64,000 nucleotides of DNA from Tubulanus polymorphus. Taxonomy: Eukaryota > Animalia > Nemertea. Location: positions 11,844,088 through 11,908,087 of the forward strand of contig NC_134031.1 of NCBI RefSeq assembly GCF_964204645.1, in the 5' to 3' direction. How positions within the stretch are numbered: the stretch's first letter is position 1; every line of letters starts with the position of its first letter. The notes under the pieces were generated by a model. It saw only the letters and a program-made list of their open reading frames with translations. It did not search any database and was not told the origin of the DNA. Positions 1 through 64,000 of the stretch are shown here, in pieces. The position numbers and the translations under genes are program-made.

Positions 1-664
1 TTGGCAAGCCTGTCATATGCCAATTGCTGGCGCCTCTGAGCAGCCTGCAGACGGTCTCTCACATGGTGATGGGCATACTCTAGGCGGTCAGTCAGGTCAT
101 GGCCGTACTTGGTTTTAAGTCCTGAAGGGTTCGGGTTCCCAACCATGATGTCGATGGGTAATACCATTTCCTCCCCAAAGGTTAGATAAAATGGTGTTTC
201 CTGGGTTGACATCTGGATGCTGGAACGAAAAGCCATCAGGCATGCGGGCAAATGGTCATCCCAATTGGTCCCCTTATCATTAACGGCGACTGTCAGTGTT
301 GACTTCAGTGTCTTGTTGAGGTTCATAACCTGACCATTGCCCATTGGATGGTATGCTGTCGTTCGTGCCTTATCGATGCCTAATATGGTACACATCTCAG
401 CAAATACCCTGGATTCAAAGTTTGAACCACGATCGGAATGAATGCTCTCTGGGCAGCCGAATCTGCAAACCCATTCGTTCACCAGGATTCGGGCAACAAC
501 GTGCGCCTTCTCACTACGAATGGCCCATGCTTCTGGCCATTTAGTAAATGCGTCCTGGGCGGCGAGGATGTAAACATTTCCATGGCGAGTACAGGGTAAT
601 GGGCCCACAATGTCGACATGAAGGCGCTGACCACGCCTCCCGATACGAGTAGGGATAAGTGGGG
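1..664 (-). pseudogene. Gypsy LTR-retrotransposon integrase core, 3' part; continuation of the element at 53487-58502
   Basis: The minus strand reads ...APLIPTRIGRRGQRLHVDIVGPLP... and then YHPMGNGQV..LNKTLKS, ...WDDHL. It joins in frame to ...AICQECKSPPKRPK at 53487-53530 when 665-53486 is removed. Confidence 0.9.
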
Positions 665-670
665 CCTTTG

Positions 671-758
671 AGTAATTGGAAGATATGGGTTTCATACCAG
701 AGTACTAGAGTACTAAACACCACTCATCACCACAAGTAATTTTTTTTCCTTATAAATG
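671..758 (+). repeat. Left TIR of Polinton-A, running to the ATG of pPolB
   Basis: Reverse complement of 53407-53486 apart from an 8-bp AGAGTACT duplication and a few substitutions. Confidence 0.9.
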
Positions 759-3700
759 GAAGAGAGTGAGTACCAGACGGAAAACAATAATGTTAATAAA
801 AATCAATATTATTGCCCATATTGTAAAAAATACATCGATAAATCTAATAAATCTAAACATGAAAAATCTGCAAATCATATAACAAATGTAATAGATTTTG
901 AAACTCCAGAAAATTCCAATGAAAGAAAAGAACGATTAGAAAATATGAATGTGGATGAAATAAAATGTGAAGTTTGTAATGAATTTGTAGTAAAAAGGAA
1001 TTATAATAGACATCTCGAATCACAAAAACACCATCAAAATTTGAGTAATAATGTTTTAGGAAAAGATTATTTTGATGATAAACCTCAAAAAGTAAAAAAA
1101 ATTACTTCAAAAACTAAATCCATTTCAAATAAACTAACATGGAAAATGTTAGAAATTATATTGATTCACTAGAAATAAAAGATACAATTGAAATTTTAGA
1201 AACATTACGTAGTAAAATTGGTCCTGCAGCTATTATATTTAGATTTTTTAAAGGTACAACAATAGAAGATTATATTAAATTTAATGAAATAATAGAAAAA
1301 ATACTAGATTTGATAACAGATGTTGAATATCCAAAAATTAGTATCTCTGGGAAAGTAAGTTTTTTAAAGTCAGAAGATAAAATGGATTATAATATTCAAA
1401 CACTCTCTGAAGAAATAATTTCAAAAACACAAATAAAAGAGAAGTTAGAAAAAATATTTAATGAATTCAAACGTCATATTGAAGAAAGATATTTTGAGGG
1501 TTCTGGCTTAAAATTGAATGAAATTATATTTTTAGATTTAAATGTTTATAATACAAAAAGAAATAAAACATCAAAAAGTAATGAAATGTTTAAAAATGAT
1601 TCAAACTTTACAACAGAAAAGGATATTAAAGCATCATCTTATATTAAATTACCATTTACAACAAAAGCAGTAATAAATGTTCAAAATGAAGATGATAAAT
1701 GTTTTCTGTGGGCAATTATTAGTTGCTTACATCCAACAGAAGATATTACACATAGTTTTAGAATAACAAATTACCGGAAATATGAAACATTATATAAAAT
1801 TGATCAATATCCAGTAACTATAAAAATGATTTCCAAAATAGAAAAAGTTAATAATTTAAAAATAAATGTATTCGAATTAATGCAATTACCAAAGACAAAA
1901 GGTGAAAATATTAAAGATTATACATTGGAAGCTTTATATTTAACAGAATATTATGATGATGAAAATGCTATAGATTTGTTATATTACAAAAAAAGATGAA
2001 AATGAACATTATATGTGGTTAAAACAAATTGATTTATTCTTTAGAACAGAAAGTGATCATCATCGTAAAATTTATCTATGTAGAAAATGTTTATCTAAAT
2101 TTATGACTGAGAATACATTATTAAAACATAATTCTTTATGTGATAATAAAGATTTTTGTAAATTAATAATGCCAACAGAAAAAGATTATAAATTGAAATT
2201 TACTAATCATAAATTTAAGAATATTGTTCCATTTGTAATTTATGGGGATTTTGAATCGTTGAATAAAGAATTAACTGATCAAGATAGAAAAGAAATATAT
2301 AACAAAAAGCAATTATTAAAATCAATGGATAAAGGAAATGAATTAAATGAAGACACAATACAAGACCCACCAATTATAAATACAATTAAAAAAGTTCATC
2401 AAAGAGCTGCTGCTTATGGAATTTATATAAAATCAAATTATCCTGAATTATATGAAAGTCAATATATTTCTTTTAGAGGTGAAAATGTAGTTAATGATTT
2501 TTGTGACAAAATGATTGAATTAGAAAGTGATTTTGCAAAATTATTAAACAAAAATAAAAGAATAGTTATGACAAAAGAAGATGAAATTGATTTTAATTAT
2601 GCAACTCATTGTTGTTATTGTGAAAAACGTTTTTATTCATTTGATAAAAAAGTTAGAGATCATGATCATTTAAATTCAAAATATCGTGGAGCTGCTCATG
2701 AAGATTGCAATTTACAAGCTAAGAAAGTTAATTTCGTACCAATATTATTTCATAATTTATCAGGCTATGATACCCATCTATTTATAAAACAATTATCGGG
2801 AAAATTGGGCGCAATTAATCAAGAAATAGAAGAATATAATGTTATGAATGGTGTAAATGTAAGAAAATATGATTTTAAACTATTAGCTAAAACATCTGAA
2901 AATTATATTTCATTTCAATTTGGTTGCATTAGATTTTTAGATTCTTATAGATTTCTAGCAAGTTCATTAGATAATTTATCAAAAAGTTAAGTTGATAATG
3001 ATTTTATAATAACTCGATATTATTATCCAAATGAACAAGATTTTAAATTATTGAGATATAAAGGCGCAATTCCTTATTCATTTTATAAAACACACAATGA
3101 TTTTAATGTAACAGAATTATTAAAAGATCAATTTTATGATCAATTAAAAGAGGAGTATGTGAAAGACGAAGTGTTTAATAGAACATTAAATATTTGGAAC
3201 CATTTTAAGATGAAAAATCATGGTGAATTAGTTGATTTATATTTAAAATCAGATGTTATGATATTGGCTGACATATTTGAAAAATTTAGAGAAGTTAATT
3301 TGAATCATTTTAATGTTGATCCTTGTTATTGCTACTCTAGTCCTGGTTTAACCTGGCAATGTGGTTTAAAATATACAAATGTAGAATTAGATTTATTAAA
3401 AGAACCAGATATGGTTTTATTATTTGAAAAATCAATAAGAGGTGGAATTAGTGGTGTTATGGGAGATAGGTATTTTAAAGCAAATGATGAATATAAATTA
3501 TTATATATTGACGCCAATAATTTATATGGTTGGGCAATGATGCAACCTCAACCATACAAAAATTTTATATTAACAGAAGTTGAAAATGATGATAAAACTG
3601 ATTGGGAAAGCGCAATTGCGAGTTTAAAAGATGAAGCACCAATTGGTTATTTCTTTGTAGTTGATTTAGAATATCCTGAAAATATAAAGTTTAAAACAAG

Positions 3701-5489
3701 AAACTTACCTTATTGCCCAGAACATTTAACCGTAGATGATAGTTATTTAAGTGAATACCAGAAGAAAATAAAACCGAAAGATCATGTTTTTACAGAAAAA
3801 TTAATACTTACTCAAAATAATAAATACAACTATATCGTTCATTATAGAATGTTAAAATTTTATCTGAAACAAGGAATGAAATTAAAGAAAGTACATAGAT
3901 ATATTGAATTTAATCAATCGAAGTGGTTAGAAAAATATATAGATTTCAATACTCAACAGAGAACCATATCAAAAACAGATTTTGAAAAAGATTTCTTCAA
4001 ATTAATGAATAATAGTTTTTATGGTAAAACATGTGAAAATATTAGAAATAGAAATGATATTGAATTAGTAAATAATTCTGAACGATTAAGACATTTACAA
4101 TCAAGTCCTAGACATTTAGGAAATAAAAGATTTGAAGATTATTTAACAGGAGTTAAATCAAAAAGAACGTCAATGAAATTTAATAAACCTATATTCATTG
4201 GTTCAACTGTTTTAGAAGTATCAAAATTATTAATGTATGATTTTTATTATAATGTTTTACAACCACTTTTTGGGGAAAAGCATATTGAAATATAATATTT
4301 TGATTCTGTAACAGCTGACACCCCAATATTATTAAAATGTAATGATAAAATATTGATAAGAAGAATTTCAGAAATAATTCCACAACAAAGTGAATGTTAT
4401 ATTTCATATGGTGAAAAAGAATTAATACAAATAAATGGATTAATGGATGTTTGGACAAGAAATGGATGGAAAAAATTAAAGAATATTATTAGACATAAAA
4501 CAAATAAGAAAATCTATAGAGTTAGAACTAAATTATGATTTGTAGATGTTACAGAAGATCATAGTTTAATTAAACGAAATGGCGATGAAATAAAACCAAC
4601 TGATATAAAAATTGGAGATGAATTATTACATAAAAGATTTTTCCAAAGAATGAATCATATGTCATTCGATGAAATTATTGATAATATTTATAATATAGAA
4701 CCCGAAACATTAGAAGAAAAAGAATATTTTATCAAAGGATTTTTCATGAGTGATGGTTCAGCAGGTGTGTATAATTATGTTTGGGGTAATAAATATTGTT
4801 GGTATTTATGCAATCAAGACTTGAAATTATTAGAAAGAATTAAGAAATTCTGTGAAGAAGTTTATTCACATAAAACATTTAGAATCATGGATGTTATGAG
4901 ATCATCAGCAGTTTATAGAATACTTGTAAATAATCCTAAAGATTTTGCTATAAAATATAATGATGAATTCTATATTCATGCAATAGTGAAAAGTAATACT
5001 TCAACTAAAGAAAAGATAGTACCAGATTATGTATTAAATGCAAAAAATAATTTAAGAAAGTGGTTCTTCATTGGATTCTATGCCGCAGATGGCACTAAAA
5101 AATTTACTTAGGATAAAAAGATAACCTTTGCACAGAAAGGAAAAGTTGCTATATCAGGATTGAATATATTATGCAGTTCATTAGGATTTAATATTAATAT
5201 AGAATTAATTAAATCTAAACCAAATTGTTTTAATTAAAGGCATGTAGAAAAAGAATTAACAGAAGAAGTTAAAGTTTATTTGAAATATATAACCCATCAG
5301 ATTATGTTTATGATTTATCAACTGAAGATGGTACATTTAACTGTGGATTTCCATTAATTGCAAAAAATGCGGATGCGTACATACTAAAAATCAAGACAAA
5401 TGAGATAACAAAGACTTAAAAACATTAAAACATCATTTTGATTTTAGCAATTATCCCAAAGATCATGAACTATTTAGCAATGATAATAA
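756..5489 (+). pseudogene. polB: Protein-primed family B DNA polymerase of Polinton-A (Zn fingers, OTU-like protease motif, exonuclease with EndoVII-like insert, polymerase); intein-containing, disrupted
   Basis: ORFs 756-1172, 1139-1999, 2013-2990 and 3051-4295 are collinear with pPolB of B/C. Motifs NEDDKCFLWAI, YGDFES, RDHDHL..YRGAAH, FHNLSGYD, YIDANNLYG, KLMNNSFYGK, YFD. Frameshifts and stops; cut at 5489 by a BEL LTR. Confidence 0.93.
4305..5368 (+). mobile_element. Intein with LAGLIDADG homing endonuclease, inserted at YFD|TDS (pol-c site); decayed
   Basis: Block A SVTADTPILLK directly after YFD; block B VDVTEDHSL; LAGLIDADG-type YFIKGFFMSDGS and WFFIGFYAADG; block H-like QKGKVAISGLNILCSSLGF; blocks F/G YVYDLSTEDGTFNCGFPLIAKN. 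Extein resumes as ADAYILKIKT (TDSYILKIKT in B/C). About 355 codons with three stops and one frameshift. Confidence 0.93.
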
Positions 5490-5701
5490 TGTCGAGAACG
5501 ACATGTGTTGGTTCTCTTATATGATTCGTTGATGTCTCTCTTATATGATTGGTTGCTGTTTCGCGCCATGTGTACTATACTGTAACCCTATACTGTAGTA
5601 ATAAAGTTAGATGCTGTTTAGATTCACAAAATACAACACGCTCTTCGACTTTACTCCTTCGGATCTGGTCAACTCTCTGTGGTGATAGTCACTCCATCAC
5701 A
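5490..5701 (+). repeat. 5' LTR of BEL element
   Basis: TG...CA termini, internal AATAAA, immediately followed by the PBS. Confidence 0.8.
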
Positions 5702-5703
5702 TT

Positions 5704-5721
5704 TGGTGCCGTGACCAGGAT
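5704..5721 (+). promoter_or_regulatory. Primer-binding site, tRNA-His-like
   Basis: TGGTGCCGTGACCAGGAT two bases after the LTR end; nearly the same sequence follows the LTR ending at 58908. Confidence 0.8.
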
Positions 5722-5722
5722 T

Positions 5723-6136
5723 ATGTCGACGACATCGGAAAATGCGTATGACGAAACTGAGCGTCAAAACGAAATGGACCAAACGAAGCGTCCTACAGCA
5801 TCTCGGTTGGCCCACCGAGGGCAGTTATCTAAATACCTCAATCGTGCAGAAGAGGTCTACCAGAGCCTACAATCCGGATCAACAGAAGTAGGCCTAGCGG
5901 AAGTTCAAGATCTGGTAGCAATCATATCATCAGCGGTCACAAAGCTAAACCTCATACAAGAACTAGATCAAACAATTCTTTCGTTGACGCCAGATGAAAA
6001 TCTACAATCATCTATCGCAGAAGCAGATGATTTCGCATTCGAACGGATTATCGAAATACAAAGATATAGATTCTTTATTGAAACGTTCAATAACGACACG
6101 AAACCGAACGCGAGCGATGGTCAGGAAACTAAATAA
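5723..6136 (+). pseudogene. gag: BEL gag N-terminus (truncated)
   Basis: ATG right after the PBS; helical RLAHRGQLSK...ELDQTIL pattern shared with the gag at 58926. Confidence 0.7.
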
Positions 6137-8795
6137 CGATACCCGAAAAATCTATGATCGAATTATCGAAGATCAAATAGCGCGTGGATTCATCGAGTCG
6201 ATCCACGAGGAAAACGAATCCGAAGGTCATTATATACCGTACCACTCGGTGAAGAAAGACTCAGCTACAACACCAATTCGCGTCGTCTACGATTGTAGCT
6301 TCCGTACGCGTCAGTCTCCGAGTTTAAATGACTGCCTGGAAAAAGGACCGCTACTGCTTAACGATCTTGGTTCGATCTTGATGAACTTTCGTACATGCGA
6401 CGTTGGACTTAGTAGCGACATCGAAAAGGCCTTCCTTCAAGTGGGCCTAGCCGAGCCAGACCGGAAATTCACGAAATTTTTCTGGCTAAGCGATCCAAAC
6501 GACCCCGAAAGCAAATTCATTACGTATCAATTTAAATCTGTATTATTCGGAGCAGCGTGCTCGCCGTTTATTCTCAATGCCGTCATAAAATCAGATTTGG
6601 AGCACGGTAGCTAACGATATGAAATCGAGCATATACGTAGACAACGTCGTTACGTCGGTGAAAGACGAATCGACAGCGATCGATTATTACCATAGTGCGA
6701 ATCGGATGATGTCCGACGCAGGATTTAAACTATGTGAGTGGACTAGTAACAACGAAAACCTCAGACATATTGCGAGTAAAGACAACTTATTGAACGGACA
6801 TGACGTTGTCAGCAACCTAGGACTCCTGTGGGATGTCAATCAGGACAGGCTTAAATACAAACAAGCGATCGAGCATAGCGAACCAGAAATTATTACGAAG
6901 CGCGAAATCGTCAGGAGCGTGGCGAGTCTCTATGATCCGTTAGGACTGTTATCACCGGTTCACATCAAATCAAAAATATTCATCCAAGAATTATGGAAAG
7001 CGAATGTCTCGTGGGATGAATTATTACCAGACGAGGTGAGCAATAACTGGAAAACTTTGTACCGCGATCTACAAAATGCGAGAAAAATAACGATTAACCG
7101 GAAGTATTTTTCTGCGCCGTCGGAGGATACCGATACTGAGTTACATTGCTTTGTGGACGCGAGTTCACGTGGCTACGGAGCCACCGTTTATCTACGTCAA
7201 GGGAAAAACACCGCGCTTGTCATAGCGAAAAACAGAGTTGCACCCGTTAAACAGCTCTCGTTACCGCGCCTCGAGCTAATGGCCGCCGTCGTCGGCGCCC
7301 GTTTGATCAAATATTCATTCGATGCGCTTAATCCATGCTACAATTTCAGCAAAGCGATTATCTGGTCCGATAGCGAGATAGTCCTAAGTTGGACTAGGAG
7401 TGAAAATCGACTTCCGTGTTTCGTTCAAAATCGGGTGCACGAGATAAACTCCTTGAATCTAGACAATCTCGATGTGGAATTGAATTACGTACCGACTCAA
7501 GATAATCCAGCGGATCTACTAACACGCGGTATAACCACTCATCAACTGGCCAATTCAACACTATGGTGGCACGGGCCCGACTGATTGAAAGTCGGCGATT
7601 GGCCAGTCTCGCGATTTCAAGCCGATAACGAAATTAAAACTGATGAATCTGTCGACGAGACTACCATGTCGATACAACACGAAAAGTTAGAAAAAGCGGG
7701 TATCTTAAAGATCATTGATCCGGAAAAATATGGATCGTTGACCGAACTCGTGCGTGTTACCGCTTATTTCCTCAGATATTTACATAATCTGAGGAATCCG
7801 GCCGATCGGGTTAGCGGGGAACTCACCGCCGATGAGATAAAAACAGCAGAAAACAAATGGGTCATGGACTTACAGAAAACATACTTTAAATCTGAATTGA
7901 ATCAATTGACAGACCAGAAACTCAAACGCGGTAACCTGGTCAAACAACTGAAAATCTTTATCGATGACAGGGGACTTATTCGATGCGGCAGTCGTGTGCA
8001 AAATTCGTCTTTACCGTACGATGCCAAATTTCCCATTCTATTACCAGATCACCATATTACGCGTTTGATCGTGTTGTTTCACCACAGGAGGTGTAAACAT
8101 ATAAGAATCGGCGGGACTGTTACTGCTATCAGGCAAAGATACTGGATACCGAAAATTAGACAAGTCGTAAAATCAGTTCTCAGGAAATGTGTTACGTGCG
8201 CTATAGTACGAGGCTCCGCCTACTGCAGACCTATACCAACGCCACTTCCAATTTCGCGCGTTACGGATGCTCCGCCCTTTACTGTTACCGGAGTAGATTA
8301 TTCAGGCGAAATTTGGGTCAGAGGCACGTCTGACAAGCGCCATAAACATTACATTTGTCTGTTTACATGCGGCACCACGCGAGCAGTCCATCTCGAATCA
8401 GTCATTAATATGACACCTGCCGCGTTTATTCGAGCATTCCGGAGATTCGTTTCGCGTAGATCGTTACCGCATGAACTGATCAGTGACAACGGGTCATACT
8501 TTCTAAAATCTTGCGTAGAGATAGAAGAAATCGTCAATTCGCCGATCGTCGCGAGATATATGGCGAACAATCGAATCAGATGGACATTCATTCCCAAACG
8601 AGCCCCTTGGTTCGGGGGATTCTGGGAAAGGATGATAGGCGTAACGAAAGAATGCCTCAGAAAGATTCTCGGTAGAAGCATCGTCACGGACGATGAATTA
8701 CGAACTCTCTTGTGTGAAATTGAGGCTACGATCAACGATCGACCTCTCACGTATGTGTATAGTACGGAAGACGAGCCTCTTCCCTTATCTCCGTC
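6137..8795 (+). pseudogene. pol: BEL pol (RT, RNase H, integrase), disrupted
   Basis: ORFs 5994-6614, 6619-7584 and 7585-8907 carry RT, RNase H and rve motifs in BEL order. Confidence 0.92.
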
Positions 8796-9063
8796 AGTAA
8801 TAGGGGTAATAGGCTTTCAGATCAAAGGTCGAACGGTCGAGCTCGTAAAAAATGAAAAACATAAAAATAATAACAATTTCTACTTGAATTACTCGCGAAA
8901 CTCATAAAAATGAAAAATAAATTCTCACACGCTCGAATTTATTTTTCATTTTTATGAGTTTCACTCCTAATTCAAGTAGAAATTGTAATTATTTTCATGT
9001 TTTTCATTTTTTACTCACCCGCCCGTTCAACCTTTAACCCGAAAGCCTATTACCCCTATTACT
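8796..9063. repeat. 268-bp imperfect terminal palindrome (129-bp arms, 10-nt loop)
   Basis: Arms aligned by hand: 15 mismatches, no gaps; loop TCACACGCTC. Confidence 0.95.
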
Positions 9064-9145
9064 CTTAGAATATTCATATATATATGAATAACATTTAAAT
9101 CATTGAACTTCTAAAATCAATTTTAATAAAAAATATAGTATTAAA

Positions 9146-9397
9146 ATGGAAGCAAATAAATACTACTGCCCAACATGTAATATCGATATAGATAAATCCC
9201 AAAAAGCAAGACACAATAAAACTAGAACACATTTAGAAAATAAATTGAAACTAGAATATTTACAGTTATATTCAGAACAGTTAACAAAAGCAAAGAAATT
9301 TATTGAATTATGGAATAATGATCCAAATAATGAACAATACGTTGAGGAATTTGATATCAAGGAATCGAAAGAACTTATCAAAAGCAACGGAGAATGA
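9146..9397 (+). CDS. 83-aa chimeric ORF: TIR-encoded Zn finger (as in the pPolB N-terminus) plus an HNH-gene-like C-terminal tail
   Basis: First 38 aa match 24366-25067; LQLYSEQLTKAKKFI..W matches the tail of 44818-45093. Confidence 0.6.
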   Translation: MEANKYYCPTCNIDIDKSQKARHNKTRTHLENKLKLEYLQLYSEQLTKAKKFIELWNNDPNNEQYVEEFDIKESKELIKSNGE

Positions 9398-9476
9398 AAA
9401 AGGATGACGTTGATCGAAGAAATGGAAGAGGATTCTAAAATTATTAACCAATTTAGTAAAAAAATACGTATAATAA

Positions 9477-10130
9477 ATGGAACCAGAACAACCACAAACT
9501 ATAAATATTACAAATAACACTGGTGTTATAAATATATATTACAAAAAGTGTTCTAAATGTGAATTAGATAAATTAGCTTTAACAGAATTTAGTAAGCGTA
9601 AGATTAGCAAAGATGGTTTTCAATATTGCTGTAAAACTTGTACTAAACTATATACCAAACAATACCGAGAAGATAATATAGAACATTATAATTATTATAT
9701 GGCAGAATATATGAGAGAAAGATATCAAACAGATCTTAATTTTAGATTGAAACAATGCTTAAGATCTAGATTAACACAATTATTCAACAAAGAAACACAT
9801 TCAGAAACACTATCTAATTTATTGGGTTGTTCAGATGAATTTCTCAAATCATGGATAATATATCAATTCGATGATAAAATGAATATAGATAATTATGGTG
9901 AATACTTTCATATTGATCACGTGTTGCCGATTTCTAAATTTGACATGAGTGATGATTATAATAAGAAGCTAATCTGGAACTGGAGAAATTTAAGACCTTT
10001 AGAAAAGAAAGAAAACATAATTAAATCTAATAAACTAGATATACAGTTATATTTAGATCAACTGGATAAAGCAAAGACATTTGTTGAATTATGGAACTCA
10101 ACACATAATGAAAAATACGTTGAATGTTAA
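9477..10130 (+). CDS. HNH endonuclease with N-terminal CxxC/CxxC Zn ribbon, giant-virus-like
   Basis: KKCSKC...SKDG...CKTC; LLGCS.EFL; MNIDNYGEYFHIDHVLP; NLRPL.KKEN..KSNK. Confidence 0.85.
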   Translation: MEPEQPQTINITNNTGVINIYYKKCSKCELDKLALTEFSKRKISKDGFQYCCKTCTKLYTKQYREDNIEHYNYYMAEYMRERYQTDLNFRLKQCLRSRLTQLFNKETHSETLSNLLGCSDEFLKSWIIYQFDDKMNIDNYGEYFHIDHVLPISKFDMSDDYNKKLIWNWRNLRPLEKKENIIKSNKLDIQLYLDQLDKAKTFVELWNSTHNEKYVEC

Positions 10131-11289
10131 ACGCTTAGAGAACCGGTTTCTCTCGATCTATGTCAAACCGCCTGTATGTAATTGTATTAGGTTGTTTACA
10201 AAAAACATCTGTGCTGTATTTCATATTCAGTTGAATGGGGCGCACCTCATTTGAATATTGATCGAACGTGCTATTTCGTTTGAAAAGGATTAATCAATTA
10301 TATTACAAAGGAAGGAACATCTGTTGCACCAGACAGTGTTTAGCTAGTGAATAACTGGCAGTTATAAGCGCGCAGCACATAAGCATAGGAACGTATAGGA
10401 TATTCTCTCTATAAACACAATTTTAGGAGGTTACAGTTATAAATGTAAGTACTGTTTTTGTTGTTATTAAGGCGTTGGAAAACGCTAAACATGTAAAACT
10501 TATCCTGGTAAGATGAGCCACAAAATGGTCATGTTTAAGTGTTGTAATTAATATTTTACAACTACAACTTCAAGTTAGTTTTATTCTACGTTAGATATTT
10601 ATCTTTTAGATAACAAAATGAAGGCTATTGAATCAAGAAAGTGAAGATAGATGGATGTGGAATCAGAAATTATGGATATTTCAACTCATGAGACTGTAGC
10701 AGTTTAGCCATACTGTATAGGCTTCCAATGCATTACGTTTGCTGGAATTTCAATTGTGTCATTAAGCTGTTGTTAATGACACATAGTGACAGATGTTGTA
10801 TTATACTTTATTGATTCCTGCATTCCACGCATACCTTACCGCTCGGCTGCCGAGCGGCTTGGAATGTGGAAATCGATAATGATTGTAGAATGAAATATAT
10901 GTATTTATGAAATAGTATTTCCACCAGTCGTTTCTTTGAATTTATTTTCAGTTTTAGGATTTATCATCAAGAATCCGAAATGACTTATCTGGACAGTTAT
11001 AGTTACTGCTCCTAATAGATAGACAATAGTAGTGAGATAATCTAAATCCTAATTTAAATAAAATATAATAAAAAAACAATAACTTCAACTAGCTAGTGAA
11101 TTCTATTATATTTTTAATATTTTCTTTTCAAAAGAGAATACTTTATATTTTGAATAGATTCAAATAGAAATTCTTTAAATTCAAATAGCTAGTATCAGTA
11201 GTCAATACTAGAGTTCTTTAACTTTAACTATCTAGTATCATTTGAAGAATACTTATAATATTTTTTTTTGCATTTTTTCTCTAATATAA

Positions 11290-11889
11290 ATGTCAAAGAA
11301 ATCTAATAAGAATAGTATTGATATTGAAAAAACATTAGATGATTTAGGTATTAGTGATAATAAAGATACAGTTGTTTCTAATTCTATTCAAGTTAATAAC
11401 AATATTGATTATGAATACTATTTATATTGTAAGCATCATCTAGAACTATTGATTGCCGGTGGAAAAACTAAAGAGTTTTTAACTAAGACTACTTTTCAAG
11501 AATTAGATGCTATGAAACCCGATAAAGTAATAAAATATTTTAAGATTTATGAAGAGGCAAGATTATCTAAAATAAATGATTCTATTTCGAATGGTATTGT
11601 CAAATGTTATTCTAAGTTATGTAACCAGTTAATACCAATTGATGATGAAAATAAATTATATAATGATTTGAAAAATGACTACTTAGTTATGACTGAATTA
11701 CAAAAATGGGTTGGTTACGCTTCATTCCAATTAGGATCGGTTATGACATTAATTTCTACTGGCGTCATAACATTTTCGAACATCAAGCCTATGGAATATA
11801 AATCAGGTAAGAACGAAACAGATGTACTACAACCAAACATCGAAACAGAAGATGAATCAGAACAAAAATTAAGTAAAATAAATGAGTGA
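11290..11889 (+). CDS. Conserved Polinton protein of unknown function (~200 aa) with hydrophobic C-terminal segment
   Basis: Homologous to 43915-44517 and 51147-51752. Confidence 0.8.
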   Translation: MSKKSNKNSIDIEKTLDDLGISDNKDTVVSNSIQVNNNIDYEYYLYCKHHLELLIAGGKTKEFLTKTTFQELDAMKPDKVIKYFKIYEEARLSKINDSISNGIVKCYSKLCNQLIPIDDENKLYNDLKNDYLVMTELQKWVGYASFQLGSVMTLISTGVITFSNIKPMEYKSGKNETDVLQPNIETEDESEQKLSKINE

Positions 11890-12244
11890 TGGAGTTAAGA
11901 AAAAGGCTAGATCCGAGAAACAAATTAAATGGGCAAGAGAATTAGGTAAAAGATCTTCAGAATTAAAAAAAGCTAAGAAAAAGAAATTAACTGATATAAA
12001 TGAATCACCTGATATTGATTCAAATGATAATCCATCTAATTCTTCTAATGCCGGAAGTAATTATAAATTATATATTACAATTGGATTAGTAACAGTTATT
12101 ATATTATCCGGTGTAATATATAAATCAAAATTCAAATCTGATGATAAAGATGATTCCAATGACAATCGGAAACCTATTATACCAGAAAATAAGTCAAATC
12201 ATAAAGTCATTGAAACTAAATCTAAATTATTATTAATGGATTAA
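11882..12244 (+). CDS. 120-aa single-pass membrane protein with basic N-terminus
   Basis: LYITIGLVTVIILSGVIY; homologues at 43560-43922 and 51700-52041. Confidence 0.78.
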   Translation: MSDGVKKKARSEKQIKWARELGKRSSELKKAKKKKLTDINESPDIDSNDNPSNSSNAGSNYKLYITIGLVTVIILSGVIYKSKFKSDDKDDSNDNRKPIIPENKSNHKVIETKSKLLLMD

Positions 12245-12250
12245 AATAGA

Positions 12251-13327
12251 ATGAAAAAAGAACAATATTTAAGAGATTTATATTATAACCCAGAAAGTGA
12301 AGTATCATATTCTAACGTTTCAGAATTATGGAATAAAATTAAATCTGATAATGGTGGTATAAAATATAGTGAATTAAAATCATGGTTACAAAATCAACCC
12401 ACATATCAAATTCATAAAAAGATGGATAAAACTTATTTAACAAGAAAAGTTATGGTTTCATATATCGATCAACAATGGCAAGCTGATTTAATTGATATGA
12501 AGAACTTAGAAGAATACAACAAAGGATATTTCTGGATACTGAATGTTATAGATATATTCAGTAGATACGCATGGAGTATCCCGATTAAAAATAAAACCGG
12601 TATAGAAGTTACAAATTCTTTCAAATTAATATTTAAAGAAGCTATCCCAGATAAAATACAATTTGATGAAGGTAAAGAATTTTATAACAAACATTTTAAA
12701 AAACTATTAATTGATAACGATGTAGAATATTTTTCAACACATTCAGATAAAAAAGCATCTGTTATAGAAAGATTTAATAAAACATTGAAAACTAGAATGT
12801 GGAAATATTTCACCGCTAATGAAACATATAAATATATCGATGAGTCTATAAATATATTAGATGATTTAGTTAAAGGTTATAATAATTCTAAACATAGTTC
12901 TATAGATATGAAACCTATACAAGCTAGAAAAGAAGAAAATTCAGAAATAGTTTGGAATAATTTATATGGAGCATTTGTTACACATGATTTTGGAGAACCT
13001 AAATTTAAAATAGGACAACACGTTAGAATTTCTAAATATCGAAAAACATTTTATAAAGGTTATACCCCTAATTTTACTGAAGAAATATTTAAAATTAAAA
13101 AGATAATATTAATGTTTGATTTAAAAGATGAAGAAATATTAGGTTATTTCTATGAACAAGAATTATCATTAGTACCAAATCCAGATGAAATAGAATACAA
13201 AATAGAAAAAGTATTGAAAACAAAAACTCTTAAAGGAAAAAAGTATTCTTTGGTGAAATATGAAGGATATGATGATAAATTTAATGAATGGATTTTATCT
13301 AGTAAAATTAAAAGAATAAATGAATAA
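12251..13327 (+). CDS. int: Retroviral-like (rve) integrase with C-terminal chromodomain
   Basis: WQADLIDM, IDIFSRYAW, QFDEGKEF, IERFNKTLK; chromo YKIEKVL...LVKYEGYDDKFNEWI. Confidence 0.95.
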   Translation: MKKEQYLRDLYYNPESEVSYSNVSELWNKIKSDNGGIKYSELKSWLQNQPTYQIHKKMDKTYLTRKVMVSYIDQQWQADLIDMKNLEEYNKGYFWILNVIDIFSRYAWSIPIKNKTGIEVTNSFKLIFKEAIPDKIQFDEGKEFYNKHFKKLLIDNDVEYFSTHSDKKASVIERFNKTLKTRMWKYFTANETYKYIDESINILDDLVKGYNNSKHSSIDMKPIQARKEENSEIVWNNLYGAFVTHDFGEPKFKIGQHVRISKYRKTFYKGYTPNFTEEIFKIKKIILMFDLKDEEILGYFYEQELSLVPNPDEIEYKIEKVLKTKTLKGKKYSLVKYEGYDDKFNEWILSSKIKRINE

Positions 13328-13931
13328 AGATTTATTTATATTTGAACCTCATAATATGTTAGTTACTGGTGTAACCAATTGTGGTAAAACACACTTCATA
13401 TTATATTTATTAGAAACTATTTATAAGAATCATTTTGATAATATAATATTATTCTGTCCTACATATGAAATGAATAAAACATATAATAGAGATATAGTTA
13501 AGATAAAAAAGTTTATTATATTAGACCCTAAAACAGTAAAAGAAAATTTAGATAATTGTATTAAAATAGGAATTGATACTTATAAAGGATCTAATACATT
13601 ATTTATTATCGATGATTGCGCAAATTTACATGATTCTGAAATTAGAGAAAGTGAGTTATGTTATTTAGCTTTCTCTGGTAGACATTTTGGGATAACAACA
13701 TGGGTTTTAAATCAGAAATATAATTCAATTGTGAAAGATTTTAGAGAGAATATAAGATTTCTAGTTTTATTCTACAACAAAGATAGAAAATCTATGCAAC
13801 AATCATTGGAAGAAAATCAAATTATACCTCCTGAATTACATGATGAATATATGAATAAATTAAAGAATAATAAAGGTTCAAAATTATTACTGAGACTACA
13901 ATTTCCATATGAATATAAATTTATAAAATAA
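13320..13931 (+). CDS. A32/FtsK-like DNA packaging ATPase
   Basis: Walker A GVTNCGKT, Walker B LFIIDD, GRH motif, Q sensor. Confidence 0.92.
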   Translation: MNKDLFIFEPHNMLVTGVTNCGKTHFILYLLETIYKNHFDNIILFCPTYEMNKTYNRDIVKIKKFIILDPKTVKENLDNCIKIGIDTYKGSNTLFIIDDCANLHDSEIRESELCYLAFSGRHFGITTWVLNQKYNSIVKDFRENIRFLVLFYNKDRKSMQQSLEENQIIPPELHDEYMNKLKNNKGSKLLLRLQFPYEYKFIK

Positions 13932-13982
13932 CTATTTGTATACCTATGTATTATATATGTATTAGATATGTATTATATACCT

Positions 13983-14563
13983 CCCCTAATGTCTTTATTA
14001 TCTTTAGTACTTTTAGTACATAAAGAATAAATCTTTATTTTATTAGTAGTGAATAAAATAAAATAGAACTACTAAACTACTAAAGATAATAAAGACATAA
14101 CAAACACATAGATTTATCATTACTGAATCAAATATATATAATAAATATGTGAGATAAATAAATCTATGATATTTATTACATCTATATGTGTTTTGTTATG
14201 TCTTTATTATCTTTAGTACTTTTAGTACATAAAGAATAAATCTTTATTTAATTAGTACTTAGAAAAATAAATATATAAATAATTTTTATAAATGATAAAT
14301 CTATGATATTTATCATTATTGAAACAGATATATATAATAAATATGTGTGATAAATAGATTTAATTATTGAAACAGTAATATATAAAATCCATCAGATGAA
14401 TAAATATAATTATTGAAACAGTGTTATATACATATTTATGTCTTTATTGTCTTTAGTAGTTTAGTAGTTTTAAAAATAATTTTATTCACTACTAATAAAA
14501 TAAAGATTTATTCTTTATGTACTAAAAGTACTAAACTACTAAAGACAATAAAGACACAAGGGG
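13983..14563. repeat. AT-rich nested inverted-repeat (fold-back) region between convergent genes
   Basis: About 120-bp terminal inverted repeats bounded by CCCC/GGGG, plus an internal direct copy at ~14197-14250. Confidence 0.7.
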
Positions 14564-14583
14564 TATTATATTCATATTTTAAA

Positions 14584-15795
14584 TTACTTTTCTGATTCTA
14601 ATTCTAAAAACAATTTGCGCCATGCAACTCTTAATTCTTGCGATCTTCTTTCACCTAATAGTTTAAAATGATAACCATTACCATTCAAACCCTTAACAAA
14701 AAATTCATAAGTTAAATAAATATATTGGTTTAATTTGTCTTCACTTATATTTTTATATTCATTTTTTGCTTCATTTCTTATTTTATTTATAACATCCTGT
14801 GAAAAATCTTCATAACTATAGTATTGAATTATTTCATCAAAGTTATCACTTATATTATCATTAGCAGCAACTTTTTTCAATTCTGTTAAAAAATCTCTCC
14901 TTTTAAATTTGATGAAATAATATATGCCCCAATAATTATTTAGATCAATTTTTATAAGCGTCCGACCAATTTTAATATCTGATAATACTTGTTTTGGATT
15001 ATTTCTTACATAATCGATAAAAATTGATCTATATAATTTCCTATGATCATTATTTTCGATATCAAAAAATGCAGATGGTACTCTATAAAGGTAATTTAAA
15101 TCAGCAGCTTTTATTGTATGTTCAAAAGAATTATCATGTTTAATTCTATCTTTAGGTAATACAACAACATTACACTTTTCACATATATTTCTTTCTATAT
15201 TATCCAAATGTATCTGTGTTAATTTATGCTTTGAAAAATTACTACGACTTATATATTTATCACATTCTTCACAATATTTATCTTCTTTAACATTATCATT
15301 ATCAATTTCACTATCATTATTTAATTCATTTAAAATCTTATTCTTATTTTTCTTATGCTTGAGTGAATTAAGATGAGTTGCCCAATTCTTATAACTTTTA
15401 TACTGTTTACATACGTCACAATATTTTTCATTTGTCTTTTTTGATTCAATATCATATGTAGAGGGTATATTATAAGATGTAGATGCTGTTACATCTTCTA
15501 TTTTATATTCAATATCATTCTTATCTTCTATTTTATATTCAATATCATTCTTATCTTCTATTTTAGTTTCAATATTATCTTCTATTTTATATTCAATATC
15601 ATTCTTATCTTCTATTTTAGGTTCAATATTATCTTCTATTTTTGTTTCAATATTCTTATCTATTTTACTTATTCTATATTTGAATTGATTAAAGTAATCT
15701 CCAAAATACTTACTGTATTCATCATAAGGTAATATATAATATATATCTGATATCATTTCACTTGGAGTTTGTATTTCATATATTCCACCTTCCAT
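14584..15795 (-). CDS. Variable protein with IEYKIEDKND-type repeats and three C2H2-like Zn fingers
   Basis: Intact 403-aa ORF; CxxC...H..S/T..H motifs; positional equivalent of 39640-40464. Confidence 0.75.
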   Translation of the reverse strand: MEGGIYEIQTPSEMISDIYYILPYDEYSKYFGDYFNQFKYRISKIDKNIETKIEDNIEPKIEDKNDIEYKIEDNIETKIEDKNDIEYKIEDKNDIEYKIEDVTASTSYNIPSTYDIESKKTNEKYCDVCKQYKSYKNWATHLNSLKHKKNKNKILNELNNDSEIDNDNVKEDKYCEECDKYISRSNFSKHKLTQIHLDNIERNICEKCNVVVLPKDRIKHDNSFEHTIKAADLNYLYRVPSAFFDIENNDHRKLYRSIFIDYVRNNPKQVLSDIKIGRTLIKIDLNNYWGIYYFIKFKRRDFLTELKKVAANDNISDNFDEIIQYYSYEDFSQDVINKIRNEAKNEYKNISEDKLNQYIYLTYEFFVKGLNGNGYHFKLLGERRSQELRVAWRKLFLELESEK

Positions 15796-15827
15796 TTATT
15801 ATATATATTTTTATTAAAGTTAAAATT

Positions 15828-17075
15828 TTAATACATAACACTATCTAATTGTGAATTTACAATATTTAATTGCGCGTCAGATATAATATAAATGTGCATT
15901 TTGAAATTTTTGATTCCTTTATTCTTTGTCATGAATAATTGTATTCCATCTTTTGTATTTTGTAGTTTTTTTCCAGAACCATGTAATAAGTTATCTTCAG
16001 TTGTTCTAAAATCTAACCATAATGCGTATTTATTACCGGTATAATAATCAATTTGATTAATGTTACAATTTTCAGATGATTTTACTTTTTCATTCATAAA
16101 ATGTTTTCTAATTTCTGGCCATTGATCCATCATTCTCATTCCTTGACAAAATATTTTATTCGCTATACCTTCAATAGTTATTTCTACTTTTGATATTTCA
16201 GGATTATAATAATTGTCAACATTTATTGCGCCATTAGTATACGTTCCATTGGTAAAAAATATTAATATACCTTTAATAGATCTTCTAGGAAAGTTAATAT
16301 TCTCATTAATTATTTCATCATTTGCATTAATAGTTACAGTTTTAAATTTATCAATATAATCATATAATAATGAAAATCCTTGATTGTATTGAGTTTGAAT
16401 TATACTTGAAATATTTTCATCAGTTACTGTATCATATTCTAAACATATATTTGATAATTTATAACTCATATCTTTATTAACACTAGATAATACAATTTCA
16501 TTTACAGGAGCAAATGTTATCTCAAATATAACGTCTTCTTGAATTGCGTATTTATATAAAGGTGCATTATTATTTATCAATTCAAAGTCTAATGGAATTT
16601 TATATTTGCTTCCATATATACTTTTTATCAATTTATCTACATCATTAGTTAATATTGCGCTATTAGCTTCTGATCTTAATTTATTTTGGTTTTCTGATTG
16701 AATTCCTTGAAATATCATATTATTTCTATTTTCTTTAGTTAACCATAAATCTTTATAATGCATAAATAAATTATAATCATCTAATGAGAAAACTGTTTCT
16801 GGACCAATCTTTATTGTTAACTTTTTAATCAAATATCTTCCAACATTATCAACGACATAATTATTATTATTACCGATTACTTTTATATCGGCTGATAAAT
16901 AAATACTATTTGGAACATAAAAAGTATTTTGTGTTAATCGAGGGATTCTAACGTATAAAGTTTCATCGGGATTAATATTTGAAGGGTTATGAGTAATTAT
17001 ATGATGTGATCTTTCTGCTTTAATAGCATTAGATATTCTATGATTCTTAGAAGGATTGATATAACTCCCACTCAT
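15828..17075 (-). CDS. Major capsid protein (putative double jelly-roll)
   Basis: Intact 415-aa beta-rich ORF, highly conserved between A, B and C; ITHNPS.I...L.VR.P.L, N.GR.LIKKLTIKI and KYALWLDFRT resemble invertebrate Polinton MCPs. Fold not verified. Confidence 0.75.
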   Translation of the reverse strand: MSGSYINPSKNHRISNAIKAERSHHIITHNPSNINPDETLYVRIPRLTQNTFYVPNSIYLSADIKVIGNNNNYVVDNVGRYLIKKLTIKIGPETVFSLDDYNLFMHYKDLWLTKENRNNMIFQGIQSENQNKLRSEANSAILTNDVDKLIKSIYGSKYKIPLDFELINNNAPLYKYAIQEDVIFEITFAPVNEIVLSSVNKDMSYKLSNICLEYDTVTDENISSIIQTQYNQGFSLLYDYIDKFKTVTINANDEIINENINFPRRSIKGILIFFTNGTYTNGAINVDNYYNPEISKVEITIEGIANKIFCQGMRMMDQWPEIRKHFMNEKVKSSENCNINQIDYYTGNKYALWLDFRTTEDNLLHGSGKKLQNTKDGIQLFMTKNKGIKNFKMHIYIISDAQLNIVNSQLDSVMY

Positions 17076-17095
17076 TTATTTAACAAAAAAATTAA

Positions 17096-18808
17096 TTATT
17101 TATTTTTTGATATCATATTTACTAAACCAAAAATAATAGCACTTACAACTGTAATTAAAAATAAAATAATATGTTCAGCAGCAAAGTTAATAATGTTTCC
17201 TACAGATTTCAATATAAAACCAACAATTGAAGCAATAACTCCTGGTAAAGCTGCAGCAGATTTTTTAGATAGTTCCCATAAATATTTTGCTAATTTCTTT
17301 AAACCATCCTTAACTTTATCTTGTATAGAATTATTACCTGGAGGTTTATCTGGTTTATTGGGAGTGGGAGTAGGAGTAGATTTTAAAGCATTTGATATTG
17401 CTAAACCAATTGTTGTAAATAACATAGTTACAGCTGTTAGAATTGAAAGAATTGTTATTCCTTCTAACTTAAATAATAACTTTATTCTGTCTTTTAATGA
17501 TATTTCAGAATCTGGTTTTATCAACAAATCTTTAAAAATAACTTTTAATTTTTTAATATGATTAAGATCATATGATTTTAATAATATATCTCTTTCTTCT
17601 TTTTGTAATTTTATGTTATATTCTAAATCATCTATTTCTTTTACTAAAGCTAACTTTCTGTTTTCATAATCAGCTTCATAAACTACTTGATGATCTCTAT
17701 TTAATTATAATTGTTTTAATTCTTCATCTACATTAACTAATTCTTTTTCTAACATGGTTATTTTAGAAAATCTCATCTTAATATTAGCAATTTCATCAGC
17801 TGATACTTGTATACCTTTAATTTCTCTACGTATTTGTTCAGGAAATGCTTCTAATTCTTCATCAGTTAAATTAACAAATCCTTTTTCTAGTAAATATTGC
17901 AGTCGATTTATTCCAGTTTCAGAACCAGATGTATCTGATATACTATTCATCAGTTCTTCTGAATCTCTTAATCTATCAATTTGTTTTTCTAATTGTAATT
18001 GATTTGAATAATTATCAATTGGTTGAGTGTCTCTTCTCGATGTTTCGGGTGTTGAAGATCTTAATCTATCTAATCGATTTCTATTCTCTTCCATTTCTGG
18101 ATCAAAATCAGTAGGATTTGGATTTTTAAATGGATTTTTAAATGGTGAATATTTGTTTATATCAATTTTAGGAATTGGTTCTTCTTTATTTATTCTATCG
18201 AGTGCATTCCATATAATTCTGAGAAATTCTGTGCCACCTTTTGAACGTTCAATTGTAGATCTTGCTCGCATTTCAGGTTCATAAATATTTTCTTGACCCA
18301 TTTTAGATAATTGAATTGATACAATTTTGTTATTTAAATTAACATTATAATACCATGAATCATTTTTAAATTCTAAATTATTTTTGAAATATGGGTCATC
18401 CTTAAAAATTTGTTCTACAACATCTTCAGTATCAATTTCATCTATTACAACTGTTGGTAATAATTCGTTAACAATTGTATCTGTTACTCTAGATTTCATT
18501 TTAAATAATTCCATAGGTTTATCAGGATTTTTTTCGTGTTGTTTTACTAATAGTTCCATAAATTCTTTTCTTTCTCTTCTAGTTGAAATTCTACCAATTT
18601 CAGGAGCTTTTAAATATTTATTTAATCTTTCACGTAATTCGGGATCATCATCATCATAATCATCATCTTCACCTTAATTAGTATTATATGCTGTTTCATC
18701 ATCATTATCAATATTAGTTTCTACATCATTATAATCATTATCAATATATCCTTCATTATTATTTCCTATTTCTCCCATTTCATAATCTTCTCCACCTTCT
18801 ACATCCAT
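17096..18808 (-). pseudogene. Large acidic/coiled-coil protein with C-terminal membrane segments; internal stops
   Basis: Starts MDVEGGEDYE at 18808; includes ORFs 17705-18559 and 17096-17527; homologous to 36819-38331. Confidence 0.7.
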
Positions 18809-18824
18809 TTATATAATAAAAAAA

Positions 18825-19271
18825 TTAAAATTTAAAATATAATATTCCTCCGATTACAATTCCTATACAAGTTATAGCTAATTTAGTATTTTCATGGGAT
18901 TTATTATCATCATTTAGTTTAATTATATCATGTTGAATAATATCAGTTCTATTATTTTCTGATGTATTGTAATCTTTTATTTTGGAATCATTATCCAATT
19001 TAATATTATTAGTTTTAGTTTCTGTTGATTGAATATGTTTTTTATTTTTTTCACCTTCCATTAATTTTGGAGCAGTGATAATCTTTTTATTTATATCATT
19101 TAATCCAAATGAATTATTTATTGTTGCAGTTTTAATTAGATTATTGTTATGTCTTCTTTGTTCTCCTAATGAACTATTTTTATCAATATGTTTAAATAAA
19201 TAACCACCACCAGTAAATGCCAAAGCGTTAACAATTGCCGATCCTATAATAGTTATAATTGCAGAAGCCAT
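18825..19271 (-). CDS. Deletion-generated fusion ORF
   Basis: N-terminus equals 34537-34661; C-terminus equals ~36482-36801 of copy C. Confidence 0.8.
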   Translation of the reverse strand: MASAIITIIGSAIVNALAFTGGGYLFKHIDKNSSLGEQRRHNNNLIKTATINNSFGLNDINKKIITAPKLMEGEKNKKHIQSTETKTNNIKLDNDSKIKDYNTSENNRTDIIQHDIIKLNDDNKSHENTKLAITCIGIVIGGILYFKF

Positions 19272-19295
19272 TTATTTAGCAAAAAAATTATGCAT

Positions 19296-19517
19296 TTATA
19301 TGGGAGGAATATATTTTTGTTTTTCCAAATAATCAATAGTTAAATTAGATAAAGTAACTGCCAATGTTAATTTTAAAATATCATTTATATCAAATCTATC
19401 AACATTAACACTTCCCATTTTGAATACTTTTTTTAATACCATTGAATAACCAACAGTTCCAACTGATAGTAATGCGCCATTATATAATCCAGTTATTATC
19501 CACTTATTATTACTCAT
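19296..19517 (-). CDS. 73-aa small hydrophobic protein
   Basis: Homologous to 34291-34512; preceded by TAAATG. Confidence 0.72.
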   Translation of the reverse strand: MSNNKWIITGLYNGALLSVGTVGYSMVLKKVFKMGSVNVDRFDINDILKLTLAVTLSNLTIDYLEKQKYIPPI

Positions 19518-19859
19518 TTATTTATCAAAAAAATTACTATCATCAAAATATTTAGTTAACTTATTTACGATTAATTCAACATTTATATCATTACTAGTTT
19601 CATTTGTATATATTTCAATATCATCGATGATAAAATCTTCATCTAATTCATAAAATCTTAAAGATTCTCTAATTAAATTAGTAATCTTTTCTACATTTAA
19701 AGTTTCTTCATCTATTGTTGTTTCATACTCAAATGTTGTTTCATTAGAAAATGCAATATTTTTGATATGTGTAATTACATCATTAATGTTAAATTTCATT
19801 TCTTTCTCATGTTTAAAATCAAACCCAAAACATATACTCGGTCCAACAGTTATATTCAT
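19518..19859 (-). CDS. 113-aa acidic protein of unknown function
   Basis: Homologous to 33936-34290. Confidence 0.7.
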   Translation of the reverse strand: MNITVGPSICFGFDFKHEKEMKFNINDVITHIKNIAFSNETTFEYETTIDEETLNVEKITNLIRESLRFYELDEDFIIDDIEIYTNETSNDINVELIVNKLTKYFDDSNFFDK

Positions 19860-19875
19860 TTATATAATGAAAAAA

Positions 19876-20628
19876 TTACTCTTTACATCTTATAATTAAT
19901 TCATATATCACAGGAAAGTTATTCAAATCAATTAAATATCCATTGTGATTTCTTATTTCTAACTTGAAATTATTAAATTTTGGAATACAAGGTTTGAAAT
20001 CACATTCTGTTAAATTATAATTTATTTGAGTTCCAAATTGTTTAACATTTTTTAGCGGTTAAATATTTAGAATACTAGAATTACAAATTGTTTCTTTAGT
20101 TGCTTCGAAAGTTTTTGTAGGCTCGATTAAATTGCAATAAATATAAGTGTGTAAAAGGTATTATATTTGAGCTGCCTTCTGCGTTTCCAGTAACTGTAAG
20201 CGGTTTAATTCCTAACATTTTAGCCAGTTTTTGTTTACCATAAATTTATGTTGTTCATTAGATATCTTTATTCTAATTTTATTAGTATTATCAATTTTAT
20301 TAAATTAAATTTCAAATACAGAAGTGCCCCCGATTTTCAACCGGGCTCTTCTATTAATTTCCTGCGCTAATGATTCTAAATTATATAATCCTGGTTTTAA
20401 AAATATATGAAACCACTTATCTTTATTTCTCATATAAATCATAAACCCTCTATGTTCAAAAGTTTTATCCGATACATTGTAAAAAGAATTACATAAACTT
20501 ATATTAACTAATTTTAAATCAACACAATTCTTAAATTCTCTATCTAATTGTACTAGTAAATTATGAGATTTATAATTTGTAAGTTTTCTAGAATCAACAA
20601 ATATTCTGTATTCTTTTAATTCCACCAT
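19876..20628 (-). pseudogene. Minor capsid (penton-like) protein, disrupted
   Basis: IFVDSR...VQLDREFKN..LKLVNISLCNSFYNV and later YIYCNLI, consistent with single jelly-roll mCPs; stops and frameshifts. Confidence 0.65.
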
Positions 20629-20645
20629 TTATTTTACATATTTTC

Positions 20646-20999
20646 TCATTCGAAATCTATTTCATGGTGCCCTTTTTCATTCTTACCTTTGAATACGAAA
20701 TAGAAATCTCCAGAACATAATTCTTCTAAATCTTCACTTGATAATCTATGAAATCTATCCGGTAAATATGTTCTGAATTTATATGTATTTCCTTTTAATC
20801 CTTCATATTCTAAGTGTATAACTAATTTATCTCCATATTTGTTAGCAACTGTATCAATATTTGTAATTAGATATTTCTTATGGATTGTTAATTCTGTTAA
20901 CTTTTTGAATTTATAATCTACAGATTTTACATTTGTAGTATCTTTTATTCTATCTAGAAATGATTTGTTGTTCTCACTGTTTGCTTGTTTACTCTCCAT
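20646..20999 (-). CDS. 117-aa conserved Polinton protein, possibly OB-fold ssDNA-binding
   Basis: FKKL.EL...KKY.I...NKYG.KLV..L...YLPDRF; homologues at 32791, 53083 and 63337. Function is inferred. Confidence 0.7.
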   Translation of the reverse strand: MESKQANSENNKSFLDRIKDTTNVKSVDYKFKKLTELTIHKKYLITNIDTVANKYGDKLVIHLEYEGLKGNTYKFRTYLPDRFHRLSSEDLEELCSGDFYFVFKGKNEKGHHEIDFE

Positions 21000-21028
21000 T
21001 TTAATAACATATTTTTATTAAAATTTGA

Positions 21029-24000
21029 TTAACACGTTAGAATTCTTTTCATTATCTCGTTCTCTTTTGTTTCTTCTCTTTTAAATTTTAAGTATTCATC
21101 TAAATTACAACCATAAGCAACTGTATGAATTCCATCATCTAAAATATATCTTTTATCATCAAATGGGTTTAGACTTATCTTTTCAATTTCTTCAATAAAC
21201 ATTTCATGATATTCAGATCTTAAACATCTCATCTTATGTTTTCTAACTTCTTCATTGAATATACAATTTATGTAATCTTTGAAATGAATATTCTTTTCTA
21301 CTACACTTTTGGTTATTCCTTTTAACTTTTTAGCTTCATGTTCTTTAGTTTTATATGAATACATTTTAGATCTAATACCGATGAATTCAATCATTTCTTC
21401 ACCACCTAATTCATCTTTGAATTTACCGGGAACTTTTTTATTATCATTGCTAAACAATTCATGATCTTTAGGATAGTTACTAAAATCAAAATGATGTTTT
21501 AATGTTTTTAAATCATCAGTTATGTTATCAGTTTTTATCTTTAATATGTAAGAATCTGTATCAAAATATAATATTTCTATATGTTTTTCTCCAAAAAGTG
21601 GTTGTAATACATTATAATAGAATTCATACATTAGTAATTTTGATAATTCTAAAACTGAAGCGCCAACATAGATTGGTGTATTAAATTTCATTGATGTTCT
21701 TCTCATTTTAACTGCAGCTAAATTTTCATCAAATATTCTGTTACCAATGAACTTAGGATATGATTGTAAATGCCTTATCCTTTTACCATTACTGACTAAC
21801 TCAATATCATTTCTATTTCTAATATTTTCACAAGTCTTACCATAGAATGCATTATTCATTAACTTGAAGAAATCTTTTTCGAAATCAGTTTTAGCTTCAG
21901 TTCTCTGTTTGGTGTTAAAATCTATATATTTTTCCAACCATTTAGATTGACTAAATGAAATATATCTATGTACTTTTTTTAGGATCATTCCTTGTTTTAG
22001 ATAAAACTTCAACATTCTATAATGTACTACATAATTATATTTATCTTCCTGAGTTACCATTAACTTTTCTGTAAGAATATGATTTTCGGGTTTAATTCTT
22101 TTTTGGTAATTTGATAATTCTTCATGAGTTACAGTTTTATGTTCGGGACAGTTAGCTAGATTTCTAGATTTAAATTTAATATGTTCAGGATATTCTAAAT
22201 CTACAACAAAGAAGTAACCAGTATCTGAATCATCTGCAATATCTAGGATTCTTTTCTTCCAATCAAATTCATCATTATTTTCAGTCTGTAAAACTTCACT
22301 TATTTCAAATACTCCATAAGGTTGTGGTTCCATCATTGCCCAACCATACAAATTATTTGCATCTATATATAATAACTTATATCCGGGGTTATCATTTACA
22401 TTGAAATATCTATCACCTAATACACCCGGAACTCCTCCTCTTATAGATTTTTCAAATAATAATAATTGATCTATATTTGTTAACAAATCCATTTTTATAT
22501 CTGTAAATTTTAATCCACAATCCCATGTTAATCCTGGTGATGAATAACAATGACAAGGATCAATATTGAAATATTTTAGGTTTACATCTCTAAACCTTTC
22601 GAATATATCGGTTAATAATAATACATCTGATTTTAAATATAAATCTACTAATTGCCCATGATTTTCTATTTTGAAATGATTCCAAATATTCAATGTTCTA
22701 TTATAGACTTCATCTTTAACATATTCATTTTTTAATTCATCATAGAATTGTTCTTTCAATAATTCAGTTATGTTAAAATCATTATGATTTTTATAGAAAG
22801 AATATGGAATTGCTCCTTTATATCTCATTAATTTAAAATCATCATTATTTGGGTAATATTCTTTTAATATCTTTAATTCATCATCAACTAATGATTTTGA
22901 TAAGTTATCTAATGAACTATTTAAAAATCTATATGAATCTATAAATCTTAGGCAACCAAATTGGAATGATATATAATTCTCAGGTGTTTTAGCTAACATT
23001 CTAAATTTATAAGTTGGTATTTTATCTTTTGATCTATTTGAATTTAATATTTCTATTTCATTATTGATTTCTTCTATTTTATGGCATAACTGTTTGATGA
23101 ATAAATGTGCATCATATCCTGATAGATTATGAAATATAACTGGTATAAAGTTAATTTTCTTAGCTTGTAAGTTACAATTCTCATGTGCGGCGCCCCTAAA
23201 CTTTCCATTCAAATGATCATGGTCTCTTACTTTTTTATCTTTATAATTAAATATCTTTTCACAATAATAACATTTACCTGCAAACGCAAATTCTTCTTTA
23301 TCTTCTTCTGTCATCATAATTTCTATATTTTTATTTAACTTTTCATTAAATTTTATTTCATATTCAATTAATAAGTCACAAAAATGATTGATAACATTTT
23401 CATTTCTATAATGATAATATTCACTTTCAATTAGTTCTGGATAATCAGATTTTATATATAACCCGAAAGCAGCAGCTGATTGATGAATCTTTTTAATAGT
23501 ATTTGTTTTTGGTGGTTCATCTGAAAAATCATTTTCATTAGAATTTAATTTCTTTCTTTTATAATATATTTCTTTTTTATCTTGATCAGTTAATTCTTTA
23601 TTTAATGATTCAAAATCTCCATATATAACAAATGGTACTTTATTTTTGTAATCATATTTTTTGAATTCTAATATTTTATCTTTTTCATTTGGTAAAACTA
23701 ATTTACAATAATCATGATTTTCACATAATTGTTTATGATTTAATAACGTACTTTCATTACTGAATCTATGTAAACATTTTCTACAAAGATATATTTTATG
23801 GTGATCATTTTCTGATTTAAAAAATAAATCGATTTGTTTAATCTACATATAATGATTCTCATAATATAGTATATCTATAACATCGTTTGAATCATAATCT
23901 TTTGATAGATATAAAGGTTCTAATGTATAATGTTTTATGTTGTTACCTTTTGTATTTGGTAATTTGATTAAATCAAATACATTTATCTTTATATTATTAT

Positions 24001-25067
24001 CTCTTTCTTTTTTTGGGATGTTTTTAATTCTAACAGGATACTTATCTATCTTATAATTATTTTCAAATGGTTTATAATGAGTTAATCTAAAACTATGTGT
24101 AATATCTTCTGTTTGGGTGTAAACAACTTATTATAGCCCATAGAAAACATTTATCATCTTCATTTTGTACATTTATTACAGCATTAGTTTTAAATGGTAG
24201 TTTGATATAACTCGATGCTTCAATATCTGGTTCTTTATAATATGATACATTATTTTCATCGATTGGTTTTGATTTCGTTAACTTATTATATTTTGTGTTA
24301 TAAACATGTAAAGTCATAAATATTATTTCATCAAATATTAAACCAGATCCTTCAAAATATTTCTCTTATATTTTAGTTTTAACTTCATTATAACATTTAT
24401 CTAATTTATCATCTATATGTTGTTTTGAAATAATATGTTGTGAATGAGAATTTATATTATAAATTGGTTTATCTTCAGATTTTATAAACTTTACTTTAAC
24501 TGATATACTTATTTTAGGATATTCAACATCAGTAATTATTTTTATAATATTTTTAATATTTTCTAAATGTTTTTTATTTTCTTCTAATGTTTTTCCTTTA
24601 TGAAATTTAAACTCGATAGCTGCTGGACCAATATCACTTTTAAATGCTTCGGTTATCTCTATATCTTTTTTATTATCTAATGAATTAATATAATTTCTTA
24701 CATCTTCCATGTATGGTCTTTTATTGTTTAATTTATTTCTTATTCTTTTAATTGTCTTATGTTTCTTATCATTATCTTTATCAAAATAATCTTCACCTAA
24801 AATATCATTATTCTTATTTCTAATATGACTTTTAGATTTTAAATGTTCATTATAATACCTTTTATCACTGAATGATTGATTACATGTATCACATTTGTAT
24901 GTTTCTTTTTCATTCTTTAATTCATCTAATTTAGTTTCTAATATATCATCTTCATATTCTAGTTTCAATTTATTCTCTAAATGTGTTTTAGTTTTATTGT
25001 GTCTTGCTTTTTGGGATTTATCTACATTGATATTACATGTTGGACAGTAGTACTTATTTGCTTCCAT
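21029..25067 (-). pseudogene. polB: Protein-primed DNA polymerase B, intein-free; N-terminal part has a stop and a frameshift
   Basis: ORFs 24366-25067, 24093-24317 and 21029-23317; YIDANNLYG, KLMNNAFYGK, uninterrupted YFDTDS, SKMY. Confidence 0.95.
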
Positions 25068-25554
25068 TTTAATACTAAATTTTTTATTAAAATTGATTTT
25101 AGAAGTTCAATGATTTAAATGTTATTTATTTATATGAATATTTTAAGAGTAATAGGGGTAATGGGCTTTCAGGTTAAAGGTTGAATGGTCGAGTTCATTA
25201 AAAAACAAAACATTAAAAGTAATTAAAAACTATAATATATTTTCATAACCGTGTGCATTTCAGTTGAATAATAGAATAATTATTATTATTTGAATATATT
25301 TGATTATATGAATTTGTGTATTGTAAATAAATCAATTGGTCGCGGAGCGGAGCGGTAGCGAAGTGGAGCGACCAATTGATTTATTTACAATATGCTTTTT
25401 AAATTATTGATATCTTAGAATAAATATTTAGTTTTAATATAAAATGCACGCGGTTATGAAAATATATTATAGTTTTTAATTACTTTTAATGTTTTGTTTT
25501 TTAATGAGCTCGACCGTTCGACCTTTGGTATGAAAGCCCATTACCCCTATTACT
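24954..25554. repeat. ~600-bp TIR, near-identical to 46930-47527; outer 407 bp (25148-25554) form an imperfect palindrome
   Basis: Direct comparison; identity stops exactly after CCCCTATTACT in both copies. Confidence 0.93.
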
Positions 25555-25812
25555 CGCATTAACACATTTGTTAGTGGGCTGCAGCCGTTAGTACAGGGCC
25601 TGTAATTATCAAAACCACTAGTTTTAAAATCCTACCTAAATTACTAATTACCACTTTAATTTCGGTGTGACTATTTCCTGTCAAAGTTGCCTGTTTAGAA
25701 TCTTGACCCAAGCAAATCGAATTAAGTACTAGCACTAAAACCCTAATTTGTCATTGTTTCTGCAATTGTTTACCGATACAGTCTACAGTATTGCCTTTGT
25801 CGTTTCAGCCTA

Positions 25813-26619
25813 TTGTATACGGTACACGCTAGCCACGTAGGAGGGTTTCATGTATACGAATACGACGACGATGCTAAGGAGATTATTAAAGAAAATTGGG
25901 CAAAAACGCAGGACTTTCTTGAGGCCAATCACTACAAAAATCCATATCTTTCGGCAGTTCATAGCAAAGCCAAAGGACAGTTACAAAGAATGGCTATGGT
26001 CTTGCAAGCAACGAACGACGCTGCAACATTGTTGAGTCAAGTAGAGTGCGGCAAATCTTTGGACGATGTGTTCGTCCGACAAATCGACGATCTACTGAAA
26101 TTACAAAACAATGAAACTGTGACCGTTTTCAAATCAGAACAGAAATATGAGGCGTTTATTCACGTGATTACCAAGGAAACAGCTGTACGCGCACTCCGAT
26201 TAATCAATCACATGATCACGCACAAACAGTTCTTGTCAGGAATTATCGATAATGCGGGCGGTGATTTAAACGTGGTGCCGTCACGCCTGGCTACAAAAAT
26301 ACTCCTTACACTAGGAGAATTAGTTACCGCCTCCTACATTGTCAATCGTATGCGAATGCCCAGCGAAACTGTGCAGGCGGAATTTTCGCGTTTGAAGGAT
26401 ATCGGATTGGGTGTTTTGGAGCACAGAAAACCGGCTCGCGGTGGTCGAGTCAGCCTTATCTTCCGAAAGGTCAATTATCGCACCCTCGACCATGAGGCGC
26501 GCGCTAACGTCTATCGAATATTACGTTCGCTGGCAATTCCTACCCAATCGTTTCTGGATAATCTCGGTGCTGCAGCACAAAAACGAAAACCCGAAGATGA
26601 TGAGATCGCTGATGACTAA
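25813..26619 (+). CDS. ORF or exon resembling the C-terminal part of DUF3987-like proteins (lid helices plus winged helix)
   Basis: SKAKGQLQRMAMVLQ, ITKETAVRALRL, terminal LKDIGLG...GR..LIFRK. No clear ATG; family assignment is by recollection. Confidence 0.4.
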   Translation: MYTVHASHVGGFHVYEYDDDAKEIIKENWAKTQDFLEANHYKNPYLSAVHSKAKGQLQRMAMVLQATNDAATLLSQVECGKSLDDVFVRQIDDLLKLQNNETVTVFKSEQKYEAFIHVITKETAVRALRLINHMITHKQFLSGIIDNAGGDLNVVPSRLATKILLTLGELVTASYIVNRMRMPSETVQAEFSRLKDIGLGVLEHRKPARGGRVSLIFRKVNYRTLDHEARANVYRILRSLAIPTQSFLDNLGAAAQKRKPEDDEIADD

Positions 26620-27391
26620 AACCTACGTAGCTAAAACTAACCAACGTACTCGCGTCTGAACTGATTTTTAATTTCTGTTATTGTATGCAGGGAAGTGTGA
26701 TGAGATGGAATACGGACGCTTTTAATTGCCGGATGTAGGCTATTCAATTCAGCCCGTACATCAAAGGTTACCGCAACAGCAGTAAGCTACGCTTATCGAG
26801 TGTGTGTTACCAGCTGAACACCAGTCAACATCAACTTTGATTCGGTCGCAGAACAACCCGCAATAGTTTTAGCCCGATAAATGTTCTGCGATCGATACTA
26901 CGCATGCGCACTGCAGCTCATTGAACAACGTGGAAGTGGCTCTGTATACACATATTTTTCTTTAGAAAATCGGTTGAAATTCAACAATTTCTCGTAAAAT
27001 TTGTCCAAAAAGGTATGAATTTTTATTCTTCTATATCTCCGAAACCCGGTATCGGAACATTAAGTATTTATATTGTGATTAAAGTCTGTTTTTATGTGTT
27101 AAACATATGTTTTTGCCAGTTCGTTCCGATTCCGGGTTTAGCGTTATTTGGGCCTTGAGGATGTCAAATATTTCGGCCCAGACTCGCGCAGCTTTCGTTT
27201 CTGACGTCATGTTGCTATGTTACGACACAAACATATACACGAAGTATGATCTTTAAAATGTGTATTTACTACATAATAATGTTACTTAATAACGCTTACA
27301 TTAGGCCTACAAATTATTGTCCCCCATATAAACCAAGTTGCCTAAATAGCATCAGCAATCTCATTTAATTAACCTTTTCTTGTTTTTAGTC

Positions 27392-27724
27392 ATGGATGTT
27401 TGTCGATTGTGTGGAAAAAATGCGAAACCTCCGGATCGTCGTCATATCGATAAAAATAATTTCAAAAGCCATGTGAAGGAGTTGTTCAACATTGATTTTG
27501 ATGATGATACTGAACAGTACCCGATATATATCTGTTATATGTGTCGTGTCAAATTACAAAAATGGCGTAAGAACAAAAACGTTAAAAAAACTGTCCCTGT
27601 GACTATCAAATTAAAACAATGGACATGTAAACCACTGGTCAATTCCAAGTCTGGACGGCGACGTATTTGTAGTCAAAATTTTATTGATCGATTTTCCATA
27701 ATGTACTGCTGCCATTCCATTTGA
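27392..27724 (+). CDS. Zn-binding domain fragment similar to the RAG1/Chapaev N-terminal (ZAD-like) region
   Basis: CRLCG...FNIDFDDD.EQYP.YICYMC; ATG follows a polypyrimidine-AG acceptor. Confidence 0.45.
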   Translation: MDVCRLCGKNAKPPDRRHIDKNNFKSHVKELFNIDFDDDTEQYPIYICYMCRVKLQKWRKNKNVKKTVPVTIKLKQWTCKPLVNSKSGRRRICSQNFIDRFSIMYCCHSI

Positions 27725-28720
27725 ACTGAATTTAAATACTCGATGGTTAATCACTTCAGTCATAGCCTTTTCCAAATATATAGTGTTCCTGCGAAGATAA
27801 TAATAATGATTATTATTTTAACATGTACTTATCTGGATTTTTTATATTATGTTTATATATTATTTTCTGTATTCGTTTATTATTTTATAACCTAAAAGGA
27901 TTGTATTGATTATAAAAATAAATTTTAAAAAATACCTGTATGTGTGTTTTCTCGTGTTCAGATCGCAGTCTCTGGTCAGCTGAGCCTGAGAAGTACCTAT
28001 ATGAAAAAGAAAAGGAAAGAATAAAGTGCCTGCAATTAGGTGGAAACTATTCCGATATTTCATTGATTCAAAAGGAATAACACTCACTAGAATCGGCCGA
28101 ATTAGTTGATCCTGATCCAGAGGATTCCCGTAATATTTCCGTATCGATCTGAACCAATTCGTCACTATCAAAGAATAGATCGTCAAAATCGTCATCATTT
28201 ATAATTTCGTTGACAACCGTTGCCATTTTAATACAGTGGAAAGAACCGATATCACGATTGATAAAACACTATATCCGTCTGAAGCGATGTAGAGAGAATC
28301 CCACAATGATAACGAAAAAGTCCAAAAATGTTAGTAGTTTATTCAACGTTTCGTCTATGTCCTAATAGTCATCTTCAGAAATAATGAATAATACAGAAAT
28401 TATGAGAGATATATACAATCCAGAGACAAAGAGACTCTCATCACACTTCCCTGTTGTATGTAACTCTTGTCACTATAAAATTCTATAGAACATCATTAAT
28501 ATCCGTCTGAACTGTTTTTAACGCATTGTATATATCGTATGTATTCATATCTTATTTCATGTTATATATCATCGATTTTCGCTTTAATCAAATACCCGAA
28601 ATAAATGAAACAATACTTATCAAAACATTTCTTTAAAATCTTGTTTCGTTCAATGGTCTGACTACTGAATGTTTATACCGAACAATTGAAGGACCTCGAC
28701 GACAGCTAATCAGGCGAACG

Positions 28721-29093
28721 ACAGCGCCACCTACTTAAAACCGAACGACGGCGATATCGGCAATGTTTAAGACACGCGGAGACAGCTCTTGCAGCGCCAC
28801 CTACTTAAAACCGAACGACGGCGATATCGGCAATGTTTAAGACACGCGGAGACAGCTCTTGCAGCGCTACCTACTTAAAACCGAACGACGGCGATATCGG
28901 CAATGTTTAAGACTGGACACACTGACCATAAAACAAAACTTTACGATAGCGCCACCTACTTAAAACCGAACGACGGCGATATCGGCAATGTTTAAGACAC
29001 GCGGAGACAGCTCTTGCAGCGCCACCTACTTGAAACCGAACGACGGCGATATCGGCAATGTTTAAGACTGAACACACTGAACATAAAACAAAA
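28721..29093. repeat. 70-bp tandem repeat, 5 copies with two linker types
   Basis: AGCGCCACCTACTTAAAACCGAACGACGGCGATATCGGCAATGTTTAAGAC near 28721, 28791, 28861, 28946 and 29016. Confidence 0.95.
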
Positions 29094-29243
29094 ATGAACT
29101 CAAAACATATGCGCCATCTATCTAGTAACATGTGACGAACACTTTATTAACATACATCCAGAAAAAGTAGTTCCAACAGACATGCGAGATGTAATACAGT
29201 AGACAATTATAAATTTGGTGTGTAAGGTATAGTAAAGGTGCAC

Positions 29244-30116
29244 CTTGTCGCCCGCAAAAATTCAATATTTTGGTTTTATCGCCAGCGACAATTCATTATT
29301 TTGGTTTTGTCGCTCGCGATAATTCTTCTTTTTGGTTTTGCCGCCCGCGACAATTCATCATTTTGGTTTTATATTTTGTTTTTGTCGCGCGCGACAATTT
29401 TTTTTTTGTTTTCTCGCCCGCGACAATTCAATATTTTGGTTTTATCGCCTGCGATAATTCATTATTTTGGTTTTGTCGCCCGAGACAATTCATTATTTTG
29501 GTTTTATCGCCGGCGACAATTCATTATTACGGTTTTATCGCCCGCGACAATTCATTATTTTGGTTTTGTCGCCCGCGACAATTCACCATTTTCGTTTTGT
29601 CACCTGCGACAATTCATTATTTTGGTTTTATCGCCCGCGACAATTCATTATTTTGGTTTTATCGCCCGCGACAATTCATTATTTTGGTTTTATCGCCCGC
29701 GACAATTCATTATTTTGGTTTTGTCGCCCCGACAATTCTTTTTTTGGTTTTGTCGCCCGCGACAATTCATTAGTTTGGTTTTGTCGCCCGCAACAATTCA
29801 ATATTTTGGTTTTGTCGCCCGCGACAATTCAATATTTTGGTTTTATCGCCCGCGACAATTCAATATTTTGGTTTTATCGCCCGGGATAATTCATTATTTT
29901 GGTTTTATCGCCCAAGACAATTCATCATTTTGGTTTTATCGCCCGCGACAATTCATTATTTTGGTTTTGTCGCCCGCGACAATTCACCATTTTGGTTTTG
30001 TCGCCTGGACAATTCACCATTTTGGTTTTGTCGCCCGCGGCAATTCATTATTTTGGTTTTGTTGCCCCCACAATTCTTTCTTTGGTTTTATCGCCCGCGA
30101 CAATTCATTAGTTTGC
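29244..30116. repeat. 32-bp minisatellite, about 27 copies
   Basis: Unit TTTTGGTTTT(A/G)TCGCCCGCGACAATTCATTAT. Confidence 0.97.
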
Positions 30117-32761
30117 TATTAGAATTCAAAAAATATGATTACAAAAATAAAGTACCATTTGTTATATATGGAGATTTTGAATCATTAAATAAAGAATTAA
30201 CTGATCAAGATAAAAAAGAAATATATTATAAAAGAAAGAAATTAAATTCTAATGAAAATGATTTTTCAGATGAACCACCAAAAACAAATACTATTAAAAA
30301 GATTCATCAATCAGCTGCTGCTTTCGGGTTATATATAAAATCTGATTATCCAGAACTAATTGAAAGTGAATATTATCATTATAGAAATGAAAATGTTATC
30401 AATCATTTTTGTGACTTATTAATTGAATATGAAATAAAATTTAATGAAAAGTTAAATAAAAATATAGAAATTATAATGACAGAAGAAGATAAAGAAGAAT
30501 TTGCGTTTGCAGGTAAATGTTATTATTGTGAAAAGATATTTAATTATAAAGATAAAAAAGTAAGAGACCATGATCATTTGAATGGAAAGTTTAGGGGCGC
30601 CGCACATGAGAATTGTAACTTACAAGCTAAGAAAATTAACTTTATACCAGTTATATTTCATAATCTATCAGGATATGATGCACATTTATTCATCAAACAG
30701 TTATGCCATAAAATAGAAGAAATCAATAATGAAATAGAAATATTAAATTCAAATAGATCAAAAGATAAAATACCAACTTATAAATTTAGAATGTTAGCTA
30801 AAACACCTGAGAATTATATATCATTCCAATTTGGTTGCCTAAGATTTATAGATTCATATAGATTTTTAAATAGTTCATTAGATAACTTATCAAAATCATT
30901 AGTTGATGATGAATTAAAGATATTAAAAGAATATTACCCAAATAATGATGATTTTAAATTAATGAGATATAAAGGAGCAATTCCATATTCTTTCTATAAA
31001 AATCATAATGATTTTAACATAACTGAATTATTGAAAGAACAATTCTATGATGAATTAAAAAATGAATATGTTAAAGATGAAGTCTATAATAGAACATTGA
31101 ATATTTGGAATCATTTCAAAATAGAAAATCATGGGCAATTAGTAGATTTATATTTAAAATCAGATGTATTATTATTAACCGATATATTCGAAAGGTTTAG
31201 AGATGTAAACCTAAAATATTTCAATATTGATCCTTGTCATTGTTATTCATCACCAGGATTAACATGGGATTGTGGATTAAAATTTACAGATATAAAAATG
31301 GATTTGTTAACAAGTATAGATCAATTATTATTATTTGAAAAATCTATAAGAGGAGGAGTTTCAGGTGTATTAGGTGATAGATATTTCAATGTAAATGATA
31401 ACCCTGGATATAAGTTATTATATATAGATGCAAATAATTTGTATGGTTGGGCAATGATGGAACCACAACCTTATGGAGTATTTGAAATAAGTGAAGTTTT
31501 ACAACGTGAAAATAATGATGAATTTGATTGGAAGAAAAGAATCCTAGATATTGCAGATGATTCAGATACTGGTTACTTCTTTGTTGTAGATTTAGAATAT
31601 CCTGAACATATTAAATTTAAATCTAGAAATCTAGCTAACTGTCCCGAACATAAAACTGTAACTCATGAAGAATTATCAAATTACCAAAAAAGAATTAAAC
31701 CCGAAAATCATATTCTTACAGAAAAGTTAATGGTAACTCAGGAAGATAAATATAATTATGTAGTACATTATAGAATGTTGAAGTTTTATCTAAAACAAGG
31801 AATGATCCTAAAAAAAGTACATAGATATATTTCATTTAGTCAATCTAAATGGTTGGAAAAATATATAGATTTTAACACCAAACAGAGAACTGAAGCTAAA
31901 ACTGATTTCGAAAAAGATTTCTTCAAGTTAATGAATAATGCATTCTATGGTAAGACTTGTGAAAATATTAGAAATAGAAATGATATTGAGTTAGTCAGTA
32001 ATGGTAAAAGGATAAGGCATTTACAATCATATCCTAAGTTCATTGGTAACAGAATATTTGATGAAAATTTAGCTGCAGTTAAAATGAGAAGAACATCAAT
32101 GAAATTTAATAAACCAATCTATGTTGGCGCTTCAGTTTTAGAATTATCAAAATTACTAATGTATGAATTCTATTATAATGTATTACAACCACTTTTTGGA
32201 GAAAAACATATAGAAATATTATATTTTGATACAGATTCTTACATATTAAAGATAAAAACTGATAACATAACTGATGATTTAAAAACATTAAAACATCATT
32301 TTGATTTTAGTAACTATCCTAAAGATCATGAATTGTTTAGCAATGATAATAAAAAAGTTCCCGGTAAATTCAAAGATGAATTAGGTGGTGAAGAAATGAT
32401 TGAATTCATCGGTATTAGATCTAAAATGTATTCATATAAAACTAAAGAACATGAAGCTAAAAAGTTAAAAGGAATAACCAAAAGTGTAGTAGAAAAGAAT
32501 ATTCATTTCAAAGATTACATCAATTGTATATTCAATGAAGAAGTTAGAAAACATAAGATGAGATGTTTAAGATCTGAAGATCATGAAATGTTTATTGAAG
32601 AAATTGAAAAGATAAGTCTAAACCCATTTGATGATAAACGATATATTTTAGATGATGGAATTCATACAGTTGCTTATGGTTGTAATTTAGATGAATACTT
32701 AAAATTTAAAAGAGAAGAAACAAAAGAGAACGAGATAATGAAAAGAATTCTAACGTGTTAA
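30117..32761 (+). pseudogene. polB: pPolB, 5'-truncated, intein-free (YFD|TDS at 32230/32231)
   Basis: Nearly identical to 21029-23673; reading frame open. Confidence 0.95.
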
Positions 32762-32790
32762 TCAAATTTTAATAAAAATATATATTATAA

Positions 32791-33144
32791 ATGGAGAGTA
32801 AACAAGCACACAGTGAGAACAACAAATTATTTCTAGATAGAATAAAAGATACTTCAAATGTCAAATCAGTAGATTATAAATTTAAGAAGTTAAAAGAATT
32901 AATAATCCATAAGAAATATCTAATTACAAATATTGATACAGTAACTAACAAATATGGAGATAAATTAGTTATACACTTAGAACATGAAGGATTAAAAGGA
33001 AATACATATAAATTCAGAACATATTTACCGGATAGATTTCATAGATTATCAAGTGAAGATCTAGAAGAATTATGTTCTGGTGATTTCTATTTCGTATACA
33101 AAGGTAAGAATGAAAAAGGGCACCATGAAATAGATTTCGAATAA
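32791..33144 (+). CDS. 117-aa conserved protein (putative OB-fold SSB)
   Basis: Homologous to 20646-20999. Confidence 0.72.
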   Translation: MESKQAHSENNKLFLDRIKDTSNVKSVDYKFKKLKELIIHKKYLITNIDTVTNKYGDKLVIHLEHEGLKGNTYKFRTYLPDRFHRLSSEDLEELCSGDFYFVYKGKNEKGHHEIDFE

Positions 33145-33161
33145 GAAAATATGTAAAATAA

Positions 33162-33919
33162 ATGGTAGAATTAAAAGAATACAGAATATTTGTTGATTCT
33201 AGAAGGCTTACAAATTATAAATCTCATAATTTACTAGTACAATTAGATAGAGAATTCAAGAATTGTGTAGTTTTAAAATTAGTTAATATAAGTTTATGTA
33301 ATTCTTTTTATAATATATCGGATAAAACTTTTGAACATAGAGGGTTTATGATTTATATGAGAAATAAAGATAAATGGTTTCATATATTTTTAAAACCAGG
33401 ATTATATAATTTAGAATCATAAGCGCAGGAAATTAATAGAAGAGCTCGGTTGAAAATCGGGGGCACTTCTGTATTTGAAATTTAATTTAATAAAATTGAT
33501 AGTACTAATAAAATAAGAATAAAGATATCTAATGAACAACATAAATTTATGGTAAACAAACCACTGGCTAAAATGTTAGGAATTAAACCTCTTACAGTTA
33601 CTGGAAACGCAGAAGGCAGCTCAAATATAATACCTTTTACACACTTTTATATTTATTGCAATTTAATCGCGCCAACAAAAACTTTCGAAGCAACTAAAGA
33701 AACAATTTGTAGTTCTAGTATACTAAATATTTTACCGCTATAAAATGTTAAACAATTTGGAACTCAAATAAATTATAATTTAACAGAATGTGATTTTAAA
33801 CCTTTCATTCCTCAATTTAATAATTTTAAATTAGAAATAAGAAATCACAATGGATATATTTAATTGATTTGAATAACTTTCCTGTAATTTATGAATTAGT
33901 TATAAGATGTAGAGAGTAA
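33162..33919 (+). pseudogene. Minor capsid (penton-like) protein, disrupted
   Basis: ORFs 33162-33422 and 33549-33743 with intervening stops. Confidence 0.65.
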
Positions 33920-33935
33920 TTTTTTCATTATATAA

Positions 33936-34290
33936 ATGAATATAACTGTTGGGCCGAGCATATGTTTTGGATTTGATTTTAAACGTGAGAAAGAAATGAA
34001 ATTTAACGTTAATGATGTAATTACACATATCAAAAATATTGCATTTTCTAATGAAACAACGTTTGAGTATGCAACAACAATAGATAAAGAAACTTTAAAT
34101 GTAGAAAAGATTACTAATTTAAATAGAGAATCTTTAAGATTTTATGAATTAGATGAAGATTTTATCATCGATGATTAAAAAAATAGTAATTGAAATATAT
34201 ACAAATGAAACTAGTAATGAAATAAATGTTGAATTAATTGTAAATAAGATAACTAAATATTTTGATGATAGTAATTTTTTTGATAAATAA
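33936..34290 (+). pseudogene. Acidic ~115-aa protein, interrupted
   Basis: Homologous to 19518-19859; stop at 34176-34178. Confidence 0.65.
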
Positions 34291-34512
34291 ATGAGTGATA
34301 ATAAGTGGATAAAAACTGGATTATATAATGGCGCATTACTATCAGTTGGAAGTGTTGGTTATTCAATGGAATTAAAGAAGGTATTCAAAATGGGAAGTGT
34401 TAATGTTGATAGATTTGATATAAATGATATTTTAAAATTAACATTAGCAATTACTTTATCTAATTTAACTATTGATTATTTAGAAAAACAAAAATATATT
34501 CCTCCCATATAA
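34291..34512 (+). CDS. 73-aa small hydrophobic protein
   Basis: Homologous to 19296-19517. Confidence 0.72.
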   Translation: MSDNKWIKTGLYNGALLSVGSVGYSMELKKVFKMGSVNVDRFDINDILKLTLAITLSNLTIDYLEKQKYIPPI

Positions 34513-34536
34513 ATGCGTAATTATTCTACTAAATAA

Positions 34537-34959
34537 ATGGCTTCTGCAATTATAACTATTATAGGATCGGCAATTGTTAACGCTTTAGCATTTACTGGTG
34601 GTGGATATTTATTTAAACATATTGATAAAAATGGATCATTAACAGAACAAAGAAGACATAACTTAGCATTAGAGAAATACAATAAAGCAACAGAAGAATA
34701 TAGAGAAAAGAGGCAAAACTATATGGATTATATTAACAAGGAATTATATGATCAGAAGATTTCACATAGAGATTTTCAATCAGTCGATGATGCAATGAGT
34801 TTATATAACGCGGTAACAAATAAAGAAAAATTACATCTACATAAACCTACAATATCAGATTATTATACCCCAAGTAATGAACAACAGAAATATGAAATAA
34901 TTTGGATTTTAGGTGGAACTGTTATTGTTATATTTGTTGCTTATAAGTTTACTAATTAG
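34537..34959 (+). CDS. 140-aa protein with N- and C-terminal hydrophobic segments and a central coiled coil
   Basis: MASAIITIIGSAIVNALAFTGGGYLF ... IIWILGGTVIVIFVAY. Confidence 0.78.
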   Translation: MASAIITIIGSAIVNALAFTGGGYLFKHIDKNGSLTEQRRHNLALEKYNKATEEYREKRQNYMDYINKELYDQKISHRDFQSVDDAMSLYNAVTNKEKLHLHKPTISDYYTPSNEQQKYEIIWILGGTVIVIFVAYKFTN

Positions 34960-34979
34960 TAATTTTTTTTGCTAAATAA

Positions 34980-35405
34980 ATGGATGATAATATTGAAATT
35001 ATATCTCATGATATAAATAAAACTAAATAAAAAATATATTTAGAAAAACAAATATTAGAATTTGAAAGTGACTTAAAGATAAAAAAGAAAAAATATTTAA
35101 AATCTAAAATTATATATTATCTTATTATTAGTGGTTCGGTTACAATTAGTTCTGTAATAACATTTTTGGCAATATTCAGCCCATTAACACCTTTAGCTAT
35201 ATCAATTGGTGTGTTAGGATTAAGTTCAAGTGTTTTAACTGGTATAAGTTCAAAATTAAATATAAAAAGTAATAAAGAAAAAATTAAAACTAATATAAAA
35301 GAAATAAATAATTTAAAGAATACACTAGATTATACAATAAGTTTAAATGGCCATATAACAGTTGAAGAACAAGATAAATTATTAAAAGAATTAATAAATT
35401 ATTAA
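34980..35405 (+). pseudogene. Two-TM coiled-coil protein, disrupted near the 5' end
   Basis: TAAATG at 34977; IIYYLIISGSVTISSVITFLAIFSPLTPLAISIGVLGLSSSVL. Confidence 0.6.
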
Positions 35406-35421
35406 TTTTTTAATTATATAA

Positions 35422-36801
35422 ATGGCAGATAGTTTTCCAAAAGCTTTCCAATATAATAAATCAATTAAATATAATATTCCTGCAATAGATTTTAATAAAG
35501 ATATTACATATAGAAATGAAGTTTTAGATTCATTAACTAATTTATATATTTATGTTACTGAAACTAATAATTTTAATGCAAAGATGGAAAATATATTTCA
35601 TGTCTATTTAATTAATTTTAAAAAATTGAAAGATGAAAAACAATGGTTATTAAAATCTAATATGAAGTATTGGCAGAACCAATTAAATTTTGCTGTTTAT
35701 TGTGCAACAACAGGATGTGGAATTAGTTGGAATGATCATTTGAATAATTCTAAATATAAATTCAAAGTTTATTTAGATTTCATACATACTTTCAAATCAG
35801 AATAATATTAGAATTAGAGTGCGCTTTACCAGGATCTAGATATTTTAAAGAATTATATAATAATATTAATTTATCAAAGTTTTATAAAATTTGTAATGAA
35901 TTTAATATAGATATAAATAGTTCTGATTTTAGAACAAAAATTGGAACAATAAGATCACTTCCTTGCCCTAAAAAGATTGCCGAATATTGTGCACTTCCCA
36001 TACCATCTAATAGTTTTTATAATATCTATAATAATAAATTAGGTTATGGTAAAATAGAAACTAAGGATTTAGAAACATTAAATTTCAATAAATTACCGAA
36101 ATTTTATGATCATTTAAAACAAGAAAACAATAATGGTTGGGTTTATTTTATTTTAGAAAATAGTGAAGGTTTTACTAAATCAGGTATAGAAAGAATAAAT
36201 CAATCTATTAGAACTTATTTGATATGTATTTTAGGTGCGCAAGTTGAAACAAGATCCCCAATAATTGGAAATTTAAATACATCATTTGATACACAGAAAC
36301 AATTCAAAGTATTATTTGAAGATTCAATTCATAATGATAAAAATAGATCTATTCCAGAAAACATTGTAAGATATCAAAATTATTTAGATAAATCACATAT
36401 TAGATTAAATAATTGTATAGGCCCTAATCTATTTATTATTTCTAATGATTTAGTATTAAAGATGGGAAATATAATTGGTTATAATAATCTAACTAAAACT
36501 GCAACAATAAATAATTCATTTGGATTAAATGATATAAATAAAAAGATAATTACTGCTCCAAAATTAATGGAAGGTGAAAAAAATAAAAAACATTCAATCA
36601 ACAGAAACTAAAACTAAGAATATTAAATTGGATAATGATTCCAAAATAAAAGATTACAATACATCAGAAAATATTAGAACTGATGATATTCAATATGATA
36701 TAATTAAACTAAATGATGATAATAAATCCCATGAAAATACTAAATTAGCTATAACTTGTATAGGAATTGTAATCGGAGGAATATTATATTTTAAATTTTA
36801 A
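35422..36801 (+). pseudogene. Conserved ~460-aa Polinton protein (WQNQLNFAVYCATTGCG) with C-terminal TM anchor; frameshifted
   Basis: ORFs 35422-35805, 36219-36611 and 36574-36801 joined by frameshifts; the C-terminus is contiguous in copy B. Confidence 0.7.
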
Positions 36802-36818
36802 TTTTTTTTATTATGTAA

Positions 36819-38331
36819 ATGGATGTAGAAGGTGGAGAAGATTATGAAATGGGAGAAATGGGAAATAATAATGAAGGATATATTGATGATGATTATAATG
36901 ATGCAGAAACTAATATTGACAATGATGATGAATCAGCATATAATTCTAATTTAGCAGATAGTGGTTCTAAAGCCACATCAACAGATGAATTTGATAGAAG
37001 AACTAAATCGAGAATACCTCCTGAAAATTTAAATCAAGGTTTATCAAGACAAGATTTAGAATATAATAAAATTATTTATAGATTCAAACCTGTATTTGAA
37101 AGATCTGGGTATAATATAAGTGATAGAGATGCTGAACTTTTAGTAGAAAATTTAAAAGTTTTTAAAGGTAAATATTATTATCATTTGGATGGTGATTATT
37201 ATATTGATATCACTAATCAAAAGACAAGACTAAATAAAATATTAGCGGAATCAACTTTGAGATAATTAGAACCAGATAGAATTAAAATAATAAGTATTAA
37301 TAATGAAATAACTGATGTTACACAAGAAGAAAGAGATGATAATATAACAGAATTTAGTGAAAGAATTGATGACTTATTAAAAATAATCAATAAAAATTCA
37401 GAAACAGAAATTGAAGAGTATAGAGATCGATTAGATAAATTAAGATCTTCAACGCCTGAAACATCGAGAAGAGATATCCAACAAATTGATAATGATTCAA
37501 GTCAATTACAATTAGTAAAACATTTTGATAACATGTTAGATACAGTTCATTCATTTGAAGAAGAGATGAATAGTGTTTTAGATACGCCCGGTGCTGAAAC
37601 TGGAATAAATCGAATACAATCTTTACTAGAAATAGGATTATTTGATTTAACTGATGATGAATTAGAAGCATTTCCTGAACAAACACGTAGAGAAATTAAA
37701 GGTATGCAAGAATCAGCTGATAAAATTGCGCATGAAAAAAGTAAAAGAGATATTAAAATTAGAACTTTAGAAAAAGAATTAACTGATAAAAATAAAGAAA
37801 TAGAACAACTAAAATTAGATAGAGATAATAAAGTTATTGAAGAAATCGAATTTAAAAAAAGAAATGCATATTTAGAAAAAGAAAAGATGATTGATAATAT
37901 AACATAGAATTACAAAAACAAGAAATTAAATTATTATTAAAATCATATGATTATAATATTAATAGATTAAAAGTTATTTTTTAAAGATTTGTTGATTAAA
38001 CCAAATTCTGAAATATCATTGAAAGATAGATAAAGTTATTATTTAAATTAGAAGGAATAACAATTCTGTCAATTCTAACAGCTGTAACTATGTTATTTAC
38101 AACAATTGGTTTAGCAATATCAAATGCTTTGAAATCTACTCCTACTCCCAATAAACCAGATAAACCCCCGAATGATAATAATTCTATACAAGATAAAGTA
38201 TTATATTGAAATCTGCAGGAAACATTATTAACTTTGCTGCGGAACATATTATTTTATTTTTAATTACAGTTGTAAGTGCAATTATTTTTGGGCTAGTAAA
38301 CATGATAAAAAATAAACATGATCAAAAATAA
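36819..38331 (+). pseudogene. Large acidic/coiled-coil membrane-anchored protein, disrupted
   Basis: ORFs 36819-37265 and 37533-37907, plus a TM tail matching 17096-17527. Confidence 0.7.
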
Positions 38332-38355
38332 ATAATTAATTTTTTTGTTAAATAA

Positions 38356-39607
38356 ATGAGTGGGAGTTATATCAATCCTTCTAAGAATCATAGAATATCT
38401 AATGCTATTAAAGCAGAAAGATCACATCATATAATTACTCATAACCCTTCTAATATTAATCCCGATGAAACTTTATATGTTAGAATTCCTCGATTAACAC
38501 AAAATACTTTTTATGTTCCAAATAGTATTTATTTATCAGCCGATATAAAAGTAATCGGTAATAATAATAATTATGTTGTTGATAATGTTGGAAGATATTT
38601 GATTAAAAAATTAACAATAAAGATTGGTCCAGAAACAGTTTTCTCATTAGATGATTATAATTTATTTATGCATTATAAAGACTTATGGTTAACTAAAGAA
38701 AATAGAAATAATATGATATTTCAAGGAATCCAATCAGAAAACCAAAATAAATTAAGATCAGAATCACATAATGCAATATTAACTAATGCTATAGATAAAT
38801 TGATAAAAAGTATATATGGAAGCAAATATAAAATTCCATTAGACTTTGAATTGATAAATAACAATGCGCCTTTATATAAATACGCAATTCAAGAAGACGT
38901 TATATTTGAGATAACATTTACTCCTTTTAATGAAATTGTAATATCTAGCGTTAATAAAGATATGAGTTATAAATTATCGAATATATGTTTAGAATATGAT
39001 ACAGTAACTGATGAAAATATTTCAAGTATAATTCAAACTAAATACAATCAAGGATTTTCATTATTATATGATTATATTGATAAATTTAAAACTGTAACTA
39101 TTAATGCAAATGATGAAATAATTAATGAGAATATTAACTTCCCAAGAAGATCTATTAAAGGTATATTAATATTTTTTACCATTGCAACATATACTAATGG
39201 CGCAATAAATGTTGATAATTATTATAATCCTGAAATAACAAAAGTAGAAATAACTATCGAGGGAATAGCAAATAAAATATTTTGTCAAGGAATGAGAATG
39301 ATTGATCAATGGCCAGAAATTAGAAAACATTTTATGAATGAAAAAGTAAAATCATCTGAAAATTGTAACATTAATCAAATTGATTATTATACCGGTAATA
39401 AATATGCATTATGGTTAGATTTTAGAACAACAGAGGATAAATAATTCATTACATGGTTCTGGAAAAAAACTAGAAAACACTAAAGATGGAATACAATTAT
39501 TCATGACAAAGAATAAAGGAATCAAAAATTTTAAAATGCACATTTATATTATATCTGACGCGCAATTAAATATTGTAAATTCACAATTAGATAGTGTTAT
39601 GTATTAA
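38356..39607 (+). pseudogene. Major capsid protein, frameshifted at ~39440
   Basis: Near-identical to 15828-17075; a 4-nt insertion truncates the ORF at 39444. Confidence 0.78.
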
Positions 39608-39639
39608 AATTTTAACTTTAATAAAAATTTATTATATAA

Positions 39640-40464
39640 ATGGAAGGAGGTAAAGTATATAAACATATTCCATACATCGATACACATGAAAATAATGATG
39701 GTTTATATTATGTAATACCTTGTAATATAGCTTTGATATTTGATCCTATTTTCAAAATTTATAAAACTAAACTAATAGAAATCGATAATAATAAAAGTGA
39801 AGTTGTTGATAATTTAAGTAATGTAATTGATAATAATGTAATACCTTCTACATCTAATAATGTAATACCTACTACATCTAATAATGTAATACCTACTACA
39901 TCTAATAATGTAATACCTACTACATCTAATAATGTAATACCTACTACATCTAATAATGTAATACCTTCTACATATAATAATTTAATAATATTAAATGTTA
40001 GTAAAAATAGAAATGATTGTGATTATTGTAAAGGTGAATTTTCAAACGCTCCATCAAATTGGAATAAACATATGAATACAAATTCACATATTACTAATGT
40101 AATAGAACGTGTTGGTTTAAGAGAATTTATAGAACACCCATTTAGATATGTTACAAATAAAAAAGTAAATGGTAAAGAATTATATGAAGATTTTTTATTA
40201 GCAACACCTAATAAAGATGAATTAGATTTAACTGATGCTAATGAAATATTAGGATCAAACACTGTAAGTGAAATATTAGGAGCAAACACTAATAAAGATT
40301 CTATGAAACATAAAGTAGAAAATAATGATAACTTTGATTGGATGAATAAGCATAACAATGAAACAACTATTGATGATTCGGTAAAAAAGGTGAAAAATAA
40401 GTATAAAAATAATAAAGAATTTGAAGGAGAAAATTCGGTAGAGAATTTGAAACAAGAAAATTAA
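39640..40464 (+). CDS. Variable protein with six VIP(S/T)TSNN repeats (24 bp) and a Zn finger; probably interrupted at the 3' end
   Basis: Repeat at 39832-39981; CDYC...H..T..H. Confidence 0.65.
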   Translation: MEGGKVYKHIPYIDTHENNDGLYYVIPCNIALIFDPIFKIYKTKLIEIDNNKSEVVDNLSNVIDNNVIPSTSNNVIPTTSNNVIPTTSNNVIPTTSNNVIPTTSNNVIPSTYNNLIILNVSKNRNDCDYCKGEFSNAPSNWNKHMNTNSHITNVIERVGLREFIEHPFRYVTNKKVNGKELYEDFLLATPNKDELDLTDANEILGSNTVSEILGANTNKDSMKHKVENNDNFDWMNKHNNETTIDDSVKKVKNKYKNNKEFEGENSVENLKQEN

Positions 40465-40599
40465 TTTTAGAAAATTATTTGACGCCTGCGAAAAAAATGT
40501 ATAATTTCTGGGCTAAGCTAATGTGGAATTGCAAATTTGAAATCGAAGTTTTAAGAAATTTGTGGAATGATGAGATTTGGCGATTGGGTAGATGATACA

Positions 40600-41023
40600 G
40601 CGGGTCTTCGACTCTAGTAGTGGTTTAAATTTTTTTATTGAAAATTCTCAATAATTGATCGCGAACTTGCGACCGACTTCATTTACTTATGCCTCTAAGC
40701 TGGTCTGCAACTTCATTGCCTCCATGGTTGAAGAACGAGCTCTTCTGATGTCTGCTTCATCATGACTTCGAGCATATCGTGTGGCCTAGCCAGCCGGCCC
40801 GGGCCACGGGTTTGGCTGTCACTCGATATCCTAGAGTCTTGAGTCTGGTTGGGTTGAAGTAGACATTGTCATTTAAAATAACATGCTTATGTTGTTCTGT
40901 ATGAATTACCCGTGTGTCATGTATGTTGTATTAATTTATTTTAAAATTTGTATTTATTGGATTTGGGAATTTTATCCCGAAATTTCAATGTAATAAGGAT
41001 CAATAAAGAATTGAATTGAATTG
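40600..41023 (+). mobile_element. Probable 3' end of a non-LTR retroposon inserted in Polinton-C (left boundary approximate)
   Basis: GC-rich stem-loop at ~40774-40829, AATAAA twice, (AATTG)n tail to ~41023. Confidence 0.45.
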
Positions 41024-41771
41024 TCACCTAATACACATGCCATCAGAGGACGCGGAGCCGTATATGATAGCTATGCTTTTATAAATTGCTAATCTCACGA
41101 AACCTGCATACTCCTAATATCAAACATATTTTCTAAAACGTTTGAATATTGAAATTATATGTTTACACATTTTCATATTGACCGCTTTTAGCCGCTGATG
41201 AAATTCACGCCGGCCCTACACACATCGTAGATAGCTTCGTCATTCCACCGGCATGCCAACGTCAGGGTCTGACTTTTATATCAGACTTCCAAATCGTGTA
41301 TACATCCGCCATTTAACCGAATAATCCGATTTACTTATCATTTCTATTTATGCCTGCCCCTTCTGATATAATCATACATCCTTTACTATTACAATACGTC
41401 TTCTAATGATATTCAATGCAATATAACATTTCGACGTTCAAATATAGGTCATTATATAATCACAGGAAGCCATTCTACATCTATGTCAATAATATTTTGC
41501 CAGATAGCTTGTTTGTGTACACATAGACCTGTGACGTTTTGCACATCGATTTACGGCTGTCGTTTGTAAAATGACGCTGAATGGTTAACATTGTTTAGGT
41601 TTCATAATGGTAACGTTTTATAAGGCGTCAAAAAATTGATGGGGTATGATAGTGAATTGGAGAGTGATGATGAAAGTGATTCAGAAAGTAATTTTCTAAC
41701 ACTCAAAAAGTATTAAAGGTTGAAAATTGTATAAAATAATAGTAAATAAAAAAGGGGGTTTTAAGTATTTA

Positions 41772-41852
41772 AGGTATCTAATAGGGTATCAGGTATTAGG
41801 GTATCAGGTATTAGGGTATCTAATGGGGTATCAGATATTAGGGTATCTAATA
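41772..41852. repeat. Short tandem repeat GGGTATC(AGGTATTA/TAAT)
   Basis: About six imperfect units downstream of the ATPase stop. Confidence 0.8.
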
Positions 41853-41869
41853 CATAGTCATATAAATAG

Positions 41870-42480
41870 TTATTTTATAAATATATATTCATAGGGAAAT
41901 TGTAGTCTCAGTAATAATTTTGAACCTTTATTATTCTTTAATTTATTCATATATTCATCATGTAATTCAGTAGGTATAATTTGATTTTCTTCCAATGATT
42001 GTTGCATAGATTTTTTATCTTTGTTATAAAATAAAACTAGAAATCTAATGTTTTCTCTAAAGTCTTTAACAATTGAATTATATTTTTGATTTAAAACCCA
42101 AGTTGTTATCCCAAAATGTCTCCCGGAGAAAGCTAGATAACATAACTCACTTTCTCTAACTTTTGAATCATGTAAATTTGCGCAATCATCTATAATGAAT
42201 AATGTATTTGATCCTTTATAAGTATCAATTGCTATTTTAATACAATTATCTAAATTTTCTTTTACTTTTTTAGGATTAATATAATAAACTTTTTCATCTT
42301 AACTATATCTCTATTATATGTTTTATTCATTTCATAAGTAGGACAGAATAATATTATATTATCAAAATGATTCTTATAAATAGTTTCTAACAAGTTTAAT
42401 ATGAAATGTGTTTTACCACAATTGGTTACTCCAGTAACTAACATATTATGCGGTTCGAATATAAATAAATCTTTATTCAT
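41870..42480 (-). pseudogene. Packaging ATPase, frameshifted
   Basis: GVTNCGKT in 42262-42480; the remainder matches 13320-13931 in another frame. Confidence 0.88.
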
Positions 42481-43553
42481 TTTTTTTTAAATTTTACTAG
42501 ATAAAATCCATTCATTAAATTTATCATCGTATCCTTTATAACCAAAGAATACTTTTTTCCTTTTAGAGTTTTTGTTTTCAATACTTTTTCTATTTTGTAT
42601 TCTATTTCATCTGGATTTGGTACAAGTGATAATTCTTGTTCATAGAAATAACCTAATATTTCTTCATCTTTTAGATCTTCTAATTTATAAACAAAAGGTT
42701 TAGTTAATATCATCTTTTTAATCTTGAATATTTCTTCTGTAAAATTAGGGGTATAACCTTTATAAAATGTTTTTCTATATTTAGATATTCTTACGTGTTG
42801 TCCAATTTTGAATCTAGGTTCACCGAAATCATGTGTAACAAACGCTCCATATAAATTATTCCAAACTATTTCCGAATTATCTTCTTTTCTAGCTTGTATA
42901 GGTTTCATATTTATAGAACTATGTTTAGAATTATTATAACCTTTCACTAAATCATCTAACACATCGATATATTTGTATGTTTCATTAGCAGTTAAATATT
43001 TCCACATTCTAGTTTTCAATGTTTTATTAAATGTTTCTATAATAGATGCTTTTTTATCTGAATGTGTTGAAAAATATTTTACATCGTTATCAGATAATAG
43101 TTTTTTAAAATGTTTGTTATAAAATTCCTTACCTTCATCAAATTGTATCTTATCTGGATTAGCTTCTTTAAATATAGATTTAAAAGCATTTGTAACTTCT
43201 ATTCCAGTTTTATTTTTGATTGGAATTGACCATGCGTATCTACTGAATATATCTATAACATTCAGTATCCAGAAATATCCTTTGTTGTATTCCTCTAAGT
43301 TCTTCATGTCAATTAAATCTGCTTGCCATTGTTGATCGATATATGAAACCATAACTTTCCTTGTTAAATAAGTTTTATTCATTTTCTTGTGGATTTGATA
43401 TGTTGGTTGATTTTGTAACCATGATTTCAATTCACTATATTTTATATTGCTATTATCAGATTTAATTTTATTCCATAATTCTGAAACGTTAGAATATGAT
43501 ACTTCACTTTCTGGGTTATAATATAAATCTCTAAGATATTGTTCTTTTTTCAT
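42477..43553 (-). CDS. int: rve integrase; chromodomain frameshifted near the C-terminus
   Basis: Close homologue of 12251-13327. Confidence 0.92.
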   Translation of the reverse strand: MKKEQYLRDLYYNPESEVSYSNVSELWNKIKSDNSNIKYSELKSWLQNQPTYQIHKKMNKTYLTRKVMVSYIDQQWQADLIDMKNLEEYNKGYFWILNVIDIFSRYAWSIPIKNKTGIEVTNAFKSIFKEANPDKIQFDEGKEFYNKHFKKLLSDNDVKYFSTHSDKKASIIETFNKTLKTRMWKYLTANETYKYIDVLDDLVKGYNNSKHSSINMKPIQARKEDNSEIVWNNLYGAFVTHDFGEPRFKIGQHVRISKYRKTFYKGYTPNFTEEIFKIKKMILTKPFVYKLEDLKDEEILGYFYEQELSLVPNPDEIEYKIEKVLKTKTLKGKKYSLVIKDTMINLMNGFYLVKFKKK

Positions 43554-43559
43554 CTTCTT

Positions 43560-43922
43560 TTAATCCATTAATAATAATTTAGATTTAGTTTCAATGACTT
43601 TATCATTTGATTTATTTTCTGGTATGATAGGTTTATTATCATTGGAATCATTATTGTTATAATCAGATTTATACTTATATCTATATATTACACCAGATAA
43701 TATAATAACTGTTACTAATCCAATTGTAATATATAATTTATAATTACTTCCAGCATTAGAAGAATCAGATGGATTATTATTTGAATCAATATCAGATAAT
43801 TCATTAATATCAGTTAATTTCTTTTTCTTAGCTTTTTTTAATTCAGAAGATCTTTTACCTAATTCTCTTGCCCATTTAATTTGTTTCTCGGATCTAGCCT
43901 TTTTCTTAACTCCATCACTCAT
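43560..43922 (-). CDS. 120-aa membrane protein
   Basis: Homologous to 11882-12244. Confidence 0.78.
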   Translation of the reverse strand: MSDGVKKKARSEKQIKWARELGKRSSELKKAKKKKLTDINELSDIDSNNNPSDSSNAGSNYKLYITIGLVTVIILSGVIYRYKYKSDYNNNDSNDNKPIIPENKSNDKVIETKSKLLLMD

Positions 43923-44517
43923 TTATTTTACTTAATTTTTGTTCTGATTCATTTTCTGTTTCGACGTTTGGTTGTAGTACATCTGTTTCGTTCTTACCTG
44001 ATTTATATTCCATAGGTTTGATGTTCGAAAATGTTATGACACCAGTAGAAATTAATGTCATAACCGATCCCAATTGAAATGAAGCATATCCGACCCATTT
44101 TTGTAATTCAGTCATAACTAAGTAGTCATTTTTCAAATCACTATATAATTTATTTTCATCATCAATTGGTATTAACTGGTTACATAACTGAGAATAACAT
44201 TTGACAATACCATTCGAAATAGAATCACTTATTTTAGCTAATCTAGCTTCTTCATAAATCTTAAAATATTTTATTACTTTATCTGGTTTCATAGAGTCTA
44301 GTTCTTGAAAAGTAATGATTCTATTTAAAAACTCCTTAGATTTCCCGCCAGCAATTAATAATTCAAGATGATGCTTACAATATAAATAGTATTCATAATC
44401 TATATTACAATTAACTTGAGCACAATTAGAAACAACTGTATCTTTATTATCACTTATACCTAAATCATCTAATGTCTTTTCAATATCAATACTATTCTTA
44501 TTAGATTTCTTTGACAT
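43915..44517 (-). CDS. 200-aa conserved Polinton protein
   Basis: Homologous to 11290-11889. Confidence 0.8.
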   Translation of the reverse strand: MSKKSNKNSIDIEKTLDDLGISDNKDTVVSNCAQVNCNIDYEYYLYCKHHLELLIAGGKSKEFLNRIITFQELDSMKPDKVIKYFKIYEEARLAKISDSISNGIVKCYSQLCNQLIPIDDENKLYSDLKNDYLVMTELQKWVGYASFQLGSVMTLISTGVITFSNIKPMEYKSGKNETDVLQPNVETENESEQKLSKINE

Positions 44518-44817
44518 TTATATTACAGGAAAAAAGCAAAAAAAAATATAAGTATTCTTCAAATGATACCTGTATCTCTTTAGATTAATACTAGTTTAGT
44601 TAAAGGTAAAGAATTTTAGTATTAGTTATTGTTTTTTTAGTATTTTTTATTTGTGATATAAAGTATTCTTTTTGAAAAGAAAGTATTAAAAAAACAATAA
44701 CTAATACTAGCTAGTTGAAGATATTGTTTTTTTTAATATATTTTATTTGAATTCTATTTGATATCTCACTACTTTTGTTTATCTATTAGGAGCAGTAGTT
44801 ATAACTGTCCAGATAAG

Positions 44818-45485
44818 TCATTTCGGATCCTTGATATCAAATTCCTCAACGTATTGTTCATTATTTGGATTATTGTTCCATTGATCAATAAATTTCTTTG
44901 CCTTTGTTAACTGTTCTGAATATAACTGTAAATCTAGTTTATTAGATTTGGTTTGATTTTCTTTCTTTTCTAAAGGCCTTAAATTTTTCCAACCCCAAAT
45001 AAGTTTTTTATTGTATTCATCATTCATGTTAAATTTAGATATTGGTAACACGTGATCAATATGGTAATAATCCCCATAATTATCTATATTCATTTTATCA
45101 TCGAATTGATATATAATCCATGAAATTCATCTGAACAACCCAATAAATTAGATAGTGTTTCTGAATGTGTTTCTTTGTTGAATAATTGTGTTAATCTAGA
45201 CCGTAAGCATTGTTTCAATCTAAAATTAAGATCTGTTTGATATCTTTCTCTCATATATTCTGCCATATAATCATTATAAGATTCTCTATTATCTTCTCGG
45301 TACTGTTTGGTGTATAGTTTAAAACAAGTTTTACAACAATATTGAAAACCATCTTTGCTAATCTTACGCTTACTAAATTCTGTTAATGATTTATCTAATT
45401 CACATTTAGAACACTTCTTGTAGTATATGTTTATAACACCAGTGTTATTTGTAATATTGATAGTTTGTGGTTGTTCTAGTTCCAT
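44818..45485 (-). pseudogene. HNH endonuclease, frameshifted by a short deletion
   Basis: ORFs 45090-45485 and 44818-45093 match 9477-10130. Confidence 0.85.
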
Positions 45486-46539
45486 TTATTATACATATTT
45501 TTTACTAAATTGGTTAATATTTTAGAATCCTCTTCCATTTCTTCAACCAACGTCATCCTTTTTCATTCCTCGCTGCTTTTGATAAGTCAGTTTCGATTCC
45601 TTGATATCTAAATAATACCAGTTACAATACCCGCGTCACATGCGGACATACAGGAGCGTTTTTGCTTAATGCGCATGCGTTAATCATAATTATATATTCA
45701 TTCTATAAATTATTTAAAATAGAAACAACACATGCGTTACATGCGTCACATGCGGCCATTGATGTCCGGTTTTGCTTAATGCACATGTGTTAATCATAAT
45801 AGAAACAACTGAACACATAAGATATCAAAACGTGTTCGCATTAGGCAAGACCGGGCATTCAGGCCCGGTTTGGTTCAATGCGCATGCGCTAATCATAATT
45901 ATATATTCATTATGTAAATAGAAACAACCGATATGAAATATCAAAACAATGTGCACTAGGCAAGACCGGGCATTCAAGCCCGGTTTGGATCAATGCGCAT
46001 GCGCTAATCATAATAGAAACGACTGAACATAAAAATTCACCAAACAGATTTACACAATACATTATACAAGTTGTTCAGTCGTTTCTTCCAATACATCATT
46101 TGATTTCTATAAATACAATTTATAATTACAAGCATTTTTTCAATTGCTGGTAAATATTGAACTACATCAACAAATGTTAAACTTAATCATTGGAGTCTTA
46201 ATGTTTTTGAAATTCTTATATAGTTTATTCGTCGATCTTTTGGTGATTCTATTGGTTCGATATCCATTGCTGTTGATTCCTCAGTCAGAAAGAGTATCTT
46301 GAGTTTCTCTATCACTTCTTGATGCGTATGGCGTTTTATTAATCTAAAAGATATTAGCGGTAACTCTAACCATCTAAAAGATATACTAAATACACTTAAA
46401 TATATCTAAAGGTTTCATATTTAATAGCCTTAATAACTACAACAAACAGTACTTACATTTAGATTTATAATTGTAAACTATAAACTCCTAATTTCGTTTC
46501 GAGAGATAGAATATCCTGAGCACAATATTAGAGCGTATG

Positions 46540-46715
46540 TTCATTTCCGGGGCGATTTCTAGAATGACACGTCGTTGATTATGCCACGTCATTTGGTTCC
46601 GGCGCGCCTTTCTAGAATATTCTACACGTTTCTGATTATGATGTGTCATCTCTATTCAGAGTTCCAGCACACCGTTCTAGAATTTTCTCTACACGTTTGT
46701 AACATTATGTGTCAT
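46540..46715. promoter_or_regulatory. Three-unit repeat carrying heat-shock-element-like and bZIP-like motifs
   Basis: TTCtaGAA at 46557, TTCtaGAAtaTTC at 46610, TTCtaGAAttTTC at 46675; GCCACGTCA at 46583. Confidence 0.5.
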
Positions 46716-46791
46716 AATGTCTCGGCGTCATAGTAACAGCTGTGAATTTATAGATTTATTCCATAGCTCTGTACATTGAATGTATATAGGC

Positions 46792-47043
46792 TCAAATAGA
46801 ATCATGTTCTAGTATAAACATCAGATCCTTGATATCAAATTCCTCAACGTATTGTTCATTATTTGGATCATGATTCCATAATTCAATAAATTTCTTTGCC
46901 TTTGTTAACTGTTCTGAATATAACTGTAAATATTCTAGTTTCAATTTATTCTCTAAATGTGTTTTAGTTTTATTGTGTCTTGCTTTTTGGGATTTATCTA
47001 CATTGATATTACATGTTGGACAGTAGTACTTATTTGCTTCCAT
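46792..47043 (-). CDS. 83-aa TIR-initiated Zn-finger chimeric ORF
   Basis: Homologous to 9146-9397. Confidence 0.6.
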   Translation of the reverse strand: MEANKYYCPTCNINVDKSQKARHNKTKTHLENKLKLEYLQLYSEQLTKAKKFIELWNHDPNNEQYVEEFDIKDLMFILEHDSI

Positions 47044-47527
47044 TTTAATACTAAATGTTTTATTAAAATTGATTTTAGAAGTTCAATGATTTAAATGTTA
47101 TTTATTTATATGAATATTTTAAGAGTAATAGGGGTAATGGGCTTTCAGGTTAAAGGTTGAATGGTCGAGTTCATTAAAAACAAATATTAAAAGTAATTAA
47201 AAACTATAATATATTTTCATAACCGCGTGCATTTCAGTTGAATAATAGAATAATTATTATTATTTGAATATATTTGACTATATGAATTTGTGTATTGTAA
47301 ATAAATCAATTGGTCGCGGAGCGGAGCGGTAGCGAAGTGGAGCGACCAATTGATTTATTTACAATATGCTTTTTAAATTATTGATATCTTAGAATAAATA
47401 TTTAGTTTTAATATAAAATGCACGCGGTTATGAAAATGTATTATAGTTTTAATTGCTTTTAATGTTTTGGTTTTTAATGAGCTCGACCGTTCGACCTTTG
47501 GTATGAAAGCCCATTACCCCTATTACT
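46930..47527. repeat. Right TIR of Polinton-C; palindrome at 47124-47527
   Basis: Near-identical to 24954-25554. Confidence 0.93.
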
Positions 47528-47734
47528 AATGCGTGGTATATTGAATACAAGCAATAAAGAAATCTAAATCAATGCATCGTTCAACGAAGCTGAACAAGTA
47601 CTAGTGGTAATCATATTTCCACATTTGTTTGCGGTTAACCTGTTTACCGTTCATTGTTCCATAACACTTTGTTATCAAAGTTTGGCCAATAGAAATGAGC
47701 CGAAATGAAAGGTTATGAACGGTCGAATTAAAAA

Positions 47735-48783
47735 TTGGCTAATATGGAGTTTGGCTCTAGGCTCATTTTTGGAACTATAAACATGATTTCGCCAGAAAGT
47801 AAAAAATTGAAAAATGATGATAGTTGGACTTGTAGTTATGAGAGAGACGATAAGAAAAAAGTCATCACCTATAAAGAATTAATTGGAACAATCATGAATA
47901 CAAGACGTGGAACTATTGACTGGTTTATGGATCGTAATCTGATTGCAGCTTCACGTCAGTGTCCGGTTTGTAATGATGAAATGAAATTGTCATTGGACAT
48001 CAGCAACAAATCTGCGAGTGAAGGATGGCGGTGGAGTTGCCGAAAACGTGTTGATAGTGTGTTGCACCAACGGTTTAAGTCGGTTCGAGCCGACAGTTGG
48101 TTTTCTAAATCTAACTTAACGATCGCAGAGATATTAGAAATAACGTATTGGTTATCGCGCGGAGTACAGCAGACCGTTATACAGACTGAAATGGGCTTAT
48201 CCAGCAAAACAATTGTCGACTGGGCTAGTTTTTTCCGTGAAGTTTGCGAACTGGTTGTTTTTTACAATTGTAAAGCCATAGGCGGACCAGGCAAAGTAGT
48301 GGTAATCGATGAAAGCAAGTTCGGAAAACGGAAATTCAACCGAGGACGATGCGTCGATGGGCAATGGGTTTTCGGGGGCATTGAGAGAGGGAATAATAAG
48401 AATGTGTTTATGGTCAGTGTCGATAAACGTGATAGCGATACCCTGATACCGATTATCGAAAAGTGGATACTGCCGGGAACAACAATCATGAGCGACTGCT
48501 GGGAAGCGTATTCCTGCCTAAACCAACGCGGTTTCGAGCATTTGACCGTAAATCATAGTGTGACATTTGTTGATCCGGATACAAACGCGTGCACGAATCT
48601 CATAGAGATCAGTGGCTACATGCTAAAAAGAATTTCCCGAAGTACGGCACAGTGAAAGGTCATTTTGATTCGTATCTTGGACATTATTTATGGCGTTGTC
48701 GTGTTGGGGATGATGATCCGTTTTGTCGTTTTTTGGAGGACGTTTCTAAAATTTACAAATCAAACCGGATAAATGTACCATAG
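47735..48783 (+). pseudogene. Merlin / IS1595 (ISXO2-like) DDE transposase, one frameshift
   Basis: CPVC..M..W.C Zn region; VVIDESKFGKRKFNRGR, WVFGGIER, TIMSDCW.AY, HLTVNHS, TN.IE; C-terminus in 48589-48783. Possible left TIR GGTAATC at 47606; no right TIR seen. Confidence 0.92.
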
Positions 48784-48834
48784 GACAAGTGTCGGATTTT
48801 TAATCTGTAAATGATTAATTGTAATGAATATTTA

Positions 48835-49075
48835 ATTGAATATTAATCAAATTGATTATTATACCGGCAATAAATATGCATTATGGTTAGATTTTAGAAC
48901 AACAGAGGATAATTCATTACATGGTTCTGGAAAATAACTACAGAACACTAAAGATGGAATACAATTATTCATGAAAAAGAAAAAAGGAAGCTTAAATTTT
49001 AAAATGCACATTTATATTATATCTGACGCACAATTAAATATTGTAAATTCACAATTAGATAGTATTCAATATTAG
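48835..49075 (+). pseudogene. 3' remnant of the Polinton-A major capsid gene
   Basis: NINQIDYYTGNKYALWLDFRTTEDNSLHGSGK...IISDAQLNIVNSQLDS. Confidence 0.85.
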
Positions 49076-49105
49076 AAATATTAAGTTAAAATTAAGGATA
49101 TATAA

Positions 49106-50233
49106 ATGGGTGGTAAAAAAACTCCTAATACTAAAGAACAATATTTAAGAAATTTATATTACAACCCTGAGAGTTCGGTTGCTTATTCTTCTACCAAAAA
49201 TATATGGCGTCAAGTAAAACAAGATAAATTAGATAAGATAATCCCACAAAATTTAGTTAAATATAAAGATATAAATGAATTCATGTTAGAACAACCAACA
49301 TATACAACACATAAAAAAATTGTTAGAAAATATAAAACTCGTAAAACTATGGTAAGTTATGTAGATCAACAGTGGCAAGGAGATTTAATTGATATGAAAA
49401 ATGTTAAGAAAGATAATGATGATTATTGATGGATATTGAGTATAATTGATATTTTTAGTCGTTATGTATGGAGTTTCCCACTTTATAGAAAAGATGCTGT
49501 ACAAACATCAAATGTTTTAAGAAAATTTCTTTCGGGTGATAAACTAAAACCAGAAAAAATACAATTTGATGATGGAAAAGAGTTTGATAATTCACTTGTT
49601 CATGAACTCTTAGACAATCATAATATTAAATATTTTTCAACAAAATCGGATAAACAAGCGGCAGTTGTTGAACGATTTAATAGAACATTAAGAACAAGAA
49701 TGTGGAAATATTTTACAGCAAATAATACTTTTAAATGGATTGATGTTTTGCCAAAATTGATAGAAGGATATAATAATTCTTATCATTCTTCTATTGGAAT
49801 GAAACCTATTGATGCTAGAAAACCTGAAAATTCTGAAATTGTTTGGAATAATTTATATGGAGCATTTCTTGTAGATGATTTTGGCGAACCTAAATTTAAA
49901 GTTGGTCAAAATGTTAGAATTTCTAAGTATAAAAAGATATTTGATAAAGGATACGATCGAAATTTTACTAGAGAAATATATAAAATAAAAAAGGTTATAA
50001 CAACAAAACCATATGTCTATAAATTAGAAGATTTAGATGGTGAAGAAGTTGATAGCTACTTTTACGAAGAAGAATTGAGTTTAACTACTGAAAATCTAGA
50101 ACAAGAATATAAAATTGAAAAAGTATTAAAAACAAAAACTATTAAAAGAAAAAAATATTCTTTAGTAAAATGGGTTGGATGGCCAGATAAATTCAATGAA
50201 TGGATATTATCAAGTAAAATTAAAAATATATAA
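49106..50233 (+). pseudogene. int: Polinton-A rve integrase with chromodomain, one internal stop
   Basis: WQGDLIDM, IDIFSRY, QFDDGKEF, VERFNRTLR, LVKWVGWPDKFNEWI. Confidence 0.92.
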
Positions 50234-50841
50234 ATGAATAAGGAATTATTTATATTTGAGCCTCATAATATGTTAATTTCTGGCGTAACAAATTGTGGAA
50301 AAACTTATTTTATATTAAATTTATTAGAAACTGTTTATAAAAACTATTTTGATAATATAGTATTATTTTGTCCAACATATGAATTTAATCAACCTTATGA
50401 TAGAAATATTACTAGAAATAATAAATTTATTATATTAGATCCTAAAACAGTAAAAGAAAATTTAGATAATTGTATTAAAATAGCAATAGATATTTATAAA
50501 GGATCAAATACATTATTCATTATAGATGATTGCGCAAATTTACATGATTCAAAAGTGAGAGAAAGTGAGTTATGTTATCTGGCTTTCTCTGGGAGACATT
50601 TCGTGATAACAACATGGGTTTTAAATCAAAAATATAATTCAATTGTTAAAGACTTTAGAGAAACATTAGATTTCTAGTTTTATTCTACAATAAAGACAGA
50701 AAATCGATGAAAAATGCACTTGAGGAAAATGATATTATTCCACATGATTTACATAATGAATATATGGATAAATTGAAAAATATTAAAAGATCAAAATTAC
50801 TATTTAGATTACAACACCCATTTAAATATGAATTTATTTAA
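50234..50841 (+). pseudogene. Polinton-A packaging ATPase, frameshifted
   Basis: GVTNCGKT, FIIDD, GRH; 1-nt frameshift at ~50662. Confidence 0.88.
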
Positions 50842-50851
50842 ATTCAACAGG

Positions 50852-51116
50852 TTTGTTAATCTATTACATATTTAGTTACATTCTAGTTGAATTCTAGTTA
50901 TTGGTATTTGAAACAAAAATCAAATAAAATTCAACAATATTTTAACTAGCTTGTTAATCTAGTATATTTTTAGTTACATTCTAGTTGAATTCTAGTTATT
51001 GGTAGTTGGAACAAAAATCAACCAGATTTAACAAGAAATAAATAAAAACAACAATATATCAACTAGCTTGTTAATCTAGTTGAATTCTAGTTACATTCTA
51101 GTTACATTCTAGTTGC
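50852..51116. repeat. Intergenic repeats CTAGTT(AC/GA)ATT with a ~100-bp duplication
   Basis: Visible repeated units. Confidence 0.75.
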
Positions 51117-51146
51117 AACATCACAACTTATTTTTTTGTTATATAA

Positions 51147-51752
51147 ATGGGAGGTGAAAAGAAAATAAAATCTAAAAATGGTGATGTTCCAATTGAAAAA
51201 ACTTTAGATGATTTAGGAATAACAGAAAACAAATTAATTCCAGATGATGGTGCTTTAAATAATGTTACAACAAATAATAATTATGAATATTATCTTTATT
51301 GTAAACATCAATTAGAAATATTAATAGCATCTGGAAAATGTAAAAATTTTATCGGTAAAAATTTAACTTATAATGAATTAGATACAATGAAATCAGATGA
51401 AATTATTAGATTATTTAAGATTTATGAAACCGCGAGAACAGCTAGAATTAATGACGCGATATCAGAAAATGTAGTAAAAGGTTAGAGTAAATTATGTAAT
51501 TATATGCTGCCAATTCAAGATGAAAATAGATTATATGTTGATTTAAAAAATGATTATTTAGTTATGACCGAATTAAATAAATGGATTGGATATTTATTAT
51601 TGGATATTTGGACATTTCAATTAGGTGGATTTATGACATTATTATCAACTGGAGTTATAACATTTTCAAATATTGAAAGTAAAAATATTTCTATAATAAA
51701 TGAACAAGGTGGAAGAAGTGAAGAAAAAACCGAGATCACAGAAACAAATTGA
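51147..51752 (+). pseudogene. Homologue of the 200-aa Polinton protein, internal stop
   Basis: IEKTLDDLGI, YEYYLYCKH, LKNDYLVMTEL. Confidence 0.8.
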
Positions 51753-52041
51753 ATGGTCTCGGCAATTAGGAATTAAATCACAAGAATATAAAAAAGCTGT
51801 AAAAGAAAAAATAAGTAATGAAAATGGTGAAAATATTGTAATTTCTACTCCTTCTAATGATAGAATATTTGATAAATGTCTATATTTTACAGTTGGATTT
51901 GTAATTGTATTCATTTTGATTGGGTGTAATTGGTATAAGAAATCAAATAAAATTCATGATATTAATAATTCTGAAACAACTGCTATCAAAAATGAAAATA
52001 CTTCTGAAATTCCAAAATTGATAATAAAAAAAATGGATTAA
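51700..52041 (+). CDS. Homologue of the 120-aa membrane protein
   Basis: KKKPRSQKQIEWSRQLG; TM LYFTVGFVIVFILIG. Confidence 0.78.
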   Translation: MNKVEEVKKKPRSQKQIEWSRQLGIKSQEYKKAVKEKISNENGENIVISTPSNDRIFDKCLYFTVGFVIVFILIGCNWYKKSNKIHDINNSETTAIKNENTSEIPKLIIKKMD

Positions 52042-52519
52042 TATTTTAGAAAAAAAGCAAAAAAAATAATTGAATATCTCACTACTTTTGTCTATCTATG
52101 CGGAGCAATTAAATTGTCCAGATAAGTCATTTCGGATTCTAGATATTCATTATTTTTATTAATTTATTTTGTTTTTTTAATTTGAAGTTTTTACTTGAAT
52201 ATTGTATTACAGTCGTTTCTTATTATTAGTTTTTTCTTAAATTGAAAGATGGCAGCACAGGGTGTGATGCCAAAATGAATATTTGAATTTGAATTTGAAT
52301 TTGTAAATCAATTAACATGGTAATTGATTACTAATTTGATCAAAAATTGTATCATAATTAAGTTAAAAATCCATAATTCATTTATCAGTTTTCATTTTAT
52401 ATTCTTTTCATTCGGAATAATTTATAATTTCAAATTTCACATATTTCTTTAGTAAACACCAACAACATTTACTTAGGTGTTTTAGCTAAGTATATAAGGC
52501 AATTTATTCGACCACTGGA

Positions 52520-52834
52520 GTGCTGCCGGGCTTGGCTTGCAGGGGCATTTCGAAAATGCACCTTTGTCCACCCTCCGTGGTTCTCCTTCAGTTTCGACTT
52601 TCGATCCTCCTTTCGGGGGTGAGGGGTTGATAGGAAATGCATTAGGCGCCTTTAATATAATGTGTTTCCTGTCAACCATTGAAGGAGAATTGGTGAGGTG
52701 TGGGTCACAGGGGTGTAAGTAGAAATGCTTGGGGATAGGTATCTCGTTGCGCCTCTCAATAACGGGATGCTTATCCCCTAAAAACTCTGCGAGTCTGCTA
52801 AAACTTACCGTAAAGACATTGAAATATTCCTTTT
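52520..52834 (+). ncRNA. Candidate structured non-coding RNA, unassigned family
   Basis: GC-rich island with at least six long helices rich in G-U on the plus strand; TATATAA at 52491; first TTTT at 52831. Confidence 0.55.
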
Positions 52835-53082
52835 AATCACGAGAGAGAGAATATATCCTGTCCTGTGTGTGTTGTATGTACTGCGTGCTTATTATATAAC
52901 TGCTAGCTATCCAATATAACAACAACGTTGATTGCCTCACCTGTTTGATCGTTCAATATTCAAATGAAGTACTACTCTCTTATAATAACATGTAACAGAT
53001 GTTGGGCTAGCATGATTATAGTTGTTCGTAAAACGACTAAGGTCATTTTGGATTCTAGATATTCATTATTTTTATTTTTTAT

Positions 53083-53409
53083 TTAATCAACAATTTCTAA
53101 ATCATGATGACCGTCTTCATTTTTTCCATGATAGATTATTTTAAATCCTTCTAAATCTTTTAATTCCTCTGTACTCAATGAAACCCATTTATCGGGTAAA
53201 AATACTTTAAATTCTCGCGATGTACTAACATTACAGTAACTTAAATTCGCTGATACTTTCTCTCCATATTTAGTTTTCATCTTTTCTAATTTCAATATTT
53301 TATGTTCAATTTCTTTCGTAACATCAATTAACTTTTTTATTTCAAATTGTTTTTTTGCTGGTTTTATTCTGTTATTTATTGTTGCTAAGAATGATTTCCT
53401 ATCTCCCAT
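53083..53409 (-). CDS. 108-aa homologue of the 117-aa putative SSB, starting at the inner edge of the right TIR
   Basis: SFL..I, TKYGEKV, FKVFLPDKW..LSTEEL..L, YHGKNEDGHHDLE. Confidence 0.75.
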   Translation of the reverse strand: MGDRKSFLATINNRIKPAKKQFEIKKLIDVTKEIEHKILKLEKMKTKYGEKVSANLSYCNVSTSREFKVFLPDKWVSLSTEELKDLEGFKIIYHGKNEDGHHDLEIVD

Positions 53410-53486
53410 TTATTAGGAAAACAAATTACTTGTGGTGATGAGTGGTGTTTAGTACTCTGGTATGAAACCCACATCTTCCAATTACT
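53407..53486 (-). repeat. Right TIR of Polinton-A
   Basis: Reverse complement of 671-758; followed by TSD CCTTTG. Confidence 0.9.
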
Positions 53487-54752
53487 CCTTTGGACGTTTC
53501 GGTGGGGATTTACATTCCTGGCAGATTGCTCACTCTTTAACAAAAGTTCTTACCCTTGTGGTCAACCCCGGGCACCAAAACCTTTGGCGGGCTTTGTGTT
53601 CTGTTTTTGCCCTTCCAAGGTGCTTTCCAGCAAACCCCTGATGCAATTCCTTAATTGCTTTTGGTGCAAGGCATGCAGGCAGGACAGTGCGGTACTGCTG
53701 TTTCGTGGAGTCTGTGGGTGGCTTGAAAAGCAGAAGACTATCATGAAGTACTACCCTCTCAAACAGACCATAAAGACTCCGAGCCAACTCCACACTGTTG
53801 CAGTTCTGCGACAGATGATTGCCTTACTCGTCTCCAGCGTTCTTATTACAGAGTAAATATCAGGGTCGTTGCGCTGTGCCAATTAAATTTCGGCTCGGTG
53901 TAAGCAATCACGATCAACTTTGACATTTGCTACGAGTGGTGACTTAGGGAGGCCTGTTGGCCCATAACTTGGGCAGATTCCATGCTTCTTGACACGGTTT
54001 GGTATACGTGAGACGGCATCCGCATTGGTGTGGAGCCTGCCAGGTCTATGTAGGGTCTCGAAGTCATACTCCTGTAGCCGTTCGAGCCAACGTGCCACTT
54101 GTCCATTAGGGTCTTTGAAAGTCTTGAGCCACTTGAGCACAGCATGATCAGTACGAACGATAAATTTTCTGCCCAACGTGTAGTGACGAAAGCGGTCTAT
54201 CATGTCCACTAAAGCCAACATTTCTCTCCGTGTTGCGCAATAATTTTCTTCTCCGCACCTGAATGCACGGTCACCATACTCAATGATCCTCTCGCTCCCG
54301 TCTGGTTGGGCCTGAGACAATACCCCACCAATTGCCCAGTTACTAGCGTCGCAGTCCAGTATAAAAGTGCCACCTGAGACGGTGAAATCTGGGAATGCTA
54401 GAATCGGTGGATTGATTAGTCTGTCTTTCAAGGTCTGGAATAAGTCTTCCTGTTCTTTACGCCAATCGAACGGATTATTCTTCCTCGTAAGGCGATGCAA
54501 TGGTGCGGCTAGAGAGGAGAGGTCTGGGATATATTAAGAGTAGTATGTGACAGGTCCCATGAAGCTACGTAATTCCGCCACATTCTTTGGGACCGGCCAG
54601 TCTCTTACCACCTCACACTTTGAACTGTCTGCCTCGATTCCAGCTGAACTTACAATCCTGCCCAGGAACTTTATTTTCCGCCTCATAAGTTTGCATTTTC
54701 TTGGTTTCAGCTTCAAGTTGGCATACCGTAGGTACGTGAAAACACCATCCAG

Positions 54753-55413
54753 GAAGAAAGACACTCTAAATATTTGGATGGATATATGAAAGCTGTGGGT
54801 ACTGGAGTTTGTAATGGGTAGTGTAGTGTGATCTGTGTGCATTTGTGGCCAGCACACAGATCACATTGTTCAATGGGGTTTGGTCCAGGACTCGCGAGAT
54901 TTTCAACAACACGGAAGTAACGTGTAATAAATGATGACTTGAATTGCATGACTACCTACCACCCCTCATTATTGTTGGAAAACTAAACGTTCGGCACTGA
55001 CTAAAAATTAGTAATAACATTTTAGAAATGGCCAGAATTTTAACTTAGGTTCTATCTCATTTTTATTTTACAATTGAGATTGGTCTAATTTTTTTTTAAA
55101 CGGCCGTTAAGGCTTCATGTTTCGTCTGCAATTCACTGCAAATAGTTACGCAACTACGCGCATTTCAGTGTTTTTGGCAGCTGTACACTCAATCGGCACC
55201 GTTCGTGACTAGCTTCACTGCGGAATTATCATTATTTAACATCGCCATATCACATCATCAACTTATATTGTGCCTTAAAACCCTAACAGCCGAAATAATT
55301 GAAATGCACATACGATTTCTATCATTGAAAATTGAGAGAGTGGCCATGTTTGTGTTTGCTGCTTCGCGTAAATCCCGCACGGTGGTGGAACCGCGCGGAG
55401 TGGGGCCGATACG
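54753..55413. other. ~660-bp unassigned insertion in the Gypsy RT
   Basis: Splits HVERLD|GVFTYL; TCCAG duplicated at 54748-54752 and 55414-55418. Confidence 0.7.
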
Positions 55414-56894
55414 TCCAGCCTTTCCACATGAGTTTCCAGGTCTGAAGAGAACACGACAACATCGTCGAGGTAGATGAGGCACGTTTTCCACACAACCTCA
55501 TCGAGGACCATAGACATGAGTCGTGAGAATGCAGCTGGGGCATTAGTCACCCCAAACGGCATCACATTCCACTCTTACAAGTGCCTATCAGTGGTGAACG
55601 CCGTCTTTTGCTTGTGTTGTTCCTTGACTGGCACTTGCCAGTATGAGCTGGTCATGTCGAGGCTAGAAAACCAGACTGAACCAGCCAGGGCTTCGAGTGT
55701 ACTATCAATCCGCCGGAGAGGGTGGCTGTCCTTGACCCTGCACTCGTTCAACTATCGGTAGTCGCAGCACAAACGAAGAGTGCCGTCGGCCTTCTTGGCT
55801 AGGACAATTGGGCTTGCCCATGCACTATGCGATTCCCGTATCAAGCCCCTATCAAGCAACTCTTTTGTGGTAGTATCTACAGTCTCGACGTGCCGGTGGC
55901 ATACGCCGCAGTTGTTGTTTAATTGGCTTCGCCTCACCAGTGTCAATCTCAAAGTCCATGATTTTGGTCTTAACGATATCAAAATCGTTCCGTGAAAAGA
56001 CCTTTCGGTTTTTGTGTATGAGAGCAACCAACTGTTCCTTTATTTTGGTCGGAATATCCAGGTCTGGGACTCCTAGTTCCCTGTAGATCAGAGCCATGTA
56101 GTGTCTTGTCGAACTCTTGTACTACTTGCTGTTTGGTACCTTCATTAAGAGACATTACTTCAAGCGATTGCAAAGGGCAAAAACACCCAACAGGTTGGCC
56201 GCGTTTGACTCTATAGGTGCAATCGGAGAAGTTGGCCAGTCTTACAGGTACCTTGTCGTCCTTTGGTACCACAAGTGACTTTCCCGTACAGAACTCAGTC
56301 CGTTTGGGCATATAGTTTCCCATGGAGTTGCGTTTGATGTAACCTTTAACTACCACCTCTGAGCCAGCTGGAATATACTGGGTCCGGCTTACGTAGACCC
56401 TTCACGCCTTCGGCCGAGACTGTCCTTGCTGGAGCGGGACTTCCGTCGGTCCAATCCTGAGGGAACGGTTTTCAAAGTTGTCCGCACACCCATGTTTTTC
56501 GAGGAAATCACTACCCAACAGCAGGTCCTGGGAGAGGTCATCCGCAATTATCATTGGGTGCTCGATCTTCATACCCCCAATTTCGAGCGCAACGTTAGCA
56601 ATACCCCTGAATGACATCTCCTGTCCAGTTGCCGTCACGAGAGATCCAGTACAGGGAATCGCTACACTTAGAGCTCTCCAATACTGAAGCCTTCAGCACG
56701 GTACACGCTGCTCCAGTGTCGATTAGAAGTACTATATTCTTCTCCCCATTCACCCGTCCACTACAGTAAAGCCTAGTATCGTGTAGTGTTAACTGGCCTA
56801 TGTTCAGGCTATCTGTCGAAACCTTAGCCAACTCATTCGTAAGACAAGGACCATCTGCAGGTAAGTCATTAGAATGAGAGATATCGGCATTGAA

Positions 56895-58037
56895 TTAGGC
56901 GCGCCTACTCATATCCTTAGTCAGTTCAGTATGGCGATAGTTCTCCATTAGTACCCCTGGTCGAAGATTCTTGTTCAGGGAAATGTCACGAGGGGGTGAT
57001 AATTTTCCTGACTCGTTTACTGTCCGTCGTCCAGGGGGTATATATATATTAGCTGTTTCGGGGCATTTCAATGACGCCTTGGGATCCCTCTGCCCCCCTG
57101 GGGTCCCTTGGAGGCGTTTCCCCGAGGACAGTCCCGCGAGTAGTGCCCAGCCTGACCACACGCATGGCAAGAAACCTGAGGACGTGCTGGGCACCACGAC
57201 AGCGCCAGCAAATGTCGGACCCTGGGGTCGTTGGGTGTCCTGGCCGCGGCCACTAGTCTCGAGACGTTCAATCCTCGACATGTCCTTCATCATTTCCATC
57301 ATTTTGGACAGTTGTGTCTGGACATCCGGGGAATCGTGCTTAACTGAAGCGATACCCCGCGACGACTTCGGTGGAGACTCCTTCAGCTTCCTAGCTGTTT
57401 CCAGGGTCCTTGCCGTGCCCACTGCTGCAGCCAGGGTCGCAGGTGATGAGACGTACAGCTGTTGTTTGGTTGCTGCACTCATGGAGTTGTTCCTTAGAAA
57501 TTGGTCCTTAGCCAGCTCATCCTGCATCTCGAAGGAGACTTTCGGGTAAGCGTTTCGGGCTAATTCTGCCAAAGCATCGGAAAAATGTTCGAAGGATTCG
57601 TCGTGGCGCTGTTCCCTCCCCTTAAATTGCATTTTGTAATCATCGGGCGTCTTTGTGCATTCAAACCGATTTCTTAACTGGACACAGAATTCTACAACAG
57701 CTGATAGTCCCGGGAGCCTGAGGTTAGAAACCGCTTGGTAGGCTTCATGGTCTAACCTCATCAACAGGTGGGCTTTTCGGGCCTCGCCATCGGGCGAAAC
57801 AGCGCTTATCTCAACCATGTCGGCGTGTGCGTCAAATCGCTCTAACCACACCCGAAAATTATGACCCATGGAGTAGGTTTTCGGTACAGGGATGTTTGTC
57901 CGGGGTGATGGGCTATCGCGCGATAAAGCCTTCTCCATCTATAGGGCAAATTTTCTGACGAAATCGCTTTGCAGGTCGTCATTCTCGATTTCATTGCCGG
58001 CTACAGGAGGGATGTTGAGGTCTGTAGGGGATGTCAT
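56895..58037 (-). pseudogene. gag: Gypsy gag (frameshifted before the Zn knuckle)
   Basis: 347-aa ORF 56895-57938 with QR.DESFE.F...L..LA; knuckle in ORF 57068-57271. Confidence 0.8.
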
Positions 58038-58323
58038 TCTTATCGGCTCAATTTAGGATAGGAATTATGATAAAATGAAATGGAGTAAGTCAAGCCTATG
58101 TCCGAAAAACACAAAAATATAAATTATGTTCACAAAACGGTTATAAAATATAGGTCACAGCATGTATCGGGCGAAATACTACTGCTGGATTCCTTCAATA
58201 TACCAGATAGATCTAATTATAGGCCTATTTCTGTTCGTTTAGGGCCGGCCGGGACACTAAAATAAAGAATTTAGTGACGCTTCACAAAAATAGCTTCAAC
58301 ACCACAAATAGGTTCAATTTTCA

Positions 58324-58341
58324 ATCCCACCGCTGCCACCA
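58324..58341 (-). promoter_or_regulatory. PBS, tRNA-Leu-like
   Basis: TGGTGGCAGCGGTGGGAT adjacent to the LTR end. Confidence 0.8.
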
Positions 58342-58342
58342 A

Positions 58343-58502
58343 TGTAATAGTATTGCCTCTATTGTGTGTGTGACAATAGAGCACAAATAAATCCTTTAAA
58401 GAAACGGATCACGATCGATTGAACACTAACAAAAGATAGTAACCACTTGCCTCCGTTTTATTCACACCGGAGAGAGAGCTTCTTCCGGTCTCCACAGTTA
58501 CA
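58343..58502 (-). repeat. Gypsy 5' LTR (~160 bp)
   Basis: TGTAA...TTACA termini; AATAAA on the minus strand. Confidence 0.7.
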
Positions 58503-58696
58503 CTATATTGAGGCGCATGGACTCGAACACTAAACGACGGAACCGGACTATGATAAACCCGGCCCATCACACCAGCAACAGTTATGTGTTTTTAAACCAA
58601 CTTGTTTAGTACTGTAGTTAGATAAAAATGGAATTATTTAATCATTCATAATTAAACTTCTTTGATAATTGCTTGATCTTTCTGAAATATTTATAT

Positions 58697-59850
58697 TGTT
58701 GGGAATTACGATTAAACTAACGTTGTTAATATCGTATTATGTAAGGATTATCTTTTCACACTTCACACATGTTCATTTAACTAACTTTAGCGGGGCTTCC
58801 TATATAATGTCGAACTATGTAAAAATAAAATCAGAATTCTTCATATAACACAGAAGAAGAGTCTGTCTCTGGTCTTTTATCGTATTCGAGTCGGATTCAT
58901 TTCCAACATTTGTGCCGTGACCAGGATGGAACGAGACAGATTGGTGAAATCGAGAGCTGCATACACGGGCCAAGTGACGACACTTTTTGCAGATCATCAG
59001 ATAATAGAACAAGGCGGAGAGATGGTAGATGAAACGAAAAGGATTGGACTCAAGGCATGTCTCCAGACACTATCTAAGAAGATTGACATCAAACAGGAGC
59101 TGGACGCGCAGATTCTTAATCTGACTGACACCGAAGCTTTGGAAGCAGCACTCATGGAATATGACGCCTACATGGATATACTCAAGCAACGAAAATTAAA
59201 GCTGGGTAAGTTAATCGACTCGCTTTAAAATTGGAATCGCTTGCCTTCTGCTTTGAAACCAAATGCAAAACATTTACAAACTCAAGAACTAATTCTAGAC
59301 TTCTGAAATTGACTCTACCTAAATTTTTGGTGATATTGTTGATTTTCCCGCATTTTTTCTGCAACTATCAATCAAGACTTGTATCTATCATAAACTATTT
59401 GGAATCTGTTTTATTCGGGGATGCTATGAAAGTTGTGAATGGTTTAACTTTAATTGTTGAAAATTACTCGATAACTTTTGCATGATAGATATGGTCAAGA
59501 ATTCAAAGTTATCGATGCTCAGGCCTATTTGAAATCTTTACTGGATCTTAAACCACCGTTGGGATGTTTAGCGAGTGTTCGTGATTTTTATGATTCTATC
59601 AAAAAGTGCATTAGGGGATTGGCAGCATACGGAAAAGAGTCTAAAATATTCAGCGATTTTGTTACGCCAGTTATAGTTCTTAAAATACCATCGAATATCC
59701 TAGGAAATATTTCCTGGGGAATGGGGGAACTTTAGATATGTCATTAAATAGTTTGCGTTCTTTCCCGAAGTGTTTAGCGCAAACTCAAAGTCGGTAATGA
59801 CATTAGATAGCAGACCTGCATCGGCAAATGCACTTCTAACTGATATTTAA
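58697..59850 (+). mobile_element. Second BEL/Pao remnant (LTR 58697-58908, PBS, decayed gag)
   Basis: TGTTGG...CCAACA, TGTGCCGTGACCAGGAT, gag similar to 5723; DUF1759-like YL.S.L.GDA..VV.GL...ENY. Confidence 0.8.
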
Positions 59851-60699
59851 GGGCAAATCAGTCAAAATGGAACTTTCCGCAATATCTTAACGAGAAGAAA
59901 CTAGTATATATATATAACGACCTGAGATCTGACTGACCGAAAAAACTCTCGAATGAGCCGTAAATTAGTCATTTATTTATCCTTCACTCTGTGCGTATAG
60001 TTCGCATACAACCCACGGATCTATGACAATGAACACAAGCATGAGTGCGCGCGAGTATGCATAGCTATTCACAGAGATTACAATGCTGCTCACTAATATA
60101 CCATTATCTTGGAGTGTGTGCAATGTGTCGCACCTGTCGAGACGTATAGAACAGCGGACTGGTAGATCACATCAAAATGCTTGCTGAATGTCATATTTTA
60201 CTTCGTTTGATTTGTATGAAATAAACCATCATACGTGAGTCGTCACATGGACATATCTAGTTTCGTTAGTGCACGTCTAATAATCTTGAAAAATAAAGTT
60301 TTTTTCGTTCCGAGATGCCTAGTAGCGCAATCTCCGGTATGTTGAAATCGCTAGAACTAGATTAAAAACCTGTTTGAAGTGATCAACTGCGTACACAATA
60401 CATTTATCTGGTTAGGAAATACTGCCCGGATAAAGATCCGAATGAGGACTTGACAATAAAGTTCCAACAGGTAAACAAAGCTTAACTGACGAACGAAAAA
60501 TTGACTAACGAAAAATCCTGAAAAATGAATCAGAAAGCAAATTTCGCAGGTCGTCGTCTTCATCTACCCTGGTAACAATCAATGAGAAAACTATGTCGGT
60601 AGTGGTCGAGATAAAAACTGACCATGTCCTGCCACTGTTGCGATTATTCAGAGAAAGTTATGGTGACCCAATCAATTGTGGAAACCTTAGATAACACTT

Positions 60700-62880
60700 C
60701 AAAACGACATATGATGACATCTTCGGTATCATACACATAGCCGTATAAAAAGGATAGAAAAACACAAAAAAACCCATAAGTGCATGTGCCGGGAAATTCT
60801 TTTCTGCTTTTGGTTAGTGAGCAGCTGCCGGGTATACTCAATAAACTTGCCCAGAAAATTGACAAACCTTTATCACCAAATGATGCAAAGAAGAAACCGA
60901 AGAGCAGCTGTTTATTTTCACAAAGTCAGACGACGATGACATGCTGCAATGTTCCCTTTGTGACTCCTGGACTCATAACTGCTGCTCTGCGCTGAATTGC
61001 GATTATGTACAGAAGCTCTCAGCTAACCTAGATGAAATTCACATCTGTCCTAAGTGTAGACCTACCATCTGTGACACTGAATTACCTTCCTTTCCGGATG
61101 GAAATGATGTATGTAACAACTAGGATTTTCAGTGCACTCGGGAACTAGCTCGTCAAAATAAATCCAAAGTCATCAATTCCATCTTGATAAAATATCTTTT
61201 ATTCAAATGCTTGGTCGGCTTCCGACCGACCGCAACAACTGCTCAGTACAAACCGCCTACTAAAAGTGTGCGTTGTGTCCCTCATTCTGTTTCAACTGAC
61301 TCTTATATCTATATATATATATATATATTCCTGCATAGTAACAAAAACTTAGGTATGAAAAACAAAGGTGACAGACAGTGAGTAGACAATTTGAGCAACA
61401 ACATGCCATAAACAAAGACAGAAAGAACATATGACTAATTACTTTACAAACACGACTAACAAATACATTTCTAAACAAAACAACAAGTTGCTATAATGAT
61501 CCTGCCGTGCCTACAGCCACTATCTCTATAGGTACACAACATGATGGCCGTGCCGTTGTTCTGGATGCAAGCCAGCTGGAAATGTTTCAATGGCTTCAGT
61601 CCTCAGTCATCAATTTATGCCAGCAAGTAGAAAAATGTGCGAAAAAATGTGATCTCAAACTCATTTTGGATAAAGTGAATAACTCAATAGAGTGAATTGA
61701 CAATTTAGCGTAGAATTGTGGAATTATTCCTGAGCTACAAACTATGAAAAAAGTATGATGACAAACAGTGACCGCAATGAATCACACATTAAAGAAATCC
61801 TGAAATGTACCAAAGCGCTCACCAAATCAAGTCACCTTTAATCGGAACTGTGCTTGGTTAAGGAAGGAAGCCTTGGAAGAGGGAGATGCTACTATTGTGG
61901 AACTGATTGAAAATATCGAATCGTATCGTGTAGACAACTCCGAAACCATAGATGAATTATCATTTCTGCAGTGTGTTAATAAGATAAAACAAAGCATTGC
62001 TCCCGTGTGGCTCCTGACGATAACATTGTTAGGGTCATGGTAACCCATGATATTAACAATAACGAAACACCCGCCAAGTACCATGATGCGCATGAGACTC
62101 GCGACGGGTCTATTAACTCTGTATTCAACGATCGGGATTCCGCATATTCTGACAACTACAAGTGAGATCGTCGACGAAACAATAGGCACAAACATATAGT
62201 TATTGCAGGTGATTCAAACCTTAGGTATGAGGATGAAAGTCGTTTCATCAGAGACCAATGTTTTGTAGAAAAGTATGCGGCGTTCACCATGGCAGAATCG
62301 CGGGATGTGATAAGGGAATTGCACGATGAACCCGATTGTATCGTTTTACATGTAGGTACCAACGATATAAAGAACACCGGTTGCACCAACAAATGTGTTT
62401 TGGAAATGACCGATCTTGCGAATTTTGTGAAAAGCAAATTCCCATGTTCAAAGCTTGTGTCTTTCGTTCGATTCGATCACCACCATTTGGATGTACAATC
62501 TCGACTATTCAATGCTACAGTTGAATCAATAGCTGCTGACGATAACTCAACTTTAACATGTCGTCATGAAAATCTCAACAACAGAAGACTCTGCTGACCG
62601 TATCCATCTAAGTCGAAATGATGGTGTAAGCCTCTTTCTTTGCCAGGTACCTGGTAGTCGCAGCTCGAAAATCGTTGGACCTTTTTACGCCGAAACGTGT
62701 TGGGAAATAACATGATCGAATCATCAAACATACTTCAGATATGTATATGGAATGTGCATGGTCTGAATAATCAGCTTGGAAACAAGCTGATGGACAGCTT
62801 TGCCGAAAACAAATAAAACCGTATGATATAATCTGTCTTCAAACACACTAAGATCATGATGCTTGTAATATAGAACAAGT
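60700..62880 (+). mobile_element. Decayed CR1/L2-like LINE: ORF1 (PHD finger, SGNH esterase-like) and start of the APE endonuclease (boundaries approximate)
   Basis: QCSLCDSWTH..C...ICPKC; IAGDSN, IVLHVGTND, D.IHL; ICIWNVHGL at ~62740. Confidence 0.7.
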
Positions 62881-63019
62881 CAATACGTGGCCATGATATA
62901 TAGTTTATTCTCACCACACTCTATGGCAGCACCTGCCAGTAAAAATACATTACATCCTCCTTAAGTATAAAGAATACACCTAATGCAAAATTATATGTAC
63001 CACTAGAGTTATACATCTA

Positions 63020-64000
63020 ATCAGTCGCTCCGCTCCCAATTGATTTAATTTCAATACGCAATATAATAGATTTAATCATCTAATCTAATCATATATCTAA
63101 TAAATCTAATAATATTAATTATTCTGTTAATTATTACCTAGGAATACACACGACTATGAAAATATATTAAAGTTTGGAATTAAAATGACCTTTATGTTGG
63201 TTTTTTTAATTCACTCAACCTTTCAACCTCTGATGTAGAACAACACATTTACAATTACTCTAATATTTATATATGAAAATCATATTTATGAATAATATAT
63301 AATGAAATCAATTTCAATAAAAAATTTATGTAATAAATGGAGAGGGAACAAGTATACAGTGAGAGCAACAAACCATTCTTAGATAGAATTAAAGTTACTA
63401 GAAATGCTAAATCTGTAGATTATGAATTTTAAAAGCTAACAGAATAAACAATTCATAAGAAATATTTAATTACTAATATTGAAACAACTACTATAAATAG
63501 TGTAATAAATTAATAATTCATCAAGAAGATGAAGGATTGAAAGGTAATAAGTATAAATTCAGAACACGTTTACCAAATAGATTTCATAGATTATCTAGTG
63601 AAGATCTAGTAGAAGTATGATCTGGTGATTTCGATTTTATAAATTAAGGTAAGAATGAAAAAGGGCGACATGATATAGATTTCAAATAAACAATATGTAA
63701 AATCAATTTTGATAAAAATTTAATATAATTGATGGAACCAAATAAGAAGAACTACTCTCCACATGTAAACACAATATAGATTAATCTCCAAAAGCAAGAC
63801 ATAATACAACTAAAACACATTTAGAAAATAAATTAAAATTAGAATATAAAGATTATATGTTAGAAACTAAATTAGAAAAATTGAAGAATGAAAAAGAACT
63901 ATATAAATGTGTTACATGTAATCAATCATTCAGTAACAAAAGATATTATGAGCAAAATTTAAAATCTAAAAGTCATATTAGAAATATTAATAATGATATT
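63020..64000 (+). mobile_element. Polinton-D fragment: inner arm of the terminal hairpin, decayed SSB-like gene (63337-63689), start of the pPolB Zn-finger region (63732 onward)
   Basis: CGCTCCGCTCCCAATTGATTT...TATGAAAATATATT resembles the reverse complement of 25148-25345; FLDRIK and THLENKLKLEY motifs. Confidence 0.8.

Follow-up and report, generated by a model that had tools for sequence, protein, structure and literature searches.

Introduction

The closest described systems to the locus reported here are the pol-c inteins of giant viruses, among them that of mimivirus PolB, which sit in polymerase motif C at YGD|TDS. The accessible text on these elements describes inteins of about 350 residues that begin with Ser and end with Asn, carry a T-x-x-H motif and contain two LAGLIDADG motifs (Ogata et al., 2005, PMC549080). 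The present family shares each of these features at the same position in motif C, reading YxD|TD, and its intact members also share the +1 Thr. In established inteins, Ser1 undergoes an acyl shift aided by T-x-x-H, the chain passes to the +1 Thr, and cyclisation of the Asn follows (PMC5874633 and PMC549080, in their accessible parts).

Viruses act as intein donors, and the accessible text of Gallot-Lavallee et al. (2023, PMC10710043) covers viral-like polymerase inteins on nuclear scaffolds of Klebsormidium, Tetrabaena and Honda, together with inteins of Anaeramoeba, where, as here, a virus brings an intein-bearing polymerase into a eukaryotic nucleus. A further likeness is found in the HNH and VSR inserts of Polinton protein-primed polymerases (pPolBs), which also place a nuclease domain within the polymerase (accessible parts of Jeong et al., 2023, 10.1101/2023.08.22.554363; Krupovic et al., 2024, PMC11071308) and which, according to the accessible text of the latter, may stem from intein invasions. 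Reviews hold, in their accessible portions, that inteins do not occur in metazoan genomes (PMC5784728) or in multicellular organisms (PMC5874633).

Here we describe a window of 64,000 nucleotides from the nemertean Tubulanus polymorphus, in which the first-pass annotation had proposed a dead intein within a Polinton pPolB. Our reading, held with good confidence, is that the window contains a broken copy of a Polinton-resident intein family, that intact copies are predicted to splice and likely home, and that the family likely goes back to one ancient entry from a giant virus. A bolder version, in which animal nuclei harbour a living giant-virus-derived intein that still splices, converts empty dispersed Polinton copies and has jumped between two deep Polinton polymerase classes, is offered tentatively, as possible rather than probable.

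In an intact element, the polymerase would be translated as a precursor in which some 350 additional residues separate the first Asp of motif C from its Thr. Judging from the conserved residues, Ser1, the Thr and His of block B, the Asp of block F and the terminal Asn would excise the intein, the exteins would be joined on the +1 Thr, and the motif C active site would be restored. The nested two-motif LAGLIDADG nuclease would cut the same site in intein-free copies, and repair off a filled copy would carry the intein and short flanks across, as pairs of filled and empty copies suggest. With each Polinton integration the intein would enter germ lines as cargo, as it has in this genome.

Table 1. 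Features of the window, with positions counted from its first nucleotide.
Feature	Position	Strand	Basis
Left terminal inverted repeat, outer Polinton	671..766	+	6-bp target duplication at 665-670
N-extein of pPolB copy A (PF03175; EndoVII-like domain), broken	756..4304	+	Pfam
Intein coding sequence (~354 codons; 3 stops and 1 frame change)	4305..5368	+	motifs, profiles, alignment to relatives
N-terminal Hint (splicing) region: Ser1, block B T-x-x-H 4551-4562; end approximate	4305..4620	+	TIGR01445 residues 2-88; PI-PkoII alignment up to residue 113
LAGLIDADG motif 1, acidic residue retained	4728..4757	+	alignment
LAGLIDADG motif 2, acidic residue retained	5064..5093	+	alignment, Pfam
C-terminal Hint region: block F Asp, block G Lys-Asn; reading frame differs from rest of intein	5303..5368	+	alignment
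C-extein remnant of copy A: +1 Ala, frame change near 5409, truncated	5369..5489	+	comparison with B/C
BEL/Pao retrotransposon fragment truncating copy A	5490..8795	+	PF05380 E 7e-49; right end set at next Polinton-type terminus
Polinton integrase with chromodomain, in nest; may belong to nested element	12245..13327	+	PF00665 E 6e-9
Packaging ATPase (A32), in nest	13320..13931	+	PF04665 E 1.5e-11
Probable major capsid protein, in nest	15828..17075	-	PF16903 E 0.01, weak
pPolB copy B, intein-free; empty site 21560/21559	21029..23842	-	frames, Pfam, alignment
pPolB copy C, intein-free; empty site 32230/32231; 99-100% identical to B	30117..32761	+	frames, alignment
Right terminal inverted repeat, outer Polinton	53399..53486	-	target duplication at 53487-53492; Gypsy-type integrase frame split

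An intein at the pol-c site of a Polinton polymerase

The host of the insert, polymerase copy A, matches the protein-primed PolB family PF03175 with an E-value of 8e-17. The insert follows the first Asp of motif C (YFD|), which is the pol-c site, and its boundaries agree with the coordinates given by the first-pass annotation: YFD occupies 4296-4304, Ser1 lies at 4305, the terminal Asn ends at 5368 and the extein resumes at 5369. The splicing motifs read VDVTEDH (4542-4562), YVYDLST (5303-5323) and FPLIAKN (5348-5368). Translated with X at the stops, the insert scores above the cut-offs of TIGR01445 intein_Nterm in NCBIfam (29.9 bits against 24.5) and of PF14528 LAGLIDADG_3 in Pfam (24.5 bits against 22.5), while PF14890 Intein_splicing, at E 9e-5, stays under that model's own cut-off. 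PI-PkoII is the top of three PDB sequence matches (E 1e-5). The 32-residue C-terminal piece alone finds no family match in Pfam or NCBIfam profile searches, yet in alignment it matches the block F/G termini of intact relatives. Ser1 and TEDH are present in 10 of 10 aligned rows, and the window intein retains both the block F Asp and the terminal Asn. Sequence comparison thus confirms 4305-5368 as a class 1 pol-c LAGLIDADG intein in a Polinton protein-primed polymerase, as had been proposed.

This copy is dead, as the annotation had also concluded, because the extein residue at +1 is Ala, where intact Polinton relatives carry Thr. All of the reported lesions are seen: stops at codons 4536, 5109 and 5235 and a frame change near 5274, in addition to the +1 Ala. 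The extein is broken as well, with stops at 2988 and 4293 and frame changes near 1150, 1990 and 5409, and it ends at 5489 at the BEL/Pao fragment.

The penultimate residue of the window intein is Lys, not the usual but non-obligatory His, which had been singled out as an oddity. Lys is normal in the family, occurring at this position in 46 of 113 inteins (His in 45) and in 49 of 84 inteins of a second set from viral loci (His in 28), and by these counts is a family trait. Decay as the source of the Lys is rejected, since Lys is about as common as His among family inteins. Natural exceptions to the penultimate His are also noted in the accessible part of PMC5874633.

An N-terminal OTU-like domain of PolB and a division into Alpha and Beta classes are features of adintoviruses (Starrett et al., 2021, PMC8502044, accessible part). 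Pfam profiles list no OTU-like domain on the Polinton polymerases studied here.

Copies B and C and the state of the family in the species

Two further Polinton polymerases in the window, copies B and C, have reading frames that run uninterrupted through the pol-c site; the annotation was right that there is no insert at 21559/21560 or 32230/32231. It had also taken them as intein-free alleles of A, a reading we reject: with 73% identity to copy A in protein and about 75% in DNA, B and C form a separate Polinton family. They may or may not be homing targets of the A-type intein. A 48-nt divergent stretch 3′ of the intein in A compared with B/C (58-75% identity, then 83-100%) was considered as proof of homing and set aside, as overall identity is only about 75%. 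The B and C regions (19146-23673 and 30117-34662) form an inverted near-duplicate, 97.5% identical over 4.5 kb with polymerases at 99-100%, and a tandem-repeat tract at 29200-30100 takes the place of the 5′ part of copy C.

We drew on raw reads of a single whole-genome run carrying the same species label (X6; 150-nt reads, about 12% of the run read); they show that the intein is multi-copy in the species. A further run (X5, share 0.11) that gave only 7 contigs was set aside. Its depth is 114-279 over 15 bins at 85% likeness, at least 8-19 times the lowest of 30 bins in another stretch (14.5 at 90% likeness), a bin that may itself be repeated. A sense codon replaces the copy A stop in 445 of 452 reads at 4293, 253 of 256 at 4536, 75 of 79 at 5109 and 122 of 130 at 5235; the frame change is absent from 100 of 119 reads, and the +1 codon differs from that of the window in all 107. 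The annotation had suggested a search for intact copies, and most reads do lack the window copy's stops, frame change and +1 Ala; with 150-nt reads these are counts per site, from which a single copy intact end to end is not demonstrable. At several positions no X6 read matches the window's letter, and this sample shows no trace of the exact window copy. The A family seems to be almost entirely filled in this species, because an A-type-specific polymerase stretch (4084-4154) has a depth of 246, matching the first half of the intein. Copies of the B/C family lack the intein and outnumber those of A, with a depth of 420-632. A run taken to be RNA gave no coverage of the stretch that contains copy B, a result without bearing on expression.

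Relatives in other Polinton polymerases

Full-length inteins occupy the same site in five further Polinton-type polymerase lineages: P0070, the P0071 cluster, P0003/P0072, the P0073 cluster and P0074. The intein of P0070 is 62% identical to the window intein, and closer fragments (P0002, P0007 and P0012) reach 64-72%. PF03175 was verified for P0070, P0071, P0074 and P0207. The reading frame through polymerase and intein is unbroken in P0070, P0074, P0207 and seven members of the P0071 cluster. The P0071 cluster numbers 136 members on contigs of up to 1.0 Mb and the P0073 cluster 121; such multi-copy clusters on long contigs suggest that large eukaryotic genomes host these lineages. Clusters of the Atlas, as leads only, give eukaryotic pPolB at 0.83-0.84 and intein/LAGLIDADG at 0.91-0.94.

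Both LAGLIDADG motifs are conserved in all seven Polinton rows. A structure model of the intact relative P0003, which stands for the family and not for the window copy, has a pLDDT of 90.7 from a 62-row alignment, and its top Foldseek matches are the endonuclease-bearing inteins TliVMA (the best, E 9e-18), PI-PkoII, PI-PfuI and PI-SceI. The model thus predicts a Hint fold with a nested two-motif LAGLIDADG domain. Frames of the P0003 cluster (P0003, P0037, P0038, P0040, P0041 and P0043) consist almost solely of intein; several begin 11 residues before it and end 4-7 after, and some have Asn at +2. This cluster is possibly a subfamily that retains the nuclease after loss of the polymerase.

Outside the Polinton lineages, every match is an RNA-primed PolB or a topoisomerase. 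The 150 top-ranked library representatives comprise 137 RNA-primed PolBs, 4 topoisomerases, 1 pPolB and 8 unassigned, and all 84 distinct inteins from viral loci come after GD, as in RNA-primed PolB. In scans of viral contigs and of metagenome contigs, the latter with 55 loci, identity across the greater part of the intein never exceeded 46%. Several variations were seen among these wider relatives. Type II topoisomerases (P0152, P0155, P0164, P0168 and others) carry the same intein family at a look-alike DxD|TDG site and form one clade, apparently the result of another ectopic jump. Three RNA-primed PolBs (P0077, P0249 and P0369) have an intein two residues 3′ of pol-c, after YGDTD, and P0077 carries both inteins back to back. 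P0153, named as Pol delta of Chloropicon primus, contains a pol-c intein of the same family.

Filled and empty copies point to homing

True filled/empty pairs come from hosts other than this genome. In the P0071 cluster, 15 members are listed, of which we used the 12 longer than 1100 residues (7 filled, 5 empty) and omitted 3 short ones; filled members of 1537 aa and empty members of 1191 aa differ by a 346-aa insert. Filled and empty copies are 98.4-98.5% identical over residues 1-990, but identity falls to 91% over the 51 residues preceding the site and to 80% over the 43 that follow. Ten fixed differences fall within 55 positions around the site, against none in the other 1136 (Fisher p 2e-14, descriptive only, as the near/far window was chosen after seeing the data and the copies are related). 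Both haplotypes of a distant segment (residues 178-233) occur in filled and in empty copies, and the sequences on either side of the intein in filled copies are similar to those in filled copies from a lineage only 66% identical. Differences clustered at the site fit either co-conversion or the survival of resistant empty copies, and each of these requires an active nuclease. The intein family thus likely spreads by homing. The P0073 cluster offers a second pair: filled P0207 is separated from its empty counterpart P0210 by 3 residue changes, none of them close to the site, and the two would represent a recent gain or a precise loss.

The empty copies P0198, P0199, P0200, P0202 and P0203 are not alike at the position immediately ahead of the site, where they carry Thr, Phe or Gly in a protein otherwise 97% conserved, and one of them has Cys at +1. 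They are candidates for nuclease-resistant alleles.

The strongest alternative, which we nonetheless consider unlikely, is that the intein is real and splices but no longer homes, being carried vertically, so that filled and empty pairs reflect precise loss or ordinary recombination between element families. Intein identity does follow extein identity among related polymerases, and of the two families in this species one seems to carry the intein throughout and the other to lack it. Against homing also count the emptiness of B and C despite their abundance and the pair P0207/P0210, which has no flank differences. Vertical carriage would, however, leave the retention of both nuclease motifs in every Polinton row and the placing of fixed differences solely beside the site to be accounted for, as well as the sharing of distant haplotypes at residues 178-233 by filled and empty versions and the jump of the intein to a polymerase with no BLAST-detectable similarity. 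Homing remains the reading that we prefer.

Origin of the Polinton inteins

We placed the family in an IQ-TREE mixture-model tree of 60 hand-picked rows, rooted on six pol-b-site inteins and with archaeal pol-c inteins left out. The seven Polinton inteins form one clade (100/99), whose sister comprises 12 RNA-primed PolB inteins, mostly with an FPLI-like end (92/91, below star level); 7 of these 12 come from IMG/VR contigs named as giant-virus MAGs. The two groups together sit within a clade of 36 rows (97/97). Forcing the Polinton inteins outside all pol-c inteins is rejected by the AU test (p-AU 0.0003). In a FastTree analysis of 175 inteins of at least 300 residues, nine Polinton rows form one clade at only 85 and do not group with the FPLI-type giant-virus inteins. 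The giant-virus origin put forward by the annotation is thus likely, because the clade nests among giant-virus-type pol-c inteins and an outside position is rejected.

The annotation's picture of a one-off capture into this particular element is not upheld. Intein and extein identities run in parallel (62/57% for A and P0070, 48/46% for A and P0071, 65/66% for P0071 and P0072), and in copy A the G+C content of intein and extein is alike (24.9% and 24.5%; third positions 14.3% and 14.4%); the giant-virus inteins that were checked are likewise A+T-rich. Capture by Polintons was probably single and old, because there is one clade, intein divergence tracks that of the exteins, and base composition is equal. 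Co-infection may have been the setting of the transfer from giant virus to Polinton; Polinton-like viruses found with entomopoxviruses indicate that such meetings of viruses occur in animals (PMC11296320, accessible part).

The extein of P0074 has no BLAST match to other Polinton exteins, whereas its intein is 43-46% identical to the others and nested in the clade (96/93), which argues for a later jump to a distant polymerase class. Judged by eye, this polymerase probably belongs to the VSR-bearing class of Jeong et al.

That the direction was reversed or indirect, with Polintons or an unsampled third element holding the intein before giant viruses, is very improbable. The stem of the Polinton clade is long and the branches within it are deep, and the midpoint drawing of the FastTree analysis sets the clade near the root, but the mixture-model tree nests it under several giant-virus-type branches, the AU test speaks against an outside position, and the best library matches are overwhelmingly RNA-primed PolBs with a single pPolB. 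Transfer from giant viruses to Polintons therefore stays our preferred direction.

Chromosomal setting

Polintons, or Mavericks, typically have inverted repeats at their termini, AG...CT ends and a target duplication of 6 bp, and they encode a protein-primed PolB, a retroviral-like integrase, an A32 ATPase, a capsid protein and an adenain-like protease. The outer insertion at 671-53486 (52.8 kb) shows these terminal features, including inverted ends and the same 6 bp on both flanks, and the copy A polymerase begins just within the terminus at 671. The insertion contains several nested Polinton pieces, and termini of another type lie at 8796, 25554 and 47527; the integrase, the A32 ATPase and the weak capsid match are features of this nest, whose owner among the nested pieces may differ from A. 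No adenain-like protease was found among 19 proteins scanned (the window has 58 long frames). A 290-aa frame at 25747-26619 has no Pfam match. To our knowledge, BEL/Pao elements are restricted to animals. An ISXO2-like transposase (PF12762) lies within the nest at 47732-48655, its named relatives being animal: among the 120 matches listed of 550, all that carry a species name are animal, and the window transposase itself is recorded on a 21.6-Mb contig.

The intein locus is integrated DNA in an animal chromosome, as the annotation held, because an insertion with a target duplication splits a Gypsy-type integrase, the contig is 21.6 Mb long and the transposase matches are animal-named. That it is instead a contaminant, a protist or a mis-assembled free virus is hardly credible: the best read runs contain under half of the sampled words and X6 lacks the window's letter at several positions, but the duplication inside an LTR retrotransposon, the long contig with its BEL/Pao fragment, the animal-named transposase relatives and the high depth in a whole-genome run of the same species label all speak against it.

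Comparison with known systems

A true intein, carried by Polintons and present in many copies in an animal chromosome, contrasts with the statements of absence in the reviews. The accessible literature yielded no description of a Hint-containing intein in a Polinton pPolB or an animal nuclear genome, in keeping with the novelty claimed by the annotation; the supplementary intein tables of PMC5784728 and PMC10710043, sources accessible in part, could bear on this. As far as the literature search reaches, it is the first complete intein found in a protein-primed polymerase, and it records, at the level of genes, that giant viruses and Polintons have been in contact. The presence of filled and empty copies within one genome makes homing in an animal cell testable, and an intact intein retained in an essential motif would imply translation and use of these polymerases. 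Although the copy in the window is a fossil, its family, by its sequences, has intact members and marks of recent movement.

Inteins of invertebrate iridoviruses were reportedly treated by Bigot and colleagues in 2013. That of Chilo iridescent virus illustrates that inteins do occur in viruses of animal cells, but it is Gln-type and belongs to a large virus that the accessible text does not describe as integrated, and it is not germ-line cargo (PMC549080). The viral-like polymerase inteins of Gallot-Lavallee et al. differ in their hosts, which are algae and protists; the words "polinton" and "animal" are absent from the main text (PMC10710043, accessible part). The HNH and VSR inserts differ in that no Hint or LAGLIDADG domain is reported for them in the accessible sources, while a complete intein is present here, which lends partial support to the idea that nuclease inserts of pPolB derive from inteins; the terms intein, Hint and LAGLIDADG do not occur in the accessible text of Jeong et al. 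(2023, 10.1101/2023.08.22.554363), nor is the word intein used in that of Starrett et al. (2021, PMC8502044). The nearest likeness remains the mimivirus intein and its giant-virus kin; the two giant-virus-type inteins compared are 40% identical to the present intein. The mimivirus host is an RNA-primed PolB, whereas the host here is a protein-primed PF03175 polymerase of an integrating Polinton, multi-copy in an animal chromosome. The element thus belongs to a known kind, the class 1 pol-c LAGLIDADG inteins; what is new is the type of gene and of genome that hosts it.

Follow-up and report, generated by a model that had tools for sequence, protein, structure and literature searches.

Strand-biased fold-back palindromes at the termini of a Polinton family in the nemertean Tubulanus polymorphus

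The locus described here raises the question of why the two ends of a Polinton carrying its own protein-primed DNA polymerase should be long fold-back palindromes, and in which form such an end would act. The window, meaning the whole stretch of 64,000 nucleotides of Tubulanus polymorphus DNA that was analyzed, holds several Polinton copies within the animal sequence. The plus strand of an apparent unit of 16,759 bp (8796-25554) carries an integrase and an ATPase, its minus strand capsid-like genes together with a protein-primed polymerase; another copy, in inverted orientation, extends from about 30117 to 47527. Three full palindromic termini are found: T1 (8796..9063, 268 bp), the left end of copy A, of which the minus strand is the 3'-terminal and better-folding one, and T2 (25148..25554, 407 bp) and T3 (47124..47527, 404 bp), for which it is the plus strand and which share the same apex. 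The hexamer CGCATT to the right of 25554 (25555..25560, minus strand) is the reverse complement of AATGCG to the right of 47527 (47528..47533, plus strand), so that T2 and T3 are best read as ends of one insertion. We infer that they are both ends of copy B, that the insertion duplicated 6 bp of target, and that an inversion between inverted copies rearranged it; T2 would now be joined to copy A through the inversion and 8796-25554 would be a hybrid of two insertions. The split and inverted duplication of copy B points to such an inversion between two inverted Polinton copies. Copy A was inserted into the integrase ORF of a BEL/Pao retrotransposon (7666..8795, plus strand), and its second end is lost in a 31-bp satellite, the flank beyond the lost end lying outside the window; the satellite array (29245-30118) adjoins a second, 5'-truncated polymerase copy (30117-32761), where the other end of copy A would be. 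An ISXO2-like (IS1595) transposase ORF (47744-48655) lies just outside T3, and pieces of a further Polinton copy, about 75% identical and including a relic terminus, occupy 49133-52000 and 63026-64000. The non-palindromic part of the 601-bp TIR (24954..25147, minus strand) is 98.2% identical to 46930-47123 and is also found at 9064-9259; it includes TATAAATA, at a distance of 14 nt from the palindrome's inner end, as well as polymerase codons 1-38. TIRs, AGTAAT ends and the 6-bp target duplication are thus all present, the last as read through the presumed inversion.

The gene content agrees with that described for Polintons/Mavericks: a length of about 16.8 kb, a pPolB with terminal-protein and vOTU domains, an rve integrase, an A32 ATPase, a probable DJR capsid, 601-bp TIRs, a 6-bp duplication, a 5'-AGT end and inward-pointing gene modules (PMC8097293; bioRxiv 10.1101/2023.08.22.554363; PMC11161782). 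The protein-primed DNA polymerase B (21029..25067, minus strand; PF03175, E 2e-15) comprises a zinc finger, a terminal-protein domain, vOTU, an EndoVII-like insert, exonuclease and palm, and is interrupted in this copy by a stop near 24366 and, beyond it, by a frameshift. A relative, L009, encodes an intact polymerase of 1241 aa, 81% identical, in which the vOTU Cys/His are kept. The predicted fold of its residues 1-340 (pLDDT 77) resembles the N-termini of adintovirus, bidnavirus and mavirus polymerases (best E 1e-14) and weakly matches the Y-family little finger (E 2e-3), the fold described for Polinton terminal proteins (PMC11161782); helix-EGSG-strand and Cys motifs are also present in the polymerase copy of the window. 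Judging from this model, the family polymerase keeps its terminal-protein and vOTU domains. The gene order of the relative (L009, 337-7154) is different, with polymerase, HNH, two small genes and integrase on one strand. The retrovirus-like integrase with chromodomain (12251..13327, plus strand; PF00665, E 6e-9) has its counterpart in copy B at 42477-43553 on the minus strand and is followed by the A32-like packaging ATPase (13320..13931, plus strand; PF04665, E 1.5e-11), while a feature at 15828..17075 lies on the minus strand with the capsid-like genes and polymerase. A DJR capsid is probable: the capsid candidate reaches Pfam Capsid_N at E 0.01, below the cut-off, its Atlas features are at 0.97-0.98 with viral clusters (Capsid_N share 14-24%), and viral contigs gave no match to the capsid query. 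No protease family was recovered by Pfam among the 39 + 28 ORFs of the window, whose copies are damaged. The element therefore has what defines a Polinton, apart from the unconfirmed capsid fold and the unfound protease. An intact HNH/endonuclease-VII-like ORF (9477..10130, plus strand) lies just inside T1 and the left TIR; it is broken in copy B (44845-45485), occurs at other positions in the relatives L008 and L009 and has no PDB sequence match. Given its varied positions it is probably a mobile homing endonuclease, and it is also a candidate nickase.

The termini themselves are imperfect palindromes, of 268, 407 and 404 bp for T1, T2 and T3, flush with the terminal AGT as the first-pass annotation of this DNA had proposed. 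In arm-to-arm alignments read on the strand that has its 3' end at the element boundary, the base stem of T1 is perfect over 23 bp, and in all three termini the 3'-OH lies flush at the base of a perfect stem of 23-24 bp, which predicts a paired 3'-OH in the 3'-terminal hairpin. Along stem positions 1-129 of T1 all eight transitions give G.T (24, 26, 28, 35, 45, 47, 68 and 101), and five of seven transversions give G.A (42, 48, 49, 98 and 99), the remaining two being T.T at 77 and G.G at 97; the alignment thus returns the same counts that the annotation had put forward. Its further count of six G.T and one G.A among the first seven mismatches of the terminus at 25148 holds for the plus strand of both T2 and T3, with the correction that the G.T at 26, 28, 35 and 47 are common to all three termini and are hence non-independent. 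Over the full length of T2, including the poorly aligned central bubble and apex, we count 10 G.T, 10 A.G, 7 T.T, 2 A.A, 2 G.G, 1 A.C and 1 C.T. The four common G.T are kept in all three termini despite neighboring changes that are mirrored on both arms; position 16, for example, is changed on both arms, and GAGCG is present in both loops on the 3'-terminal strand, so that the co-variation noted earlier is indeed found. Such mirrored changes can, on the other hand, arise from arm-to-arm copying instead of selection. G.A mismatches of T1 occur as 5'-GA/5'-GA tandems at stem 48-49, 98-99 and 130-131, two of which (48-49 and 130-131) have the form TGAG/CGAG, i.e. the pyrimidine-GA-purine context. 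On the opposite strand the same mismatches become A.C, C.T and C.C. The orientation is identical in the four available ends, T1-T3 and the relic (p 0.125 when taken alone). We had considered that differences between T2 and T3 were post-insertion mutations; this was dropped for the inner arm, as 397 reads carry the T3-type inner arm. A short direct repeat stands at the start of both Polinton families of the window, a 9-mer present twice in T1 (8796-8813) and an 8-mer present twice in the sister element (699-714); repeats of this type serve for slide-back in protein-primed replication.

Counting common mismatches once, 14 of 14 distinct transitions in the well-aligned stems are G.T (p about 1e-4; one-sided 6e-5 under a null of 0.5). 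When 26-28 is taken as a single event the count is 12/12 (two-sided p 5e-4), and when the poorly aligned central bubble of T2/T3 is added it is 16/17. All six distinct stem transversions of the G.A/C.T type are G.A, which as blocks amounts to 4/4 (p 0.125). The sample consists of three full termini and one relic from one genome. Background substitutions between copies, polarized with outgroups and read on the equivalent strand, comprise 41 that would make G.T and 35 that would make A.C (integrase-ATPase 26:19, capsid 13:8, polymerase 1:3, TIR body 1:5; a second outgroup for integrase-ATPase, giving 24:23, was omitted from the sum as non-independent), so that any general strand bias is at most mild; Fisher's test against 14:0 gives p 6e-4. 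In the integrase region A>G reaches up to 1.8 times T>C per base on the strand equivalent to the 3'-terminal one, and under a corresponding null of 64% the 14/14 retains p 0.002, the 8/8 of T1 only p 0.03. The fold of T1 has -110 kcal/mol, equaled by none of 200 dinucleotide shuffles, and its strand difference of -14.3 (DNA) and -35.3 (RNA) kcal/mol is matched by 0 of 150 strand-symmetric simulations each. Folding of both strands, which had been suggested as a check, favors the 3'-terminal strand of T1-T3 by 11-14 (DNA) and 32-43 (RNA) kcal/mol; the 2004 and 1999 DNA parameters give identical energies and were counted as one, and bonuses for sheared G.A and mini-hairpins are unscored. As a control, the long internal palindrome between convergent genes (13985..14565, 580 bp) displays no strand bias, its well-aligned stem having 2 G.T and 2 A.C and its strands folding with -119.6 and -118.2 kcal/mol. 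This palindrome is AT-rich, has internal repeats, lies where the two gene modules converge and is absent there from copy B; palindromes downstream of the integrase are also seen in the relatives L013 (9082-9359), L068 (1733-2475), L035 and L059.

These figures bear on a functionless origin, in which the palindrome began as a copy-back slip or as a captured tiny two-ended non-autonomous copy, is maintained by arm-to-arm copying and owes its bias to strand-asymmetric mutation or repair. The palindrome is itself a two-ended mini-element with several length variants, its arms have about 30% more depth than two arms per TIR would give, T2 arms agree where those of T3 differ, as after conversion, the 3'-terminal strand has the mild A>G excess, and the sister family does without a palindrome. 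It is nevertheless quite unlikely, given 14:0 against a background of 41:35, a G.A excess and tandem-GA blocks that deamination leaves unexplained, an unbiased internal palindrome, and four mismatches and an apex motif that persist across variants down to about 70% identity; host DNA, moreover, tolerates long palindromes poorly. A bias produced by deamination of the displaced strand was rejected as well: by our reasoning the G.T would then fall on the 5'-terminal strand, whereas they are found on the 3'-terminal one.

The linkage of the palindrome to element ends was assessed from read depth, using raw genomic reads of the same species label. Summed depth is 4467 for the outer 54 bp of both arms, 1692 for the TIR body and 832 for the interior, a ratio of 5.4 : 2.0 : 1 where 4 : 2 : 1 is expected from two arms per TIR and two TIRs per element; the 30% excess of the arms may come from GC bias, divergent subfamilies or some short derivatives. 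At 8796, 1827 reads exit the element into varied flanks (agreement 0.35), which implies many insertions, and the inner flank is the same element sequence in all three palindromes. A palindromic MITE living independently of Polinton ends, the explanation that would have undone the first-pass reading, was consequently rejected, as depth ratio and constant inner flank tie the palindrome to the ends of the element; a minority of short derivatives is possible. Read joints reveal further length variants. The joint 8897 to 8962, carried by 124 reads and by contigs of all three other runs, is exactly symmetric and gives a hairpin of about 206 bp, the apex of which is the middle GA block of T1, suggesting that stems grow by modules ending in the same GAG motif. 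At 8944/8954, 81 reads of one run switch strand, as if the apex were carried twice in opposite orientations; the switch is absent from contigs of the three other runs and is either a variant or a library fold-back artefact. There is no loose end behind 9063 among the joints listed, which carries no weight given that T1 is a minority variant.

Whether the selected form is DNA or RNA can be approached through the apex. That of T2 (about 25338-25372) contains GCGGAGC twice, GCGGTAGC and GCGAAGT and is closed by CGGAG/TGGAG; in the 33-nt apex of T2/T3 three exact GCGNAGC/GCGNNAGC motifs (GCGGAGC twice, GCGGTAGC) are found, against none on the complement. At least three such motifs occur in 38 of 20000 dinucleotide shuffles, the motif having been chosen after the sequence was seen, and the motif is absent from T1. 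Mini-hairpins of the GCGNAGC/GCGNNAGC class are described as far more stable as DNA than as RNA, nuclease-resistant and poorly bound by SSB, and are found at ssDNA phage origins and the N4 promoter (PMC13037366), and the pyrimidine-GA-purine context forms sheared G.A pairs in DNA (PMC10085684). Motifs and tandem GA together favor single-stranded DNA over RNA as the selected form, as far as sequence can tell. The alternative is an outward-reading hairpin RNA, a long stem rich in G.U that would act as a decoy or give rise to small RNAs. G.T would there be G.U wobble, RNA parameters put the strand difference at -32 to -43 kcal/mol, and a promoter-like TATA adjoins the inner end of the palindrome, in T1 itself in symmetric form; in T2/T3, however, TATAAATA points inward, to the polymerase, the apex has GNA/GNNA loops that are much stabler in DNA instead of GNRA/UNCG tetraloops, an RNA would not have to be in exact register with the final nucleotide of the element, and Rfam has no match in 8600-48000. 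We regard this explanation as decidedly unlikely.

The first-pass annotation had spoken of Polinton termini in general, which stands for the T1-T3 family and fails for the sister Polinton. The latter, a control terminus at 699..755 (plus strand) with a polymerase region 74% identical and inserted in another integrase ORF, has AGAGTACT twice and only 57 nt to the first ATG, with no long hairpin; the feature thus belongs to the T1-T3 family and not to Polintons in general. A relic terminus (63026..63354, minus strand), a more divergent variant about 70% identical, lacks the outer arm and has an inner arm and a GCGGAGC apex oriented as in T1-T3. The terminal 23-mer has no match in viral contigs. 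The apex 16-mer gave 27 viral-contig matches, all at 52-74% GC and none of them inside a long hairpin, and these were dismissed as chance. Among the 86 related loci considered (3 + 3 viral and 80 of 253 confirmed metagenome loci) none has a terminal palindrome or a recognizable TIR pair, which has no bearing for or against.

Taken together, bias and motifs make selection in single-stranded form, as originally proposed, the most likely explanation, and point to DNA rather than RNA; that the 3'-terminal strand folds as single-stranded DNA is in our estimation probable. The best model, to which we give a probability of a little under one half (about 0.48), is a Streptomyces-like folded 3' cap that is also a repair template, with the tip copied by protein priming. 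The protein-primed polymerase would displace a strand, the last 270-410 bases of which would snap in vivo into a hairpin that G.T, tandem G.A and mini-hairpin motifs stabilize. The cap would provide a local duplex end and a repair template without pairing of two TIRs 16 kb apart, and terminal-protein priming would next start copying at the tip; with one orientation kept in this way, a one-strand bias could accumulate. In the other strand, A.C, C.T and C.C would make both the 5' hairpin and the cruciform in host DNA less stable. Strand displacement frees single strands, and the panhandle that these are commonly taken to form is said to lack direct evidence (PMC11886824). The 3' telomere overhangs of Streptomyces fold with sheared G.A, are protein-primed (PMC4513846) and are repaired on the fold-back (PMC5449611), a precedent for a protein-primed replicon that bears a G.A-stabilized folded 3' end and repairs it in this way. 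The folded cap is opposed by the perfect TIR panhandle, which is thermodynamically better than two hairpins, and by the sister Polinton, which replicates without a long hairpin and indicates that Polintons in general do not need one.

Data on phi29 constrain how such a cap could work. There, origins whose displaced strand carried a 5' single-stranded extension were markedly weaker than blunt ones, and the authors blocked the recessed 3' end because it primes DNA synthesis well (PMC4150772). A fold-back presents a recessed 3' end like that of phi29, so its extension must be blocked or tolerated if the end is merely capped; such plain capping without prior self-extension is possible, albeit somewhat unlikely. 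The same data make two further routes real options: an extension completed by a nick and a protein-primed patch, and asymmetric resolution of the MVM type. In the first of these, displaced strands would self-prime from a 3' hairpin locked by G.T and G.A, the paired 3'-OH being filled in, and the integrase or the HNH gene product would nick the closed end right after the terminal ACT, on one arm only, before a protein-primed patch, so that orientation never flips. This hybrid is rather unlikely; if true, it would combine rolling-hairpin and protein-primed replication on the same end, a replicon cycle that we have not found described.

A parvovirus-like rolling hairpin would go further: the paired 3'-OH primes, a site-specific nick resolves the end, protein priming becomes dispensable, and resolution is either symmetric (AAV, flip/flop) or asymmetric (MVM left end), with arm-specific mismatches marking the arm that is cut. 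It agrees with the 3'-OH lying flush on a perfect stem in three termini, with the efficient priming of a protein-primed polymerase by recessed 3' ends (PMC4150772) and with candidate nickases, namely the integrase, the intact HNH ORF beside T1 and the EndoVII-like polymerase insert. Flip-only left ends are known from asymmetric resolution in MVM/LuIII (PMC1185569), and a rolling hairpin has been proposed for virophage/PLV palindromes (bioRxiv 10.64898/2026.07.28.741278), although in that preprint the palindromes mostly accompany non-pPolB elements. Against it, Pfam finds no HUH Rep/NS1 family among the 39 + 28 window ORFs, the terminal-protein and vOTU motifs are kept in the polymerase, the HNH gene changes place among relatives, and both termini of the integrated copy B were open and full-length, flanked by a 6-bp target duplication. 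AAV-type resolution yields both flip and flop (PMC11575299); each strand would then in turn be the 3' hairpin and no one-strand bias could build up, whereas the four ends have one orientation and a bias that flip/flop would cancel. Self-priming that replaces protein priming, which the first-pass annotation had put forward beside end protection, is therefore unlikely; what survives of that proposal is self-priming with a fixed orientation, MVM-type or as a nick with protein-primed patch, in favor of which the phi29 data on extension of a recessed 3' end speak.

The hairpin of the 3' strand could also be a handle for the integrase, giving a duplex end on a looped-out strand or cruciform for 3' nicking at copy-out, or for protection in the virion. 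Retrovirus-type integrases act on 3' ends, the stem starts precisely where the 6-bp duplication places the integration boundary, and a Polinton model of single-strand excision, as given in bioRxiv 10.64898/2026.07.28.741278, would suit such a role. Cruciform extrusion requires both hairpins, of which the 5' one is weak, and most Polintons integrate without a hairpin; we hold this explanation to be highly unlikely.

The preferred model of a folded 3' cap can be set against known systems. From other Polintons/Mavericks the element differs in that the outer 270-410 bp of each TIR are a fold-back palindrome with a one-strand mismatch bias; the words 'palindrom' and 'hairpin' are used 0 times in the Polinton survey texts searched. 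Endogenous virophages/PLVs of Halocafeteria seosinensis likewise have palindromes in TIRs beside the target duplication, for which hairpin priming was proposed; those are from a protist, 52 nt long in the example given and preferentially associated with non-pPolB replication genes, whereas the palindromes described here are 268-407 nt long and belong to an animal Polinton with pPolB, and strand bias is unmentioned in the available part of that preprint (bioRxiv 10.64898/2026.07.28.741278). In Streptomyces telomeres (Tap/Tpg end patching) replication is protein-primed as well, and about 300 nt of the 3'-terminal strand fold with sheared G.A and allow fold-back repair (PMC4513846, PMC5449611). 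The likeness of palindromes closed by sheared G.A on the 3'-terminal strand is found here at the motif level only; there is one long rod instead of several short palindromes, the proteins are unrelated, Tap/Tpg not being expected in a Polinton, the element integrates, and strand displacement would start from the ends, not from an internal origin. Parvovirus telomeres share the imperfect terminal palindrome, the paired 3' end and conserved mismatches, and MVM-type ends keep one orientation; unlike them, the element, with no Rep/NS1 nickase found, has its own protein-primed polymerase, an integrase, identical ends and a single orientation among four ends. No report of strand-biased terminal hairpins in pPolB Polintons was found in the literature searched, and subscription papers, Repbase, figures and supplements may hold one. 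Terminal palindromes and the hairpin-priming proposal are known already from protist virophages/PLVs, and the one-strand mismatch bias is the part for which the searched literature gave no precedent. Arguments on Polinton replication, and on a single-stranded stage in it, have so far relied on gene content without a demonstration. When a terminal palindrome has its mismatches biased to one strand, this is a sequence footprint of a single-stranded 3' end; it makes the question of Polinton replication testable and connects animal Polintons with three separate ways of handling linear ends, namely panhandle protein priming, end patching as in Streptomyces, and parvovirus hairpins.

What the first reader, a model, noticed from the sequence alone, without database searches (positions are those of the whole stretch)
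52491..52834. Candidate Polinton-encoded structured RNA with Pol III-like signals
Seen: a GC-rich island in a very AT-rich element that folds nearly end to end on the plus strand: 52535-52542/52787-52794; 52545-52551/52722-52728; 52558-52567/52707-52716; 52579-52590/52680-52691; a 20-bp hairpin at 52625-52677; an 18-bp hairpin at 52731-52778; and a small UUCG-capped stem. Non-Watson-Crick positions inside the helices are G-U. TATATAA lies 29 nt before GTGCTG (52520), and no T4 run occurs until 52831. Established: U6-type Pol III genes have this TATA spacing and oligo-T termination, and adenoviruses, relatives of polintoviruses, use structured Pol III VA RNAs as decoys. Inference: a ~310-nt viral ncRNA (dsRNA-sensor or RNAi decoy, or miRNA precursor). 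I cannot assign it to a known family.
Basis: partly seen in the sequence, partly recalled or inferred. Interest (0 to 1): 0.72.

Follow-up and report, generated by a model that had tools for sequence, protein, structure and literature searches.

The report
Polinton-borne covarying double-stranded decoy RNA
A virus-like transposon, likely in a ribbon worm's genome, carries a gene-shaped stretch whose base pairing is kept across divergent copies; it likely makes an RNA of about 290 bases, predicted to jam the host's double-stranded-RNA sensors as adenovirus VA RNA does, but its expression is untested.

Summary
The structure is real and under selection. The + strand folds at z -9.0 (- strand -4.0). 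On one diverged contig, 13 of 14 substitutions in the two long hairpins keep pairing, three as double compensatory changes (null P about 1e-4). The stretch sits in an accessory slot of a Polinton, bounded by 44-bp direct repeats, at very roughly 80-130 copies in a genome that is likely the nemertean Tubulanus polymorphus. TATATAA lies at -29, and similarity between copies begins at -63, the PSE position. In those copies a roughly 22-bp terminal stem ends directly in a T4-5 run (read by eye), so the RNA is about 290 nt, not 310; the UUCG stem is not conserved. No Rfam family, tRNA, SINE or coding signal. Best reading: a U6-type Pol III RNA acting as a wobble-rich dsRNA decoy, like VA RNA but not of that family (0.5); being a real RNA about 0.85. 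Transcription and function are untested. This scan earlier noted differently built Pol III-like RNAs in Polintons of two other genomes.

The parts
52058..52157 (.). Conserved Polinton non-coding motif marking the left edge of the accessory slot
   Evidence: Shared with element 1 (11042-10966), element 2 (44761-44837) and marine locus L001 (2532-2433)
52126..52169 (+). Left 44-bp direct repeat bounding the cassette
   Evidence: 93% identical to 53042-53084; 4 reads skip 52133 to 53050 (table 5)
52457..52474 (+). Candidate proximal sequence element (starts at -63)
   Evidence: Read depth rises from about 500 to 675 at 52460 and two contigs diverge just upstream of 52457; position fits PSE at -67 to -46 in PMC2235858; sequence identity as a PSE not testable
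52491..52497 (+). TATA box at -29
   Evidence: also present in a diverged contig whose sequence differs nearer the start site (table 7, by eye)
52520..52795 (+). Body of the predicted RNA in this copy (start site inferred from TATA spacing)
   Evidence: z -10.4 on +, -5.1 on - for 52520-52795; 103 pairs, 19 G-U, longest Watson-Crick-only run 10 bp
52523..52544 (+). 5' arm of the terminal stem
   Evidence: 52534-52544 pairs with 52785-52795, P 0.98; the rest is complementary, by eye, to the extra letters other copies carry after 52795
52545..52728 (+). Long arm: helices 52545-51/52722-28, 52557-75/52695-717, 52578-92/52678-92
   Evidence: Pair probabilities 0.96-1.00; covariation only partly testable here
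52625..52677 (+). 20-bp apical hairpin, predicted to stack on the 15-bp helix below it
   Evidence: 8 of 8 substitutions on the diverged contig keep pairing, three double changes
52731..52778 (+). 19-bp side hairpin at the three-way junction
   Evidence: 5 of 6 substitutions keep pairing; the exception (52748) is the letter in 630 of 642 reads and sits next to the loop
52795..52796 (+). Point where this copy is 14 nt shorter than many others; the missing stretch holds the rest of the terminal stem's 3' arm and the T run
   Evidence: tables 4 and 7
52831..52834 (+). First T4 run in this copy (fallback terminator)
53042..53084 (+). Right 44-bp direct repeat bounding the cassette
   Evidence: 18 reads go back from 53076 to 52287, i.e. 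tandem cassettes exist (table 5)
53083..53409 (-). Polinton ORF (108 aa) flanking the cassette on the right
   Evidence: 31% identical to the ORF next to PolB in element 1, E 2e-17; 80% DNA identity to L001 490-161
48834..52041 (+). Polinton fragment on the left: capsid 3' end, integrase/chromodomain, A32 ATPase, two small ORFs
   Evidence: same gene order as L001

Best explanation
This is a Polinton-carried sequence whose RNA-type base pairing is conserved between divergent copies; it is likely transcribed by RNA polymerase III from a U6-type upstream promoter into an RNA of about 290 bases that likely works as a decoy for the host's double-stranded-RNA sensors. Shown: fold, covariation, strand asymmetry, TATA spacing, T run, Polinton context, multi-copy cassette. 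Inferred step 1 (about 0.85): host SNAPc/TBP bind the element at -63 and the TATA box at -29, Pol III starts near G52520 and stops at the U4-5 directly behind the terminal stem. Inferred step 2: the RNA folds into a three-way junction with a roughly 22-bp terminal stem, a 19-bp side hairpin and a long arm topped by a 20-bp hairpin; the paired 5' end and short 3' U tail would suit Exportin-5. Inferred step 3 (about 0.6 given step 1): several 15-22-bp helices broken by G-U wobbles (no Watson-Crick run over 10 bp) bind dsRNA-binding proteins of the PKR, RIG-I-like or ADAR type without activating them, shielding the element's converging transcripts during its active phase.
For: Fold z -9.0/-10.4 on + versus -4.0/-5.1 on -. 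13 of 14 substitutions in 39 hairpin pairs keep pairing on one contig; null mean 6.3 broken pairs, P(broken <= 1) 1.1e-4, P(both measures) 7.5e-5. Over all 40 variant rows shown: 10 unpaired, 21 kept, 9 broken. Sequence changes on both arms while shape is held points to shape recognition. TATA at -29, similarity edge at -63, T4-5 behind the closing stem in three read or contig classes (by eye). Helix lengths and wobble content match what PMC6599070 (passages) reports for VA-I: a 22-bp apical stem with four wobbles, at least 20 bp needed, wobbles enriched also in EBER1 and nc886. Terminal stem plus single-stranded 3' end is the Exportin-5 determinant of VA RNAI (PMC7589676, passages). Lophotrochozoans have RIG-I-like receptors and, in oyster, PKR (PMC5640609, PMC8998645, passages); nemerteans lack DICER2 (PMC11114477, passages).
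Against: No transcript was observed and no binding was tested. Covariation rests on two main subfamilies in one species, so it is few independent events; double changes alone give only P 0.023. 12 of the contig's 26 substitutions were left out of the test (1 loop position; 11 unpaired or with the partner outside the contig), and 9 of 40 variant rows break a predicted pair if the partner is unchanged, 5 of them at 52689-52698. No copy in the other two Polintons of the window or in 7 related loci, so it is accessory, not core. No nemertean PSE consensus was available. PKR was not shown for this host. About a third of copies leave the window's sequence after 52846 (196 reads) into a context I could not identify. 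The stacked 20+15-bp arm approaches the length that is recalled to activate PKR.
Confidence: 0.5

Rival explanations
1. A Pol III precursor for viral microRNAs or Dicer-1 products, like the BLV miRNA cluster, MHV68 TMERs or mivaRNAs, that silence host or element genes.
For: Two hairpins of 53 and 48 nt; the 20-bp hairpin can stack on a 15-bp helix; miRNA machinery is kept in nemerteans (PMC11114477, passages); viral Pol III miRNA precursors exist (PMC12498455, passages).
Against: Both arms of both hairpins change between subfamilies, including positions 52630 and 52634 near the 5' end of the apical arm, whereas BLV seeds stay intact (PMC12498455, passage). The whole 290-nt fold, not only the hairpins, is kept.
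Confidence: 0.15
2. A structural or regulatory RNA for the element itself: a scaffold for a Polinton protein, a packaging cofactor, or an antisense brake on read-through from the converging ORF 53083-53409.
For: It lies between converging ORFs and shape is conserved.
Against: The cassette is absent from sister elements and from L001, where protein genes fill the same slot, and it can be lost or doubled; a core function should be universal.
Confidence: 0.12
3. A captured and diverged host type-3 Pol III gene (7SK-, SRP-, RNase P/MRP-, Y- or vault-like, or an undescribed host RNA) or a SINE riding in the Polinton, acting as a decoy of that RNA's partners or doing nothing.
For: Type-3 promoters are a host feature (PMC8362101, passages); size is 7SK/SRP-like; a third of copies have an unidentified downstream context; such RNAs often escape homology search (PMC2770079, passages).
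Against: No Rfam match to any of 4227 families, 3 unrelated chance hits at E 6-10; one GAUC where 7SK needs two paired (PMC2995076, passages); no tRNA; no good A/B box; flanks are shared between copies for over 200 nt upstream, unlike retroposed SINEs.
Confidence: 0.13
4. A single-stranded DNA structure used in strand-displacement replication, packaging or cassette recombination, with no RNA made.
For: Polintons are thought to replicate through displaced single strands (recalled); the + strand also folds better with DNA parameters, -56.4 versus -46.0 kcal/mol; the cassette is recombinogenic.
Against: TATA at -29 and a T run exactly at the foot of the closing stem are transcription signals; 19 G-U pairs are cheap in RNA; the element's DNA hairpins (8801-9000, 14401-14600) fold equally on both strands, this one does not.
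Confidence: 0.07
5. A protein-coding remnant on the - strand or neutral inverted repeats.
For: One - strand frame has no stop across the island.
Against: In that frame 17 of 20 substitutions are non-synonymous; double compensatory changes are not expected.
Confidence: 0.03

Closest known systems
Adenovirus VA RNAI/II (PMC6599070, PMC7589676; passages read)
   Same: Viral-type Pol III layout, paired ends in a long terminal stem ending in U4, a roughly 20-bp wobble-rich apical helix, a central junction; host element belongs to the same broad virus lineage (recalled).
   Different: About 290 nt versus about 160 nt (recalled); upstream TATA/PSE-type promoter instead of internal A/B boxes; extra side hairpin and long arm; no Rfam match; invertebrate endogenous element; expression unproven.
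EBV EBER1/2 and cellular nc886 (PMC8362101, PMC6599070; passages read)
   Same: Wobble-enriched Pol III RNAs binding dsRNA sensors; EBER promoters use upstream TATA-like elements.
   Different: EBERs have hybrid promoters with internal A/B boxes; no sequence or Rfam similarity; shorter.
BLV miRNA cluster and MHV68 TMERs (PMC12498455; passages read)
   Same: Viral Pol III units with hairpins of pre-miRNA size.
   Different: Those use type-2 promoters and keep seeds; here the hairpins sit inside one large fold and change on both arms.
Host type-3 Pol III RNAs: U6, 7SK, H1, MRP, Y (PMC8362101, PMC2235858, PMC2995076; passages read)
   Same: Promoter geometry (TATA near -30, element near -63), oligo-T end, 7SK-like size.
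   Different: No Rfam hit, no paired GAUC-GAUC, no separate 3' hairpin before the U tail; multi-copy and Polinton-borne.

Membership tests
Adenovirus VA RNA | Match to the Rfam covariance model | tested here: not met
   no hit at gathering score or at E up to 10
Adenovirus VA RNA | Internal A and B boxes (type-2 promoter) | tested here: not met
   A-box only at 2 mismatches (5 places), one B-box at 1 mismatch (52599); motifs were recalled consensus patterns
Adenovirus VA RNA | Conserved GGGU-ACCC tetrastem and central pseudoknot | tested here: inconclusive
   The two tetramers occur at 52570 and 52702 but in the reverse of the recalled VA order, and the predicted fold uses another register; pseudoknot not tested
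Adenovirus VA RNA | Terminal stem ending in four U, and a wobble-rich apical stem of about 20-22 bp | tested here: met
   terminal stem and T run in other copies read by eye
Adenovirus VA RNA | Abundant Pol III transcript that inhibits PKR | not testable with these tools
   Needs RNA data and biochemistry
Type-3 (U6-type) Pol III gene | TATA box at about -31 to -25 | tested here: met
   TATATAA at -29; position from PMC2235858; the start site itself is inferred from this spacing
Type-3 (U6-type) Pol III gene | PSE at about -67 to -46 | tested here: inconclusive
   Similarity between copies begins at -63; no nemertean PSE consensus to compare
Type-3 (U6-type) Pol III gene | T4-5 terminator at the 3' end | tested here: met
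   (three read/contig classes, by eye); in the window copy the first T4 is at 52831
Type-3 (U6-type) Pol III gene | Transcription by Pol III | not testable with these tools
   No suitable RNA run was available
7SK RNA | Two paired GAUC motifs in a 5' hairpin | tested here: not met
   One GATC at 52603; criterion from PMC2995076; no Rfam hit
SRP, RNase P/MRP, Y, vault RNA | Match to the Rfam models | tested here: not met
tRNA-derived SINE | tRNA-like head with internal promoter, unrelated flanks between copies | tested here: not met
   No tRNA, weak A/B boxes, flanks shared between copies
Viral miRNA precursor | Conserved seed on one hairpin arm | tested here: inconclusive
   Both arms change between subfamilies, but the mature ends are unknown
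Polinton/Maverick cargo | Flanked by Polinton genes and Polinton-specific sequence on both sides | tested here: met
   for this copy; downstream context of about a third of copies unknown

The most novel reading that the evidence does not exclude
Animal Polintons carry their own VA-like immune-decoy RNAs in swappable, repeat-bounded cassettes; this one is driven by a pure U6-type promoter and is tuned against PKR/RIG-I-like/ADAR sensors in an invertebrate without Dicer-2. That would be evidence that these elements have an infectious or strongly expressed phase and fight dsRNA sensing with RNA, convergently with adenoviruses.
Probability: 0.35. Interest if true: 0.85.

Novelty: new variant of a known kind. 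Interest (0 to 1): 0.7.

Why it matters
No Polinton-encoded Pol III RNA turned up in five literature searches (open-access library only, listings seen). The viral Pol III RNAs in the passages I read use type-2 or hybrid promoters; this one looks type-3. A covarying RNA family at about a hundred copies gives a direct handle on whether animal Polintons are active viruses that counter innate immunity, and on which dsRNA sensor matters in a lophotrochozoan lacking Dicer-2. It is cheap to test: one Northern blot or total-RNA library and an alignment of genomic copies.

Tried and rejected
No whole genome was held, so copies could only be seen through read tables. No RNA holder listed; runs X7 (guessed RNA), X6 and X8 laid 0 records; this is no evidence on expression. 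Exact-pattern scans of viral, metagenome and prokaryote-genome contigs: 0 matches each. Integrase and capsid queries in viral contigs: no relatives. Seven related loci (4 by capsid at 71-76% identity; 3 by polymerase at 36-45%): no sequence match to the RNA, no comparable GC-rich fold; these contigs are partial. A covariance model made from the single window copy (119 positions) found only itself and its own reverse strand in the window and 7 loci. Rfam at two thresholds and ARAGORN: nothing. Bacterial promoter scan: irrelevant and empty. Coding on the open - strand frame rejected. A generic ACC...TATA spacing pattern occurs 13 times in the window and first four loci, so spacing alone is weak; only two are GC-rich and long, and the other (54389) does not fold, z 0.33. 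Earlier-findings look-ups by sequence, by place and a second by words gave nothing. PMC2755741 (invertebrate 7SK) was not held. No supplementary files were read.

Full report
Context. The window is a cluster of Polinton/Maverick copies mixed with BEL/Pao, Gypsy-type and IS1595-like elements. Pfam finds protein-primed PolB, rve integrase with chromodomain and A32 ATPase; the 415-aa ORF scores with double jelly-roll capsid clusters (a lead). Self-comparison gives element 1 (about 8796-25554), element 2 (about 30117-47527, inverted) and a third fragment (48834-53490) whose gene order equals that of marine locus L001. The BEL element in the window is 98% identical over 73% of its length to a protein named from Tubulanus polymorphus, so the host is likely this nemertean. 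No whole genome was available.

Observation. The + strand folds at -140.1 kcal/mol, z -9.04; the - strand at -92.2, z -3.96. For 52520-52795 there are 103 pairs, 19 of them G-U, and the longest Watson-Crick-only run is 10 bp. Rfam gives nothing at gathering thresholds and three unrelated hits at E 6-10; ARAGORN finds no tRNA.

Other copies. The stretch is held by 4 of 10 listed runs, all one organism and one study, and a raw DNA run of the same species label was added. In that run depth over the island is about 470-720 from 1934 million letters. With a genome of 313-358 Mb (PMC8468679, table passage) that is roughly 77-133 copies per haploid genome, if the run's organism is that species. The window copy is a drifted one: at 52524, 52621, 52748 and 52815 about 96-98% of reads show another letter. 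It is also 14 nt shorter after 52795 than 223 reads at depth 489 (153 at 323). By eye, the extra letters are complementary to 52523-52533 and end in a T run; a second, diverged read class and two single contigs also show T4-5 just behind the 3' arm (table 7). So the usual RNA would be about 290 nt, closed by a terminal stem of about 22 bp that runs into the terminator. A full-length copy was not folded, so this stem rests on inspection only.

Covariation. One contig (X3 record 4, 52627-52778, 26 substitutions, 2 gaps) represents a subfamily seen in about a third of reads. In the 39 pairs of the two hairpins it has 14 substitutions: three double changes (52630/52672, 52634/52668, 52637/52665), seven single changes that keep a pair, and one break (52748, beside the loop, where nearly all reads differ from the window). 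Placing the same substitutions at random among paired positions gives 6.3 broken pairs on average; P(at most 1) = 1.1e-4, P(at least 3 double) = 0.023, both together 7.5e-5. The other 12 substitutions were left out (one in a loop; the rest unpaired or with the partner outside the contig). Over all 40 rows shown of 56, without phase: 10 unpaired, 21 kept, 9 broken; 5 of the 9 lie at 52689-52698, where that subfamily has indels and the partner strand is unseen. An unphased further double change (52729 with 52780) would extend the side hairpin. This is two main lineages in one species: good evidence, but few independent events. Coding is rejected: in the only open frame 17 of 20 substitutions tested are non-synonymous.

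Promoter. TATATAA is at -29 from G52520 and CACC at -63. Read depth rises at 52460 and two contigs diverge just upstream of 52457, so similarity between copies starts where a PSE should (chicken 7SK: TATA -31 to -25, PSE -67 to -46; PMC2235858, passages). Internal A/B boxes are poor. Type-3 promoters serve U6, 7SK, H1, MRP and Y RNA; VA genes are type 2 and EBERs hybrid (PMC8362101, passages). The start site is inferred from the spacing, and no nemertean PSE consensus was at hand.

Cassette. The RNA gene lies between converging Polinton ORFs inside 44-bp direct repeats. Four reads skip the 916 nt between them and 18 reads go back from 53076 to 52287, so copies with none and with tandem cassettes exist. 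The left motif is shared with elements 1, 2 and L001; in L001 three protein genes fill the space between that motif and the homologue of ORF 53083-53409. No copy of the RNA was found in elements 1 or 2, in 7 related loci or in three collections. It is accessory cargo. About 196 reads leave the window's sequence after 52846 for a context I could not identify.

Mechanism. Shown: fold, covariation, signals in the DNA, context. Inferred: Pol III transcription; export through a paired 5' end and short 3' tail, the Exportin-5 determinant of VA RNAI (PMC7589676, passages); binding of dsRNA sensors without activation. VA-I inhibits PKR through a 22-bp wobble-rich stem, needs at least 20 bp, and shares wobble enrichment with EBER1 and nc886 (PMC6599070, passages); the helices here are 15-22 bp and wobble-rich, and selection keeps shape rather than sequence. 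Nemerteans were reported to lack DICER2 and an endo-siRNA signature (PMC11114477, passages), which shifts the likely target from siRNA machinery to RIG-I-like receptors (present in a nemertean, PMC8998645, one passage), ADAR or PKR (reported for oyster, PMC5640609, passage; not shown for this host). I put 0.85 on a real RNA and 0.5 on the full decoy model; rivals are miRNA precursor 0.15, captured host RNA 0.13, element-internal role 0.12, DNA structure 0.07, coding or neutral 0.03.

Known kinds and novelty. It works like VA RNA in the proposed model but is not a member: no Rfam match, no internal boxes, twice the length. It is not 7SK (one GAUC; PMC2995076, passages). Literature searches for Polinton or adintovirus with Pol III, non-coding or virus-associated RNA returned 4, 48 (25 listed), 3, 0 and 0 papers, none on such an RNA by title or abstract start (listings only, subscription journals missing; no supplements read). 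PMC2770079, PMC6723221 and PMC12498455 were seen as passages. The scan's own notes list two other Polinton-borne Pol III-like RNAs of different build in other genomes (unchecked leads, seen after my reading was recorded). Verdict: real, selected, undescribed RNA structure; new variant of a known kind; expression and function untested; interest 0.70.

Noticed in passing
window 40744-40870 (+): A 127-nt GC-richer hairpin in the non-coding slot of element 2, z -4.7 on + and -3.5 on -; no TATA/T-run pattern seen; may be a second RNA or a small insertion.
   Followed up: partly
window 10600-10900 (-): The slot of element 1 that corresponds to the RNA cassette holds several small hairpins, z -3.5 on -; unrelated in sequence. 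Element 2 has short repeats there (45633-46014).
   Followed up: partly
window 52840-52975 (+) and 10410-10250 (-): Second conserved non-coding block behind the RNA: a GA-repeat motif also at 46504, then a TATA-like box (52893), shared by eye with element 1. It does not fold (z 0.13); possibly another promoter. The 10-mer at 52805 resembles a recalled vertebrate U6 PSE core.
   Followed up: partly
window 52124-52143, 53040-53059, 44815-44834, 10967-10986; looser at 45582 and 46826: A recurring 20-nt motif at module borders in all three Polinton copies; it may mark recombination sites for swapping accessory modules.
   Followed up: partly
window 25148-25555, 47123-47527, 8796-9063: Element ends are doubled as inverted terminal units of about 400 nt with a central palindrome.
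   Followed up: no
window 29245-30121: A 31-bp satellite array of about 28 units abuts the truncated start of element 2.
   Followed up: no
window 48834-52041 and L001 5877-10343: The third Polinton fragment has the gene order of L001 (capsid, small ORF, integrase, ATPase, two ORFs on one strand), unlike elements 1 and 2: at least two rearranged subfamilies coexist.
   Followed up: partly
window 21029-23317, 30476-32761, 2013-2990: The PolB ORFs begin with a weak Endonuclease VII-like match (E about 5e-5).
   Followed up: no
proteins P0046, P0126-P0133: Capsid relatives are filed as hypothetical proteins of several Bartonella assemblies on contigs under 2 kb; likely eukaryotic contamination.
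   Followed up: no
window 47744-48655: IS1595/ISXO2-like transposase next to the end of element 2.
   Followed up: no
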